A DNA stretch of 54,812 nt, from the NCBI GenBank assembly GCA_048938445.1, contig JBHLME010000011.1, positions 1-54,812 of the forward strand. Direction: 5' to 3'. This DNA comes from Promethearchaeota archaeon. Its GTDB lineage: Archaea > Asgardarchaeota > Lokiarchaeia > Sigyniarchaeales > SOKP01. Positions 1-54,812 of the stretch are shown in pieces; positions within the stretch are counted from its first letter, which is position 1; every line of letters begins with the position of its first letter. Below the pieces are notes generated by a model, which saw nothing but the letters and a program-made list of their open reading frames with translations, was not told the DNA's origin and did no database searches. The position numbers were made by a program, and so were the translations under genes.

Positions 1-1350
1 ACCAATTCCTTCACGATGAATCATCATTTCAAGGAGTTGTAGTAAATAAGAATTATCTCCCCATTTTGGTAAAAATCCTTCAGAATAGCCCTCGCATTTG
101 AAGTCTTTTTCGGTTAACAATCCACTTTCACAACATTCATAAACGAATGCGATGACACATCCTGCAGAAATAGTATCCATACCTGCGCGATTAAGTAATT
201 CATTTGCTTTTAAAAGGAGATCTAGATTATTATTTAAGATTAAACATCCTAACGAGGCACAAGTTTCATATTCAGGTCTATGGGTTTCTTTCTCTGGATA
301 AGGTAATGCATCATATTCCAAAATTGCACCACATCGAGCTGGACAGGTAAAACAACCATATTGTGTTTTCATCAGTTTCTTTATTTTTTTACCGTCTATT
401 TTTTTAGCAGATTTCATTGGAAAATCTTTATATCCTACACCCTTGAAATTCTTTATTGGGGAATCTCCTATTTGAGAAGAAAGGACATTAGCTGAAGTGG
501 TTCCCAATTGAGCAGAAGAAAACATCTGGATAACCATTCTGGATAATGAGGGAGAATCAAAAGAAGTTATTCCAATTTTTAATCTCCGCATTAATGATGC
601 TAATGATCCGATATTTGCTGTAAATCTCGTTATAAATCCCTTTTTAGCCATTTCATTGAAATTGGAATTATATTGTTTAACATGGTTCATTAACCTGGTC
701 TTGTCATGCAATTCAATTTTCCTGTTTTCTTTACTTCTACGTATACACACTGCTTTCAATTTTTTGGATCCCATCACTGCTCCAAGACCACTTCGAGCAG
801 CAATTCTTCCTGAATCATTAACTACTCCGGATATTAGCGAGAGATTTTCACCCGCTAGACCAATACACGCAACTTTAACACGGGGACCGTGTATTTTTTC
901 AATAAGTTTTTCAGTTTCTACGGCATCTTTTCCCCATAACTCAGAAGCATCAAGTAATTGAATATTTTCTCCATCGATAAATAAATAAATTGGTTTTTCG
1001 GCTTTTCCTTCAAAAAAAATTCCATCAAAACCAACTCTCTTAATTTCTGGACCAAATGTACCTCCTGAATTGGCATTACCCCATCCTCCTGTTAATGGAC
1101 TTTTTCCACATACCATATAGCGACCTGAGAATGGAGTTGCCGTTCCAGTAAATAAACCAGGGCATATACCTAATATGTTGTCAGGTCCCAAAGGATCAAT
1201 ACCAGGTTTTTGATGGGTATAAATATAATAAACTCCTAAACCATATCCTCCATAATATTGGCGATATATCTCATCTGGAAGTGTTTCAATTCGCCAATTA
1301 GATTCAGATAAATTAACTTCTAATATTTTTCCGTGATAACCCCGTGACAC
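1..1350 (-). CDS. aor: Aldehyde:ferredoxin oxidoreductase family (W/Mo-pterin), 3' end runs off the window
   Basis: Not in the ORF track. Manual translation from GTG at 1350 gives (M)SRGYHGKILEVNLSESNWRIETLPDEIYRQYYGGYGLG...KSPLTGGWGNANSGG...AARSGLGAVMGSKKLKA...CFTCPARC...PEYET...GMDTISAG, all typical AOR motifs. Confidence 0.9.
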   Translation of the reverse strand, partial: MSRGYHGKILEVNLSESNWRIETLPDEIYRQYYGGYGLGVYYIYTHQKPGIDPLGPDNILGICPGLFTGTATPFSGRYMVCGKSPLTGGWGNANSGGTFGPEIKRVGFDGIFFEGKAEKPIYLFIDGENIQLLDASELWGKDAVETEKLIEKIHGPRVKVACIGLAGENLSLISGVVNDSGRIAARSGLGAVMGSKKLKAVCIRRSKENRKIELHDKTRLMNHVKQYNSNFNEMAKKGFITRFTANIGSLASLMRRLKIGITSFDSPSLSRMVIQMFSSAQLGTTSANVLSSQIGDSPIKNFKGVGYKDFPMKSAKKIDGKKIKKLMKTQYGCFTCPARCGAILEYDALPYPEKETHRPEYETCASLGCLILNNNLDLLLKANELLNRAGMDTISAGCVIAFVYECCESGLLTEKDFKCEGYSEGFLPKWGDNSYLLQLLEMMIHREGIG

Positions 1351-1534
1351 AATAATCAATATTATTTTTTATTAATTGTTTCTAGATTCTATCTAACTTC
1401 TATTAAATAGTTATTTCTTATATTTGTTAATTAAAGTAAGACTATTTTTCTTTCTCAAACTTTTAAAAAAGATGGAAAATAATTAAGATTATTAAAATAG
1501 GCTTTCATTATTTATAGTTTATTTAGTTTATTCC

Positions 1535-2701
1535 ATGACTAATAGAAATATTTTTTCTGATTATGGATTAATTGGGGACAATTTAGATGTCAAAAAGAAT
1601 ATTCATTTAGAAATTGATAATAACGGAAAGATTTTAACCATTAAATATGAAGAATTGGATGAAAATGAGGATATAAATCTATCAAATCAATCATCATTAC
1701 TCGTTCCAGGTTTTATTAATTCACACGTTCATATTGGAGATAGTTTTGCAAAAGAAAGAGGCTTTAACCGAGATTTGATTTCAGTTGTAGCTCCTCCTAA
1801 TGGTCTAAAACATCAACTACTTGCTGAAACCTCTAAAGATTTAAAAGTAAAAGGAATACAAAAAGCTGCTTTAGAAATGCTTACAAATGGAATCACATGT
1901 TTTGCTGACTTTCGGGAAAATGGTTTGGAAGGAATCATGATCCTAAATGAAGCTTTAAAAGATTCTCCAATCAGATATAAAATTTTTGGACGTTTCAATC
2001 AAAAAAATGAGATTAAATCGATTTTTCAATTAGCGGATGGAATAGGTTTAGCCAGTTATAAAAGCGTCACGAGTTCAATTAAGGAGGAACTAAGAAAAAG
2101 TAAGGATATATTTAAAAAATTGATTGCATCTCATTGTGCTGAGGTCGTGAGAAATGAGAATCTAATAAAAGAAGTTATTAATGACAATATAATTGATATT
2201 ATCGTGCATGGAACACAGTTAAAATATAATGATTTGGAATTAATAAAACAAAAAGGATTGGCTTTAATATTGTGTCCCAGGTCAAATGGATATTTTGGAG
2301 TCGGTTTTCCTCCAATTATAGATATATTAAAATTAAATATTCCTATCTCATTAGGAACAGACAATTTGATGGCAAATAGCACGGATTTATTTGAGGAATT
2401 GCGTTATTTATATCGAATCACGAGAGTTTTAGGAAGAAATCTAGATATAATTAAAATCTCCCCTCAAGACTTATTAAAGATGGTAACCATTAATGCGGCC
2501 AGAAATTTAGGATTGGATATGGAAATGGGATCAATTTTAGAAGGAAAAAATGCTGATTTTTTTATTATTGATTTAAAAGAACCAAATCTCTGGTGCAAAA
2601 TGGATTTTGATACCTTACATACTTTAATTGTTCAACGGACAAGACCAGAAAACATAAAAAAGATATTTATTAAAGGAGAACTTATTTTTAAAAGAAATTA
2701 A
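1535..2701 (+). CDS. Metal-dependent amidohydrolase (archaeal deaminase-like)
   Basis: PGFINSHVHIGDS (HxH), HCAE, VHG, LCPRSN, LGTDN, TINAAR and GKNADF motifs of the amidohydrolase TIM barrel. Confidence 0.85.
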   Translation: MTNRNIFSDYGLIGDNLDVKKNIHLEIDNNGKILTIKYEELDENEDINLSNQSSLLVPGFINSHVHIGDSFAKERGFNRDLISVVAPPNGLKHQLLAETSKDLKVKGIQKAALEMLTNGITCFADFRENGLEGIMILNEALKDSPIRYKIFGRFNQKNEIKSIFQLADGIGLASYKSVTSSIKEELRKSKDIFKKLIASHCAEVVRNENLIKEVINDNIIDIIVHGTQLKYNDLELIKQKGLALILCPRSNGYFGVGFPPIIDILKLNIPISLGTDNLMANSTDLFEELRYLYRITRVLGRNLDIIKISPQDLLKMVTINAARNLGLDMEMGSILEGKNADFFIIDLKEPNLWCKMDFDTLHTLIVQRTRPENIKKIFIKGELIFKRN

Positions 2702-2716
2702 TTTAGAAAATATTAT

Positions 2717-3478
2717 TTAGGTTTCTTCTTCTATTCTAAGTATTTTTTTGAACCAATTAGGCATTATTAATCCCAAGTAGAATAATATAGCAGAAATGAA
2801 TATTATAAGTCTAATTATTATTAAAGGAATTATCTCTAAATCCACAAATCCATCTATAATTACTCCAATGTTATACAATATCGTTGCTATTAAAAAAAAT
2901 ATGCCATTCCATCGCCTAACTGCTGATTTACTATCTCTTATTGAAATTAAACAAAAATGAGGAATAGTAATATCACCAAAAATCATTGCAAATATTATAA
3001 AAACTAATACAAAACCTCTATATTCAGAGTCGAATGGATTATTTAAAAACCCAATTAAAAGTTCTCTTAACCATTGTGGTGCAAACATGAAAATAATTAC
3101 AGAAATATAATAGAGGAGAGAGAGAATTCCCATCCATATAAGCACTTTTTTTCTATACTTTCGTGCTATTAACGTTGTATAAACATAGCTCCAACTCATT
3201 AAGTAAATAGGAACTCCCAAAGTTCCCAGCACGATATATACTTCATCAATAAATGTATGTTTGGTAAAAACCCAAAATATATAAGAGAAAGCACTTGAAT
3301 ACCATGCCGTGTTAAGTCCAATTAAGTAGAGTGCGAATACATATAAAAGTTTATCTTGATATCGTCGAGCTTTTAAGACGATTAAACATATTAAAAAAAA
3401 AGCAAAAAGAGTACCAATAAAGCTGAGAAATCCAGTAATTTGGATCAAAGGATCTAAATATTCTACTCTTGCTCTCAT
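2717..3478 (-). CDS. Hypothetical polytopic membrane protein (~7 TM)
   Basis: 253 aa with about 7 hydrophobic segments; GGGAGAA-like SD upstream of the ATG; no catalytic motif recognised. Confidence 0.7.
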   Translation of the reverse strand: MRARVEYLDPLIQITGFLSFIGTLFAFFLICLIVLKARRYQDKLLYVFALYLIGLNTAWYSSAFSYIFWVFTKHTFIDEVYIVLGTLGVPIYLMSWSYVYTTLIARKYRKKVLIWMGILSLLYYISVIIFMFAPQWLRELLIGFLNNPFDSEYRGFVLVFIIFAMIFGDITIPHFCLISIRDSKSAVRRWNGIFFLIATILYNIGVIIDGFVDLEIIPLIIIRLIIFISAILFYLGLIMPNWFKKILRIEEET

Positions 3479-3782
3479 ATTATTCTCCCTTTCTCATCTT
3501 TATACATTGTTTCTCTGTAGAATGCATATATCGATTCATGCTTAAAAATATTGTTATTAGTCCATTGTCTAAGTATTTAGAAAGGATCTTTAAATATAAA
3601 AAAAAATAGGATAACATATTATTATAAGATGAGAAAGAAAAATCATTAAAGAATTCATGATAAGAATTATTAATAAAATCCTATCAAAAAAGAACTAAGT
3701 TTGTAAAATATAATAATTGGTTATCATTATTATTCTCTAAAAACTCTTTAAATACCAATAAATAGCTAGTTAAAAAAAGAAC

Positions 3783-4442
3783 ATGAAGAATAAACCTTTC
3801 ATCATTTTGAATGCAGCAATGAGCATTGATGGAAAAATAGCTTCACGATCAGGTGATCCTGAATTATCTGACGAAGATGATTGGAGAGCCGTCCATGAAC
3901 TCCGTTCTAAAATGGATGCCATCATGGTTGGAAAGGGAACAATACTCAAGGATAACCCAAAACTCCATATTAAATTCCATGAACATAATGGGTACTATAG
4001 AATCGTGATGGACAGTAACCTTTCCATTCCTATTGATTCAAATGTAGTTAAATATGAACCAAAATTATATCCAACAATCATATGTACAACTGAGAATGTT
4101 TCTAAAGAAAAAATAAATGAATTTGAAACTAAAAACGTAAGAATTCTAAAAGTTGGAAAGGGAGCTAAGGTTGATATTATAAATTTATTACCAAAATTAC
4201 ATGAAATTGGAATTCATTCAATATTATTGGAGGGGGGTGGTACCTTAAATTGGAGTTTCATTAGCAATGATCTTGTGGACGAGATAAGGTTAACAATTGC
4301 GCCATGGATCGTTGGTGGAAGAGATGCTACTAGCTTAGTTGAAGGAGAGGGATTCGATAAAATGTTCCAAGCCCCCAGGTTTAAATTAGTAAGTATTAAA
4401 TATCGGAATGATTATGCAATTTTGAAATATCTGAGAGGTTAA
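3783..4442 (+). CDS. arfC: 2,5-diamino-6-ribosylamino-4(3H)-pyrimidinone 5'-phosphate reductase (RibD C-terminal type)
   Basis: AAMSIDGKIA, DAIMVGKGT, DNPKL, LLEGGGTLN and DEIRLTIAP; no deaminase domain; riboflavin context. Confidence 0.9.
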   Translation: MKNKPFIILNAAMSIDGKIASRSGDPELSDEDDWRAVHELRSKMDAIMVGKGTILKDNPKLHIKFHEHNGYYRIVMDSNLSIPIDSNVVKYEPKLYPTIICTTENVSKEKINEFETKNVRILKVGKGAKVDIINLLPKLHEIGIHSILLEGGGTLNWSFISNDLVDEIRLTIAPWIVGGRDATSLVEGEGFDKMFQAPRFKLVSIKYRNDYAILKYLRG

Positions 4443-4451
4443 ATGTAATTC

Positions 4452-5549
4452 ATGAATGGTTCAAATACGACTTATTTTAAGAATCTGTCTCTGAATAAAA
4501 TAAAAGAGAAAGTAAAAGAGATCAAAGCTCAATTACCTAAAGAAGAACAAAAAATTATTACCTATTCAAAAAATTTCACACTCTCTTTATCTAATTATTG
4601 TGAAAATCAATGCGGTTATTGTTTTTATAATTATAAAATTCCAAAAATCAATGGAGAGGGAAATGTAGTTCTTTTAGATAATGAACGGATAGTAACTTTA
4701 GTTCAAAAAGCTCTCCAATTTAATTGTAAGGAGGCCCTTCTCATGTCAGGTGAAAAACCCGATACTTTTACAGAAGTTCAAGATGAATTAGAAGGAAGGA
4801 GTTGTATTGACTATATTGAATTTGTTAAGGATATATGCCAATATTTAATAGATTTTAAATTATTACCTCATACAAATATTGGAGTCCTTACTTACGAGCA
4901 ATTAAAAGCTTTAAAACCATATAATGCTAGCATGGGTTTAATGTTGGAAAGTTCGAGTGAATTGTTATTCGAGAGAGGAGGCGTGCATGAATTATCCCCT
5001 ATGAAAAAACCAGAAATAAGAATCGGACACATTGTAAATGCGGGTAAGTTAAAAATTCCATTTACTACGGGATTATTATTAGGGATTGGTGAGATTTTTG
5101 AAGATAGAATCAGGGATTTGCTCCTCATTAAGGAAATTCATGAGGAATATCGACATATCCAAGAGGTTATCATCCAAAATTTCATATATAAAGAAGGTAT
5201 TCCCTATAAACCAGAAATTCCTCTTAAAATGGAAGAAGTCTTAAAAATAGCCGGGATTGCAAAAATAATTTTTGAAAATGAAATCCATGTACAAGTTCCA
5301 CCTAATCTAATTAAAGGACATGAACAAGACTTTATTGATATGGGAATTGATGATTTTGGAGGTATTTCTCCTTTTACCTTAGATTACATTAATCCGAATA
5401 ATGAATGGCCGCAAATTGAACATTTAGAAAATATATGTAATCAAAAGGGATTTGAATTAATAGAGCGCTTGCCAATTTACAAAAAATATATTAATAACTC
5501 AGAATTTTGTTCAGATAATATCAAAAAAGTTATAGAGAATATTAATTAA
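4452..5549 (+). CDS. cofG: FO synthase subunit 1 (radical SAM)
   Basis: ITYSKN, CENQCGYC, EALLMSGEKP, LPHTNIG, ASMGLMLES, PFTTGLLLGIGE, QEVIIQNF, QVPPNL, DDFGGISP and NPNNEWP. Confidence 0.93.
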   Translation: MNGSNTTYFKNLSLNKIKEKVKEIKAQLPKEEQKIITYSKNFTLSLSNYCENQCGYCFYNYKIPKINGEGNVVLLDNERIVTLVQKALQFNCKEALLMSGEKPDTFTEVQDELEGRSCIDYIEFVKDICQYLIDFKLLPHTNIGVLTYEQLKALKPYNASMGLMLESSSELLFERGGVHELSPMKKPEIRIGHIVNAGKLKIPFTTGLLLGIGEIFEDRIRDLLLIKEIHEEYRHIQEVIIQNFIYKEGIPYKPEIPLKMEEVLKIAGIAKIIFENEIHVQVPPNLIKGHEQDFIDMGIDDFGGISPFTLDYINPNNEWPQIEHLENICNQKGFELIERLPIYKKYINNSEFCSDNIKKVIENIN

Positions 5550-6680
5550 ATGTTAAGGTCTCAACTTTTAGATAGGATTAATCCAGATATTAAAGAGATC
5601 CTAGAAAAACCATTAAAGGGTCAAGAATTAAGCACTAAAGACGCTTTGAAATTGTTAAAAGTCACGGGAAAAGAGTTTTTTGCTTTACAACACGTGGCAG
5701 ATAGAATTTGTCAAGAGAAAAAAGAAAATATTGTCACTTTTATAATAAATCGAAATATAAATTTTACAAACATTTGTAATAAAGGATGCAGGTTTTGTTC
5801 TTTTAGCGTGTCTAAAAATTCTCAAGAAGGTTTTTTGTTATCTATAGATGAACTTCGAGAAAAAGTTATCGAAGCGAAAAATAATCATTGCACTGAAGTA
5901 TGCATTCAAGGAGGGATCAATCCAGATCTATCATTTGATTATTATCTCGATATCCTAAAGACTGTTAAAGAGGTTGATAAAAACATGCATATACACGCAT
6001 TTTCTCCTCAAGAAGTATTTAACATGTCTGAATTATGGGGAGATTCTTTAGAGAATACTTTAATAGAACTTAAAGCAACAGGCTTGGATTCAATGCCAGG
6101 TACTGCTGCTGAAATTTTAGTTGATGATGTACGTAAGATTATTTGTCCAAACAAGGTTTCTACTCCTCAATGGATAGATATTATTGAAACTGCTCATTAT
6201 ATTGGTATTCCTACAACATCCACTATAATGTATGGTCATGTAGAAGAATTAAAAAATAGAGTTGAACATTTAGATGTTTTAAGAAATATTCAAAAAGAGA
6301 CAATGGGATTTACTGAATTCGTTCCCTTAGTTTACATGAGAGAGAATCCCGTGCTTTCTAGATCGGATAAATATAAGCTTAAACCCAATTATGGTATTGA
6401 TGATTTAAGGTTATATGCGGTTTCAAGGTTATTTCTTAATGACTATATTGATAATATCCAGTGTTCATGGGTAAAATTAGGACCAAAGTTTGCTCAAGTA
6501 TCTTTGGAATATGGAGTGAATGATTTTTCAGGTACTTTAATGGAAGAAAACATTTCAAAGACTGCAGGTAGTAGACATGGAGAATATCTACCTCCAGAAG
6601 AAATTATTGACATAATAAGAACTGCAGGTAAGCATCCTGCTCAAAGGGATACTCTCTATAACATCATTAAAGAATTTTAA
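5550..6680 (+). CDS. cofH: FO synthase subunit 2 (radical SAM)
   Basis: NRNINFTNICNKGCRFC, TEVCIQGG, HIHAFSP, SMPGTAAEIL, TIMYGHVE, FTEFVPL, NIQCSWVKLG and GTLMEENIS; directly follows cofG. Confidence 0.93.
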   Translation: MLRSQLLDRINPDIKEILEKPLKGQELSTKDALKLLKVTGKEFFALQHVADRICQEKKENIVTFIINRNINFTNICNKGCRFCSFSVSKNSQEGFLLSIDELREKVIEAKNNHCTEVCIQGGINPDLSFDYYLDILKTVKEVDKNMHIHAFSPQEVFNMSELWGDSLENTLIELKATGLDSMPGTAAEILVDDVRKIICPNKVSTPQWIDIIETAHYIGIPTTSTIMYGHVEELKNRVEHLDVLRNIQKETMGFTEFVPLVYMRENPVLSRSDKYKLKPNYGIDDLRLYAVSRLFLNDYIDNIQCSWVKLGPKFAQVSLEYGVNDFSGTLMEENISKTAGSRHGEYLPPEEIIDIIRTAGKHPAQRDTLYNIIKEF

Positions 6681-6938
6681 AATAATGATTAAAAATATTC
6701 TTTCTACTCATAAATGGGTAATTATAATCTCCAATTATATATTGGATTAAGTTATTAGGAGTGATATTTAAGGAGATATTGAAAGAATCATTGATTATAT
6801 TAATGAAATTCATTATTATTTCTTAGAATATATAATTTAATTCCATGAATTCCCTTATTTTCTGTTATTTTATCTACTCAATAATTTAAATAAATAAGGA
6901 TGATTATTTTTTTTTAATTAAAATTATCAGAAATTTCA

Positions 6939-7655
6939 ATGAAGAGAAATACTGAATTAGCAATATCGGAGCTTGCTAAAGGTAATCTTATATTAGTATA
7001 TGATATTGATGGTCGCGAAGAAGAAGTAGATTTAGTTTGCCTTGCTACTAAATGCACACCAAAACATGTATATCATTTAAGACACGATGCGGGAGGATTG
7101 ATATGCATAGCTATGCATCATAGAATAGCAAAAATACTTGGACTCCCATTTATGTCAGAAGTATATTCAAAATCTTTAGATAATTATGCAATTTTTAACC
7201 ACATCGCTCCTGATTGTAATGCACCTTATGGAGATAAACCCTCGTTCTCTATTACTATTAATCATATAAACACATACACGGGAATTACGGATAGAGATCG
7301 TTCATTAACCATTAGAGAATTTGGATTACTTGGTACTCAGATATTAATGAATAAACGAAGTAGCATTGATTTTCAAGAGGTTTTTGGAAAATATTTCCGA
7401 ACACCAGGACATACTCACTTATTAATTGCAAATCAAGACTTAATCAATGCAAGGCAAGGGCATACCGAATTAACGGTTACTTTAGCTTACTTGGGAGGTT
7501 TATCACCAATTACAGTTTTATGTGAAATGTTAGATAGTGAAACAGAGAGGGCTCTTTCAATAGAAAAGGCTAAAGAATTCTCTAAAAAAAACAACTTAGT
7601 AATGATTGAAGGAGTAGAAATTATAGAGGCTTATCAAGAAGTTATTAAAAATTAG
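6939..7655 (+). CDS. ribB: 3,4-dihydroxy-2-butanone 4-phosphate synthase, archaeal type
   Basis: YDIDGREEEVD, AGGLIC, FSITINH, TGITDRDR, FRTPGH, RQGHTE and CEMLD. Confidence 0.93.
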   Translation: MKRNTELAISELAKGNLILVYDIDGREEEVDLVCLATKCTPKHVYHLRHDAGGLICIAMHHRIAKILGLPFMSEVYSKSLDNYAIFNHIAPDCNAPYGDKPSFSITINHINTYTGITDRDRSLTIREFGLLGTQILMNKRSSIDFQEVFGKYFRTPGHTHLLIANQDLINARQGHTELTVTLAYLGGLSPITVLCEMLDSETERALSIEKAKEFSKKNNLVMIEGVEIIEAYQEVIKN

Positions 7656-7668
7656 GAAGTGTGTAAAA

Positions 7669-8142
7669 ATGAGTAAAAAAAATATAGGAATTGTTGATAC
7701 GACTTTTGCTCGCGTTGATATGGCAAAGATGGTAATACAAGAAATTGAAAATACTACAAGTAAGGTAAATTTAATAAGATATACAGTTCCAGGTATTAAG
7801 GACTTACCTGTTGCTTGCAAGATTTTATTTGATAATTATGAATGTGAAATGTGTATTGTACTTGGCATGCCTGGAGCTGCTGAAAAAGATAAAATTTGTG
7901 CACATGAAGCTAGTCAAGGTATAATCTCATGCCAATTAATAACTGGAAAACACATAATTGAATGTTTTGTTCATGAGGATGAGGGGGAAACTCCAGAAGA
8001 AGTAATTGAAATTTGCGATAATAGAGCTCGAAAACATGCTCAAAATGTATTAAGATTGTTATTCGACAATATTTGGCTCCAGAAGCATGCAGGATGTGGT
8101 TTAAGGCAAGGTTTTCCGGATGTGGGGCCTATCAAACAATAA
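7669..8142 (+). CDS. ribC: Archaeal riboflavin synthase (lumazine-synthase paralogue)
   Basis: GIVDTTFARVDM, TVPGIKDLPVACK, GMPG, HEAS, FVHEDE and GLRQG. Confidence 0.93.
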   Translation: MSKKNIGIVDTTFARVDMAKMVIQEIENTTSKVNLIRYTVPGIKDLPVACKILFDNYECEMCIVLGMPGAAEKDKICAHEASQGIISCQLITGKHIIECFVHEDEGETPEEVIEICDNRARKHAQNVLRLLFDNIWLQKHAGCGLRQGFPDVGPIKQ

Positions 8143-8145
8143 AAA

Positions 8146-8589
8146 GTGATAAACATGAATGAAAAAAAACACAATATAGGATTAGTCGTAGGAGAGTTTC
8201 ACTACGATATTACGGAAAACATGTTAAAAAAGGCAAAAGAACATGCAGAATTTCTGGGTTGTAATGTAACTGAAATTATAAAAGTTCCTGGAAGTTTTGA
8301 CATGCCGCTCGCTATAAAAACTTTATTGATTAAAGAAAAAATAGAAGGAGTTGTTTGTTTGGGTGCAGTTATAAAGGGAGATACTGATCATGATCAAATT
8401 GTAGCCCAACATGCAGCAAGAAAAATGGTGGACCTGTCGTTAGAGTTTAATAAACCTGTCGCTTTGGGAGTTTCAGGTCCAGGAATGACAAGAGTAGAAG
8501 CGGTTGAGAGAATTGAGGATTTTGCCCGCCGCTCTGTAGAAAGCGTAGTGAAAATGATAAGACGTTTAGAATTTTCAAGTAAGAATTGA
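8146..8589 (+). CDS. ribH: 6,7-dimethyl-8-ribityllumazine synthase
   Basis: [22 protein letters not shown] and [11 protein letters not shown]. Confidence 0.93.
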
Positions 8590-8601
8590 GGGATAAAATA
8601 T

Positions 8602-9357
8602 TTGATTCAAATCACATGCATTCAGATAGATAACTTTGGACCCTTCACGGAAAAAATGGGGGATAATAGGGAGCATAAGATTCAAATCCTTCTCTCAGAA
8701 TTATTTATATTTTTGCAAAAAGCTTTTAATCGTCAAAACGGTTTGGTATTTTTTGTTTCAAAAGATAACATGATCGCAGTATCCAATGGAATTTCAGTTG
8801 AAGATCATTACCTGATTATACAAGAAGTTGAAAAAAAATATCCTATCACAATAAGTATGGGAATAGGGATAGGAAAAACTCCAATTGAGGCTGAATATGA
8901 AGCATCAAGCCTTTTAATTTCAAAAGGAAGTGCACAATCTTCAAGGAAAAAAGTTCTTGCTCATAATGGACAAATAAATTCCAATAATCATAAATTAAAA
9001 ATAGCGCATGTTGACATAAACTTTTATACAAAAATCGCAACAGATGTATTCCCGTTATATTCAAATTTTTTTAATTTAAAAAGAGGACACATTACTCTAA
9101 TGGAAGCATTTAGGGAGATTGGAGCACTTTGCTTTTTTAATGGAGGTGATAATTTTATTTGTGTTTGTCCAAGTTCAGTAAAGAAAGAAGATATAAAACT
9201 TATAATTGAAGAGTTTGAAATTAAACATGTTCCTTGGACATTAAAAGCAGGTATAGGGTGTGGTCATAATATTTTAGAGGCAATTTCAAAGGCAAATTCA
9301 TGCTTAAGGAGTATTAGAGAAAATAATAATGTAAATAAAGTAATGCTTCTAAATTAA
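8602..9357 (+). CDS. arfA: GTP cyclohydrolase III (IIa)
   Basis: IQIDNFGPFT, RE..IQ, DNM, SAQ, IAHVDIN, FNGGDNF and LKAGIG. Confidence 0.85.
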   Translation: MIQITCIQIDNFGPFTEKMGDNREHKIQILLSELFIFLQKAFNRQNGLVFFVSKDNMIAVSNGISVEDHYLIIQEVEKKYPITISMGIGIGKTPIEAEYEASSLLISKGSAQSSRKKVLAHNGQINSNNHKLKIAHVDINFYTKIATDVFPLYSNFFNLKRGHITLMEAFREIGALCFFNGGDNFICVCPSSVKKEDIKLIIEEFEIKHVPWTLKAGIGCGHNILEAISKANSCLRSIRENNNVNKVMLLN

Positions 9358-9394
9358 ATATATTTGAGGAAATAATTTTATTTAAATCTATTTT

Positions 9395-10069
9395 ATGGTT
9401 AATCTTATTTTAATTCCTATTGGGAGTTTTGAACAACACGGACCTCACCTACCCCTAGATACAGATTACTTAATTGCATGTAGTTTAGTTAATAAAATGA
9501 AACTAATTTTTGGGGGGAAGGTGATCCAAGGTATAAAAATAGGAATCTCACCAGAACATTTTAGCTTCAGAAAAACTAAATCAATTTCAGAAGAAGTATT
9601 TATCACTCAAATTGAAGACATTTTAAGAAAATTTCATAAATATTCTAAATTAGTTTTTATTAACGCTCACGGAGGGAATGTTCGTGCATTAAATTCAATT
9701 CAAATTAAGCATAGAAAAAAAATTTTAGTTATTAATACATTTTCTATAATAAAAGAAGATTTATTAAGGTTTAGAACTTCAAAAATCGGTGGAATCTGTC
9801 ATGCAGGTGAATATGAAACGTCATTAATGCTATATTTATTTCCAAAAAAGGTAAAATTGAATCTTTTAAATGAAAAGTCTGTAAAATATGTACCTTCCTT
9901 AGATCCAAATTACATGAATGCTAAATTAAAGAATTGGAATGCAAATGATTATTCCGCTTCTGGAATTTTAGGAGATCCATACCACGCTACACCAGAAAAA
10001 GGAAGAAAATGGTTTATTTCTTTAATTAAAAATTCCAAAAATTTAATCGATAAATTTCTTTTACGGTAA
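9395..10069 (+). CDS. arfB: Creatininase-family amidohydrolase (FAPy deformylase-like)
   Basis: PIGSFEQHGPHLPLDTD, SPEH, NAHGGN, HAGEYETS and GILGDP; ArfB role inferred from position after arfA. Confidence 0.75.
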   Translation: MVNLILIPIGSFEQHGPHLPLDTDYLIACSLVNKMKLIFGGKVIQGIKIGISPEHFSFRKTKSISEEVFITQIEDILRKFHKYSKLVFINAHGGNVRALNSIQIKHRKKILVINTFSIIKEDLLRFRTSKIGGICHAGEYETSLMLYLFPKKVKLNLLNEKSVKYVPSLDPNYMNAKLKNWNANDYSASGILGDPYHATPEKGRKWFISLIKNSKNLIDKFLLR

Positions 10070-10492
10070 TTTAAATGAAAGTATGATTTCACCTGAAGCG
10101 GTTATTTCATTGTTCGATTTCTTCACGGTATATTCACATTTAAGTATTTTTGAACCATCTAATTCTTCAATTTCATTAATCTTACCTTGATGAATTAATT
10201 TATCATCTGGATAAACGGGATTCACAAAATTTATTGTAATGTTTTTAATTGGATTAACATCAGCGATCCAATCAACTAACCATTTTGGTATAAAAGTAAA
10301 AAGATAATTTCCTGCGACTATTATGGTATCATATCCCGCTCTTTGAGCATATTTTTTACTAATATGAATGGGATTTATTTCCTTGATTAATCGATTGTAT
10401 TTACGATATTTTTGAGCAGATATCTCTACCACATATTCGGGTAATTCATATCCAATTTTTAATTCATTCGGATCAATAGGATTAATATTCAA
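10061..10492 (-). CDS. MaoC/hotdog-fold acyl dehydratase
   Basis: NPIH...YAQRAGYDTIIVAG and FVNPVYPDD; the usual catalytic Asp appears to be replaced (KEINPIH). Confidence 0.75.
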   Translation of the reverse strand: MNINPIDPNELKIGYELPEYVVEISAQKYRKYNRLIKEINPIHISKKYAQRAGYDTIIVAGNYLFTFIPKWLVDWIADVNPIKNITINFVNPVYPDDKLIHQGKINEIEELDGSKILKCEYTVKKSNNEITASGEIILSFKLP

Positions 10493-10512
10493 TTTCTATT
10501 TACACCTATTAT

Positions 10513-10950
10513 TTATAATTTAAAAAAGAATTCATGATTATCAATGGCACAAATCTCATTTTCTTTATTTAAGATTGAAGTTTTAAATACAATTGAAAAA
10601 TAGTTCCCCATTTTTCCTTCCTTTTCTATTGGTTGGGAAGTTTCTATGGTTATTATATAATTCTGGTTCATTTTCATTACCTTAAAAAACTTAACCTCTG
10701 AACTTACATGGATTACCCCCCTTATTTCAGAAATGAATTTGGGACCTATTTTAATAAAAACTTCTTGTATGACGCGGTTTGTCAAGTTCATAATATATCC
10801 TGGTGGAAAAATAGAACGATCAAAATAGACGGGATTATTATCATCAATGATTTCACAAAATTTCTTGATTTCTTCTTCAATAGGTTCAATTTCACTTATT
10901 CCAATCTCTTTTTCTACTTTTCTCAATTCAAAATGAATTTCTTTAGCCAA
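10513..10950 (-). CDS. MaoC N-terminal-like hotdog partner subunit
   Basis: IKKFCEIIDDNNPVY, FPP and VIHVSSEVKF; tandem with the MaoC gene as in heterodimeric dehydratases. Confidence 0.65.
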   Translation of the reverse strand: MAKEIHFELRKVEKEIGISEIEPIEEEIKKFCEIIDDNNPVYFDRSIFPPGYIMNLTNRVIQEVFIKIGPKFISEIRGVIHVSSEVKFFKVMKMNQNYIITIETSQPIEKEGKMGNYFSIVFKTSILNKENEICAIDNHEFFFKL

Positions 10951-11175
10951 GGATTTAGTGGAGTCGCTCGTGATCGATCTACCTTAAAATTCTCAAAGTT
11001 TTCTAATTAATTAATGAAAAATGTATTATAATATAATCTTTTTTTATATTAAACGAAATCCAACCTGTTATTTTCAATTATTAATCTTATTATTATTTCA
11101 AAAACCTAATTTTAAATTAATATAAGTTAAAAATAACGCTATAATAATTATATTTATTATAATAGAAAATTCAAG

Positions 11176-11484
11176 GTGAATAAAATAGAAAAGATAACTC
11201 CCTTTGAGAATATTATTAGAATGAAACAAGTATACGTTGTTGGGGGGCAATACGAGGATCCGGCAGAATTTGCGAGTAAACTTAACAAAAATTTAAATAT
11301 ATTACGGGAAAGTGATAATAATGCCAAAGTTTTAGATATTAAATATACCGTGCATTCCGATAAAAGATATGCTGGAGCGCCTGTATATTTGGGATGGATA
11401 ATGGCAGAAGTGGACGTTGATATTACGCCGAAAGTTGAAGATGATGGAATTACACGGAAAAAAAAAAAGAAACGATGGCATTAA
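11176..11484 (+). CDS. Hypothetical protein with basic C-terminal tail
   Basis: 102-aa ORF with normal composition filling its own gap; ends in RKKKKKRWH. Confidence 0.55.
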   Translation: MNKIEKITPFENIIRMKQVYVVGGQYEDPAEFASKLNKNLNILRESDNNAKVLDIKYTVHSDKRYAGAPVYLGWIMAEVDVDITPKVEDDGITRKKKKKRWH

Positions 11485-11574
11485 TAAAAATAACAAATAT
11501 TTTTTGAATTTAATTAACTATTTTTTGGATATTTTTTCTATTAATCATTTTAACTTCTAAAATAGTTTAGATTT

Positions 11575-12309
11575 TTATATTTTTTTCATTATCACCATGT
11601 TTCTCATTATAGTTTCAACTTCAGTTTCATATGCTTTATATTGATCGAAAAAAGCATTGTTTACTTGAATTAACATTGATATTGTCAATTTTGGAGATTT
11701 ATTTATTTGCTTTGCCATGTTTATTGCTTCATTGAGGGCATTTCCATCATCAACTAATTTATTTATGATATTTAATTCATATGCTTCTTTAGCATTAATG
11801 AAAGTTTCACGAGATGCCGTATTCAAGACTAATTCTAGTGCTTTTCCTCTTCCTACTAAAGACATATAGGAAAAAAAAAGAGGACAAGCACCAAATGCGA
11901 TTTCAGGATGGCCAAATATGGCATTTTTAGAGGCCACTCGAAGATGGCAAAGGACTGCTAAATCAAATCCTCCACCAAGCGCATAACCTGATATAGCAGC
12001 AATTGTCAACTTTGGAAATTCAAACATTTTTTTATGTATAAGAAGAGAAGAAATTTTTAATTGTTCGGCCTTTTCAGGACTGGAAATTGAAGCTTGAACT
12101 TCATCTTTATCAAATCCCGTAGAAAAAAAACCCTCATTCCCATAAAATATTACTGTTCTTATTTTATTATCTTCTTTAAGATGATCTAATGCATCAATTA
12201 TTTCATTTCTGAGTACCTCGCTTAAAGCATTTTTTTTTTCTGGTCTGTTTAGTATCAGAATACAAATTTTTCCTTTTTTTTCAAGTTTTAAAAATTCATA
12301 ATCATTCAA
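11575..12309 (-). CDS. Enoyl-CoA hydratase/isomerase family
   Basis: LNRPEKKNALS, FSTGFD, IAAISGYALGGG and FGHPE; GGTGA SD before the TTG start. Confidence 0.88.
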   Translation of the reverse strand: MNDYEFLKLEKKGKICILILNRPEKKNALSEVLRNEIIDALDHLKEDNKIRTVIFYGNEGFFSTGFDKDEVQASISSPEKAEQLKISSLLIHKKMFEFPKLTIAAISGYALGGGFDLAVLCHLRVASKNAIFGHPEIAFGACPLFFSYMSLVGRGKALELVLNTASRETFINAKEAYELNIINKLVDDGNALNEAINMAKQINKSPKLTISMLIQVNNAFFDQYKAYETEVETIMRNMVIMKKI

Positions 12310-12386
12310 TTGGATTTCACCTAATTGATAGTTTTATTAATCTTAATCTTCTTAATATAAGTAACTATATAAAAGTAAAGTTTTTC

Positions 12387-12430
12387 CTATATTATTCTAT
12401 AGGTTTTTTAAGTTCTATAGATTACTATAG
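12387..12430. promoter_or_regulatory. Candidate operator: two CTATA(T/G)-N4-CTATAG dyads
   Basis: CTATAT-TATT-CTATAG at 12387-12402 and CTATAG-ATTA-CTATAG at 12415-12430, in the divergent region before a wHTH regulator. Confidence 0.45.
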
Positions 12431-12483
12431 TTAAGAATAGCTTATTGAAATTTAATCATAAATAATTCTAAATTTGATGAAAT

Positions 12484-13248
12484 ATGGAAGAATCTAAAAA
12501 TTCCCTGATGAATATTAATAAAAAATTAGATAGTATGAACAAGAATTTCAATTCATTGCAAGATTTAATTTTAATTGTAAAAAAGGAATTAGCTATCATA
12601 AAAAAAGGGATTATCAATGAAACAAGTTTTTCTAAATTATCTTTAACTGCCCAAAAACAAATGATACAATTCTTAGATAATAAAGATCCTGAATGTAAAA
12701 TATCTGATGCATGCGTTAGGTTATTAGAAGGTGGAGTTTATAAAATTTTACGTATTTATTCCGAAAATGGACCTGATGGAGCAGTTGAATTAATTAATAA
12801 ATTTCTTAAAACAACAAATTATGAGTTTTATAAAGATAAATGCAATAATGAGTGCTTAAACAGATCCATTCAAATTTATCACTCCTTAAAAGAATTGATT
12901 ATTACGTCAAGAAAAGAAAAAATAAAATTTACACAAGAACTCATTGCTTTTGACGATGATACATGTTTTGAAGAGGGTGTAGTTGAGAATATTTATAAGA
13001 TTCTAAGTCCGTTATCTAATGTTTTAAGACTTAAAATTCTGACTAATTTGCAAAATGGTGGACGCACATACAGTCAGTTAGAAGAAGATATAGGAATAAA
13101 AGCGGGACATTTGTTATTCCATATGGAAAAACTCATCAGCATCGGATATATATCACAGGAAAATAAAAAATATTTGATTACAATGAAAGGATTAAAAATT
13201 TTAAAATACTTACATGGATTGAAAGAAGAATTATTTTTAAAAGTTTAA
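12484..13248 (+). CDS. ArsR-like winged-helix transcriptional regulator with Cys-containing N-terminal domain
   Basis: C-terminal LSPLSNVLRLKIL...TYSQL...GHLLFHMEKL...YLITMKG; N-terminal CKISDAC and CNNEC. Confidence 0.8.
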   Translation: MEESKNSLMNINKKLDSMNKNFNSLQDLILIVKKELAIIKKGIINETSFSKLSLTAQKQMIQFLDNKDPECKISDACVRLLEGGVYKILRIYSENGPDGAVELINKFLKTTNYEFYKDKCNNECLNRSIQIYHSLKELIITSRKEKIKFTQELIAFDDDTCFEEGVVENIYKILSPLSNVLRLKILTNLQNGGRTYSQLEEDIGIKAGHLLFHMEKLISIGYISQENKKYLITMKGLKILKYLHGLKEELFLKV

Positions 13249-13376
13249 AAAAGATATACATTATACTTAAATTATTAAATGAAATTAAGGTGTTTCAAAA
13301 AAGAATAAACTATTTAATCTTAAAATAATGTGCTTAATTTAAAATCATAATCTATAATCAAGATGAGATAATTACT

Positions 13377-13676
13377 ATGGAAATAACTATAATTGCTAAA
13401 ATAAAAGTTAAAGAAGGTAAAATGGAAGATGCGAAAGTAATATTGAAAGAAATCGTGCCGAAAGTTTTAAATTCAGAACCAGGATGTTTAGCATACATTC
13501 CTCATGAAGTAAAAGGTACTAAAAATAAAAATACAATCCTTTTTTATGAAAAATATAAGGATAAGGAAGCATTTAATATCCATAATCAGAATCTTACAAA
13601 AAATATGGAGCCCTTAATGCCACTTTTAGAACCGGGCATGGAAATTTTTCAATGCACCGAAATAATAAATGAATAA
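13377..13676 (+). CDS. ABM-domain (antibiotic biosynthesis monooxygenase-like) protein
   Basis: IIAKIKVKEGK, EPGCLAY, FYEKYKD and AFNIH. Confidence 0.85.
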   Translation: MEITIIAKIKVKEGKMEDAKVILKEIVPKVLNSEPGCLAYIPHEVKGTKNKNTILFYEKYKDKEAFNIHNQNLTKNMEPLMPLLEPGMEIFQCTEIINE

Positions 13677-13711
13677 CTCTTTATTTTCAATATTGATCTA
13701 TCAGTAATCTT

Positions 13712-14362
13712 TTACTCTGGTAATTTTCTATGATGTAGCAACTTGAAAGCTATTCCGGGACCCATTCCTTGTGTATACGCAAGTTCAATCCAAAGCATTG
13801 CGAGTGGTTCAAGAAATCTAGCATTTTTAAGTGGTCCGCAGTCAACAACATCATATCCAATTATTTGTCCCAATTCCTTCACTAATGATTTAGCTTTAGA
13901 ATCATCTCCACATATGAAGGTGCTCGGTTTTGGACTTCTTGTTTTTACCTCATTTATGAATTCTGGATCAAAAGCATTAAATCCTTTTACTACGTTAGCA
14001 CCATTCGCCCATTCTGCGATCTTCTCTGCTGCAGAAGTAGTTAATCCAATTAATAAACCTCCTAATTTTGGAGCTACGGCATTAGTACAATCTATAATGA
14101 TCTTTCCATTAAGATCTCCTAAAATTCCAATAGTATCTTCAACAGACGACCATGGTATAGCAAGCAAGACAACTTCTCCAAATTGAGCTGCCTCGTTATA
14201 TGTTCCTCCTTGTATATTTAATCCCATTTTAGATACTAGTTTTGTGACACCTACGGGATCTCTTGATCCAAAAAATATATCTTGACCATTTTCAGCCCAA
14301 ATCTTTCCCAAACTAGTACCAACATTACCAGTACCAATTATCCCAATTTTCATTATCTTCAT
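13712..14362 (-). CDS. NADPH-dependent F420 reductase family oxidoreductase
   Basis: GIIGTGNVG, GSRDP, LAIPW, IDCTN, SAAE, VVKGFN, ICGDD and DCGPLKNARFLE. Confidence 0.82.
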   Translation of the reverse strand: MKIMKIGIIGTGNVGTSLGKIWAENGQDIFFGSRDPVGVTKLVSKMGLNIQGGTYNEAAQFGEVVLLAIPWSSVEDTIGILGDLNGKIIIDCTNAVAPKLGGLLIGLTTSAAEKIAEWANGANVVKGFNAFDPEFINEVKTRSPKPSTFICGDDSKAKSLVKELGQIIGYDVVDCGPLKNARFLEPLAMLWIELAYTQGMGPGIAFKLLHHRKLPE

Positions 14363-14451
14363 ACCTCTTTATTTAATAGATGTAGATCAAGTTCTAATTC
14401 AATCTTAAATAAAAAATAGGATTAAACTTTTATAAAAATATTACGCTTAAA

Positions 14452-16032
14452 TCATTCATCTTGAATATAAGGCTTCCCAGCAAACAAACAGAACTCTGCT
14501 TTCGATAATTCTCGACCTAGATAATTTACGTGCTGGAGGTTATCAGTAATCTTCATTTCAATTATTTTTTTACTCAAATTTTCAGCATTTTCTCCAATTA
14601 AAGTTTGAAGTAATTCGTGATTATTAGAGTAAAAAAGAACATAGATTTTTCTTGAATATTGGTCAACATGTATTTTAAAATATCCATTCTTATCAGGAAT
14701 ATAGTCCTTTTTATTGTTTTCTACGATGATTGCTTTATTTTTATTAATATTAGGTATTTCTATACCAATTTTCCCCTTTGCTTTAAATAATTGAATTCCT
14801 ACATTAATTGGGGGTGTTTTTTTATATTTAGAGACATAATTTATCTTCATGCATTCTTTAAGTTCTCGTACACCATTCATTAATTTAGTGCTATGTTCAA
14901 CAGTAAAAAGCAAACCCACATCCAATTCGATTGCAATACTAGCTAATAAACCATTAATTCCAACCGAATCAATGTCCATTAATTCTACAACATTTGAAAT
15001 TCCAAAAAAAAGTGGCAATTTTAACTTTTTCAATTCTTCAGAAGAGACCTTCTTCTTATACAAATAATAAGATTCTAAAGAGGGACAAATACCAGGTGAT
15101 ATTGGCGTTTCTAGTAATGGATCAGCAATTAATTTAGTAAAACCATGTTGCTTTAATTCTTTAGTTAAATTTAGTAAATTATCTACACGTTCTTTCGGAT
15201 CTTTAGGAAAATATCCATTTTTTATATTTGTTGGAAGGATAACTATTGGGATGGTTTTTGGTAATTGAAGTAATTCTTTATAATTACCTAAATCTAAACT
15301 AAGTATGAGATCAATATTTTCTTCTGTGGCAGTTTTAATTTCATTAATATCCATTGAATCAACACTAATTAGAATTTTAAAATTATCTCTTAGGAGTTTT
15401 ATAATTTCCCTTATACGTTCAGGATTTGGTTGATTGGAGATACAACCTACATCAATTATTTCTGCTCCAGAATTAATATAATGCTTAGCTTTTTTGAGAA
15501 TATCCGAATCGCTCTTTTTTGTACAATTAACGATTTCAGCAATAATTGGAGGAGGAAGACCGCCACCAATAATTATATTTGAAGTTTTTTCATTAATATA
15601 GAAAATATCATGTCCAATTTTTTTTTTTGCTAAGTTCAATTGATTTTTTATTAATTCTTCATAAAAAAATCTTCCTGAACTCTCAAATAATTTATTTGCA
15701 GCAACTTTATTAGACAGTCGAATTTCATCTATATTATTTATTATTAATGGGATATCAGATGCAAATTCAGGTCCTTTCTTTATTTGGATTGACAATGTAT
15801 CTTCCAAGTTTTTAGTATCCCATTGAACAAAACCCGGAATTAAAACTAAGTCATAATCGGTCAATAAAACAGAATCTAATAAGGTTTCAGTCATTTTTTC
15901 AGTAAGAAATGCGGAAACTGAGATTGGAGCAATTTGAATATCTATTGAGTGTTTTTTAATTGACTTGGTTACTTCTTTGACAATTGCATGACTATTTTGT
16001 CCTGTGATAATTAAAATATTAATCGAAACCAC
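14452..16032 (-). CDS. Archaeal dihydropteroate synthase-like protein (methanopterin-associated; C-terminal DUF4346-like domain)
   Basis: N-terminal IITG/LIPG/KGP domain; pterin-binding barrel (IIAEIV, GAEIIDVG, ISVDS, ADP, NVVELMDIDSVGIN); C-terminal DKNGYFKI...HVNYLGRELSKAE...YIQD. Confidence 0.82.
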   Translation of the reverse strand: MVSINILIITGQNSHAIVKEVTKSIKKHSIDIQIAPISVSAFLTEKMTETLLDSVLLTDYDLVLIPGFVQWDTKNLEDTLSIQIKKGPEFASDIPLIINNIDEIRLSNKVAANKLFESSGRFFYEELIKNQLNLAKKKIGHDIFYINEKTSNIIIGGGLPPPIIAEIVNCTKKSDSDILKKAKHYINSGAEIIDVGCISNQPNPERIREIIKLLRDNFKILISVDSMDINEIKTATEENIDLILSLDLGNYKELLQLPKTIPIVILPTNIKNGYFPKDPKERVDNLLNLTKELKQHGFTKLIADPLLETPISPGICPSLESYYLYKKKVSSEELKKLKLPLFFGISNVVELMDIDSVGINGLLASIAIELDVGLLFTVEHSTKLMNGVRELKECMKINYVSKYKKTPPINVGIQLFKAKGKIGIEIPNINKNKAIIVENNKKDYIPDKNGYFKIHVDQYSRKIYVLFYSNNHELLQTLIGENAENLSKKIIEMKITDNLQHVNYLGRELSKAEFCLFAGKPYIQDE

Positions 16033-17119
16033 TCATCAATCTTTCTTTTTCGAAAGGAATAAAAATATCATCTAAGATTGAACCTGATGCTTCTTTAAGC
16101 TTCAAGTTATCAATAATAGGAGCAAATTCCCCATTCAATAATCCATTAGCAATAAAAGCAGCACCTTGAGCAGCTCTTTTAGCAATTTGACTATATGATT
16201 TCATTAATCTGACTGGAGCTAAATCTTTAAGACCGAGCATTATTTTTTCTCTTAAATATGGTAGTTCTGATCCTCTTCCAGCTAATAAAATTTCTGTAAT
16301 TTTGTCCTTACTTGAAAATGAGGAAGAAATTGCATGGACTGCTTTTTTCACGCTTGATATATATGCTTGAAATGCTGTTTTAATTTGATCATCCTTTTCG
16401 GCTAAAAGCGTAATTTCTTTCAAACTTAGATTGGTAAATCCGGCAATATATGCCACTCCACCCTTGTAAATGTTCTTTTTTTCAATATTTTTAATTAAAT
16501 AAGCCAATTCTCCATCTAAACTCCCACAAGCTCTAAAACCCATTATATTTGAACCCCCAATTCCATCGATAATCTGTCCATTTTCAATAGCTAATACTGC
16601 TGTGAAACCATAACCAATTTCAATCATTATAAAATTAGTTTCTGTGGGTTCAATCTCAAAGCGTTCCATTTGATCTCTAATACCAACAACGGAAGTACAT
16701 AACTTATCCGCGGTACCCATATCAACTTTATTTATTTTTCGATATCTAGGAACTGTAGGTAAGTGTTTTACACCTGGAACAATCTTACCTGGTATAGCTT
16801 CAGATTTAATTAACTTTAGAATCTTGCCTAAACCTAAAAGTGGATCTTTCTCTTCCATGTTGAATTTAAGTAAAGTATAAAAAATGTCTTTTTCAGATAA
16901 ATCCTTAACATTTTTTAATGGGAGGCCAAATCCACTTGGAGCAACCATCATATCAACATTTTCTATTGATTTAATAATAGTTAAAGCTTTATTTGGATTA
17001 TTAATAAGTTCTTTAGACATTAAAGAAGTGTCTAATATGATTTTTTTTCCATCTTTTCCAAATTCTAATCCATAAAAATCCCATGATTTTGAACCTGGAT
17101 CAACACCTATTACACGCAT
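16019..17119 (-). CDS. DUF1464 family ASKHA (butyrate-kinase-like) protein
   Basis: GVDPGSKSWD, APSGFGLP, PGVKHLPTVP.YRKINKVDMGTADK and LDGELAY. Confidence 0.8.
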   Translation of the reverse strand: MRVIGVDPGSKSWDFYGLEFGKDGKKIILDTSLMSKELINNPNKALTIIKSIENVDMMVAPSGFGLPLKNVKDLSEKDIFYTLLKFNMEEKDPLLGLGKILKLIKSEAIPGKIVPGVKHLPTVPRYRKINKVDMGTADKLCTSVVGIRDQMERFEIEPTETNFIMIEIGYGFTAVLAIENGQIIDGIGGSNIMGFRACGSLDGELAYLIKNIEKKNIYKGGVAYIAGFTNLSLKEITLLAEKDDQIKTAFQAYISSVKKAVHAISSSFSSKDKITEILLAGRGSELPYLREKIMLGLKDLAPVRLMKSYSQIAKRAAQGAAFIANGLLNGEFAPIIDNLKLKEASGSILDDIFIPFEKERLMSGFD

Positions 17120-17250
17120 CTATGATTATTATTCCTAATTTAATATATAGTTTAGTTAATTCATTAAAATTTATTATATTTTGTAAAAACAACTTATAAA
17201 TATTATTTACTCTACTTAAAATATATAATACATGATTAGGGGATAATATA

Positions 17251-19773
17251 ATGAGTGATATAAACGGAAATATAAATTCTCAAAAAAACCCAAGGTTTGA
17301 ACTTGCTAAATCTCATGATCTCTCCCCAAGGCAAAAATGGTTGAGAGACTATTATTTTAAAGGAGTTGAAAGGGAATGGAACAATGAATATATGGCATTT
17401 ACAACAGGAATGGATTGGGATATAATTTGGTATGAAGGAGATTATTACATTGTTCCCGAGATCCATTATTATATTGGTAATAAGGATAGAGGTCCATTTG
17501 CTTCCTCCATAAGATCTATAGCTCAACCTATAATATTACCAGATGGTTTTTGGGAGCTATCACTTCCAGAACGTAGATCAGTTTTTTTCAAGGAGGTAAT
17601 GTTGAATTATATACCTCAAGAAATAATTCATAATGAGTTATTAGCAGGAGGGAGATTTAATACTCAATTGAGCAAATGCTTCAATAAAAAAGAAGCTAAA
17701 GATTTTTGGAAAAGGAATTTAATTAATCGAAGAAATACTTTTAATTTCCATAAAAATGGTTTTGGAAATGTAGGTGCTACAGCAGGTCATCTCATACCTG
17801 ATTATGAAACGATTATAAAAAAAGGATTCAAATTCATACATAATAAAATTGAAAAAAGTTATAAAAATTTAAGTGATAAAGAGAAAAAAGGATCTAAAGG
17901 TCAAGAACTCCGTGCAATGCTTGTTTCTGTGGAAATTCCTAAGTTATTAGCAAAAAAATATGCTGAGGAATGTAGAAGGCTTAAAAAGGGCACATCAGAT
18001 CCAAAAAGGATTGAAGAATTAGAACAAATGGCGAGAAACTTAGAAAAAGTTCCTTGGGAACCTTCTGAAACATTTTGGCAAGGAGTCCACGCTTTATGGA
18101 TAACACACATGTTAGTAATAGCCGAAGAATCATATCCCGGTCCCGGAGTCTCATTTGGAAGAACTGATCAATATTTATGGGATCTATATAGAAAAGATGT
18201 AATTATTGAAAAAAAAATTACAAAAGAATTTGCAAAAGATATTTTAGGATGCTTTTGGTTCCATTGTAATACCGTATATGATGCACAGATCAGGGTAGGT
18301 GGAAATCAAGGAATAACCGCGGGTTTTGGACAATTAATGACATTATCAGGCTGTGGACCTAATGGTGAAGATTTGACTAATGAATTAACTTATACAATAC
18401 TTGAAGTAATAGATGAATGGCATCCTATCTTAGAACCAAAACCCAATATTAGACTACACAGAAATTCCCCAGATAAATTATTAAATAAAATCATTAAAAT
18501 GATCACTCGGTCTCAAGGTGCTCCTTTCTTATTAAACTTTGATGAGAGAAGCATAGCAGGAATGGTTAGAGAAGGAATCCTAAAAGAGGATGCGTGGAAC
18601 TATGCGTGTGTTGGATGTTTAGAAAACACGATGCAAGGTAATGATCGATCAGGTACGGTAAATTGCAATCCCAATCTCGCGAAAACAATAGAATTAACTC
18701 TTTGGAACGGCAAAAACATGCCTAGTAATGTTTTTAAAGGGAACGTGGCAAGTAAGGCACCTTCAAAACCAGGGGCACAGTTATCTCCTAAAACGGGAAA
18801 TCCAGAAAATTTTGAAACATGGCAGGAGTTTTATGCAGCTTGGCAAGAACAAGCAAGATACTTGATAAAACACACTGTAGATGTATATAATCCTACTGAA
18901 TCATTAAGAGCACAATATTTACCTACTCCATATATTTCAACTATTGTCCGTGGATGTGTTGAAAAGGGATTAGATATTCGAAATGGGGGACCAGAATTAC
19001 GGTTTATAACTATAGAAGGTGTTGGATTTGGAACTACAGTAGATTCATTGTATACTATAAAAAAATTAATATATGAGGATAAAAAATATACCATCTCTAA
19101 AATAAAGGAAGCTTTAAATGCTGATTTCCAAGGTAAAACAAATGAAATAATACAGGTTTACTTAAAGAATAAAGTCTTAAAATATGGAAATGATGATGAT
19201 GATGTAAATAATCTTGCAAGAGACGTGATGAAAACTTGGGCAGATGAGTGTTGGAATTATAAAACATCTACAGACTTTCAATTTAGGGGTGGAATGTTAT
19301 CATGGAATTATTGGGCGGGTGCTGATGCTAAATATACCATAGCTACTCCTGATGGAAGAAATAAAGGAACTTTTCTTTCAAATGCTATTTGTCCTAGTGC
19401 AGGGAGTGATAAGAAAGGACCTACTGCTGTTACAAACTCTGTTGGAATTGCTTTAGGTGGTAAATCATATGATGGAGAATACATAAATTGCTTACCAAAT
19501 GGTGCAAGTCATACAATAACCTTTAATCCTAGTTTATTAAGAAATCCTGAACATATAGAAAAATTCAAGTCATTTTTAAGAGGATATGTAGAAAATGGAG
19601 GTACTGCGTTACAAATTAATATTTTAGATGCTGAAATGCTAAGAGATGCTCAAAAACACCCTCAAAACTATCAAAATCTTTTGGTTAGGGTAACTGGATA
19701 TAATGCCTATTTCAATTCAATTGGAAGAGAATTACAAGATGAGATCATTGCAAGAGAATCTCATAGCATGTAA
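17251..19773 (+). CDS. Glycyl radical enzyme (PFL superfamily, non-PFL eliminase-like)
   Basis: C-terminal glycyl loop LLVRVTGYNAYF; Cys loop ACVGCLE; SFGRTDQYL, KYGNDD and ATPDGR. Confidence 0.92.
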   Translation: MSDINGNINSQKNPRFELAKSHDLSPRQKWLRDYYFKGVEREWNNEYMAFTTGMDWDIIWYEGDYYIVPEIHYYIGNKDRGPFASSIRSIAQPIILPDGFWELSLPERRSVFFKEVMLNYIPQEIIHNELLAGGRFNTQLSKCFNKKEAKDFWKRNLINRRNTFNFHKNGFGNVGATAGHLIPDYETIIKKGFKFIHNKIEKSYKNLSDKEKKGSKGQELRAMLVSVEIPKLLAKKYAEECRRLKKGTSDPKRIEELEQMARNLEKVPWEPSETFWQGVHALWITHMLVIAEESYPGPGVSFGRTDQYLWDLYRKDVIIEKKITKEFAKDILGCFWFHCNTVYDAQIRVGGNQGITAGFGQLMTLSGCGPNGEDLTNELTYTILEVIDEWHPILEPKPNIRLHRNSPDKLLNKIIKMITRSQGAPFLLNFDERSIAGMVREGILKEDAWNYACVGCLENTMQGNDRSGTVNCNPNLAKTIELTLWNGKNMPSNVFKGNVASKAPSKPGAQLSPKTGNPENFETWQEFYAAWQEQARYLIKHTVDVYNPTESLRAQYLPTPYISTIVRGCVEKGLDIRNGGPELRFITIEGVGFGTTVDSLYTIKKLIYEDKKYTISKIKEALNADFQGKTNEIIQVYLKNKVLKYGNDDDDVNNLARDVMKTWADECWNYKTSTDFQFRGGMLSWNYWAGADAKYTIATPDGRNKGTFLSNAICPSAGSDKKGPTAVTNSVGIALGGKSYDGEYINCLPNGASHTITFNPSLLRNPEHIEKFKSFLRGYVENGGTALQINILDAEMLRDAQKHPQNYQNLLVRVTGYNAYFNSIGRELQDEIIARESHSM

Positions 19774-19811
19774 CTCCTTTTTTATATCTGTTATAGTACA
19801 TGGTGTAAAGA

Positions 19812-20810
19812 GTGGAAGAAAATAACGCTTGTATTTTTGAAGTCTTACGCATGTCAACAGAAGATGGACCAGGAATCAGAACTACTGTATTTTTCCAGCA
19901 ATGTCCTTTAACGTGTAAGTGGTGCCATAATCCAGAAAGTATAAGTAATAAACCTCAACTTCAATGGTTTAAACATAAATGCATTGGATGTAAAACTTGT
20001 ATTGAAACTTGTCAAAATGAAGTTTTATCTCTTGACAAAAATGGCCTTCAAATTGATAGAGAAAAATGTAAAAGCTGTGGACAATGTGCTGAAGAATGTC
20101 CTTCTACGGCATTAGTTATTACGGCGAAATGGTGGAATTTAAATGACCTATTTCATGAGATTTTAAAGGATAAAGTATACTACACAAATTCTAAAGGAGG
20201 TATTACCGTTTCTGGTGGAGAGCCTACTTTACATCCTCATTTTCTATTGAGGTTTCTAAGGATGTGTAAAGAGAATGGAATCTCAACAGCATTAGATACA
20301 TGTGGAATTGCATCTCAAAAAATATATGAGAAATTAATTCCATATATTGACTTATTCTTATTAGATATTAAAGAGATTGACTCCCAAAAACACAAAATAT
20401 GGACGGGAGTTTCAAATGAAAAAATATTAGATAATGCCGTATGGCTTTCAAATAAATTAAATGAAAATAATAAGAACATATGGATTCGAACACCAATTAT
20501 CCCAAAATTCACAGCTACTGAAGAAAATATTAAAGGTATAGGTGATTTCATTGTCCAAAAGTTAAATAATTTCCCTGAACGATGGGATCTTCTTGCATTC
20601 AACAATCTATGTAGTGCTAAATACGAACGACTAGGCATAGAATGGATTTTAAAAGATGAAACCTTATTATCTAAAAAAACAATGGATAATCTTTGTCAAA
20701 TTGCAAAAACCACTGGAGCTAAGAATGTAAGATGGTCAGGATTGACAAAAAATGAAAATACTGAAGATTCTATTAAGAAAGATAATAAATCAAAATTACC
20801 TTCTTGTTAA
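19812..20810 (+). CDS. Glycyl-radical activating enzyme with 2x[4Fe-4S] ferredoxin insert
   Basis: DGPGIRTTVF, CPLTCKWCHNPES, CIGCKTCIETC, CKSCGQCAEECP and GGITVSGGEP. Confidence 0.93.
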   Translation: MEENNACIFEVLRMSTEDGPGIRTTVFFQQCPLTCKWCHNPESISNKPQLQWFKHKCIGCKTCIETCQNEVLSLDKNGLQIDREKCKSCGQCAEECPSTALVITAKWWNLNDLFHEILKDKVYYTNSKGGITVSGGEPTLHPHFLLRFLRMCKENGISTALDTCGIASQKIYEKLIPYIDLFLLDIKEIDSQKHKIWTGVSNEKILDNAVWLSNKLNENNKNIWIRTPIIPKFTATEENIKGIGDFIVQKLNNFPERWDLLAFNNLCSAKYERLGIEWILKDETLLSKKTMDNLCQIAKTTGAKNVRWSGLTKNENTEDSIKKDNKSKLPSC

Positions 20811-20865
20811 AAAAATAATATATATATAAAACGATTATAAAAAACTATAATTACTGTGATAACTC

Positions 20866-21753
20866 ATGAAAAATAAAAAAAAAAATTTTACTTGGTCTTC
20901 AGAATTAACCGAGGAAGCCATTGAATTTACTGCTACTGAATTAAAATTAGCACTCTTAGCTACGATTGACCATAGAGGATGGCCTCATTTAACCCTAATT
21001 ACCTATAACCGTGCAAAAACTAATAATCAAATTGTTTGGGGTCAATTCACAGAAGGTTTAAGTAAGAAATACGTAATCGAAAACCCTAAACAAGGTATTT
21101 TATACATGAACATTTCAATGCCATTTAAATTCCTCCAAATAAAATCAGATTTTAGTCATATTGAATCTGAGGGAGAAGACCTAGATTATTTCAATAAATT
21201 AGAATTGATGCGATATATGACCTATGTTAGGATTTATAAAGCATATTATGAAAAGGTTATAGCCGCCACTTCCTTGAGGGCATTACCAATTTTAAGTATT
21301 GCTAAAGGAATCATTAAAAATATAATAGGAAAAGGAGGTATGAAAACAGGTTTTGAAGAAAAACGCTTGGACGTGATTGGTTATAAAATATTTAAAGGTC
21401 CTATAAATCCTAAATTCATCTCATATATTGATCCATCTGATGGATATCCAGTAATTCTACCTTGTTTACAACTTCAAGCAGTAGATCATAATAGGTTAAT
21501 TTTTCCTTTAGGCTCTGCATTAAGAGATGATTTAAAAAAAATCCCTCAAAATAGTAATATTGCTGTTTACGGGGCAAATTTTGATCTAGCTAATCAAATG
21601 ATAAATGGAATTTTTACTGGTTTTAAAAAATCAAGGGGTATAACTTTTGGAATAATTGAAATTAAAGAAGTATATAATAGTAGTCCTCCTTTACCGGGAG
21701 TAATCTATCCTGAGAGACGAGTTCGTCCTAAAGTTACAAATTTTTCCCTATAA
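20866..21753 (+). CDS. Tandem pyridoxamine 5'-phosphate oxidase-like (split beta-barrel, FMN/F420-binding) protein
   Basis: Two repeats of the barrel start: ALLATIDHRGWPH and KFISYIDPSDGYP. Confidence 0.65.
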   Translation: MKNKKKNFTWSSELTEEAIEFTATELKLALLATIDHRGWPHLTLITYNRAKTNNQIVWGQFTEGLSKKYVIENPKQGILYMNISMPFKFLQIKSDFSHIESEGEDLDYFNKLELMRYMTYVRIYKAYYEKVIAATSLRALPILSIAKGIIKNIIGKGGMKTGFEEKRLDVIGYKIFKGPINPKFISYIDPSDGYPVILPCLQLQAVDHNRLIFPLGSALRDDLKKIPQNSNIAVYGANFDLANQMINGIFTGFKKSRGITFGIIEIKEVYNSSPPLPGVIYPERRVRPKVTNFSL

Positions 21754-21786
21754 AAATTATAAATATTACTTCAAATTATTCAAACC

Positions 21787-22596
21787 ATGGATAAAAAAAA
21801 TGAATGGTTTGAAATTATTGAACTCAATGATCATCTAATTGTCATACGTGAAAAATTATCTGAAGTTGATCCTAGATTTCTAACAGAATATACAAACATG
21901 TTCCTACTACTTGGTTCACACTCAGCGCTTTTAATTGATACGGGATGTGGTATTTTTCCAATTAAACCTACTATTGATTCATTGATAGGTGATAAGAAAT
22001 TAATTGTTATCAATACTCATGCTCATTGGGATCATGTTGGAGGGAATCATGAATTTGATGAAGTTTACATTCATGAGGATGAGGCAAACTTGGTTGCTAA
22101 ACCTGTTAACCTTTCATTATTAAAAGAATCTTCGAAAGAAATTGTAAATAGATTTAATAGCTGCTCTTTTACTATACCTCCCGCTCTTGAAATTAAAACA
22201 CTTAAAGAAGGAGATTATTTCGATCTAGGAGGTCTTACAATTACAATCATTCACACTCCAGGCCATTCTATTGGTTCAATTTCTTTACTTACCGATAAAA
22301 GAGAACTTTTTACAGTAGATACAGCACATATTTGAGCTGTTTTTTTACCAAAAAAGAAAAAACTCCCAACTTTTCTTTCAAGTCTTATAAAATTAATAAA
22401 AACCCAAGATAATAACAATTCATTGGTTATATATCCCTCTCATGAACAATTTCAAGCAGATTTAAGCCTTTTAGTAAATCTAAATGAGGGCATATCTAAT
22501 ATTGAACAATCATGGGATAAAAAAAAAAAAAATGACTTTCTTCATTCATGGATTATTGATGGAGGCAAGTTCCAGTTAGTTATATCAAAGTTCTAA
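21787..22596 (+). pseudogene. Metallo-beta-lactamase-fold hydrolase interrupted by an in-frame TGA at 22333-22335
   Basis: THAHWDHVGG and HTPGHS precede the TGA. The frame stays open for 86 more codons to TAA 22594-22596 and includes IYPSHE, the last metal-ligand His. Confidence 0.7.
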
Positions 22597-22640
22597 AATT
22601 CTCAATATTTGGTTTATAAGACAATTGTTTTTATTCTCTA

Positions 22641-23408
22641 TTGAAGACTAATTTTAAAAATGAAAAAATATTCAATTTTAAATTAAGTAGTATGATGTTA
22701 ATGAACTTCAAACCTCAAGAATTTGGATTAAAAAAGAATAATTTGTACGAAATATTAGCTACTACTTTCTCAAAAAACGGAAATATTAATCCAAATACTT
22801 CTTGTATGGGCATTAGATTAATTGAAAATAACCTCATTCAAATAAGCCCTTATTCCAATACCAAAACATTTAAAAATTTAGAAGCTACAGGTATAATTAC
22901 TCTAAATTTTGTAGATAATATAAGTCTTTATGCATTAGCTGCTTTAAAATGTCCAAAAGCTTCAATACAATTTCCAAAAAAATATTATAACTATACAGAA
23001 ATTGACAATCCTTTTAATGAAAATGCTTTTTCATCTACGATTCTTATTCCATATGTGAATAAAGCATGGGGTATATTAACATGTATCATTGCTTCTGAAA
23101 CTCAGATTATTAAAGAAGATCTATTTGGAGAGTCAGAAATTACAGAATTTAAATTGCATGTAATCGCAGCTCAAAAATTCAAAGAATCTTATAAATTATT
23201 TAATAGAGCAGAAAATTTAGCACTAGAATCAATAATATTAGCAACCCGGTTAAAAATTGCGAAAGAAAATAATGATTTATCCTTGATAAACTCAATTTAT
23301 TCAAAAATTACCGATAATTTAGACAATATTCGTAGATTTGGTAAAAACCAAAATGCTATAGAAGTAGTTGATTTAATTTTAAAATATATTAAGTTTTTAA
23401 TAGATTGA
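22641..23408 (+). CDS. DUF447 family protein (FMN-binding split-barrel-like, H4MPT-linked)
   Basis: YEILATT, N..MGI, TKTFKNL and FNRAENLALESIILATR; the true start may be an ATG near 22692. Confidence 0.72.
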   Translation: MKTNFKNEKIFNFKLSSMMLMNFKPQEFGLKKNNLYEILATTFSKNGNINPNTSCMGIRLIENNLIQISPYSNTKTFKNLEATGIITLNFVDNISLYALAALKCPKASIQFPKKYYNYTEIDNPFNENAFSSTILIPYVNKAWGILTCIIASETQIIKEDLFGESEITEFKLHVIAAQKFKESYKLFNRAENLALESIILATRLKIAKENNDLSLINSIYSKITDNLDNIRRFGKNQNAIEVVDLILKYIKFLID

Positions 23409-23449
23409 ATTATATTAGATGAGTTAATTTCATTTATAGTAATTAAAAT

Positions 23450-23830
23450 TTATTCAATTTTTTCAATATACATCAAGGGATAATCCATATCTTCAATCCA
23501 ATCAATTTTAGCATTAATTTTAATATCTTCATAAACAACTATTAATTCTGCCCTAATAGTTTTTCCTGATATTTCATCATAATCATAGGGGGTAATCTTA
23601 TCACCTTTGATTTTTGTTCTATCTAAATTTATTCTTACAGACTCTACGTAAGGTTGGCAGGAGATTGATTTTTCAATCCCTCTTTCTATAGCAGTTATAA
23701 CATTATCTTCTGATGAGATAGGAATACCACAGAGAATATGGTATAATGCTCCCAACTTAATGCCAGTTTCAAAACAAGCTCTTTCTCTTAGACTTAAACT
23801 TGGTGAAAAATAAATATTTTCTTTAGACAT
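23450..23830 (-). CDS. mptD: Archaeal dihydroneopterin aldolase
   Basis: RERACFETGIKLGALYH, IEKSISCQPYV and YPLMYI. Confidence 0.85.
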   Translation of the reverse strand: MSKENIYFSPSLSLRERACFETGIKLGALYHILCGIPISSEDNVITAIERGIEKSISCQPYVESVRINLDRTKIKGDKITPYDYDEISGKTIRAELIVVYEDIKINAKIDWIEDMDYPLMYIEKIE

Positions 23831-24841
23831 TCAATCACATTCAAATATTTCTATTTTTGCTCCAGAATTGTTCGGCTTGCTTAAGTATACATGTTCTCCA
23901 TCTGGTTTAAGGAATTCTCGAACTTCTTCTTTCAATTTTTCTGCTTCTATATCAGATTCAGTTATTCCTACAACACTTGGACCAAAAGAGGACATGGCAT
24001 AAGCTTTCACGCCATAATTATCTAAGAAATTAAGTAATCCCTTGACAGTATTATGTTGAAGATTAATTTCAATCTTTTTAAAACCAATACTTTGAATTCT
24101 TTTCAATCCATCGCCAAAGGACTCAAGATCATTTTTTAAAATTCCAGGAATTACTTTCATCAATACTTGATGGGATACTTCATTTACCTCTTCTCTAGGG
24201 ATTGGAGCAAATTTTTGAAAGATATTAACTTCTTCATCACCATAAGCACCTTTTTTCACATTAGGGATTATTATCACAAACCGCCAATTTTCAGGTATGG
24301 GATATCTAAAAATAGTTAAGGCAGGATCAACGAAAGGACAAGCGCTAGATGGGAGAAATGTTTCTTTTTCTTTTCCCATTCCAAATTCATGTCCAGCATC
24401 TAATATAAATCCTCCAGTTTCAAAACCTCTCCATCCAATTCCAGAAGTTCCTCCTCTTTCAACTAACTTTGTTAGTTCTTGAGTAGTAATATCTATGTTT
24501 TTTAATTTAGTTATTGCAGTGGCAATTGCCAAGCTTAGTTGTGTTTTAGAACCCAAACCCACATGACTTGGATAGTATTTCTCAAGATTAAAGTGAAAAT
24601 TCTTATTATTTATGTTAAATTCTTTAAAAATTTTGGAAGCCTTTTCATTAATAACTTCTATAGACTCTCGATAATAATGGTCGCATTCTATTTGAAATTC
24701 ATCAGCAGAATTAGATGCTTCAAAAACTACATTAGGTTGATCCAACATGAGACCAATCCCTCCATCTACCCTTCCCGTATATCCATTTTCATCGATTAAG
24801 GATAAATGAATTCTACAAGGCGTTGTAATTTTTACGCGCAT
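23831..24841 (-). CDS. mptG: Beta-ribofuranosylaminobenzene 5'-phosphate synthase (GHMP family)
   Basis: TPCRIHLSLID, GRVDGGIG, HVGLGSKTQL, RGGTSGIG, GGFILDAGH, GFKKIE and MSSFGP. Confidence 0.9.
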   Translation of the reverse strand: MRVKITTPCRIHLSLIDENGYTGRVDGGIGLMLDQPNVVFEASNSADEFQIECDHYYRESIEVINEKASKIFKEFNINNKNFHFNLEKYYPSHVGLGSKTQLSLAIATAITKLKNIDITTQELTKLVERGGTSGIGWRGFETGGFILDAGHEFGMGKEKETFLPSSACPFVDPALTIFRYPIPENWRFVIIIPNVKKGAYGDEEVNIFQKFAPIPREEVNEVSHQVLMKVIPGILKNDLESFGDGLKRIQSIGFKKIEINLQHNTVKGLLNFLDNYGVKAYAMSSFGPSVVGITESDIEAEKLKEEVREFLKPDGEHVYLSKPNNSGAKIEIFECD

Positions 24842-24935
24842 TTTTTTTATCTAGAAAAAAAAATGATATTTAATGATTAAGATTATATAAAAAAGAATAT
24901 AAATGTTTAAGATTTGGTTAGAAAAATAGAAAGGT

Positions 24936-27131
24936 TTAAAGACTAAAAATAAATATTAAACCCCAATTTACGATCCCACCTATAAGAATAGCCAAGGAGA
25001 TCTCTAATAGAGAGATTTGTAAGGCATACTTCCAATTTGTTTGTCGAGCAATGATAATTATAGTTGCAAAGCAAGGAATATATAGCATTGTAACCAAACT
25101 AAAAACAATCATATTAGTTTCAGTCAATAGTACATTAAGCGCTTTTCCAACATTATCTGCAAATATTCCTAGCAGAACTAAGGTTAATTCTTTACGCAAT
25201 ATTCCGTAAATTAAAAATACTCCTGTAACTGCGGGAAGACCTAACCAAAAAACGGTAATTGGAGAGAGTATGAAATTGATTGGGGTTAAAGCATCAAAAA
25301 TAACTAATATTTCTAAAAAAATACCCAAAACAATTATGATTGGTAACGCTTTATAAACAAACTCTTTAGATCTACCCCATGTTTGTTTAAGTATTACTTT
25401 ATAATTAGGAACCCTATATTCATGCATTTCCATTATTAATTCCGTGCATTGTCCTGGCATTGTTTTATTTAAAATTCTGCCTACAATCAAGATAACCATA
25501 AAATTAATAAAAAATAATACAATTACCCATCCAAAACCTATATAACGCCCAACTAAACCCATTACTACAATCAAAGTGGCTCCACAAGGAATTAATGAAG
25601 TTAGAGCAATAGAAATCTTCTTTTCTCTTTCTGTTTCCATAATTCTGCATCCTGCACAAGCTGGAACATTACATCCAAAAGCCAATATCATAGGAATAAT
25701 TGTTTTTCCGTGAACTCCAATTGCATGCATAACTCTATCCATTAAAAATGCTGCTCGTGGTAAATAACCCGAATCTTGAAGGATTTCAATGATAAAAAAG
25801 AAAGGGACAACATATACTAAAACTCCTCCTATTGCTCCTAATAAACCCCCCATAGCTCCATCCCAAAAAATCTTCACAGCTAGATTATTTTCTCCAAAAA
25901 TTTGATATATTCCACCGGTCCATATCTTAAAAATATCGTCAATTCGATCGCCAAGAAATTGTCCAATAGTAAATGTAAAATAATATATACCAAATATCAC
26001 TAAAATTAAAATAACATAGCCCCAGATTGAATGGGTGGTCAAATGGTCTAATTTATCTGTTATTGAAAATCGTTTTTCATGAGATTTAATCTTTAATACT
26101 TCATCGACAATTTTATGAATGTTATTATATATTTCTGAACTAATAATAGTGTTAATGTCTTCACCATGAAGGTTTTCCAATTCATCTCTGATTTGTATTA
26201 CATCGTCAAGAATTTTTGACATATGTTCACTTTCCTCAAATAATTTTTTTATTTCCTCATCATTTTCTAAAATCTTAATAGCTAAAAATCTCGAAGGATA
26301 ATTATATTTATAGAGGAAATCTTTATGTTCCTTTATTTTCTTTTGAATATTTTTAATTTTTTCCTCAACTTCTCTTCCATATGAGATTGTTTTCTTTAAA
26401 TTAGGAAATTCAAATTCCTTCTTTAGAAAAGTTCCATCCTCAACTTTTTCATGAACATGTTCCGTTCTATAATATTCATGAGAGTGATGAATTTCTCTTC
26501 TTGACATTTTTTTATCATAATGACGATGAGGATGACGATATACCACCATTTCAATCGCTTCCTCCAGAAGCTCATGAACACCTACCCCATGCACAGCAAC
26601 GACGGGAAGAACTGGAAGCCTGAAAATTTCTTCTAATTTTTTAAAATCAAGATTCATGTATCTTTTTCTAACTATATCCATCTGATTTAAAGCGATAATC
26701 ATAGGTACTTTTAACTCGAGGAGTTGAAACGTAAAAAATAAGTTTCTTTCTAAATTTGTCGCATCGACCACGTTTATTATAAGGTCAACTTCTTCAGATA
26801 TAATATACTCCCTACTTACTATTTCTTCTAATGAGAATGTAGAAAGAGAATAAATTCCAGGTAAATCAACTATATTAAAATGGTATCCCAAAAAATCTAA
26901 ATTACCTTCCATTCGTTCTACTGTTTTTCCAGGCCAATTACCAATTGTTTGTGAAAGACCCGTGAGTTGATTAAAAATGACAGATTTTCCTACATTAGGA
27001 TTACCCGCTAGAGCAATATTAATAGTGTCTTTATATGATCCATCATTTTCTTGTATTATATTTTTTCCTTTGGATATTCTTATGCTTCTAACATGTCCTT
27101 TCTTCTTTTTAGGAACGTGACAACTCATCAT
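24936..27131 (-). CDS. feoB: Ferrous iron transporter B
   Basis: GNPNVGKS, GNWPGKTVE, DLPGIYSL, VVDATNLERN, DSGYLPRAAFLMDR, FGCNVPA and LYIPC. Confidence 0.95.
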   Translation of the reverse strand: MMSCHVPKKKKGHVRSIRISKGKNIIQENDGSYKDTINIALAGNPNVGKSVIFNQLTGLSQTIGNWPGKTVERMEGNLDFLGYHFNIVDLPGIYSLSTFSLEEIVSREYIISEEVDLIINVVDATNLERNLFFTFQLLELKVPMIIALNQMDIVRKRYMNLDFKKLEEIFRLPVLPVVAVHGVGVHELLEEAIEMVVYRHPHRHYDKKMSRREIHHSHEYYRTEHVHEKVEDGTFLKKEFEFPNLKKTISYGREVEEKIKNIQKKIKEHKDFLYKYNYPSRFLAIKILENDEEIKKLFEESEHMSKILDDVIQIRDELENLHGEDINTIISSEIYNNIHKIVDEVLKIKSHEKRFSITDKLDHLTTHSIWGYVILILVIFGIYYFTFTIGQFLGDRIDDIFKIWTGGIYQIFGENNLAVKIFWDGAMGGLLGAIGGVLVYVVPFFFIIEILQDSGYLPRAAFLMDRVMHAIGVHGKTIIPMILAFGCNVPACAGCRIMETEREKKISIALTSLIPCGATLIVVMGLVGRYIGFGWVIVLFFINFMVILIVGRILNKTMPGQCTELIMEMHEYRVPNYKVILKQTWGRSKEFVYKALPIIIVLGIFLEILVIFDALTPINFILSPITVFWLGLPAVTGVFLIYGILRKELTLVLLGIFADNVGKALNVLLTETNMIVFSLVTMLYIPCFATIIIIARQTNWKYALQISLLEISLAILIGGIVNWGLIFIFSL

Positions 27132-27206
27132 TTAATATATAATTTTTTCTTTTGGTTATCAATTTATTAAAATATAAAAACTAACAGAATTTTTTTTATA
27201 GAATAA

Positions 27207-27515
27207 TTAAGTATTACAAGTATTGTTGCACTTTACCAGTATTTTAGAGGCCAATCCCCTCCCCAAAACTAAAGAAGTTCCCTTTACAAATATTTCAATT
27301 GGCCCTTTAAACGGTGCAGTCTTTTTCTTGATAATTTTTACTCCAGGTACAATTCCTAAATTAGCAAGACGATTTTTTGCCTTATAACCGGCATTCACGC
27401 TTATAACAGTTATTTTTTCATTTTTGCTACACTCGGTTAAAAGACATTCAATTAACGGTGTACCTTGATTTTTAAGGTCCTCTTTCATCTCATTTTTAGA
27501 CTTTATTGTTATCAA
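27207..27515 (-). CDS. feoA: FeoA family protein (copy 1)
   Basis: RLANLGIVPG, APFKGPIEI and LVLGRGLASKI; GAGGT SD before the TTG start. Confidence 0.9.
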   Translation of the reverse strand: MITIKSKNEMKEDLKNQGTPLIECLLTECSKNEKITVISVNAGYKAKNRLANLGIVPGVKIIKKKTAPFKGPIEIFVKGTSLVLGRGLASKILVKCNNTCNT

Positions 27516-27573
27516 GTAATATTACCTCGTTAAGTTTTCTTCTAAGAAAATAAAATGAATATTAGTATTTAAG

Positions 27574-27591
27574 TTTTAGGTTTACCTAAAA
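27574..27591. promoter_or_regulatory. Palindromic operator TTTTAGGT-TT-ACCTAAAA (DtxR/MntR-type box) upstream of feoA-feoB
   Basis: Perfect 8-bp arms; adjacent to a TTAAATA TATA-like element on the minus strand. Confidence 0.7.
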
Positions 27592-27935
27592 AAAGAATTT
27601 CTAGATTTTTGTAGAGTATTCAAAATAACTAAGTCGTTAATATCTATAATTTATATTATTATCTCTAATATTAAAATAGAAGAATATTTAGGAAAATGCA
27701 TATTTAATGGAAAAACTCCGTTTTTTGAAACTACTATTCTATTATCAAGATTTAATTTATCTATTTTGTCATTTTTTTTAAACCAATACAATTAAATATG
27801 CATTTTTGCTTAATATTCATGTAATTATAAAAACAGCAGAATTGCTTGTTAGATTAGACATATTTTAATAATTTAAAGAATTCATAGAAAAAGGGAAAAA
27901 TATTCCATTTTTTTAATAAATGGGGTGAATAGACA

Positions 27936-28310
27936 ATAGCTAACATTTTCATTGTTGAAGATGATATCTCTTTACGATTATTATATGAGAAAGCACTAAG
28001 TATGAAAGGTTATCAAGTGCTTGCCTCAGCTAAAAATGGAAAAGAAGCTATAGAGATGCTCAAAAAATTCCATCAAAGACCTGATGTCATCATCATGGAC
28101 CATCGAATGCCTTTAAAAGATGGTCTTCAAGTAACAAAAGAAATGCTTGAAATTGACAACACTTTGAAAATAATCTTTATTAGTGCTGATAACACGATTA
28201 GAGATCAAGCACTTTCCTTGGGTGTAATAAATTTCGCAAATAAACCTTGTTCCGTTCAAAAACTGTATAATAATATTGAAGAAGCTTTAAATGCACCTGA
28301 GATTTATTGA
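27936..28310 (+). CDS. Stand-alone response regulator receiver (CheY-like); probable ATA start
   Basis: (I)ANIFIVEDD lies in frame upstream of the track's ATG at 28002; DVIIMDHRMP, ISAD and NKP follow; GGGGTGA SD at 27922-27928. Confidence 0.8.
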   Translation: MANIFIVEDDISLRLLYEKALSMKGYQVLASAKNGKEAIEMLKKFHQRPDVIIMDHRMPLKDGLQVTKEMLEIDNTLKIIFISADNTIRDQALSLGVINFANKPCSVQKLYNNIEEALNAPEIY

Positions 28311-28351
28311 AAGTGTAAAATATTAGAGATTGTATAGTATGATTTGTGGGA

Positions 28352-28669
28352 TTATTGTTCAATATCGCAGGTTGAGTTACATTTTACTATTATTTTTGAA
28401 GCCAATCCCCTACCTATAACGAGAGATGATCCTCTAACCTCAATTTCTACAGGCCCCTTGAATGGTGCAGATTTTTTCTTTACAATTTTTACTCCAGGAA
28501 CAATCCCGAGATCTCCTAGACGATTTTTAGCCATATGTCCTGCATCTACTTTAACGACAATGAGTTCTGTTCCAAGTTCGCAAGTAGATAAGCATTGTAT
28601 GAGGCTCTTCCCTTTAGAATCAGTAGTTTCAGTTTTTATGAAAGGTCTTTGCATGAAAAAGTACTCCAA
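28352..28669 (-). CDS. feoA: FeoA family protein (copy 2)
   Basis: RLGDLGIVPG, APFKGPVEI and LVIGRGLASKI; close paralogue of copy 1. Confidence 0.88.
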   Translation of the reverse strand: MEYFFMQRPFIKTETTDSKGKSLIQCLSTCELGTELIVVKVDAGHMAKNRLGDLGIVPGVKIVKKKSAPFKGPVEIEVRGSSLVIGRGLASKIIVKCNSTCDIEQ

Positions 28670-28687
28670 AATTATAACAAAATTTTG

Positions 28688-28701
28688 TTAGTCTTACCTA
28701 A
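28688..28701. promoter_or_regulatory. Degenerate copy of the feo operator (TTAGTCTTACCTAA)
   Basis: 12/14 match to TTAGGTTTACCTAA at 27576-27589; just upstream of feoA copy 2. Confidence 0.55.
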
Positions 28702-28900
28702 TTATATTAGTGTAACTTTGAATTTAAACTTCGCGTTCCTAATTAAATTTATTCATTTCTTTATCTCATCATTGATAAAGGAAAAAAAAATAAATTAATA
28801 AATTTTTTTATAAAATTTTAATATTTTAATCATTATTTTATTCTAATAGGACTAATTTAATGAATAATTTAATATTTAATGAAAAAATAAATTTTTAAAA

Positions 28901-29857
28901 TTATATATTAGTAGTGTCCCATATCCACTGGGTATCAATATAGATTAAAGCATCACTTCCATAAAAAACAGATTGGGCATCGACATTATCAAATAAATGA
29001 GCATAACACCATGCCGTAATGTATTTTCTCATTGCTCCTGCGTCACCAAAAGGAGTAAAATGAGTCGCTCCAAGCAAGTTTCCATAGATAGTCGGTACGT
29101 TTGAATTTAGAAATACGAGATCACTATTTAACTCTGGTCGACATATAATATCGAATTGTCCAGTGATTAAGAACATCGGACCATTTTGATTCAGTAAGCT
29201 TACATCACCATATATATCAATCCATGGTTGGATTGGTACGGTACAAGTGATTCTTTCATTTTCACCTAAAATGAGTGTTGTCCCACCCCCTTGAGAATGT
29301 CCCATGACGCAAATGTTATCAACATCAAGTTTTTGGTAAAATTGGCTTGAAGGATCATCATTTTTCAAAATCAAGAGATCCATTGCAGCAATCATAGTAT
29401 CACCTTTCCCAGTCTCTGGATCATTTGGTCCAATCACTACGAAACCGTGAGAAGCAAGATGTCTCAACAATCCATTATAAATTGATGGATTCATTAAAGT
29501 TCCATCACCCCAAATTACAAGTGGATGATTCATTCCATCTTGCCCTAATTCCAATGGGTAATATATACTATTTCCTCCTTCAAAATTAGTGTCTTCCCAT
29601 ATGGTAAATGCCCCAAATTCTTCATAATATGTAATATTATGTATCGATGGAGGGGGTGGAGGTGGGGGTGGAGGTGGTGGAGGCGGTATTGGATCAATTG
29701 GAGTATTTATTGGATTATTTCGTACAAAATTAAATTGAATAGGAATGAAAATAAGAGAAAGTGTTAATGCCAATGCTGAAACAGGCACCGAAATCATTAT
29801 TGCTATTTTTCTTTTTTTGTTCGATCTTTTAGCATTTTTAATATTTTCTTTTAACAT
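28901..29857 (-). CDS. Membrane-anchored alpha/beta hydrolase (cutinase/chlorophyllase-like)
   Basis: Basic N-terminus + TM helix, 13-Pro linker, HLASHGFVV, GHSQGG nucleophile, GQFD acid and ATHF His. Confidence 0.85.
   Translation of the reverse strand: MLKENIKNAKRSNKKRKIAIMISVPVSALALTLSLIFIPIQFNFVRNNPINTPIDPIPPPPPPPPPPPPPSIHNITYYEEFGAFTIWEDTNFEGGNSIYYPLELGQDGMNHPLVIWGDGTLMNPSIYNGLLRHLASHGFVVIGPNDPETGKGDTMIAAMDLLILKNDDPSSQFYQKLDVDNICVMGHSQGGGTTLILGENERITCTVPIQPWIDIYGDVSLLNQNGPMFLITGQFDIICRPELNSDLVFLNSNVPTIYGNLLGATHFTPFGDAGAMRKYITAWCYAHLFDNVDAQSVFYGSDALIYIDTQWIWDTTNI
29648..29686 (-). repeat. 13 consecutive Pro codons (CCN)
   Basis: CCG CCT CCA CCA CCT CCA CCC CCA CCT CCA CCC CCT CCA on the minus strand. 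Confidence 0.95.
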
Positions 29858-29993
29858 TTCTAATCAATTTGGGGTTAATATTGATTGCTATCGAAATTAA
29901 TTTTAGAATAAAATTTCTCTAATTTGTTTTATATATTTGCCCTCATCATATATATAATATTAATTTGTGTTAAAAAAAGTGTAATGATTAAAA

Positions 29994-31025
29994 TTATTTC
30001 TTCAACTTCTCTTGTACCTTATCCCATACAACCTCAACTGGTAAAGGTTCAAATGGTGTCTTGGAGAATTGTACTTTACAAAGTTCATAAATTGTTCTAT
30101 TATATGGCATGTCAAAACCTATAGAATCTGCGAGATTCAACATATATCCATTCAAGTATTCCAGTTCTGATTTATTTTTTTTTCTTAATATCATATCTTG
30201 TACCATTGTATTCCTCCAAGTTTTCTCAACGGTATTTAAAAATACTTTATTACCAATTTTGTCGGGTGCTTTTTGAGAAGCCTTAATAACAGACCATGAA
30301 GGATAGCCTTTAAGTCTATGTGGTTTGAAACCAGCAGCTTGTATTAAATTTAATCCTTCAACTAAAAGGCCTGCTGACATTTTTCTAATTTTAGTAATAT
30401 TTTTGTTTTCAACTTCTCTAATATTCACCAGCGTGAATAAAGCATTACCTAAATTTATTACTAGTTTTGAATGTGCTGGGTCTTCAATATTTTTTTCCAT
30501 TTTTATATTCAACGCTTTCTTCAGCACCAAGGCTATCTTTTCCAATTCTGGTTGAAGATTCTCTTGCTTAACACCAAGTATAAGTTGCCCTTTATCATTA
30601 AAACCAAAAATACCAGGTTCATCCTGCCATGTTCCCATAAGGATAACAGCATAAATGACTTTTGAGAAATATTTTGGTAAGATTTTTCTATTTTCTAAAC
30701 CATTCTGTAATCCGATAATTATAGGTTTATCTCCACATTTAGAGGCAATATCCTTCGCAGCATTTTCAAGATCATAAATTTTTACGCAGATCATTATAAT
30801 ATCAATTGAAGTTAATTCATTCAAGTCTTCAATTACTTTAACTGGAATGGTTTCAGCATTTTCTTTTTTTTCCTTATATAACACTACACCTTTTTCTTTC
30901 ATCCTTCGAGCATTCTCTCCCCTTGATAGAAGATACACATTATCATATTCAGAACTCAACCATCCTCCTATAGTTGCTCCGATCGCACCTGCTCCATAAA
31001 TAACTATAGTTAAATCATCTTCCAT
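29994..31025 (-). CDS. Ketopantoate reductase (PanE/ApbA) family protein
   Basis: YGAGAIG, CVK, LQNGLEN, SKLVIN, TMVQD and ELEYLNG. Confidence 0.8.
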   Translation of the reverse strand: MEDDLTIVIYGAGAIGATIGGWLSSEYDNVYLLSRGENARRMKEKGVVLYKEKKENAETIPVKVIEDLNELTSIDIIMICVKIYDLENAAKDIASKCGDKPIIIGLQNGLENRKILPKYFSKVIYAVILMGTWQDEPGIFGFNDKGQLILGVKQENLQPELEKIALVLKKALNIKMEKNIEDPAHSKLVINLGNALFTLVNIREVENKNITKIRKMSAGLLVEGLNLIQAAGFKPHRLKGYPSWSVIKASQKAPDKIGNKVFLNTVEKTWRNTMVQDMILRKKNKSELEYLNGYMLNLADSIGFDMPYNRTIYELCKVQFSKTPFEPLPVEVVWDKVQEKLKK

Positions 31026-31280
31026 ATTTAAATCAACTTATTTGAATGATTAAATCATTTCAATTCTTCAATAATTTTTAAAAAGCACAAGTTTATAATA
31101 ATCTTCAGCAATTATTATTTCTAAATTTTTTCAATTTAAGCATTTTTTTAAAATTTACAGGAACTTTTTTTTAAAATTCATATCAATCTAAAAATCATTA
31201 GATGATAAGGGAATAGTATAAAAATGATTAGGTTGAAAAGTTAAATATAGATTGAATCAAAGTTTAATGTTAAGTTCTAG

Positions 31281-32747
31281 TTGAATTTCATGATAACATT
31301 TAATAAAAAAAAAATTTATCTCATGTGTTTAGGATTTTTAGTATTTAGTTTTTATATTCCTTTTTTATCAAACATAAATAAGTTTTCGCTATTACCAGAA
31401 GAAAAAATTAATCCAATTCAACCAACAATTAAGACTTCAAATCAGGGATACATCGATGATCCTGGTCAAGAACTTTTTTGGTTCATACATGTGACAGATA
31501 CACATTTTAATAATCCTCAATCTGTAACTAATTATAACATTTTTTTTAATACATCATATCATAATATCAATCCTCTATTTATAATAAATACTGGAGATTT
31601 AGTACACGGAGATTTAGGACCTGAATTTGAAACCGTTCCCGAACAATGGGAGGATTATAGGGACGTGCTTGATGATAATAACATAAACTTATCTGTATAC
31701 ATAGATCTAATTGGGAATCACGATGTATCGCTCACATCACTTAATCATTATTATTATCTTACCTATTCAATGCTGGGGAGTGAACTTGGTCAAGCAAATT
31801 ATTCGTTTGTAAAGTCCTTCTCTTTTGGAAATTATGCATTTATATGTTTAAATTTATCTAAAAATTCTGATTATGATTGGTTACAATTTTATTATAATGG
31901 TTATTTATACCAAGATCAATTGGATTGGTATGAATCAAAATTGGAAGAATATAAAGATTACGATGGAATTTTTACTTTTGGACATCATCCTATTTATAGA
32001 CCAGATCCTGAATGGCCTTTTGGAATTTATGGTATTGATTCGGAGGATAGCACGAGTGGGGTTGGCTTTAATGAATTAAATAATGAATATAACATAACGT
32101 GCTATATTTCGGGACATACCCATGATAATTTCATTCAACAACGAGATAACACGAATTATTTTGACATTGAGACAGCAGATTTTGACAAGCAACATGCATA
32201 TCGAATTTTTGCCATCGACCACGGTCAAATTTCAACTTCAACAGAAACTATAGAAACATGGCCCCAAGGAGTCATTACCTACCCTCCTACTACTATGTTT
32301 TTAGATGACGAATATGACCCGAGTAAGGCAAAAATACGAGTCCTTGCATGGGATCCCAACGGAATTAGTTCCATAGCATGGTCTGCTTATAACGCTATTG
32401 ATGCTCAAGTTACTAATTGGGCTCCAATGTCAAAAGTGAGCACGGATGAACCCTTATGGGAAGGAGATTGGAATTCGATCTTGAATGATGGAAGTGATTA
32501 TAAGATAAAAGTAAATATTACAGGAGGCTCTGGAGAAACGATCAAAGAAATAATGTATGCTTTTGAATACATTCCACCAGAGGATCCCCCAGATGATCCC
32601 CCTGACGATCCTCCCGATGACCCAAATGATGGCTTTCCAAATAATCCGCAAGATCTCGGACTCATACCCATCATTATCATAGGTGGAATTATCATTACAG
32701 CTATCTCAATAACAGGGGCAGTCATACACCGTTCAAGATCAAGGTAA
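31281..32747 (+). CDS. Exported, C-terminally anchored calcineurin-like metallophosphoesterase (TMEM62 N-terminal-like)
   Basis: TDTH, TGDL, GNHD, GHH and GHTH; then YRIFAIDHG, WPQGVITYP and IRVLAW; N-terminal hydrophobic signal and C-terminal TM. Confidence 0.85.
   Translation: MNFMITFNKKKIYLMCLGFLVFSFYIPFLSNINKFSLLPEEKINPIQPTIKTSNQGYIDDPGQELFWFIHVTDTHFNNPQSVTNYNIFFNTSYHNINPLFIINTGDLVHGDLGPEFETVPEQWEDYRDVLDDNNINLSVYIDLIGNHDVSLTSLNHYYYLTYSMLGSELGQANYSFVKSFSFGNYAFICLNLSKNSDYDWLQFYYNGYLYQDQLDWYESKLEEYKDYDGIFTFGHHPIYRPDPEWPFGIYGIDSEDSTSGVGFNELNNEYNITCYISGHTHDNFIQQRDNTNYFDIETADFDKQHAYRIFAIDHGQISTSTETIETWPQGVITYPPTTMFLDDEYDPSKAKIRVLAWDPNGISSIAWSAYNAIDAQVTNWAPMSKVSTDEPLWEGDWNSILNDGSDYKIKVNITGGSGETIKEIMYAFEYIPPEDPPDDPPDDPPDDPNDGFPNNPQDLGLIPIIIIGGIIITAISITGAVIHRSRSR
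32574..32630 (+). repeat. 12-bp coding repeat giving PPED-PPDD-PPDD-PPDD-PND linker
   Basis: Read directly; synonymous variation between units. Confidence 0.9.
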
Positions 32748-32881
32748 AATTCAAGAAATACTTGTTTCATTCCCTTTTTATGAATAATGTATAATTCAAA
32801 GAATTTTTCTTATTAACCGTGCTTTATTATTTAAGAGTAAAAATATAAATTTTGAAATAATATTTAAGAGGGAAGATTCTC

Positions 32882-34273
32882 TTGGATTTAGAAGGTTTAA
32901 CAAGAAGGTTAATTGAAAAAGAGTTTTCTGAGCAGCAAATATTACAAAAACTGGTTCAAGCCTATAAAGATCACAAGGATATTGATGATAAAACCGCCTA
33001 TAACTATGCCGAAGCTGTATTAGAAGAATGTAAGAAGAGTGATATTAAAAGTATTTCAGATCCATTTATAAAAGAATTATTAGAGATTAATGGAGCAAAC
33101 GTAACAGTTGGGAAACAAGGAGTAGGATGTCGTGGTGCGGGAGATTTTTTCGTGCATAAATTAATCACTGAATTTTCAGAAACCGAAAAGAAAGCTTTTC
33201 TTTCGCCAAGTTCATTGGATGATGCGGGAGCTGTTCGCTTACAGGATATAACAGATTTTAAAGGTCAATCTTATGATGCTGAAGATTTGATTATAGTCTC
33301 TAAGATGGAAGGGATACATTCTCGTCTCAGTGATTTTCCATTTATTTGTGGATTTCACGTGACTCGTGCATGCTTAAGGGATTTATACGTGAAGGGATCA
33401 AAACCTATTTCTATCATGATTGATGCCCATTTAGGAGATGATGCAGATGTTGGTAAGTTATTTGATTTTATGGCAGGGGTGTCAGCAATTTCTGAATTAG
33501 CGAACGTTCCGATAACTGCGGGATCAACATTGAGAATAGGGGGTGACATGGTAATAGGAAATCGATTTGTAGGGGGCGTCAGTGCTGTGGGTCTTGCAAA
33601 TAAGAGAGTATTAGCAAGAAAAAACATACAACCGGGAGATAGAATCTTAATGACTGAAGGAGCGGGAGGAGGAACGATTACTACAACAGCAATTTATTCT
33701 GGAAACCACAAAGTAGTAAGAGAAACCATGAATATTAAATTCCTCGAAGCATGCGAGATATTATTGAAAGCGGATTATCTCGAGGAAATTCGTGCGATGT
33801 GTGATGTAACAAATGGTGGTTTAAGAGGAGATTTGTATGAAATTAATTACGAGGCTAAATGTGGTGTGATTATACATGAAAATGAAGTTAGAAAACTCGT
33901 GAATCCTCACGTACTAAATCTTTTAGAAAAAGTAGGAGTTGATTATCTGGGAGTCTCCCTAGATGCTCTCTTGATATATTGTTCAGAAAAGGTCTCAAAC
34001 GATATCATTTCCGATTTGAAAAAAAAAAATATCATATGTTTAGAAATTGGTAAAGTAGACAATTCGATGGAAGTCTCAATGATTTTCGAGGATGAGAAAG
34101 AAAAAATTCTCCCACGATTTAGAGAATCAGCGTATACAAAGATAAAGCAAAAAATTGGAGAAGACACTCCAGATTCTATCAAACTCATGGAAAAAAATGT
34201 TGAAATGGCAGCATCAAAAGCGTTAGAAAAAAGAAAAAAGATAATTTCTTATATCAAAAAATTAGGAACTTAA
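32882..34273 (+). CDS. Archaeal AIR-synthase-related (PurM/HypE/ThiL superfamily) protein
   Basis: MDLEG start, GVGCRGAGDFFVH, DDAG, HSRLSDFPF, GSTLRIGGDMV and DVTNGGLRGD. Confidence 0.8.
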   Translation: MDLEGLTRRLIEKEFSEQQILQKLVQAYKDHKDIDDKTAYNYAEAVLEECKKSDIKSISDPFIKELLEINGANVTVGKQGVGCRGAGDFFVHKLITEFSETEKKAFLSPSSLDDAGAVRLQDITDFKGQSYDAEDLIIVSKMEGIHSRLSDFPFICGFHVTRACLRDLYVKGSKPISIMIDAHLGDDADVGKLFDFMAGVSAISELANVPITAGSTLRIGGDMVIGNRFVGGVSAVGLANKRVLARKNIQPGDRILMTEGAGGGTITTTAIYSGNHKVVRETMNIKFLEACEILLKADYLEEIRAMCDVTNGGLRGDLYEINYEAKCGVIIHENEVRKLVNPHVLNLLEKVGVDYLGVSLDALLIYCSEKVSNDIISDLKKKNIICLEIGKVDNSMEVSMIFEDEKEKILPRFRESAYTKIKQKIGEDTPDSIKLMEKNVEMAASKALEKRKKIISYIKKLGT

Positions 34274-35089
34274 ATCCAATACCTCATTCATTGACCCTGA
34301 ACGAAATCCTTCAATATCAATCGTAACATACACGAATCCTAATTCTTTGAATTTAGCTTTTATCCGCTCTAGTTTATCATTATCTAATATTTTAGGGAGG
34401 TCTTGTGGAAGGAATTCAATTCTTGCGAGATTACCTTCATGATGCCGTACTCTTAGTTGTTTCAAATGAAAGACTTGTTTTAAAAATCTTTCTCCTTCTC
34501 TTATGCGAATTAACTTTTCATTATTAATTTCTTGTCCATAAGGAATTCGAGATGAAAAGCAAGCCATTGAAGGTTTGGACTGTACTTCAAGGTTAAAAAA
34601 TTTACTTATTTCCCTAATCTCTTGCTTGTCTATTCCAAAGTCTACATATGGAGTGCTAATTTCTAATTCCTCCAAAGCTTTCATTCCAGGTCGATAATCA
34701 CTAAGATCATTTAAATTTGAACCATCAATAATTATATCATAATTTCTTTCCTGTTTAATTTCAAGAATAGTCTCATATAAACCCGTTTTACAGATATAGC
34801 ATCTATCCTTCGGATTACATCTAAAATTATCGTCTATTAAAGGGTCTCTCTCAATAATCAAATGAGAGATGTCATATTTACTCGCAAATTGCTTCGTTTC
34901 CTCAATTTCTTCTTCTGGATAAAGGATGGTTTGTTCGGTTACCAATAACGTCTCTTTTGCATTATTCTTTGAAAGAAATGCTAAAAGCGTGCTATCAACT
35001 CCTCCAGAAAAAGCAATAATCACCTTTTTATCTTTTAGAAATGTGATGATTTTATTTAATTTATTTTCAAGGTTCTCGTTCAGTTTCAT
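34262..35089 (-). CDS. larE: ATP-dependent sacrificial sulfur transferase LarE-like
   Basis: AFSGGVDST PP-loop, RCYICK, DYRPG, KPSMACFSSRIPYG, QLRVRHH and GFRSGSMN. Confidence 0.88.
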   Translation of the reverse strand: MKLNENLENKLNKIITFLKDKKVIIAFSGGVDSTLLAFLSKNNAKETLLVTEQTILYPEEEIEETKQFASKYDISHLIIERDPLIDDNFRCNPKDRCYICKTGLYETILEIKQERNYDIIIDGSNLNDLSDYRPGMKALEELEISTPYVDFGIDKQEIREISKFFNLEVQSKPSMACFSSRIPYGQEINNEKLIRIREGERFLKQVFHLKQLRVRHHEGNLARIEFLPQDLPKILDNDKLERIKAKFKELGFVYVTIDIEGFRSGSMNEVLDLSS

Positions 35090-35269
35090 CTAGATTCATT
35101 TATAGGAATTTAAGAATAAGTTAAAAGATTATCGATTAAGAAAAAAAACTATTGTATTTAGTATCTTATTAAAGCTTTTCTTCTAATTTTATAGATAAAT
35201 ATGAATAAGATTTGAACTAATTACCAAAATAAAAGCAATTAAATAAACCTACTTCAATCTAAGTTGAAA

Positions 35270-36070
35270 TTATTCGATTTCAATCAAAAGATTACCATTT
35301 TTATCCATAAATCTATTTTTAAAACGCCAAGAAGTCATAAACCTAATAAAAATTTTACTTCCTTTCGAGAATTTAATCCTTTTTCCTGTTTTTTTTATGT
35401 TTTTCATTATTGGAACCATCTTTTCTGCAACAGTTATAGGCAATTCAGCTAAAATATTAATTAATTTTGATTCACTGCTCATACCTTTCAGAATTAAATC
35501 TGTTACCATCATCCCTGGGTGAATGTTATTAACAAGGATATTAGAGTTCTTAAGTTCTTTAGTTAGAGTCTTTGTAACCATTGGAATGGCAGCTTTTGTT
35601 GAAATATAAGGAATAACATTTGGAACTACTCGTCCATCGGAACCTAATCCCTCAAGATTAAAAATCTTTCCAAATTTTTGCTTTAACATTATACCTAAGG
35701 CAACCTGGCAACCAAATAATGTTCCAATTAAATTTGTATTAATAATAGTTCTAATATTTTCTTCTGATGTATCGACAAGTGGTTTATCTCCAGCACTAGA
35801 AATACCTGCATTATTAATCCAAATATCAATAGATCCAAGATTTTCAAGAGCAAATTGACCAAGGTTCTCAACATTCTCTTTTTGAGTGATATCACATTTC
35901 ACACCGTAAACTGAATCATTTGAATAAAGTTGTTTTAAATTTTTAAGCGCTTTATCAACCCTATCTTCATTTCGGGAACATATTACTACTGAATCTCCAA
36001 ATTTTAAAAAAATTTTTGCTAAAGCAAGGCCAAATCCCTTTGTACTACCAGTTATTACAATATTTGACAT
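35270..36070 (-). CDS. SDR oxidoreductase (resembles the NOL/NYC1-like subgroup)
   Basis: ITGSTKGFG, DIWINNAG, FNLEGLGSDGR, YISTK, PGMMVTDL and NILAE.P.TVA. Confidence 0.85.
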   Translation of the reverse strand: MSNIVITGSTKGFGLALAKIFLKFGDSVVICSRNEDRVDKALKNLKQLYSNDSVYGVKCDITQKENVENLGQFALENLGSIDIWINNAGISSAGDKPLVDTSEENIRTIINTNLIGTLFGCQVALGIMLKQKFGKIFNLEGLGSDGRVVPNVIPYISTKAAIPMVTKTLTKELKNSNILVNNIHPGMMVTDLILKGMSSESKLINILAELPITVAEKMVPIMKNIKKTGKRIKFSKGSKIFIRFMTSWRFKNRFMDKNGNLLIEIE

Positions 36071-36198
36071 AAGAATTATACATTGTTTTTGACATATTAG
36101 GATTATGTTTAAAAATTATTAATTCCTCATTTTTACAAATTAGACTCTTTAAGAATGGTGAAAATAAATTATTAAAAATTGGACTACATTACTTTAAT

Positions 36199-36233
36199 AT
36201 AGTATAGGTCACATAGTATAATTAAAATACTAT
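36199..36233. promoter_or_regulatory. Candidate PadR operator: three ATA(G/C)TAT boxes at 14-bp period
   Basis: ATAGTAT at 36199, ATAGTAT at 36213 and ATACTAT at 36227. Confidence 0.6.
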
Positions 36234-36267
36234 AAATAAAAAATATAAAAAAAAAGGAGTTGTAAAG

Positions 36268-36816
36268 ATGATAAAGAATGTTAAAGTTTTAAAATCGGAT
36301 GTCTTGATAGCTTCTGAACAACATCGAAATTACATCACAAAACAAGTGACGGAAATTAATCGGGGAATAGGAACGTTATGTGTCTTATCAATCTTAAATC
36401 AGTATGGAAATGAAGGTATTCATGGATATGGTATCCTTAAAGAACTCTCAGAACAAACTGATGATAAGCTTGTAATTGAAGAAGGCACCCTTTACCCACT
36501 TTTACGAAAACTTGAACAAGATCAAATGATCCGGTCAAGAAAAGAAAAAGAAGGTAGAAGAAAAAAACTATATTGCATTACTGATGACGGAAAAAGGATA
36601 TACAATTATTTAACAGGATATTATTCAGTCTTAACAGAGTCTGTTGCTTCATTATTTGATGTAAAAGTATCATTGAAAGAAGATAGATATATATATTGCA
36701 CTCAATGTTCTAATAAAATAGATTTGAATCAATATTCTGGCACTGAAATCCGCTTTTGTGATGCATGCGGTCATAATATTGAAAATGAATTAATAAAAAG
36801 AGGTATTAAAAAATGA
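36268..36816 (+). CDS. PadR-family regulator with C-terminal zinc ribbon (copy 1)
   Basis: HGYGIL, EEGTLYPLLRKLE and YCITDDG; CTQC...CDAC. Confidence 0.88.
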   Translation: MIKNVKVLKSDVLIASEQHRNYITKQVTEINRGIGTLCVLSILNQYGNEGIHGYGILKELSEQTDDKLVIEEGTLYPLLRKLEQDQMIRSRKEKEGRRKKLYCITDDGKRIYNYLTGYYSVLTESVASLFDVKVSLKEDRYIYCTQCSNKIDLNQYSGTEIRFCDACGHNIENELIKRGIKK

Positions 36817-37841
36817 GCGAAAGAACTACGGAATTATTGATTAAGGATTTTATAAAGCAGGTAAAAGAGAAATTACCTGAATGGTTGAAGGAAAAGAAAG
36901 ATGAAGCAGATGATATATTGGATGAACTTGAAGAACATATTCGAGAAAAATCAGATGATTTATCAGGAAAGGGTTATTCTCAAGATGATGCTGTAAGGTT
37001 AGCCATTTCTCACATGGGAACGCCAAGCAGCATCGCACGTGAATATAAACGTCGGGGTACACCTAAATATTATATTACTGAAGAACTATGGCCTATATAT
37101 ACGAAAGTTTTAGCAATAGTCTGTTCAGTAATTATCATAGCGAATGTCATATTTTACGTATTAAATTTGATATTTGGAACCTTGCCTGGTGATCTCATGA
37201 TTGGGTTCATGGGAGTATTTGCTGCATTCACGGTGATTACCATAATATTCATTGCCTTATCGATGGAGGGGTATTTCCCAGAAGATTTTAAATCTCCTGC
37301 CGAAGTAAAGAAAAAAGACAGGCAAATTGAAAAGGCAAAGGTACTAGGATTACCAATTTCTCAAAAAACAGGTGAACAACTCAAGCCTTTCATAAAACCC
37401 GGAGAAAAGATTGGAGGAGGAATTTTTGGAATGATATTTGGGTTTTTATTAATAATCCAGCCAATTCCAAATTTATCTGCTTATTTCACTGTTGAATTTC
37501 TCATGTTAGTTCGCTTATGGGGAATTACATCAGTGGCTCAAGGAAGTTTGAACTTAATACGGGGAGTAATAGGAAATCAACAACCAATGAACCATCAGAT
37601 AATCCTAGGGATTATGATGGGATTAAAGGTGGTAAATGCATTATTCTTGATACTAGTAATTCAAAATCCAGGAATGCTCCCTTGGATTGACGTATTTCAA
37701 GCACCCCCCAAGTTTGGAACGATTACTCCAGAGTTTTATGAACTCGTGAAGGGCTTAGTAGTTTTGATAATGGCCATAACTCTGTTGTCAATGATAGAAG
37801 AAATCTATTGGATGGTCAAGCTAGAACAATATAAGATCTAA
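36813..37841 (+). CDS. Membrane protein with N-terminal HAAS/permease-prefix helical domain (copy 1)
   Basis: ILDELEEHI...AISHMGTPSSIAREY followed by ~6 TM; 4-bp overlap with PadR. Confidence 0.78.
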   Translation: MSERTTELLIKDFIKQVKEKLPEWLKEKKDEADDILDELEEHIREKSDDLSGKGYSQDDAVRLAISHMGTPSSIAREYKRRGTPKYYITEELWPIYTKVLAIVCSVIIIANVIFYVLNLIFGTLPGDLMIGFMGVFAAFTVITIIFIALSMEGYFPEDFKSPAEVKKKDRQIEKAKVLGLPISQKTGEQLKPFIKPGEKIGGGIFGMIFGFLLIIQPIPNLSAYFTVEFLMLVRLWGITSVAQGSLNLIRGVIGNQQPMNHQIILGIMMGLKVVNALFLILVIQNPGMLPWIDVFQAPPKFGTITPEFYELVKGLVVLIMAITLLSMIEEIYWMVKLEQYKI

Positions 37842-37869
37842 TTTTTTTATTTTTTTTTCTTATTTTTTT
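37842..37869 (+). terminator. Oligo-T tract, archaeal terminator-like
   Basis: TTTTTTTATTTTTTTTTCTTATTTTTTT immediately after the stop codon. Confidence 0.5.
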
Positions 37870-38127
37870 GAAAAAATTATATTCTAAGAATAGTAACTTT
37901 CTTTTTTACTAGATAAATTACCATAAAAATAAAAATAATTTTAACAAAATGAATTGATTCCTCTATATTCAATTACTATTTCCTTAATCTTTGAAAAAAA
38001 TGATCCTTCTGAATTTAGGTCACTCAGACTTTTAGAAAAAATTAATACTAAGATATCAAAAATACTCATTTAGAAACTAAATATGTGAAAAAATTTTAAA
38101 TAAAAAGCAAACATTTAAATATTTGAG

Positions 38128-38148
38128 ATACTATATTATGCATAGTAT
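38128..38148. promoter_or_regulatory. Candidate PadR operator: ATACTAT-N7-ATAGTAT inverted repeat
   Basis: Perfect 7-7-7 dyad just downstream of a TTTAAATA TATA-like box; same box and spacing as upstream of PadR copy 1. Confidence 0.65.
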
Positions 38149-38206
38149 TAGACAAAGAGCATTATTACAAAATAGTAAAATGTAAAACACTAGGAGTTGA
38201 TAAATT

Positions 38207-38737
38207 ATTATAAAACGAGTTAAGGATCTAGGAGAAAGAGCGCTAATTAGGGAAGAATTTTTCAGATTATTCGTTGAAAAGTTTGAATCTGAAGTTAATC
38301 GAGGCACTAGCACGTTATGTATCTTATCTATTATTAAACAGTCAGGAGATAATGGTATATATGGTTATCAAATCCTCAAAGAATTAGAGGAAAAGACTAG
38401 TAACATGCTAGTTATTGAAGAAGGCACTCTTTATCCAATTCTAAGGAAACTTGACTTAGATGGTATAATAGAATCAAGACGTCAAAAAGTAGACGGGAGA
38501 TCTAGAATTTATTATAACTTGACTGAAGTTGGACTTAAAATCTTCAATCATATTTCAGGCTTTTTCACCAAGTTAACAGAGGCTATTTCTCCTTTATTTG
38601 ATGTGAATGTCACGTTAAAAGATAAATATCTATATTGCCCTAATTGCTCTAATAAAATTGATTTGATCAACACTGAATATCATTATTGCGAAATTTGTGG
38701 ATTAAATATACAAGAATTAAAAAAAGGAGTTATATAG
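38207..38737 (+). CDS. PadR-family regulator with zinc ribbon (copy 2); probable ATT start
   Basis: The frame is open from 38204. IIKRVK...EVNRGTSTLCILS...YGYQILKEL precedes the track's ATG at 38405 and aligns to copy 1; CPNC...CEIC. Confidence 0.82.
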   Translation: MIKRVKDLGERALIREEFFRLFVEKFESEVNRGTSTLCILSIIKQSGDNGIYGYQILKELEEKTSNMLVIEEGTLYPILRKLDLDGIIESRRQKVDGRSRIYYNLTEVGLKIFNHISGFFTKLTEAISPLFDVNVTLKDKYLYCPNCSNKIDLINTEYHYCEICGLNIQELKKGVI

Positions 38738-38738
38738 C

Positions 38739-39803
38739 ATGCAAGAAAATAAAATAAACGATTTAATATATGAGTACCTTAATGAGGTAAAGAGACACTT
38801 ACCATGGTGGATTAAAAATGATAATAAAGAGCTCATCAAAATTATAGAACAACTTGAATCACATATCTGGGAAAAAGCCGCAGATCTTTCAGAAGATAGA
38901 CAACCTACTATTGATACTGTTCGAATAGCAATAAACCATATGGGTAATCCACTTAGCATTACTCAAGAATATGATCAAGGAAAAACGCCAAAAATCTTTA
39001 TAAGCATGGAATTATGGCCAATATATAAAATAATAATGATAGTAGCAATCATAGCTTTTATAGGATATACTATACTTGACATTGTAATGTTTGTCGCTTC
39101 CTTTATTATAAATCCTGTAGACATTACTTCTGGTAATCTCTTGGATTTTTTGGATGAGGGGAAGTTTTATAGAATTTCTGTATTCATAACGACTAATCTT
39201 ATATTTTTTATTGGAATAGGTGCCCTAACAATAATATTTTTTTGGTTAAGTAAACGAGGGTACTATCCTGATAGTTATCTGAATTACAAAAAGCATCTCA
39301 GTCAAGAAAAAAAGAAAATTAATCTGGAAAGAAAGCGTGAAGAATATATAAAGAAAGGAATGCCAATATCGCCTAAAACAGGAGAAGCGTTGGAGCCATT
39401 TGTAAATCGTAGTAGGTATATTGCAAGTGCCATTATATGGCTCGGTATTGGAGCTCAAATTTTTTTCCCTATACCATCTAATTTTAATTTAAATATTTTT
39501 AAATATCAGATTTTATTTTTTCTAATTTTTTTGACTTCATCAATTTCATGGACAATTCAATTCATAATAGGTAACAAACACGTGGTATATCATCAAATTA
39601 TCATTATTATTCAATTAATCCTATCCATACTATTAGGAATTAGCATTGTAATTACAATTTTAACTACTCCTGATCTAATGTATCTAAACATTGTTGCCTA
39701 TATAATCTTTATATGTCTCTTTTTTTCTCCTATATATCCTTTCTATAGGATAAAAAAGTTAGAAAACTATAAAATAAAAAAAAGGGGTAATAAAACTGAT
39801 TGA
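38739..39803 (+). CDS. HAAS-type membrane protein (copy 2)
   Basis: YLNEVKRHLPWW, LESHIWEKA, HMGNP and GMPISPKTGE. Confidence 0.78.
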   Translation: MQENKINDLIYEYLNEVKRHLPWWIKNDNKELIKIIEQLESHIWEKAADLSEDRQPTIDTVRIAINHMGNPLSITQEYDQGKTPKIFISMELWPIYKIIMIVAIIAFIGYTILDIVMFVASFIINPVDITSGNLLDFLDEGKFYRISVFITTNLIFFIGIGALTIIFFWLSKRGYYPDSYLNYKKHLSQEKKKINLERKREEYIKKGMPISPKTGEALEPFVNRSRYIASAIIWLGIGAQIFFPIPSNFNLNIFKYQILFFLIFLTSSISWTIQFIIGNKHVVYHQIIIIIQLILSILLGISIVITILTTPDLMYLNIVAYIIFICLFFSPIYPFYRIKKLENYKIKKRGNKTD

Positions 39804-39810
39804 AAAAGAA

Positions 39811-40830
39811 ATGAAGAGTTTAGTATATAATTATCTTGTTGAAGTAAAGAAATACTTACCTTGGTGGGTTAAAAGTGATAAAAAAGAGCGTATCAAAATT
39901 TTAGAGCAACTTGAAACGCATATCTGGGAAAAAGCGGAAGATATATCAGAACTTGACGAACCTACTGAAGATTCTGTTCGATTAGCATTAGCTCATATGG
40001 GAAGCCCACGTAGTATAGCTCAGGAATATGAACAAGGAAAAACTCCGAAAGTCTTTATAAGCACGGAATTATGGTCAATATATAAGATAATAATATTGAT
40101 AGTTATTGCAAATATCATAATTTTTAATGTGTTATATGCCCTAAATTTAGTTTCTTCTTATATTAAAAATCCAGTGGTTCTCATACCTGATAAACCACTT
40201 ACATTGTTTGATGAAGAGAAGATAAGCTTGATTTTTTTAAGTATATTTAATAATGCTGGGCTTTTTGGTGCAATAGGAGTTGTTACAATAATATTTTTTT
40301 GGTTAAGTAAACGTGGTTATTATCCAGATAGAGTTAAGAGTTATAAAAAGAAACTTAAACGAGAAATATTACATGAAAAACTTTTAAAGAAAGGAATGCC
40401 GATTTCACCAGAAACAGGGGAGCCATTGAAGCCATTTGTTAATCGCGGTCAAAATATTTTTGGTGCTATTGTCTTCATTCTCTTGTGCTTTTTAATTTGG
40501 GTAAATATTATAAACTTTCGAGATTGGATTGTAATTGGTATCTTTGGTTTTTTGATGTGTTTGATTGCTTTAATCGGATTGATAATTGAAGCAATTTTAG
40601 GCAATAAACATGTGATAATTCATCAAAGAGTCTTATTAATTGAAGGGGTTCTTTACATGTTTAACGGAGTCTTCATCTTGGTTGGTATTTGGAGCAAGCC
40701 TGATTTGATGGTAAGCCCTATTTTCCGAATAGTATTGTTTTTTGTGTTATATCTCGCTTTTTATTTGTTTCTACCAATACTCTTTTTCTTTCGATGGAAA
40801 AAGTTAGAAAAATACAAAGTTAAAAATTAA
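39811..40830 (+). CDS. HAAS-type membrane protein (copy 3)
   Basis: YLVEVKKYLPWW, LETHIWEKA, HMGSP and GMPISPETGE. Confidence 0.78.
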   Translation: MKSLVYNYLVEVKKYLPWWVKSDKKERIKILEQLETHIWEKAEDISELDEPTEDSVRLALAHMGSPRSIAQEYEQGKTPKVFISTELWSIYKIIILIVIANIIIFNVLYALNLVSSYIKNPVVLIPDKPLTLFDEEKISLIFLSIFNNAGLFGAIGVVTIIFFWLSKRGYYPDRVKSYKKKLKREILHEKLLKKGMPISPETGEPLKPFVNRGQNIFGAIVFILLCFLIWVNIINFRDWIVIGIFGFLMCLIALIGLIIEAILGNKHVIIHQRVLLIEGVLYMFNGVFILVGIWSKPDLMVSPIFRIVLFFVLYLAFYLFLPILFFFRWKKLEKYKVKN

Positions 40831-40982
40831 ATAATTTTTTATTTCCTTTTTTAAACATTCATATATCCTATTTAAATATGAATTGAAAAATTTGTTAAAA
40901 AAATTTTTATATATTAAATTTATCTTCATTTAAAGGTATTTTTAGATAAAAGTAAGAAATATTTCCTTTATCGTGATAAATA

Positions 40983-41927
40983 ATGGATTGGAAGGAATTT
41001 ATGGTATTTGATCTTGGTGATGAGGGTGAAAAAACACAAGTTGATATCAATAAAACTCAATTAGGAGATTACTTAAATCCCGAAAAAGTATTTCTCGTCA
41101 TCAATCAAAATATAAATAGAATATATTTATGGAAAGGAGCGAGATCAACAGTTCGGAAACGATTTTTAGGTTCAAGGATTGCGACGGTTGTTCAGGGTGA
41201 TATTATGAAAGCAGGCCTTAAGAGATGCAAGGTGATGTCAGTTGACCAAGGGGAGGAACCTGATGAATTTCTAAATGTTTTTGGCCTTGAATCAATGGAA
41301 GTTAAAGAAGAGGATAAATTGGAGGACCAAAAATATATTCGTAACATTGAAAAGGAAGAAATGAGAATTGCAGAGATAAAAGAAACTAAATTGAAAAGAA
41401 CCGAAAGTACCAAATTAAATGAAATTAAGAAACTATTCAGTGCTGATGAGAAAATTCTATGGATAAAAAGCTCTACCTTAAAGTTAACGGATAATTGGTT
41501 AAAAGTAGTAGTAAAGGATAAAAGATATAGAGGAAGATTAAAAAAAACAAAAGAAGCCCAATCAATTGAAATCAAGGATCATGAAATTCGATATATGATC
41601 ACTAATAAAAGAATAATTTCCTATCATATTTTTAATTCTCTTTATGATTTTAATGATATTCCTAAATACGTTCTTGAACTAAATGGAGATATCGCGTTGC
41701 TTAATCTGAATGAATTGAGAGGATTTGAAATAGAGGAATCTAATGGTGAATATAATATTTGGTTTCACTCAAATCCAGAAAAAATAGGAAATAATATCTT
41801 TCTATTTGAGAATCTCTCATTTAATGAATATGAGAAGTTTATTGAGGTGAGTTCTGCGAATTTAAAGTTTAGGGCGGAGATTCCTGAGAAATTACAGAGA
41901 TTATCTTATGTGAAAATGAAAAAATAA
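40983..41927 (+). CDS. Gelsolin-like domain protein with C-terminal PH-like domain
   Basis: LNPEKVFLV...IYLWKG...VDQGEEPDEFL (gelsolin core); later DEKILW...YMITNKRII (bacterial-PH-like). Confidence 0.7.
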   Translation: MDWKEFMVFDLGDEGEKTQVDINKTQLGDYLNPEKVFLVINQNINRIYLWKGARSTVRKRFLGSRIATVVQGDIMKAGLKRCKVMSVDQGEEPDEFLNVFGLESMEVKEEDKLEDQKYIRNIEKEEMRIAEIKETKLKRTESTKLNEIKKLFSADEKILWIKSSTLKLTDNWLKVVVKDKRYRGRLKKTKEAQSIEIKDHEIRYMITNKRIISYHIFNSLYDFNDIPKYVLELNGDIALLNLNELRGFEIEESNGEYNIWFHSNPEKIGNNIFLFENLSFNEYEKFIEVSSANLKFRAEIPEKLQRLSYVKMKK

Positions 41928-42024
41928 TTATTATTTTGCCATTAACTTATTTTGATTCATTTTATTGTAGTTTATTAAGTTTAACTCATGATATTAATAA
42001 GATAAAAATTAAATAATAATATAC

Positions 42025-43452
42025 ATGTTAGGATCAACTAATCCGTTTCCAGATAAACTCAATAGAAGAAGATATGGAGAGCACTTGACTTCTACTGATA
42101 TGTTTCTAAAGTTTATTTTTCCTGAAATTCAAGAGAGATTAAAAAATCACATTTGGGTTGATCTTTATTCTGGTGAAGGAAACTTAGTTTTACCGATCTT
42201 AAATTTCATTCCAGAAATAGAAAGAGAAGCTTTTTTCGAAAAAAGAATATACTTGTTCGATGTTCAAGAAAAAATGGTCGAAAAATGTATTAATAACGCC
42301 ATTAAATATGGCATTTCTCAAGAAATAGCTCAAAAAAACATAAAAATCCGAGATAATTTGGATAAATTTCCAGATATTTTAAAAAACAGTTCAATCCCAA
42401 TTTTTCACATTACAAATCCACCATATTTATACTTAGGATATATACGGAAACATAAAGAAACGCAAAAATATCTAAAATATTTTGAAGGAAAGAATAAGGG
42501 TTATCAAGATTTATATCAAATAGCCATGATTAACGATTTGAGAAATAATATAGATGAAATGGTTTATATCATTCCATCAAATTTTTTATTTGGAGCATCA
42601 GTATCAAACAAGTTCCGAAAGGATTTTTTGCGATATTATAATATTGCCCAAATGTATATTTTTGAGACTAAAATGTTTGAATTTACTGGAACTAACACAT
42701 GTATTGGCTTTTTTAAAAGAAAAAAAAAACCTAATCACGAATCTATCCAATTTAGTGCAAAAAAATTTAAGAAACATAACCAAATTATTGAAAAGAAGTA
42801 TATCTTAAAATCAAAGTATAAATATCGGGCAGGGTCTGAATTTAATGAATTTTGTGAAGAATATAAAGCAAGAAAACCTTTAACCGTAAAATATTATTTA
42901 TTAAAAGAAGAGGTTAAAAAATATAGAGGAAAAAATGAAATTACAGTAATAGATGCTAATAAATATGAAAATAATAATTATAAACAAATGAAACTTCATG
43001 TTAACGATGATTTAAAGTATAAAATAGAATCTAATATTTTATTCGTGCAAACTGTTGATAAAGGTTCCTTAGATGGTAGAGTTGGCTTAAAAAAAATTAA
43101 AGATGAATTTAAGGTTAAAGGAATTTATGTCTCTTCAAATACCTATAGAACTCATCCCATTCAAATCTTCTTACAACCTATAATTTCTGAAGAAGATCAA
43201 ATTTTATTAATGAACTATTTCAATTTAATATTAGAATATTATAGAAAAGAATTAGACAGTGAATTTCTGACAACTTATAAGTATTCAGATGCAACATATA
43301 CTAGAAAATATTTAGGTTTAACTCAAGTAAGGATGTTAATTGAAACCTTTCCTATTAGAGAGCTTAATGATGAAAAGAAAGCAGAATTATTAGATTTAAT
43401 TAAAAAGAAAATTTTTTCAAAAATTCTAAGCTACCTAGAAAATTTTCTTTAA
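42025..43452 (+). CDS. N6-adenine-type DNA methyltransferase (orphan)
   Basis: GEHLT, DLYSGEGNL (motif I), TNPPY (motif IV), DLYQ and YIIPSNFL. Confidence 0.75.
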   Translation: MLGSTNPFPDKLNRRRYGEHLTSTDMFLKFIFPEIQERLKNHIWVDLYSGEGNLVLPILNFIPEIEREAFFEKRIYLFDVQEKMVEKCINNAIKYGISQEIAQKNIKIRDNLDKFPDILKNSSIPIFHITNPPYLYLGYIRKHKETQKYLKYFEGKNKGYQDLYQIAMINDLRNNIDEMVYIIPSNFLFGASVSNKFRKDFLRYYNIAQMYIFETKMFEFTGTNTCIGFFKRKKKPNHESIQFSAKKFKKHNQIIEKKYILKSKYKYRAGSEFNEFCEEYKARKPLTVKYYLLKEEVKKYRGKNEITVIDANKYENNNYKQMKLHVNDDLKYKIESNILFVQTVDKGSLDGRVGLKKIKDEFKVKGIYVSSNTYRTHPIQIFLQPIISEEDQILLMNYFNLILEYYRKELDSEFLTTYKYSDATYTRKYLGLTQVRMLIETFPIRELNDEKKAELLDLIKKKIFSKILSYLENFL

Positions 43453-43479
43453 ACCTAAACTTTTGAAATTGTTATCATA

Positions 43480-44352
43480 TCATATACTTGCGAAAACAAA
43501 CGCAACTAATCCAAGAAATGCCCCAATTTTTAGTAAAAGACTGATTCTTCCGAATTCTTCCTTTTTAAGATTACTTACTAAAGATAAGATTACTGCAATT
43601 ATTACCACACCTAATCCAAAACTCATAGTTATGATGAACAATAAAGGATTTCTTATGTTCGTGAACAATGGTAAAATGAAAAAAATTATTGCACAAATTT
43701 GACAAATTATCGAGGAGATGAGAGCTTTCTTCGTACCAATCGTAAGTGCCAAAGTTTTTACACCTTCTTCTTTATCTCCTTCGATATCTTCACATCCTTT
43801 AACGATCTCTCTAGCTAATAACAGGAAAAATGCTGTCAGAAAAAAGTAATATATGTATAATGGAACGATAAAACCATTCAAGGTTGCTCCATAAACTAAT
43901 CCAATTGAGAAGGATATACTAACGATTATATTCCCCGGAAAGCCGCTTTTTTTACCCCATTTTGCATAAATCCAACCAATAAAACCGAAAAATGCTGCGA
44001 TAAGGATATTTAAAGGAACGAGTAAGAAAATTAAACTGTTAATAACCGCGAGGATAACACCAATTGTGTAGGTAATAATAAATAGAATCTTAGCTTGTTG
44101 TAAGGAAATTCTTCCACTTGGAATAGGACGCCCTGGCCTGTTAATTTTATCAATATTAATGTCATATATATCATTAATTACCATTCCAGAACCAGCAATA
44201 AAAAAATAAGTTAAAATTCCTAAGATTAAATTACCAATTAACATGTATACTGGAATTCCAGTTTGGGTATTCAAAATCCCAATAATAACTGTGAGTGAGC
44301 CTACTATACAATTTATAGGGCGCATTATTTCAATAATATCTTTTAAATTCAA
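43480..44352 (-). CDS. Digeranylgeranylglyceryl phosphate (DGGGP) synthase, UbiA family
   Basis: MRPIN, NDIYDINIDKINRPGRPIPSG and REIVKGCEDIEGD...KTL. Confidence 0.9.
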   Translation of the reverse strand: MNLKDIIEIMRPINCIVGSLTVIIGILNTQTGIPVYMLIGNLILGILTYFFIAGSGMVINDIYDINIDKINRPGRPIPSGRISLQQAKILFIITYTIGVILAVINSLIFLLVPLNILIAAFFGFIGWIYAKWGKKSGFPGNIIVSISFSIGLVYGATLNGFIVPLYIYYFFLTAFFLLLAREIVKGCEDIEGDKEEGVKTLALTIGTKKALISSIICQICAIIFFILPLFTNIRNPLLFIITMSFGLGVVIIAVILSLVSNLKKEEFGRISLLLKIGAFLGLVAFVFASI

Positions 44353-44379
44353 GAGAAAAATACCTCTTTTAATTAAATT

Positions 44380-45201
44380 TCATTTCATTTCATAATTTTT
44401 AATCTTGGATTTACTAGTTTCCTTTATTACATCTATAATCTCCTTTAAAGCTGCACCTTTATCCCTCACTACCGTATTTTCAATGAAACTACCCATGACG
44501 ATTATATCTGCTCCAGCATTCACAAACTTCTTTGCATCTTCTTTTGTTTGAACACCTCCTCCAGCAATGAGAGGGACACTTAAAACTTTAGAACATAGTT
44601 TTATAATTTCTGGTGGGATACTATCTCCTCCGGATCCTGCTTCTAAATAGATTAATTTGAATCCAAACATTTCAGCTGCGAGAGCATAGGCTGCTGTAAG
44701 TTTTGGCTTTTTTCTAGGAAGAAGTCTCGCATTTCCAACCCAACCAGCCGTACCCCCGGGTTCTATAATTAAGTATGCCATTGAAATAGATTCTAATGAA
44801 GAAGTTTTAATTAGATAAGAAGCAAGTGCTTGTTCCCCGATTATAAAATAGGGATCTGAAGAATTTAATAATGACATGAATAAGATCGCATCAGCTTTCT
44901 GGGAAACATTAGTAATTGCTCCAGGAAAAATAATTATAGGGACCGTTTCTACTTCCTTTTTGATTAATTCAATTGTTTGATCCACAAAAGATTGTGAGAA
45001 AGCTGTACTTCCACCAACTAAAATTGCGTCGGTTCCTACATCTTCACAACACTTGGCCATTTTTGCGGCTTTCTCGGGGCTTTGTCGTATTGGATCGGGA
45101 TCTATTAAAGAAAAATGAAGCGTGCCTTCAAGATTAATTTTATCAATAATATATTTGTAGGTTTTATTTTTTTCAGTTTCTTTCATCAAAATATTAACCA
45201 T
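44380..45201 (-). CDS. Geranylgeranylglyceryl phosphate (GGGP) synthase
   Basis: LIDPD, VGGST, FPG, FMSLLNS, YLEAGSG and GGG. Confidence 0.92.
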   Translation of the reverse strand: MVNILMKETEKNKTYKYIIDKINLEGTLHFSLIDPDPIRQSPEKAAKMAKCCEDVGTDAILVGGSTAFSQSFVDQTIELIKKEVETVPIIIFPGAITNVSQKADAILFMSLLNSSDPYFIIGEQALASYLIKTSSLESISMAYLIIEPGGTAGWVGNARLLPRKKPKLTAAYALAAEMFGFKLIYLEAGSGGDSIPPEIIKLCSKVLSVPLIAGGGVQTKEDAKKFVNAGADIIVMGSFIENTVVRDKGAALKEIIDVIKETSKSKIKNYEMK

Positions 45202-46603
45202 TTATCACACTTTTTTCAATTTTTGGATTTTTTCTAGGTTGAATAACCATTTTATCTATTTTATCATATATTTGAATTGTTTTAAACCTCCAATCTTCAA
45301 ATTGATTAATATCATTTGGAAATTTCTTGTAATGACTTGAAATTTCATTCATCCTAATTCTTAAATAATTCAAATCTAATAATAATTTTGGATTAGATAT
45401 ACCACTTATAGCTTTTTTAACCATATCCATTATTGATAGATTTATTACTCCCGTTTCAGCAATTTTAAGTATCTCTTCGCTAGTTAATAAATCCTTACTA
45501 AGGCCGAAATTTAACTCTTCATTTGTAAGTACTTGAAGAACCATTCTTAATAAATCAAGAGCCGCGTATTCAGCTCCAAAGGTAGTCATTACTTTATAAT
45601 TAAAATTCCATAATTGATTAATAGACACATTTCCTGCCCCGATAGCATCTAATGCTGTAAGAGCAGCATGATATCCTGCACGCATTGAAGGATCGATTCC
45701 CCCACCATGAAGTGGATTAACGTGGCAAGCAGCGTCGCCAATTAAAATTAATCCATTATCAACGCATGACCATAAAGGCCTTCTTACAGGAACTACTCCT
45801 CCCCCAGAGGATTCGAGTTTAATTTTTTTAGAAGATATAAATTCTTGATATACATTCTGTTGATAATAATCTTTTACTTTTCCTTTATAATCCATGAACA
45901 CTCCTAAACCAATATTAACACTATATTCATTCTTGGGAAAATACCAAATGTATCCTCCAGGTGCTCTTTCTTGGTCTAAAATAATTGTAATGAATTCTGG
46001 ATCATTGACAATTTGATCCCTATTTGGGAAGCTAACAATTTCACGATAACATAAAATTGAATCAGATTTGGGAATATATTTCTCTACCATAGGACTTTGA
46101 ACTTGTTTGCGAAGTGGAGAATAAAAACCACTCGCGTCAATAACAATTTTTGCTTTAAGATCGAGTTTTTCGCCATTATTTATTTTAACTTTTAGGCCAC
46201 TTACAGTTCCCTTTTTATAAATTAAGTTTAAGGCCATAGTATTGTCTAAGAACCTTGTAACACCCGCATCAATACTTTCGTTCAATAATCTTTGTCCAAA
46301 TTCTAATCGATTTACAACATAACCCGCTTGCTTAGGATCAATCATATCTAAGCATTTTTGAAGATTAGGAGAGTATAATTTAGCTCCCTTGATTTGACAA
46401 GATAATTCTTCATCTTTAGGATGATTAATGTTTAAAAAATTAAAAATTTCAGTTCCTACCCCATCTCCGCAGATTTTATCTCCGATCTTGTCTTTTGTTT
46501 TTCTGTCAATCAAGCATACTTTTAAACCATTTTGAGCAGCAAACCTCGCTGCGATCGAACCGCCAGTTCCAGCGCCTACAACAATTACATCAAAAATTTC
46601 CAT
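45194..46603 (-). CDS. Geranylgeranyl reductase (DGGGPL reductase family)
   Basis: VVGAGTGG, KICGD, DASG, PGGYIWYFPK and GDAACHVNPLHGGGI. Confidence 0.88.
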   Translation of the reverse strand: MEIFDVIVVGAGTGGSIAARFAAQNGLKVCLIDRKTKDKIGDKICGDGVGTEIFNFLNINHPKDEELSCQIKGAKLYSPNLQKCLDMIDPKQAGYVVNRLEFGQRLLNESIDAGVTRFLDNTMALNLIYKKGTVSGLKVKINNGEKLDLKAKIVIDASGFYSPLRKQVQSPMVEKYIPKSDSILCYREIVSFPNRDQIVNDPEFITIILDQERAPGGYIWYFPKNEYSVNIGLGVFMDYKGKVKDYYQQNVYQEFISSKKIKLESSGGGVVPVRRPLWSCVDNGLILIGDAACHVNPLHGGGIDPSMRAGYHAALTALDAIGAGNVSINQLWNFNYKVMTTFGAEYAALDLLRMVLQVLTNEELNFGLSKDLLTSEEILKIAETGVINLSIMDMVKKAISGISNPKLLLDLNYLRIRMNEISSHYKKFPNDINQFEDWRFKTIQIYDKIDKMVIQPRKNPKIEKSVING

Positions 46604-46629
46604 TATTTCAACTTCTTAGATTTTGTTTT

Positions 46630-47439
46630 TTAAAATATAATAAAGTTAGTAAAAATAAAGAATATGATAGTTGTGATTATTGGGACAGTTAAATCATCCC
46701 AAGTGCTAGGGGATAGTATTTCGACAATAGTACCAATAGCAGCAATAATGATAGAATAAATAATTACAGCAGGTAGTGTAAGCGTGCTGGCTAAATATCC
46801 AAAGATAAACAGAGAGAAGAAAGCCAATAAAAATGCGCTAATAAAAAAAACTAAAGAACCTTCAAGACTTCTGACAGTTCCAGTCCATGATAAATTGATT
46901 TTTATCTTTCCATATTTCTTTCCAACCAAACTAGCTAAAGTATCACTAATAAACAGTATAAGTAAACCTGAAATTGCCACATACATCTGATTCTGCCATG
47001 GAATAATAGGTATAATAAATCCAATCAATTGAATGATAGCAAATATGCTCACTAAAAGAGTAATTGACACGGCGTAATGGAAGGGACCTTGTAAATAAGC
47101 ACGTTTAAGCTTTTCTTCAGCTTCTTCTCCAATTGCTTGATAAAAATCTTCTAATAATTTTACTTTTGAACCTTTCTCGCTTTTATATACAATAATCGTC
47201 ATAGAAAAAGCTATTAAAACAGCCCAAAATGTCCCTAAAGGTCTTGTAAAGAAAGGTACAAGTATTACGACTAATCCTGCTAATAAATGTACAGCTTTTC
47301 TTGCAGTAAAACTTGAGATCTTATCTTTCTTCTTTAAAGTTATAGGTATGATAATCGTCATAAAAATATATAAATAACATACCAAGAGAACAATCATGTC
47401 ATTTACTAGATTTTCACCAGTGTATATAGGTATCGCCAA
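46630..47439 (-). CDS. CTP-dependent polyprenol/phytol/dolichol kinase family membrane protein
   Basis: ARKAVH, GPFHY, SDTLASLVGKKYG, RSLEGS, E.LSP and WDDLTVP. Confidence 0.8.
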   Translation of the reverse strand: MAIPIYTGENLVNDMIVLLVCYLYIFMTIIIPITLKKKDKISSFTARKAVHLLAGLVVILVPFFTRPLGTFWAVLIAFSMTIIVYKSEKGSKVKLLEDFYQAIGEEAEEKLKRAYLQGPFHYAVSITLLVSIFAIIQLIGFIIPIIPWQNQMYVAISGLLILFISDTLASLVGKKYGKIKINLSWTGTVRSLEGSLVFFISAFLLAFFSLFIFGYLASTLTLPAVIIYSIIIAAIGTIVEILSPSTWDDLTVPIITTIIFFIFTNFIIF

Positions 47440-47652
47440 TATAATAACCTTTTATTTTTATAATCAAGTATTTGAAGAACTATTTAATGATTGGAACAAT
47501 ATTAAATAATCCACAAAATTAAATATAAATATTAAAAAGCATAATTATTTAAATCATTTTTTAAAATGAGATGTTCAATATTAATTAAATCCACTAAAAT
47601 AGATTCATTATATATTAAAAAGATATTATCTGATTATGTGCTTATTAATATT

Positions 47653-48945
47653 TCAAGAGTAATTTCGAAGATACTCACCAATTTTATAATCAGGTAAAAT
47701 CATACCAGCAACACCTTTTTCTTTCGCAAATTTAGGCATTCCATATAAAACACACGTTTCTTCGGATTCTGCGATGGTTTTTCCCCTATTATTCTTAATT
47801 GCGCCTAAACCTGCTACTCCATCTTTTCCCATACCTGTAAGCAATACTCCAACAACATTAGCACCATAAATTTTTGCCGCAGAAAAGAATAAAACATCTA
47901 CTGAGGGTATGCAATAATTTACGGGTTCACCCTTAAAGATTTTAATACTCGGATAGTCACTTCTTACTTGAATTTCCATGTGATATCCCCCTGGAGCAAT
48001 GTAAGCTATACCGGGTGAAATATATTCACCGTCTTGACCCATTTTTACTTTTATTTTACAGGCGGCATCTAATGACTTAACAAAGGATTCTAAAAAGAAT
48101 TCACTTAAATGTTGAACAATTAAAATAGGATATGAGATATTTTTTGGTATATCCTTTAATATGGTTCTAAGGGTTCTTGGACCACCTACACTTGCGCCGA
48201 TAACTATTACTGGAGATGTTATTTTTACTCCTTTAACAGGGATAATAGCGGGTATTTTAATAGGTTCTTTTGGAATTACTTTCTCTTGAGATGATTGAAT
48301 CAATTCTTCCTGAGGTTTTGGAGTAGGCTTTTCCTCAGTAATTTTTTTCTTTTTAATTTTAGTACCTAAGAGTTCTTTTTCTTTTGGTAAGTAATCTTCT
48401 TCCTTTATGGGCTTTAAGTCTCTCAAATATACTCCAAATTGAAATGTATCATCAACTAATTGTTGACGTAGTGTTTTTGATTTATTAATTCCATTTTTCT
48501 TTGAATATACTCTTTTGATTTGTGATTGAGATGCTAAAAACACTTTTGATCGTAATTCTTCACGGAATCTAGGCAAGTCTTTTGCCCCTATTCCTCCAGG
48601 TTTAATAATATAATCAAATGCACCCATTAATAACGCTTGAACAGAAGTATCCATATTCTGTGGATTAACAGCAGATAAAATTATAGTGGGAATAGGGTAA
48701 TCTTCCATAATGTGCTTAAATGCTTCTAAACCATCCATTTCCGGCATTAATAAATCCAAAATAAGAACATCTGGATGGTGTTTATTTACTTTTTCAATAG
48801 CTTCTCTTCCATTAATAGCCATATCAACGATTTCTATCGTTTTATCCTCAGTTAAAATGTTAGAAATCGATTTTCTTAGAAATGCCGAGTCATCTGCTAT
48901 CAAAACTTTAATCGATGCCAATCTGTATCCCTCATCTATTAACAA
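47653..48945 (-). CDS. cheB: CheB methylesterase/glutaminase with receiver domain and long linker
   Basis: IADDSAFLR, LDLLMPEMDG, GASVGGP, VQHL, PSVDVLF, LTGMGKDG and YGMP; the real start may be TTG at 48921. Confidence 0.88.
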   Translation of the reverse strand: MLIDEGYRLASIKVLIADDSAFLRKSISNILTEDKTIEIVDMAINGREAIEKVNKHHPDVLILDLLMPEMDGLEAFKHIMEDYPIPTIILSAVNPQNMDTSVQALLMGAFDYIIKPGGIGAKDLPRFREELRSKVFLASQSQIKRVYSKKNGINKSKTLRQQLVDDTFQFGVYLRDLKPIKEEDYLPKEKELLGTKIKKKKITEEKPTPKPQEELIQSSQEKVIPKEPIKIPAIIPVKGVKITSPVIVIGASVGGPRTLRTILKDIPKNISYPILIVQHLSEFFLESFVKSLDAACKIKVKMGQDGEYISPGIAYIAPGGYHMEIQVRSDYPSIKIFKGEPVNYCIPSVDVLFFSAAKIYGANVVGVLLTGMGKDGVAGLGAIKNNRGKTIAESEETCVLYGMPKFAKEKGVAGMILPDYKIGEYLRNYS

Positions 48946-49023
48946 AATAATAATAATAGAATACTAAAATAAATATTTTCAAATAGAAAATTTAAATTAT
49001 CAGAAGATATAAATAATTTAAAA

Positions 49024-50553
49024 ATGTTAAATGGTAAAGAATTAGGTGTTGTATTAACTCCAAAATCAACAGTCGATTATATCATCTCTAGATTAGGAGA
49101 TATCAAAAAGGATGAGGTAATTTTAGATCCTTGTGTTGGTCCTGGAGCATTTATTAAAGGTTTATTGAAAGCGGGAGTTAAGAGCGACCAAATATTTTCA
49201 TTTGACATAAATTCAGAGTATAAAGAAAAAATTGAAAAGTTGAATGTATCTTTTAAAACTCAAGACACTCTATTATCATTAACAAGTGATTCTTACAACC
49301 AATTTGATTATATTATAGGAAATCCACCATACTTGAATAAAGCTAGTAAATATATTAGAAATAATCGAATTCAATTGAAAAAAGTATATGGAAAAATAAA
49401 TGCTCATGAAACATATGCAATGTTTTTGGTAAATGGAATCTTGAGATTGAAAGAAGGTGGGAAACTAGGATTTATCACAAGTGATTCCTTTCTAACTTTG
49501 AGGACACACGCAAAATTAAGAAGATTCATTTTAGATAATTGTAAAATCGACGAAATCATACTTGCTCCAAGAAATTTATTTGAAAATCAAAACGTAAGCA
49601 CTAGTCCTGCAATAATTATTTTAACAAAATGTTCTGGAAAAAAAAATAAAGATAAAAGAAAAAATAATATAATGAGAATTATTCCAAGACTTAAGAGTGA
49701 ACAGGAATATCAAAATCCTAAAACAATTCATGAAATTAAACAAAAGCAGTATGAATTATTACCATTTAATCTTTTTTTTATAGATGTAGATGAAGAAGTA
49801 ATTAAATTCTTTAAAAGAGCTTCAAATTTAGAAAAATACCTGAAAGGGTTTATAGGAATGCATACACATGATAATTTAAAATACATCGCAGCTATAGAGG
49901 AAACAGAACTAGCAAGCATTTTCAAGAAAAAAAATCAGCGCATTCAAGTAAATCGTAAAAAATATAAAATTATTTCCAAAAAACAATTCAATTCAGGGAA
50001 TTGGAAACCTTATCTCAAAAGAGGAGGGGATGACCAATACTATAGACCTATCATGGAAGCATTAGATTGGAATGATGATTCAATTACTAATTATGACATT
50101 CCGAGTAATGTACCTTTTGAAGAAAAAGGAATTGTAATAAGTGGGATTAGTTCTAGATTGGCTGCTCGTTACATGCCAAATGGATGTTATTGGGATTCAA
50201 ATAAAGCGATAGGATTTATTTTAAAGGATAACTCGATTTCAATTGAATACATGTTAGGTCTTTTGAATAGTTCTTTTTATAACTATCTAGCTAAAGGTAT
50301 TATTAATAATACAAACAGCATTCAAATAACTGGCATTCATGCTCTTCCTTTTATTCCACCAGAACGAGATTTTAAAGAAAAAATAGAAAAGATCGTGAAG
50401 AAAATTATTTTAAAAAAAAAGACGGATATAAATTATGACTATAGTCAAGAACAAAGGCAAATTGATGATCTCATTTTCAATTATCATGCAAAAATATTTA
50501 ATCTTAGAAGAAGATTAAAAACGAAAATAGATGAAAAATATTGTATTTATTAA
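49024..50553 (+). CDS. N6-adenine DNA methyltransferase, TaqI/Eco57I-like with C-terminal target recognition domain (orphan)
   Basis: TPK, LDPCVGPGAF, IGNPPY, LKEGGKLGFIT, KRGG and LGLLNS. Confidence 0.85.
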   Translation: MLNGKELGVVLTPKSTVDYIISRLGDIKKDEVILDPCVGPGAFIKGLLKAGVKSDQIFSFDINSEYKEKIEKLNVSFKTQDTLLSLTSDSYNQFDYIIGNPPYLNKASKYIRNNRIQLKKVYGKINAHETYAMFLVNGILRLKEGGKLGFITSDSFLTLRTHAKLRRFILDNCKIDEIILAPRNLFENQNVSTSPAIIILTKCSGKKNKDKRKNNIMRIIPRLKSEQEYQNPKTIHEIKQKQYELLPFNLFFIDVDEEVIKFFKRASNLEKYLKGFIGMHTHDNLKYIAAIEETELASIFKKKNQRIQVNRKKYKIISKKQFNSGNWKPYLKRGGDDQYYRPIMEALDWNDDSITNYDIPSNVPFEEKGIVISGISSRLAARYMPNGCYWDSNKAIGFILKDNSISIEYMLGLLNSSFYNYLAKGIINNTNSIQITGIHALPFIPPERDFKEKIEKIVKKIILKKKTDINYDYSQEQRQIDDLIFNYHAKIFNLRRRLKTKIDEKYCIY

Positions 50554-50586
50554 GAATAACTTTATCATTATACAAAAACCTTTCAC

Positions 50587-51444
50587 ATGTCAGGAATAGA
50601 ACGTATTTTGAAACTCAAGGAAGAAAAAAAACCAATTTTATCATTAGAACATTTACCATATCTTTTTGAAGTAATAACTAATTTTTTAAAAGCCAATAAT
50701 AAATCTCATTTCTTAAGTAACGAAGAACTTTTAATAATGATAGAAATTAAAGAAAGTAAATATCCATATTTTTTGAAGATTAGTGATGAATTTATGGATT
50801 TCGGATCGGGAAAAATAGAATCAGCAAACATCATCATAATAATTGACCTTAAAACAATTTCAGATTTAATTTTTGGCAGGTTAGAAGCTATTATTGCCAT
50901 TTTTTCTGAAAAAATTAAATTTATTGGTGATCTATACAAATTGCTTTCTTATTTGGAAATTTTTTATTCAAGTCTTGATTATTCTAATATTCTTAAAAAG
51001 GAAGAAAGGTCCATTCCAATAGAAATCAAAGAAATGAAAGAGCTGCTGGAAGTATATTATATTGGATCTTCAATAGGAGAACCCTATCATATATCATCTT
51101 TCCTGACTTTGCTTTCCTTATTTGCAAACCATTGCCATCATGGTCAAGAACAAATTTCAGGAAAAGATGTAATTATATGCTTAAATATTACCGATGTAGG
51201 AGATTATACGATAAAAATATTTAATAATAAACTAACGTGGGAGCATGGAACTCCAAAAAAATTAACACTTAAAATTGTATCTAATTTATCAGATTTTATA
51301 GATGTCATCATCAATGGGGACACTGTTACGTCATATATGGCGGGTAATTTAAAACTTGAAGGAGAAAATGCTATTCCTGATAGCATGTTTTTTCAGGAAT
51401 TAACTGAAAAATATTTAGATTTTTTTGGACTGGGAAAATTTTAA
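50587..51444 (+). CDS. Tandem SCP2 (sterol carrier protein 2-like) lipid-binding domain protein
   Basis: Two repeats: AIIAIFSEKIKFIGD and VTSYMAGNLKLEG. Confidence 0.65.
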   Translation: MSGIERILKLKEEKKPILSLEHLPYLFEVITNFLKANNKSHFLSNEELLIMIEIKESKYPYFLKISDEFMDFGSGKIESANIIIIIDLKTISDLIFGRLEAIIAIFSEKIKFIGDLYKLLSYLEIFYSSLDYSNILKKEERSIPIEIKEMKELLEVYYIGSSIGEPYHISSFLTLLSLFANHCHHGQEQISGKDVIICLNITDVGDYTIKIFNNKLTWEHGTPKKLTLKIVSNLSDFIDVIINGDTVTSYMAGNLKLEGENAIPDSMFFQELTEKYLDFFGLGKF

Positions 51445-51998
51445 TACAAAACAATTTTCTTTCCTAAAGTAAACGCGCTTTTTAAAATATTATCAAATTT
51501 TAATACATCTCCTTTATGATAAACTCCTGGAACTATAATACGTTCAATTAAAGGGATTTCTAAGTATCGAAAACTTTTTTCAAACATATCTATTAAAGGA
51601 GTTGCGGTTTCGTAATTTTTTTCTTCAAAGGGAATGACAATGATAGCTGACTTGCCCCTAATCTTTAATCTGTTTTCAGGACAGTTATAATAAACAAAAC
51701 GATCAAGAAAAGCTTTCATTAAAGCAGTTGGACCATACCAATAAACTGGAGTGCCGAATATAATAATATCACTTTCATTAATTTTTAGATAAATCTCATT
51801 CATATCATCATTCTTGCTGCAATCATTCCCTTTCCAACAAGAATGGCAACCATCACAGTCTTTAATTAATTTATCTATAAGAAAGATTATTTCTCCAGAA
51901 CCACCTGCTATTTTGACGCCTTCCATTATTTTTGACATAAGAATATGGGTATTTCCATCTTTACGAGGACTTCCCATTATTCCAAGAATTTTCTTCAT
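51441..51998 (-). CDS. Iron-sulfur flavoprotein / flavodoxin-like
   Basis: GSPRKDGNT, CDGCHSC..C, DDM, GTPVYW and KAFLDR. Confidence 0.88.
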   Translation of the reverse strand: MKKILGIMGSPRKDGNTHILMSKIMEGVKIAGGSGEIIFLIDKLIKDCDGCHSCWKGNDCSKNDDMNEIYLKINESDIIIFGTPVYWYGPTALMKAFLDRFVYYNCPENRLKIRGKSAIIVIPFEEKNYETATPLIDMFEKSFRYLEIPLIERIIVPGVYHKGDVLKFDNILKSAFTLGKKIVLY

Positions 51999-52100
51999 TA
52001 GTTAAAATTTGCTGAGATTTTTTTATGATATTACATTAAAATTGATAAAATATATTGCTTTAAATAATTTTTTCCATTCATTTTCGAGATTTCATTTACA

Positions 52101-53384
52101 ATGACCTTTAATATTCTACTAATTAATCCAAATACAATGAAATCACCACCAGTAGTTCCAATAGGTCTAGAATATTTAATGACGGCATTAAGAAAGAACG
52201 GATACAATGCTGAAATCTTAGATTTATGTTTTGCAGTATCTCCGGAAAAAGAGTTAAAGAAACACCTCCAAGAAAGTTCTTATGATATCATTGGAATCAC
52301 CATAAGAAATATAGATTCGAGTCTTTATTATAACAACGAATTTTACCTCCCAGCAATAAAAAAATTAATACAAGTGATCAAAAAATTTGATATACCAATT
52401 GTATTAGGAGGTTCAGGTTTTTCTGCCATGCCCAAAGAAATTTTAGATTACCTTGAAGGAGACTTTGGTATTATTGGACCAGGAGAAGTTATTTTTCCAG
52501 AATTTCTAAAAGCATGGACTTCAAAACAAATCAATAGTCGACTATTTGATGGTTGGCAACTTGGTTTGGATGGTGATCTAATTCATTTACGAGGTTCTAA
52601 TGTAAATTATTCTCAATACATGTCAAATGGTGGAATAGTTGGATTTCGAACTCACATAGGTTGCCAAAATCATTGTCCGTATTGTATTGAAGCAAATAAG
52701 AAAATAATCCCCGAAAAAATTTCGAATATTATTGCTGAATTAAGTTATATAGTTGATAAAGGTTTTAATCACTTTCATTTATGTGATAGTGAGTTTAACA
52801 ACGATTTAGTTCATTCCATTAATTTCTGTAAGGCGTTGAAGGAAAGTCAAATAGAATTAAAATGGACATTATACATGAAACCCACTCCTTTTAATGAAGA
52901 ACTTATTCGATTACTGAATGAGACCAATGCATATTTAATCACTCTAACAGTTGATAGTGACAAACACATTCAAGCGTTAAACAATTATTCTTATGATGAT
53001 CTGGCAGAATTCATTAGATTATGCAATAAATATGGAATCCAATTAGTCATCGACTTGTTAACTGGGTATCCTCATGAACCGTTTAACTCTACAAAAGATG
53101 TCATAAAGTTCTTTCAAAAACATAGACCCACAAGGGTGAGTGTAGGATATTATTATAGACTGGCGAAAAATACTCCTTTGACGAAATTAATAACAAAAGA
53201 AGTGGCATTTCATAACAAATTAACGCGTCCCATTTCAAATAATGAGAATTTCCTCAATCCCATTTTTTTCAGTCAATATTCTCAAAAAAGAATTGAAGAA
53301 TTAATTGCAGATGATGAGATATTTTCAATTGCAGGTTTAACTCCGGGAGTAAATTATCAATATTCTGAAGAGAAGATTGACTAA
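52101..53384 (+). CDS. Cobalamin-binding radical SAM protein
   Basis: PIGLEYL, GITIRNID, VLGGSGFS, GPGE, CQNHCPYC and DSEFN. Confidence 0.85.
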   Translation: MTFNILLINPNTMKSPPVVPIGLEYLMTALRKNGYNAEILDLCFAVSPEKELKKHLQESSYDIIGITIRNIDSSLYYNNEFYLPAIKKLIQVIKKFDIPIVLGGSGFSAMPKEILDYLEGDFGIIGPGEVIFPEFLKAWTSKQINSRLFDGWQLGLDGDLIHLRGSNVNYSQYMSNGGIVGFRTHIGCQNHCPYCIEANKKIIPEKISNIIAELSYIVDKGFNHFHLCDSEFNNDLVHSINFCKALKESQIELKWTLYMKPTPFNEELIRLLNETNAYLITLTVDSDKHIQALNNYSYDDLAEFIRLCNKYGIQLVIDLLTGYPHEPFNSTKDVIKFFQKHRPTRVSVGYYYRLAKNTPLTKLITKEVAFHNKLTRPISNNENFLNPIFFSQYSQKRIEELIADDEIFSIAGLTPGVNYQYSEEKID

Positions 53385-53541
53385 AAAACTATTTTTCTTA
53401 AGAACTCTATGAATTAAAATTCTTTTTATAATAAAACCTCATAAAATAAATGTTAAGAGGTTTTACATTAATAATTCATGATATCAAACCTTAAATTCTA
53501 TAAACCTTTTCTTTCTATGTAATTGAAGCAATAAAAACAAG

Positions 53542-54336
53542 GTGAGAGAAGAACTCTTGACATCAAAAATTATCTCATTTAGTGGAAAGGGAGGTGTAGG
53601 AAAGTCGACGCTCTTAATTATGTTATTGAAGCACGTGCTTGAAACCAAGAAGTATAAAAATATCCTTGTAATTGATGCAGATCCTGACGCTAATGTTGCA
53701 GACATAATCGGGGAGGAAATTCACTTTAATGAGACCATAGGAGGCAAAATGACCGTGCTTAAAGAGAAGATCACGAAGAGACAAATCCCTTTAGATGTTC
53801 CCAAGAATCAAATCATAGAAGCAGAAGTTTTTGATGCGATTATTGAAAGGGATGATTTTGATATCATTGAAATGGGAAGAAGTGAGGGATCTGGATGTTA
53901 TTGTAGCGTCAATAATACCTTAAAGCATGTTATTGATGTGCTTGCTAAAAATTATGACATAGTGCTTATAGATGCTCCCGCAGGTTTAGAATATTTTGCT
54001 AGGAAGACTGGCCAGGATGTAACTGATCTTGTTATTGTATCAGATGCTAGTAAGATGGGACTTCATACCATGGAACGGATAGTTGAAGTTAGTAAGGAAG
54101 TTGAACTCAATTTTCAGAATATTTGGATTCTTGGAAACAAGTTTCCAGAAGATTTTGAGCAAATTTTAAAAGAAAAAGTTGAAAAAATTACTGATAAACG
54201 AGTAAAAATTCTCGGAGTAGTACCTTACGATGAAGAAGTCAGTAAATTCAATTTAGTTGGAAAAAACCTCCTTGAAATCTCCAATAATGACTTATTATAT
54301 AGATCTGTTAGTGAACTATATAATAAAATTCTATAA
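53542..54336 (+). CDS. cooC: CooC/AcsF-like nickel-insertion ATPase
   Basis: GKGGVGKS, IDADPDAN, MGRSEGSGCYC and DAPAGLE. Confidence 0.82.
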   Translation: MREELLTSKIISFSGKGGVGKSTLLIMLLKHVLETKKYKNILVIDADPDANVADIIGEEIHFNETIGGKMTVLKEKITKRQIPLDVPKNQIIEAEVFDAIIERDDFDIIEMGRSEGSGCYCSVNNTLKHVIDVLAKNYDIVLIDAPAGLEYFARKTGQDVTDLVIVSDASKMGLHTMERIVEVSKEVELNFQNIWILGNKFPEDFEQILKEKVEKITDKRVKILGVVPYDEEVSKFNLVGKNLLEISNNDLLYRSVSELYNKIL

Positions 54337-54446
54337 TTGTAATTGATTACTCACTTTTATTCTCATTTATTACTATTTCACTAGAATCAAAAATAAAATA
54401 AGAATTTAACAATAAATCTTAAATGAGATTAAAAGAATAATAATTT

Positions 54447-54812
54447 TTAATAAACCCGACTACTTTTTTGTTGACTTTGATTATCTCCACGGTATGTAGG
54501 AACTATTTTAGAAGTAAAATCTTCCAAGGTATAGGGAAATTCACTTTCACTTCCTATCTTTCCGAGTTCAAGCATTATCGAACGTGCTAAAATCCAAAAA
54601 GCCAGTCCTAATGCTTTTTTACCTCTATTATTAGCAGGAATTGCCAGATCTATTCCAGTAAGCGTGTCATCTGTATCAATTAAGCTTACTACGGGTATTC
54701 TCGCAAGATGTGCTTCTTTTAATATTCCTTTATCTGCATGTGGATCTACGATAACAATAACAGCAGCATCTTTAATATAGGTTCCAATTAGCGGATTTGA
54801 AATACTTCCTGG
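54447..54812 (-). CDS. rps2: 30S ribosomal protein S2 (archaeal uS2), 5' end outside the window
   Basis: Manual translation: PGSISNP...DPHADKGILKEAHLARIPVVSLIDTD...DLAIPANNRGKKALGLAFWILAR...; TAA at 54447-54449. Confidence 0.92.
   Translation of the reverse strand, partial: PGSISNPLIGTYIKDAAVIVIVDPHADKGILKEAHLARIPVVSLIDTDDTLTGIDLAIPANNRGKKALGLAFWILARSIMLELGKIGSESEFPYTLEDFTSKIVPTYRGDNQSQQKSSRVY

What the first reader, a model, noticed from the sequence alone, without database searches (positions are those of the whole stretch)
17251..21753. Uncharacterised glycyl-radical enzyme system: GRE + ferredoxin-type activase + tandem flavin/F420 split-barrel protein
Seen: an 840-aa GRE with Cys loop ACVGCLE and glycyl loop RVTGY. 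It has an unusual aromatic-rich N-terminus (WLRDYYF...WNNEY...WDIIWYEGDYYIVPE) and is followed by its activase and a double PNPOx-like barrel. Established: PFL has adjacent Cys-Cys, whereas a GCxE loop marks eliminases such as glycerol/propanediol dehydratase, CutC, HypD and IslA. I do not recognise this N-terminus or this partner gene from any of those. Inference: a new anaerobic C-O, C-N or C-S lyase/dehydratase whose product is handled by an FMN- or F420-dependent partner, in an organism that makes F0 nearby. This is the strongest candidate for an undescribed biochemical system in the window.
Basis: partly seen in the sequence, partly recalled or inferred. Interest (0 to 1): 0.78.

Follow-up and report, generated by a model that had tools for sequence, protein, structure and literature searches.

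The report
Uncharacterised glycyl-radical enzyme with barrel partner
This is a real three-gene system for an oxygen-sensitive radical enzyme of unknown substrate, shared by Asgard archaea and many anaerobic bacteria, whose conserved third protein probably clamps onto the enzyme itself, and it is not the pyruvate formate-lyase that databases call it.

Summary
Window 17251-21753 encodes an 840-aa glycyl radical enzyme (GRE; Cys loop ACVGCLE, Gly loop RVTGY), a three-cluster activase and a 295-aa double beta-barrel protein.

The GRE scores below every curated family cut-off and sits about equally far from all solved GREs. It belongs to a discrete clade marked by a family-specific N-terminus.

That clade is not confined to this organism. 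At least 666 loci in reference genomes carry it, forming an Asgard clade and a bacterial sister clade.

The barrel gene is a conserved neighbour. It lies within 2.5 kb in 24 of 25 bacterial and 25 of 41 Asgard loci.

A complex prediction places the barrel on the GRE's family-specific N-terminal region. Median ipSAE was 0.73 against a best control of 0.00, but only 2 of 3 runs passed and a truncated GRE was used.

My reading is a CxE-type 1,2-eliminase or isomerase, probably a dehydratase, with a new kind of accessory subunit. The substrate is unknown.

The F420 link is not supported. The tetrahydromethanopterin-gene neighbourhood occurs only in a subset of Asgard loci and in 0 of 28 bacterial loci. 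I found no description of the family in print.

The parts
17251..19773 (+). Glycyl radical enzyme, 840 aa (P0001), catalytic subunit of an uncharacterised CxE-type clade
17338..17631 (+). Family-specific N-terminal region (residues 30-127; LSPRxKWLRDYYFKGxxREWNNE...YYIVPE), the predicted docking surface for the barrel protein
   Evidence: Conserved in the Asgard and bacterial clades. Predicted interface residues are 30-92 and 121-127. Confidently folded in the model.
17782..17802 (+). AGHLIPD loop with His180, aligned to glycerol dehydratase His164 and the corresponding His of HypD
   Evidence: The role of His164 is taken from section 5.6.1 of the review PMC13450708.
18124..18162 (+). EESYPGPGVSFGR loop, family-specific; replaces the His281/Ser282 loop of glycerol dehydratase and the Asp-bearing loop of HypD
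   Evidence: positions mapped by hand from the printed alignments
18604..18624 (+). Cys loop ACVGCLE (Cys456, Glu458), followed by the near-invariant NTMxGNDRSGTV
19291..19320 (+). GMLSWNYWAG strand, family-specific; aligned to the active-site strand that carries Tyr640 in glycerol dehydratase and the sulfonate-binding Arg in IseG
   Evidence: hand mapping
19687..19701 (+). Glycyl radical loop RVTGY (Gly816)
19812..20810 (+). GRE activating enzyme (radical SAM, CxxxCxxC at residues 31-38, two ferredoxin-type clusters at 57-67 and 86-96)
20866..21753 (+). 295-aa double beta-barrel protein (N-half PNPOx-like split barrel), family-specific partner and predicted accessory subunit
21787..22596 (+). 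Metallo-beta-lactamase-fold gene in the same apparent operon, interrupted by an in-frame TGA at 22333-22335. Found next to the triad in only 2 of 51 Asgard loci, so probably not a core part.
22641..23408 (+). DUF447 protein, co-directional and directly downstream. Follows the barrel gene in 10 of 51 Asgard loci and in no bacterial locus.

Best explanation
The three genes encode a conserved, still uncharacterised glycyl radical enzyme system. Shown: the large protein has every catalytic hallmark of the 1,2-eliminase/isomerase branch of GREs. These are the glycyl loop, a single catalytic Cys followed by Glu (C-x-E), and the His that in glycerol dehydratase protonates the leaving hydroxyl. It has its own three-cluster radical-SAM activase. 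Inferred mechanism: the activase installs a radical on Gly816, which passes to Cys456. The thiyl radical abstracts H from a hydroxyl-bearing carbon of the substrate. Glu458 deprotonates that hydroxyl and a beta leaving group departs. Because His180 is kept, the leaving group is most likely oxygen-linked, either water or a ring or ether oxygen. The product is a carbonyl compound. The pocket-lining positions that are bulky or polar in glycerol dehydratase are small here (Pro298, Gly299, Gly360, Val470). The family has its own invariant Asp465-Arg466 and a Ser-Trp-Asn-Tyr-Trp strand. The substrate is therefore probably larger than glycerol and polar or anionic, for example a sugar derivative or hydroxy acid. 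The 295-aa double-barrel protein is most likely an accessory subunit that docks, through its C-terminal tail and second barrel, onto the family-specific N-terminal region of the GRE. It may carry a flavin. It is neither a pyruvate formate-lyase nor an alkyl/benzylsuccinate synthase. The substrate is not known.
For: Class: Pfam PFL-like and Gly_radical both match, with motifs at residues 452-458 and 813-817. C456, E458, H180 and G816 are at least 90% conserved across 48 family sequences. All characterised eliminases and isomerases keep the CXE motif, and GD His164 protonates the leaving OH (review PMC13450708, sections 5.6-5.7 read). His180 aligns with GD His164 and the HypD His.
Distinct clade: the score is below every NCBIfam cut-off. 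In the 50%-identity library, relatives that match from residue ~20 score 941 to 473 bits. There is then a gap to about 344 bits for generic GREs that match only from residue ~175. Foldseek gives TM 0.73-0.78 to all solved eliminases and isomerases alike, at 21-27% identity.
Conserved triad: the barrel lies within 2.5 kb of the GRE in 24 of 25 bacterial and 25 of 41 Asgard loci that have at least 2.5 kb downstream. The activase does so in 22 of 25 and 22 of 41. In 5 loci (3 Asgard, 2 bacterial) the barrel stays within 2.5 kb while the activase does not.
Binding: GRE residues 1-700 plus the barrel gave ipSAE 0.01, 0.73 and 0.74 (median 0.73), with a best of 3 controls at 0.00. The partner's pLDDT was at least 81, and the stated run agreement was at least 0%. 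The mark was reached by 116 of 157 solved complexes and 2 of 215 mismatched pairs. The interface is GRE 30-92, 121-127, 135 and 345-349 against barrel 63, 114-121, 169-172, 238-244, 271-280 and 284-295. The docking site therefore falls on the family-specific N-terminus, not at the cut end.
Pocket differences: GD His281, Ser282, Tyr339 and Asp447 align to Pro298, Gly299, Gly360 and Val470 (hand mapping). The family-wide loops are shown.
Regulation: a GntR/FCD regulator lies directly upstream in 16 of 26 bacterial loci with at least 1 kb upstream.
Against: No biochemical datum exists, and the substrate is a guess.
The binding prediction used a truncated GRE (1-700, because of the size limit) and my own alignments. 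One of three runs scored 0.01, and the tool's stated run agreement is 'at least 0%'.
The predicted interface residues are not more conserved than the rest: GRE 0.56 against 0.70, within residues 20-175 0.55 against 0.65, and barrel 0.53 against 0.53.
In 12 of 41 Asgard loci neither the barrel nor, in most, the activase lies within the 10-kb flank.
Flavin binding by the barrel is untested. Pfam PNPOx_N is below its cut-off, and the profile match to HupZ is only E = 0.0012.
The active-site mapping was done by hand from pairwise sequence alignments. The identities of contact residues other than those named in the review are recalled, not computed from coordinates.
Gene neighbourhoods beyond the triad are heterogeneous and point to no single pathway.
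Confidence: 0.6

Rival explanations
1. One reading: the barrel protein is a free FMN- or F420-dependent enzyme that reduces, oxidises or isomerises the carbonyl product of the GRE, without forming a stable complex.
For: The N-half is a PNPOx-like split barrel. Its closest solved folds include FMN-binding proteins and F420 reductases. A Gly-x-Ser-Lys motif (G64, S66, K67) is invariant or nearly so; that such a motif binds phosphate in this fold is my recollection. In many GRE pathways a dedicated downstream enzyme is encoded beside the GRE (general knowledge). The predicted interface is not enriched in conserved residues.
Against: The complex prediction passes with controls at 0.00 and lands on the GRE's family-specific region. 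The barrel stays adjacent to the GRE when the activase is displaced (5 loci). For F420 specifically, the same protein family occurs in bacterial loci with no CofG/CofH nearby (0 of 28). That those phyla generally lack F420 is recalled, not tested.
Confidence: 0.22
2. In Lokiarchaeia the system works in tetrahydromethanopterin (H4MPT) biosynthesis. One possibility is radical opening of the furanose ring ether of the C-riboside made by beta-RFA-P synthase (as YbiW and PflD open 1,5-anhydrohexitol-6-phosphates), followed by reduction of the keto product by a split-barrel protein to give the aryl-deoxyribitol moiety. Another is supply of the aromatic precursor.
For: In the window the operon GRE-activase-barrel-(MBL)-DUF447 lies between DHPS-like/DUF1464 genes and archaeal dihydroneopterin aldolase plus beta-RFA-P synthase (NF040726, 352.9 bits against a cut-off of 328). 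Among 51 Asgard loci, DUF1464 is present in 17, DHPS-like in 16, CofG and CofH in 15 each, DUF447 in 10, and the aldolase and RFA-P synthase in 9 each. DUF447 directly follows the barrel on the same strand. The ring-ether-cleaving GRE precedent comes from the review, section 5.7.
Against: None of 28 bacterial loci has any of these genes, yet the bacterial clade keeps all active-site loops identical or nearly so. Many Asgard loci place the triad in unrelated contexts such as Cdc6/XerC/thioredoxin-reductase-like, sulfatase, GPH transporter and thiolase. Rubrerythrin or sulfatase genes are inserted between the GRE and the H4MPT genes in several loci, which suggests inherited synteny. Methanogens make H4MPT without such a GRE (recalled). 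That this pathway step is still unassigned is also recalled; my search and the passages read did not settle it.
Confidence: 0.08
3. It is what the databases and Asgard metabolic models call it: a pyruvate or 2-oxoacid formate-lyase that yields formate and acyl-CoA.
For: Source names on relatives are 'pyruvate formate lyase family protein' or 'formate C-acetyltransferase'. Imachi et al. 2020 (PMC7015854, passages and S-Tables 3-4 seen) assign 'Pyruvate--formate lyase' to DSAG12_02704, a GRE gene flanked by an activase and hypothetical proteins. I could not verify that this gene belongs to the family.
Against: The adjacent Cys-Cys pair of PFL is absent; the sequence is Gly455-Cys456 followed by Glu458. 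TIGR01255 scores 83.8 bits against a cut-off of 994.2, and only over residues 629-838. PFL structures match only the C-terminal part, at 62 bits.
Confidence: 0.03
4. It is an alkyl- or benzylsuccinate synthase, as proposed for single-Cys GREs of Hermodarchaeota (Zhang et al. 2021, PMC8163825, passages seen).
For: That paper argues from a single conserved Cys with Gly in place of the first Cys, and from 29-33% identity to AssA and BssA. Relatives of this GRE occur in Hermodarchaeota MAGs. Whether they are the same genes was not checked.
Against: Sequence matches to solved X-succinate synthases are weaker (TutD 144 bits, MasD 190 bits) than to eliminases and isomerases (232-319 bits). Foldseek TM is 0.71-0.74 against 0.73-0.78. 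The CXE Glu and the dehydratase His are kept. No HiPIP- or rubredoxin-like small-subunit gene is among the conserved neighbours in the clustering of ORFs of at least 70 aa; shorter ORFs were not examined. The review says small subunits are known for HPAD, BSS and MASS (section 4.2).
Confidence: 0.02
5. The barrel protein is a dedicated flavin electron donor for the activase, playing the part flavodoxin plays for E. coli PFL activase, rather than a partner of the GRE.
For: The fold resembles a flavin-binding one. The review notes flavodoxin as the in-vivo reductant of PFL-AE (section 2.2 passage). The gene order is GRE-activase-barrel.
Against: The barrel remains next to the GRE in the 5 loci where the activase is not within 2.5 kb. 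The GRE-barrel pair passes the complex test. The activase-barrel pair was not tested because only one job was allowed.
Confidence: 0.05

Closest known systems
B12-independent glycerol dehydratase (Clostridium butyricum, PDB 1R8W) and 1,2-propanediol dehydratase (5I2G, 9RCO)
   Same: These are the best sequence match (318.6 bits, E 6.7e-94, residues 178-840) and the best fold matches (TM 0.76-0.78). They share the Gly loop, the C-x-E Cys loop and the His equivalent to His164, as well as a three-cluster activase of the TIGR02494 type.
   Different: Identity is only 24-25% in the fold alignment. The first ~175 residues are unrelated in sequence. The GD substrate contacts His281, Ser282, Tyr339 and Asp447 are replaced by Pro, Gly, Gly and Val (hand mapping). 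No barrel partner is known for those enzymes.
[quoted passage not shown]
   Same: Second-best match (290.6 bits; NF043068 gives 374.7 bits). It shares the His, Cys and Glu triad.
   Different: The score is far below the equivalog cut-off of 1100. The position of the HypD Asp-bearing loop is occupied by the family's YPGPG loop.
GRE isomerases YbiW and PflD (1,5-anhydrohexitol-6-phosphate ring opening; PDB 8ID7, 8ID0)
   Same: They share CXE chemistry on a sugar-sized, anionic substrate (review section 5.7), and the fold is comparable (TM 0.75-0.78). This is the best analogy for a substrate larger than glycerol.
   Different: Sequence scores are only 253 bits, the N-terminus is not shared, and there is no barrel partner.
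Multi-subunit GREs: HPAD (gamma), benzylsuccinate synthase (beta, gamma), MASS (beta, gamma, delta)
   Same: These are the precedent for small accessory subunits that bind the catalytic subunit and are needed for solubility or radical control (review section 4.2).
   Different: Their subunits are HiPIP-like or rubredoxin-like iron proteins. Here the partner is a 295-aa double beta-barrel without Cys clusters, and the catalytic subunit is of the eliminase type, for which the review lists no small subunit.
PNPOx-like split-barrel proteins (HupZ 5ESC, Desulfovibrio FMN-binding protein, mycobacterial F420 reductases)
   Same: One half of the partner superposes on them (TM 0.63-0.74 normalised to the target, probability 1.0). 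The profile match to HupZ is weak (E = 0.0012).
   Different: Identity is 11-17%. Those proteins are single barrels that dimerise, whereas this is one chain with two unlike halves. Cofactor binding is untested.

Membership tests
Glycyl radical enzyme superfamily | C-terminal glycyl radical domain with an RVxG[FWY] loop | tested here: met
   PF01228 scores 84.5 bits against 22.2. RVTGY lies at residues 813-817. G816 is at least 90% conserved in 48 sequences.
Glycyl radical enzyme superfamily | PFL-like ten-stranded barrel with a catalytic Cys loop | tested here: met
   PF02901 scores 399.9 bits. The model has pLDDT 89.2 and TM 0.73-0.78 to solved GREs. Cys456 is present.
Glycyl radical enzyme superfamily | Cognate radical-SAM activase | tested here: met
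   The adjacent gene passes TIGR02494 (315.6 against 174.35).
Glycyl radical enzyme superfamily | Glycyl radical formation (EPR) | not testable with these tools
   This needs anaerobic activation in vitro.
GRE 1,2-eliminases / isomerases | C-x-E motif on the Cys loop | tested here: met
   C456-L-E458 is near-invariant in the family. The motif is defined in the review.
GRE 1,2-eliminases / isomerases | His equivalent to GD His164 (dehydratase subtype) | tested here: met
   His180 aligns to it in the GD, HypD and PD alignments.
GRE 1,2-eliminases / isomerases | Elimination or isomerisation activity on a hydroxylated substrate | not testable with these tools
   The substrate is unknown.
TIGR01774 PFL2/glycerol dehydratase subfamily and its equivalogs (HypD, HpsG, HpfG, CutC, IAD, HPAD) | Score at or above the curated cut-off | tested here: not met
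   Scores against cut-offs: TIGR01774 408.5 vs 678.2; HypD 374.7 vs 1100; HpsG 366.4 vs 1000; HpfG 343.7 vs 1000; CutC 319.5 vs 1050; IAD 266.9 vs 1100; HPAD 191.7 vs 1150.
Pyruvate formate-lyase (formate C-acetyltransferase) | Adjacent Cys-Cys in the Cys loop | tested here: not met
   The sequence is V-G-C-L-E, with Gly455 before Cys456.
Pyruvate formate-lyase (formate C-acetyltransferase) | Equivalog score | tested here: not met
   TIGR01255 scores 83.8 against 994.2, and NF007437 scores 286.3 against 1109.
X-succinate synthases (Bss/Ass/Mas) | Closest similarity to XSS alpha subunits | tested here: not met
   TutD scores 144 bits and MasD 190 bits, against 232-319 bits for eliminases and isomerases. 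Foldseek TM is lower as well.
X-succinate synthases (Bss/Ass/Mas) | HiPIP- or rubredoxin-like small-subunit genes beside the alpha gene | tested here: inconclusive
   None appears among the conserved neighbour clusters. Only ORFs of at least 70 aa were clustered, so small ORFs were not examined.
PNPOx-like FMN-binding split barrel (PF01243 clan) | Profile match at or above the gathering score | tested here: not met
   26.0 bits against 28.1, N-terminal half only.
PNPOx-like FMN-binding split barrel (PF01243 clan) | Split-barrel fold | tested here: met
   The model has pLDDT 91.1. Foldseek gives probability 1.0 and TM 0.63-0.74 (target-normalised) to HupZ, FMN-binding protein and F420 reductases, for one half.
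PNPOx-like FMN-binding split barrel (PF01243 clan) | Binds FMN, F420 or haem | not testable with these tools

The most novel reading that the evidence does not exclude
The double-barrel protein is a flavin-bearing subunit built into the enzyme. That would make this the first redox-coupled GRE of the eliminase type: a radical dehydratase whose product radical or product is reduced, or whose glycyl radical is gated, by an on-board flavin. It would be a heteromeric architecture unlike any known GRE and would be conserved from Asgard archaea to bacteria. In Lokiarchaeia it may have been recruited to make the aryl-deoxyribitol part of methanopterin.
Probability: 0.15. Interest if true: 0.85.

Novelty: new variant of a known kind. 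Interest (0 to 1): 0.68.

Why it matters
GREs carry out chemistry that anaerobes cannot achieve otherwise, and each newly assigned clade has revealed a new pathway (review PMC13450708; abstract and sections 4.2, 5.6, 5.7 read, plus passages from sections 2.2, 4.4, 6 and 7).

That review says whole clades, archaeal ones above all, remain without a function (section 7 passage). This clade is one of them.

It is highly conserved, at about 70% identity across Loki-, Thor-, Hermod-, Hod-, Heimdall-, Odin- and Hel-archaeota titles. It is also shared with a bacterial sister clade.

It is routinely labelled pyruvate formate-lyase. If Asgard metabolic models that invoke formate-yielding 2-oxoacid lyases rest on this gene, they need re-examination (link unverified).

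The predicted barrel subunit would be a new type of GRE accessory protein. It would also explain two family-specific features at once: the odd N-terminus and the odd neighbour. That gives experimenters a concrete instruction, which is to co-express the two.

The GntR/FCD regulator in bacteria offers a cheap route to the substrate.

Tried and rejected
1. Cluster look-up to see whether the cultured Promethearchaeum MK-D1 protein belongs to the family. The tool answered that its database is switched off. A homology search with the Promethearchaeum sp. MAG copy (L047) then listed 120 relatives, none named as MK-D1. The link stays unverified.

2. Literature.
- 'glycyl radical' + Asgard: 13 papers, none on this family as such.
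- 'glycyl radical' + methanopterin: 3 irrelevant papers.
- 'glycyl radical enzyme' with pyridoxamine/shikimate/quinate/split barrel/PNPOx: no listed paper held the GRE term.
- 'glycyl radical enzyme', 2022 onward: 465 papers, 40 titles seen, none on it.
- Subscription journals and the supplements of Zhang et al. 2021 were not seen.

3. Survey of bacterial flanks: 73 neighbouring ORFs, chosen from 95 nearest ones, were scanned. No common pathway emerged beyond the GntR regulator. Isolated hints were 2-hydroxyacid dehydrogenase, MFS transporters, chemoreceptors and sugar genes.

4. Asgard neighbour clusters: sulfatase occurs in 10 and a GPH-type transporter in 8 of 51 loci. This is suggestive, but I rejected it as a basis for naming a substrate.

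5. Conservation of the predicted interface: not enriched, so it cannot be used as support.

6. Internal-duplication test of the barrel: no similarity between the halves.

7. Sequence search of the barrel against the PDB: nothing with the single sequence, and HupZ at E = 0.0012 with a profile.

8. Rfam and tRNA scans of the window: nothing.

9. Size limit: the full-length GRE plus barrel exceeds the limit of the complex tool, so only residues 1-700 were used. The activase-barrel and barrel-flavin pairs were not run.

Full report
**What is there.**
The window is about 30% G+C. It carries archaeal lipid genes (PcrB, UbiA, geranylgeranyl reductase). It also carries archaeal cofactor genes: GTP cyclohydrolase III, CofG/CofH, archaeal dihydroneopterin aldolase and beta-RFA-P synthase.

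At the stated coordinates lie three co-directional genes separated by 38 and 55 bases:
- a GRE of 840 aa (17251-19773);
- an activase of 332 aa (19812-20810);
- a 295-aa protein (20866-21753).

Two more genes follow on the same strand. One is a metallo-beta-lactamase-fold gene (21787-22596, broken by an in-frame TGA). The other is a DUF447 gene (22641-23408).

**The GRE.**
Pfam finds PFL-like (residues 176-685) and Gly_radical domains. Every NCBIfam model scores far below its cut-off, including the broad PFL2-3 subfamily (408.5 against 678.2).

Against all PDB sequences the best match is B12-independent glycerol dehydratase (318.6 bits). HypD, propanediol dehydratase, IseG, CutC, HpsG, YbiW, PflD and HplG follow at 205-291 bits, each from residue ~175 onward. 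X-succinate synthases score 144-190 bits. PFL scores 62 bits over the C-terminus only.

An AlphaFold model (pLDDT 89.2, pTM 0.90) superposes about equally on all solved eliminases and isomerases (TM 0.73-0.78, 21-27% identity). It fits slightly worse on X-succinate synthases (0.71-0.74).

The June 2026 review by Imrich et al. (PMC13450708) lists the characterised eliminases and isomerases. I read its abstract and sections 4.2, 5.6 and 5.7, plus passages from sections 2.2, 4.4, 6 and 7. All of them have structures among these hits, so this protein is none of them.

In the pairwise alignments Cys456 and Glu458 match the CXE motif. His180 matches glycerol dehydratase His164 and the HypD His. By hand mapping, GD His281, Ser282, Tyr339 and Asp447 fall on Pro298, Gly299, Gly360 and Val470. 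The strand that carries Tyr640 in GD and the sulfonate-binding Arg in IseG reads GMLSWNYWAG here. The identities of the GD contact residues other than Cys433, Glu435 and His164 are recalled from memory.

**A discrete, widespread clade.**
A search of 5.8 billion proteins listed 120 relatives of 825-842 aa at 69-100% identity. Where named, they come from Asgard MAGs and are called 'pyruvate formate lyase family protein', 'formate C-acetyltransferase' or, once, hydroxyproline dehydratase.

In the 50%-identity library, relatives that match from residue ~20 score 941, 711, 620, 618, 504 and 473 bits. The next full-length proteins are generic GREs at about 344 bits that match only from residue ~175.

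Of the best 80, 51 are of archaeal type (61-85% identity) and 29 carry bacterial titles. The bacterial titles include Treponema, Leptospirales, other Spirochaetota, Oscillospiraceae, Christensenella, Clostridia, Anaerolineaceae, Syntrophaceae, Desulfococcaceae and Caldisericota. They show 50-58% identity over the whole length, N-terminus included.

A FastTree of 90 sequences puts 51 archaeal-type rows in one clade (support 100) and the bacterial rows in its sister clade (support 100; 32 rows including four library representatives). Two deeper representatives lie outside both. FastTree support is local only, and several long branches were flagged.

The loops LSPRxxWLRDYYFxGxxRxWNNE, (D/E)E(S/N)YPGPGxSFGR, VGCLENTMxGNDRSGTV, GMLSWNYW and LLVRxTGYNAY are shared by both clades.

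**The partner.**
The 295-aa protein has 353 relatives at E <= 0.001. The 120 listed are 283-301 aa long and are nearly all called hypothetical. Bacterial copies are 24-38% identical to the window's.

Its model (pLDDT 91.1) has two beta-rich halves. One half matches split-barrel proteins such as HupZ, the Desulfovibrio FMN-binding protein and F420 reductases. The halves are not similar in sequence.

The table below counts loci that have at least 2.5 kb downstream of the GRE.

| Group | Barrel within 2.5 kb | Activase within 2.5 kb | Barrel anywhere in flank | Activase anywhere in flank |
|---|---|---|---|---|
| Bacterial (25 loci) | 24 | 22 | 25 | 24 |
| Archaeal-type (41 loci) | 25 | 22 | 29 | 30 |

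In five loci the barrel is within 2.5 kb while the activase is not.

**Does the partner bind the GRE?**
Because of the 1000-residue limit I sent GRE residues 1-700 (alignment A1) with the whole barrel (alignment A2). The verdict was that the model supports binding but does not show it:
- ipSAE per run was 0.01, 0.73 and 0.74, median 0.73;
- the best of three controls was 0.00;
- the partner's pLDDT was at least 81;
- the stated agreement between runs was at least 0%;
- the mark was reached by 116 of 157 solved complexes and 2 of 215 mismatched pairs.

The interface in the best run joins GRE residues 30-92, 121-127, 135 and 345-349 with barrel residues 63, 114-121, 169-172, 238-244, 271-280 and 284-295. 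The family-specific neighbour is thus placed on the family-specific N-terminal region, away from the artificial cut.

Against this reading: one run failed, my own alignments were used, and the interface positions are not more conserved than the rest (GRE 0.56 against 0.70; barrel 0.53 against 0.53).

According to the review, small subunits are known only for HPAD, BSS and MASS, and all are iron proteins. A barrel subunit on an eliminase-type GRE would be new.

**Context.**
In bacteria a GntR/FCD regulator lies directly upstream in 16 of 26 loci with at least 1 kb upstream. The remaining flanks are heterogeneous.

In Asgard loci there are several arrangements.
- The window's type places the triad between DHPS-like/DUF1464 genes and DUF447/aldolase/RFA-P synthase, with CofG/CofH further upstream.
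- A second type has Cdc6, XerC-like and thioredoxin-reductase-like genes upstream.
- Other arrangements occur as well.

Counts among the 51 Asgard loci are: DUF1464 17, DHPS-like 16, CofG and CofH 15 each, DUF447 10, aldolase 9, RFA-P synthase 9. Among the 28 bacterial loci every one of these counts is 0.

A sulfatase occurs in 10 Asgard and 2 bacterial loci, and a GPH-type transporter in 8 and 3. Both recur at either end of the triad.

I read the methanopterin neighbourhood as probably inherited synteny with perhaps a local functional tie, and I keep it as a rival. The F0/F420 inference is not supported as a general property of the system.

**Earlier readings in print.**
Zhang et al. 2021 (PMC8163825; passages seen) called single-Cys GREs of Hermodarchaeota alkyl/benzylsuccinate synthases. 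Their basis was 29-33% identity and the Gly-Cys loop. I did not check whether those are the same genes, but the argument would apply equally to any eliminase.

Imachi et al. 2020 (PMC7015854; passages and S-Tables 3 and 4 seen) state that MK-D1 degrades 2-oxoacids through 2-oxoacid-formate lyases. They assign 'Pyruvate--formate lyase' to DSAG12_02704. That gene is flanked by an activase and hypothetical genes, as this family would be. I could not obtain that sequence, so the link is unverified.

Members of this family lack the Cys-Cys pair of PFL. A formate-lyase role for them is therefore very unlikely.

**Verdict.**
The system is an uncharacterised, widely distributed eliminase-type GRE with a conserved, probably bound, double-barrel partner. 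It is a new variant of a known kind. The substrate remains unknown, and the binding and the flavin are predictions.

Noticed in passing
window 21787-22596 (stop at 22333-22335): The metallo-beta-lactamase-fold gene after the barrel gene has an in-frame TGA where the 269-aa homologue in L001 has Gly. Similarity (66% identity) continues beyond it. This is a recent nonsense change or a sequencing error.
   Followed up: yes
window 3783-10069, 13712-17119, 22641-24841: A large cofactor block. It holds riboflavin and F0 genes (RibD_C, CofG, CofH, DHBP synthase, two lumazine-synthase-like genes, GTP cyclohydrolase III). It also holds methanopterin-type genes: a DHPS-like protein passing TIGR00284, DUF1464, DUF447, archaeal dihydroneopterin aldolase, and beta-RFA-P synthase passing NF040726.
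   Followed up: partly
library proteins P0246, P0249, P0250: Distant representatives share the family's N-terminal motif but have lost the catalytic Cys and/or the glycyl loop. They may be inactive paralogues.
   Followed up: no
L002 (DATKTW010000103.1): The record is titled Nanopelagicaceae bacterium. Its GRE sits inside the Asgard clade next to L004, and the contig carries Cdc6 and the same neighbours as Asgard loci. The contig is probably mis-binned.
   Followed up: partly
L004 and L035 (both from assembly CAZDTP01): One MAG carries two copies of the family in different contexts, which points to paralogy within Asgard genomes.
   Followed up: no
L053:14400-17500 (minus strand): A second, shorter GRE (742 aa) with its own small activase lies tail-to-tail right after the triad in a Clostridia MAG.
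   Followed up: no
L011, L030, L033-L037, L056: two ORFs upstream of the GRE (e.g. L056:3451-4107 and L035:14829-15302): Two proteins of 218 and 157 aa, with no Pfam or NCBIfam match, recur just upstream of the GRE in 8 Asgard loci. They stay near it even after rearrangement in L035.
   Followed up: partly
window 52101-53384: A B12-binding radical SAM protein (class B type) lies 30 kb from the finding. Its role is unknown.
   Followed up: no
window 42025-43452 and 49024-50553: Two N6-DNA-methylase genes, one of the Eco57I/TaqI type, lie among PadR/HAAS regulator pairs. They may be restriction-modification elements.
   Followed up: no
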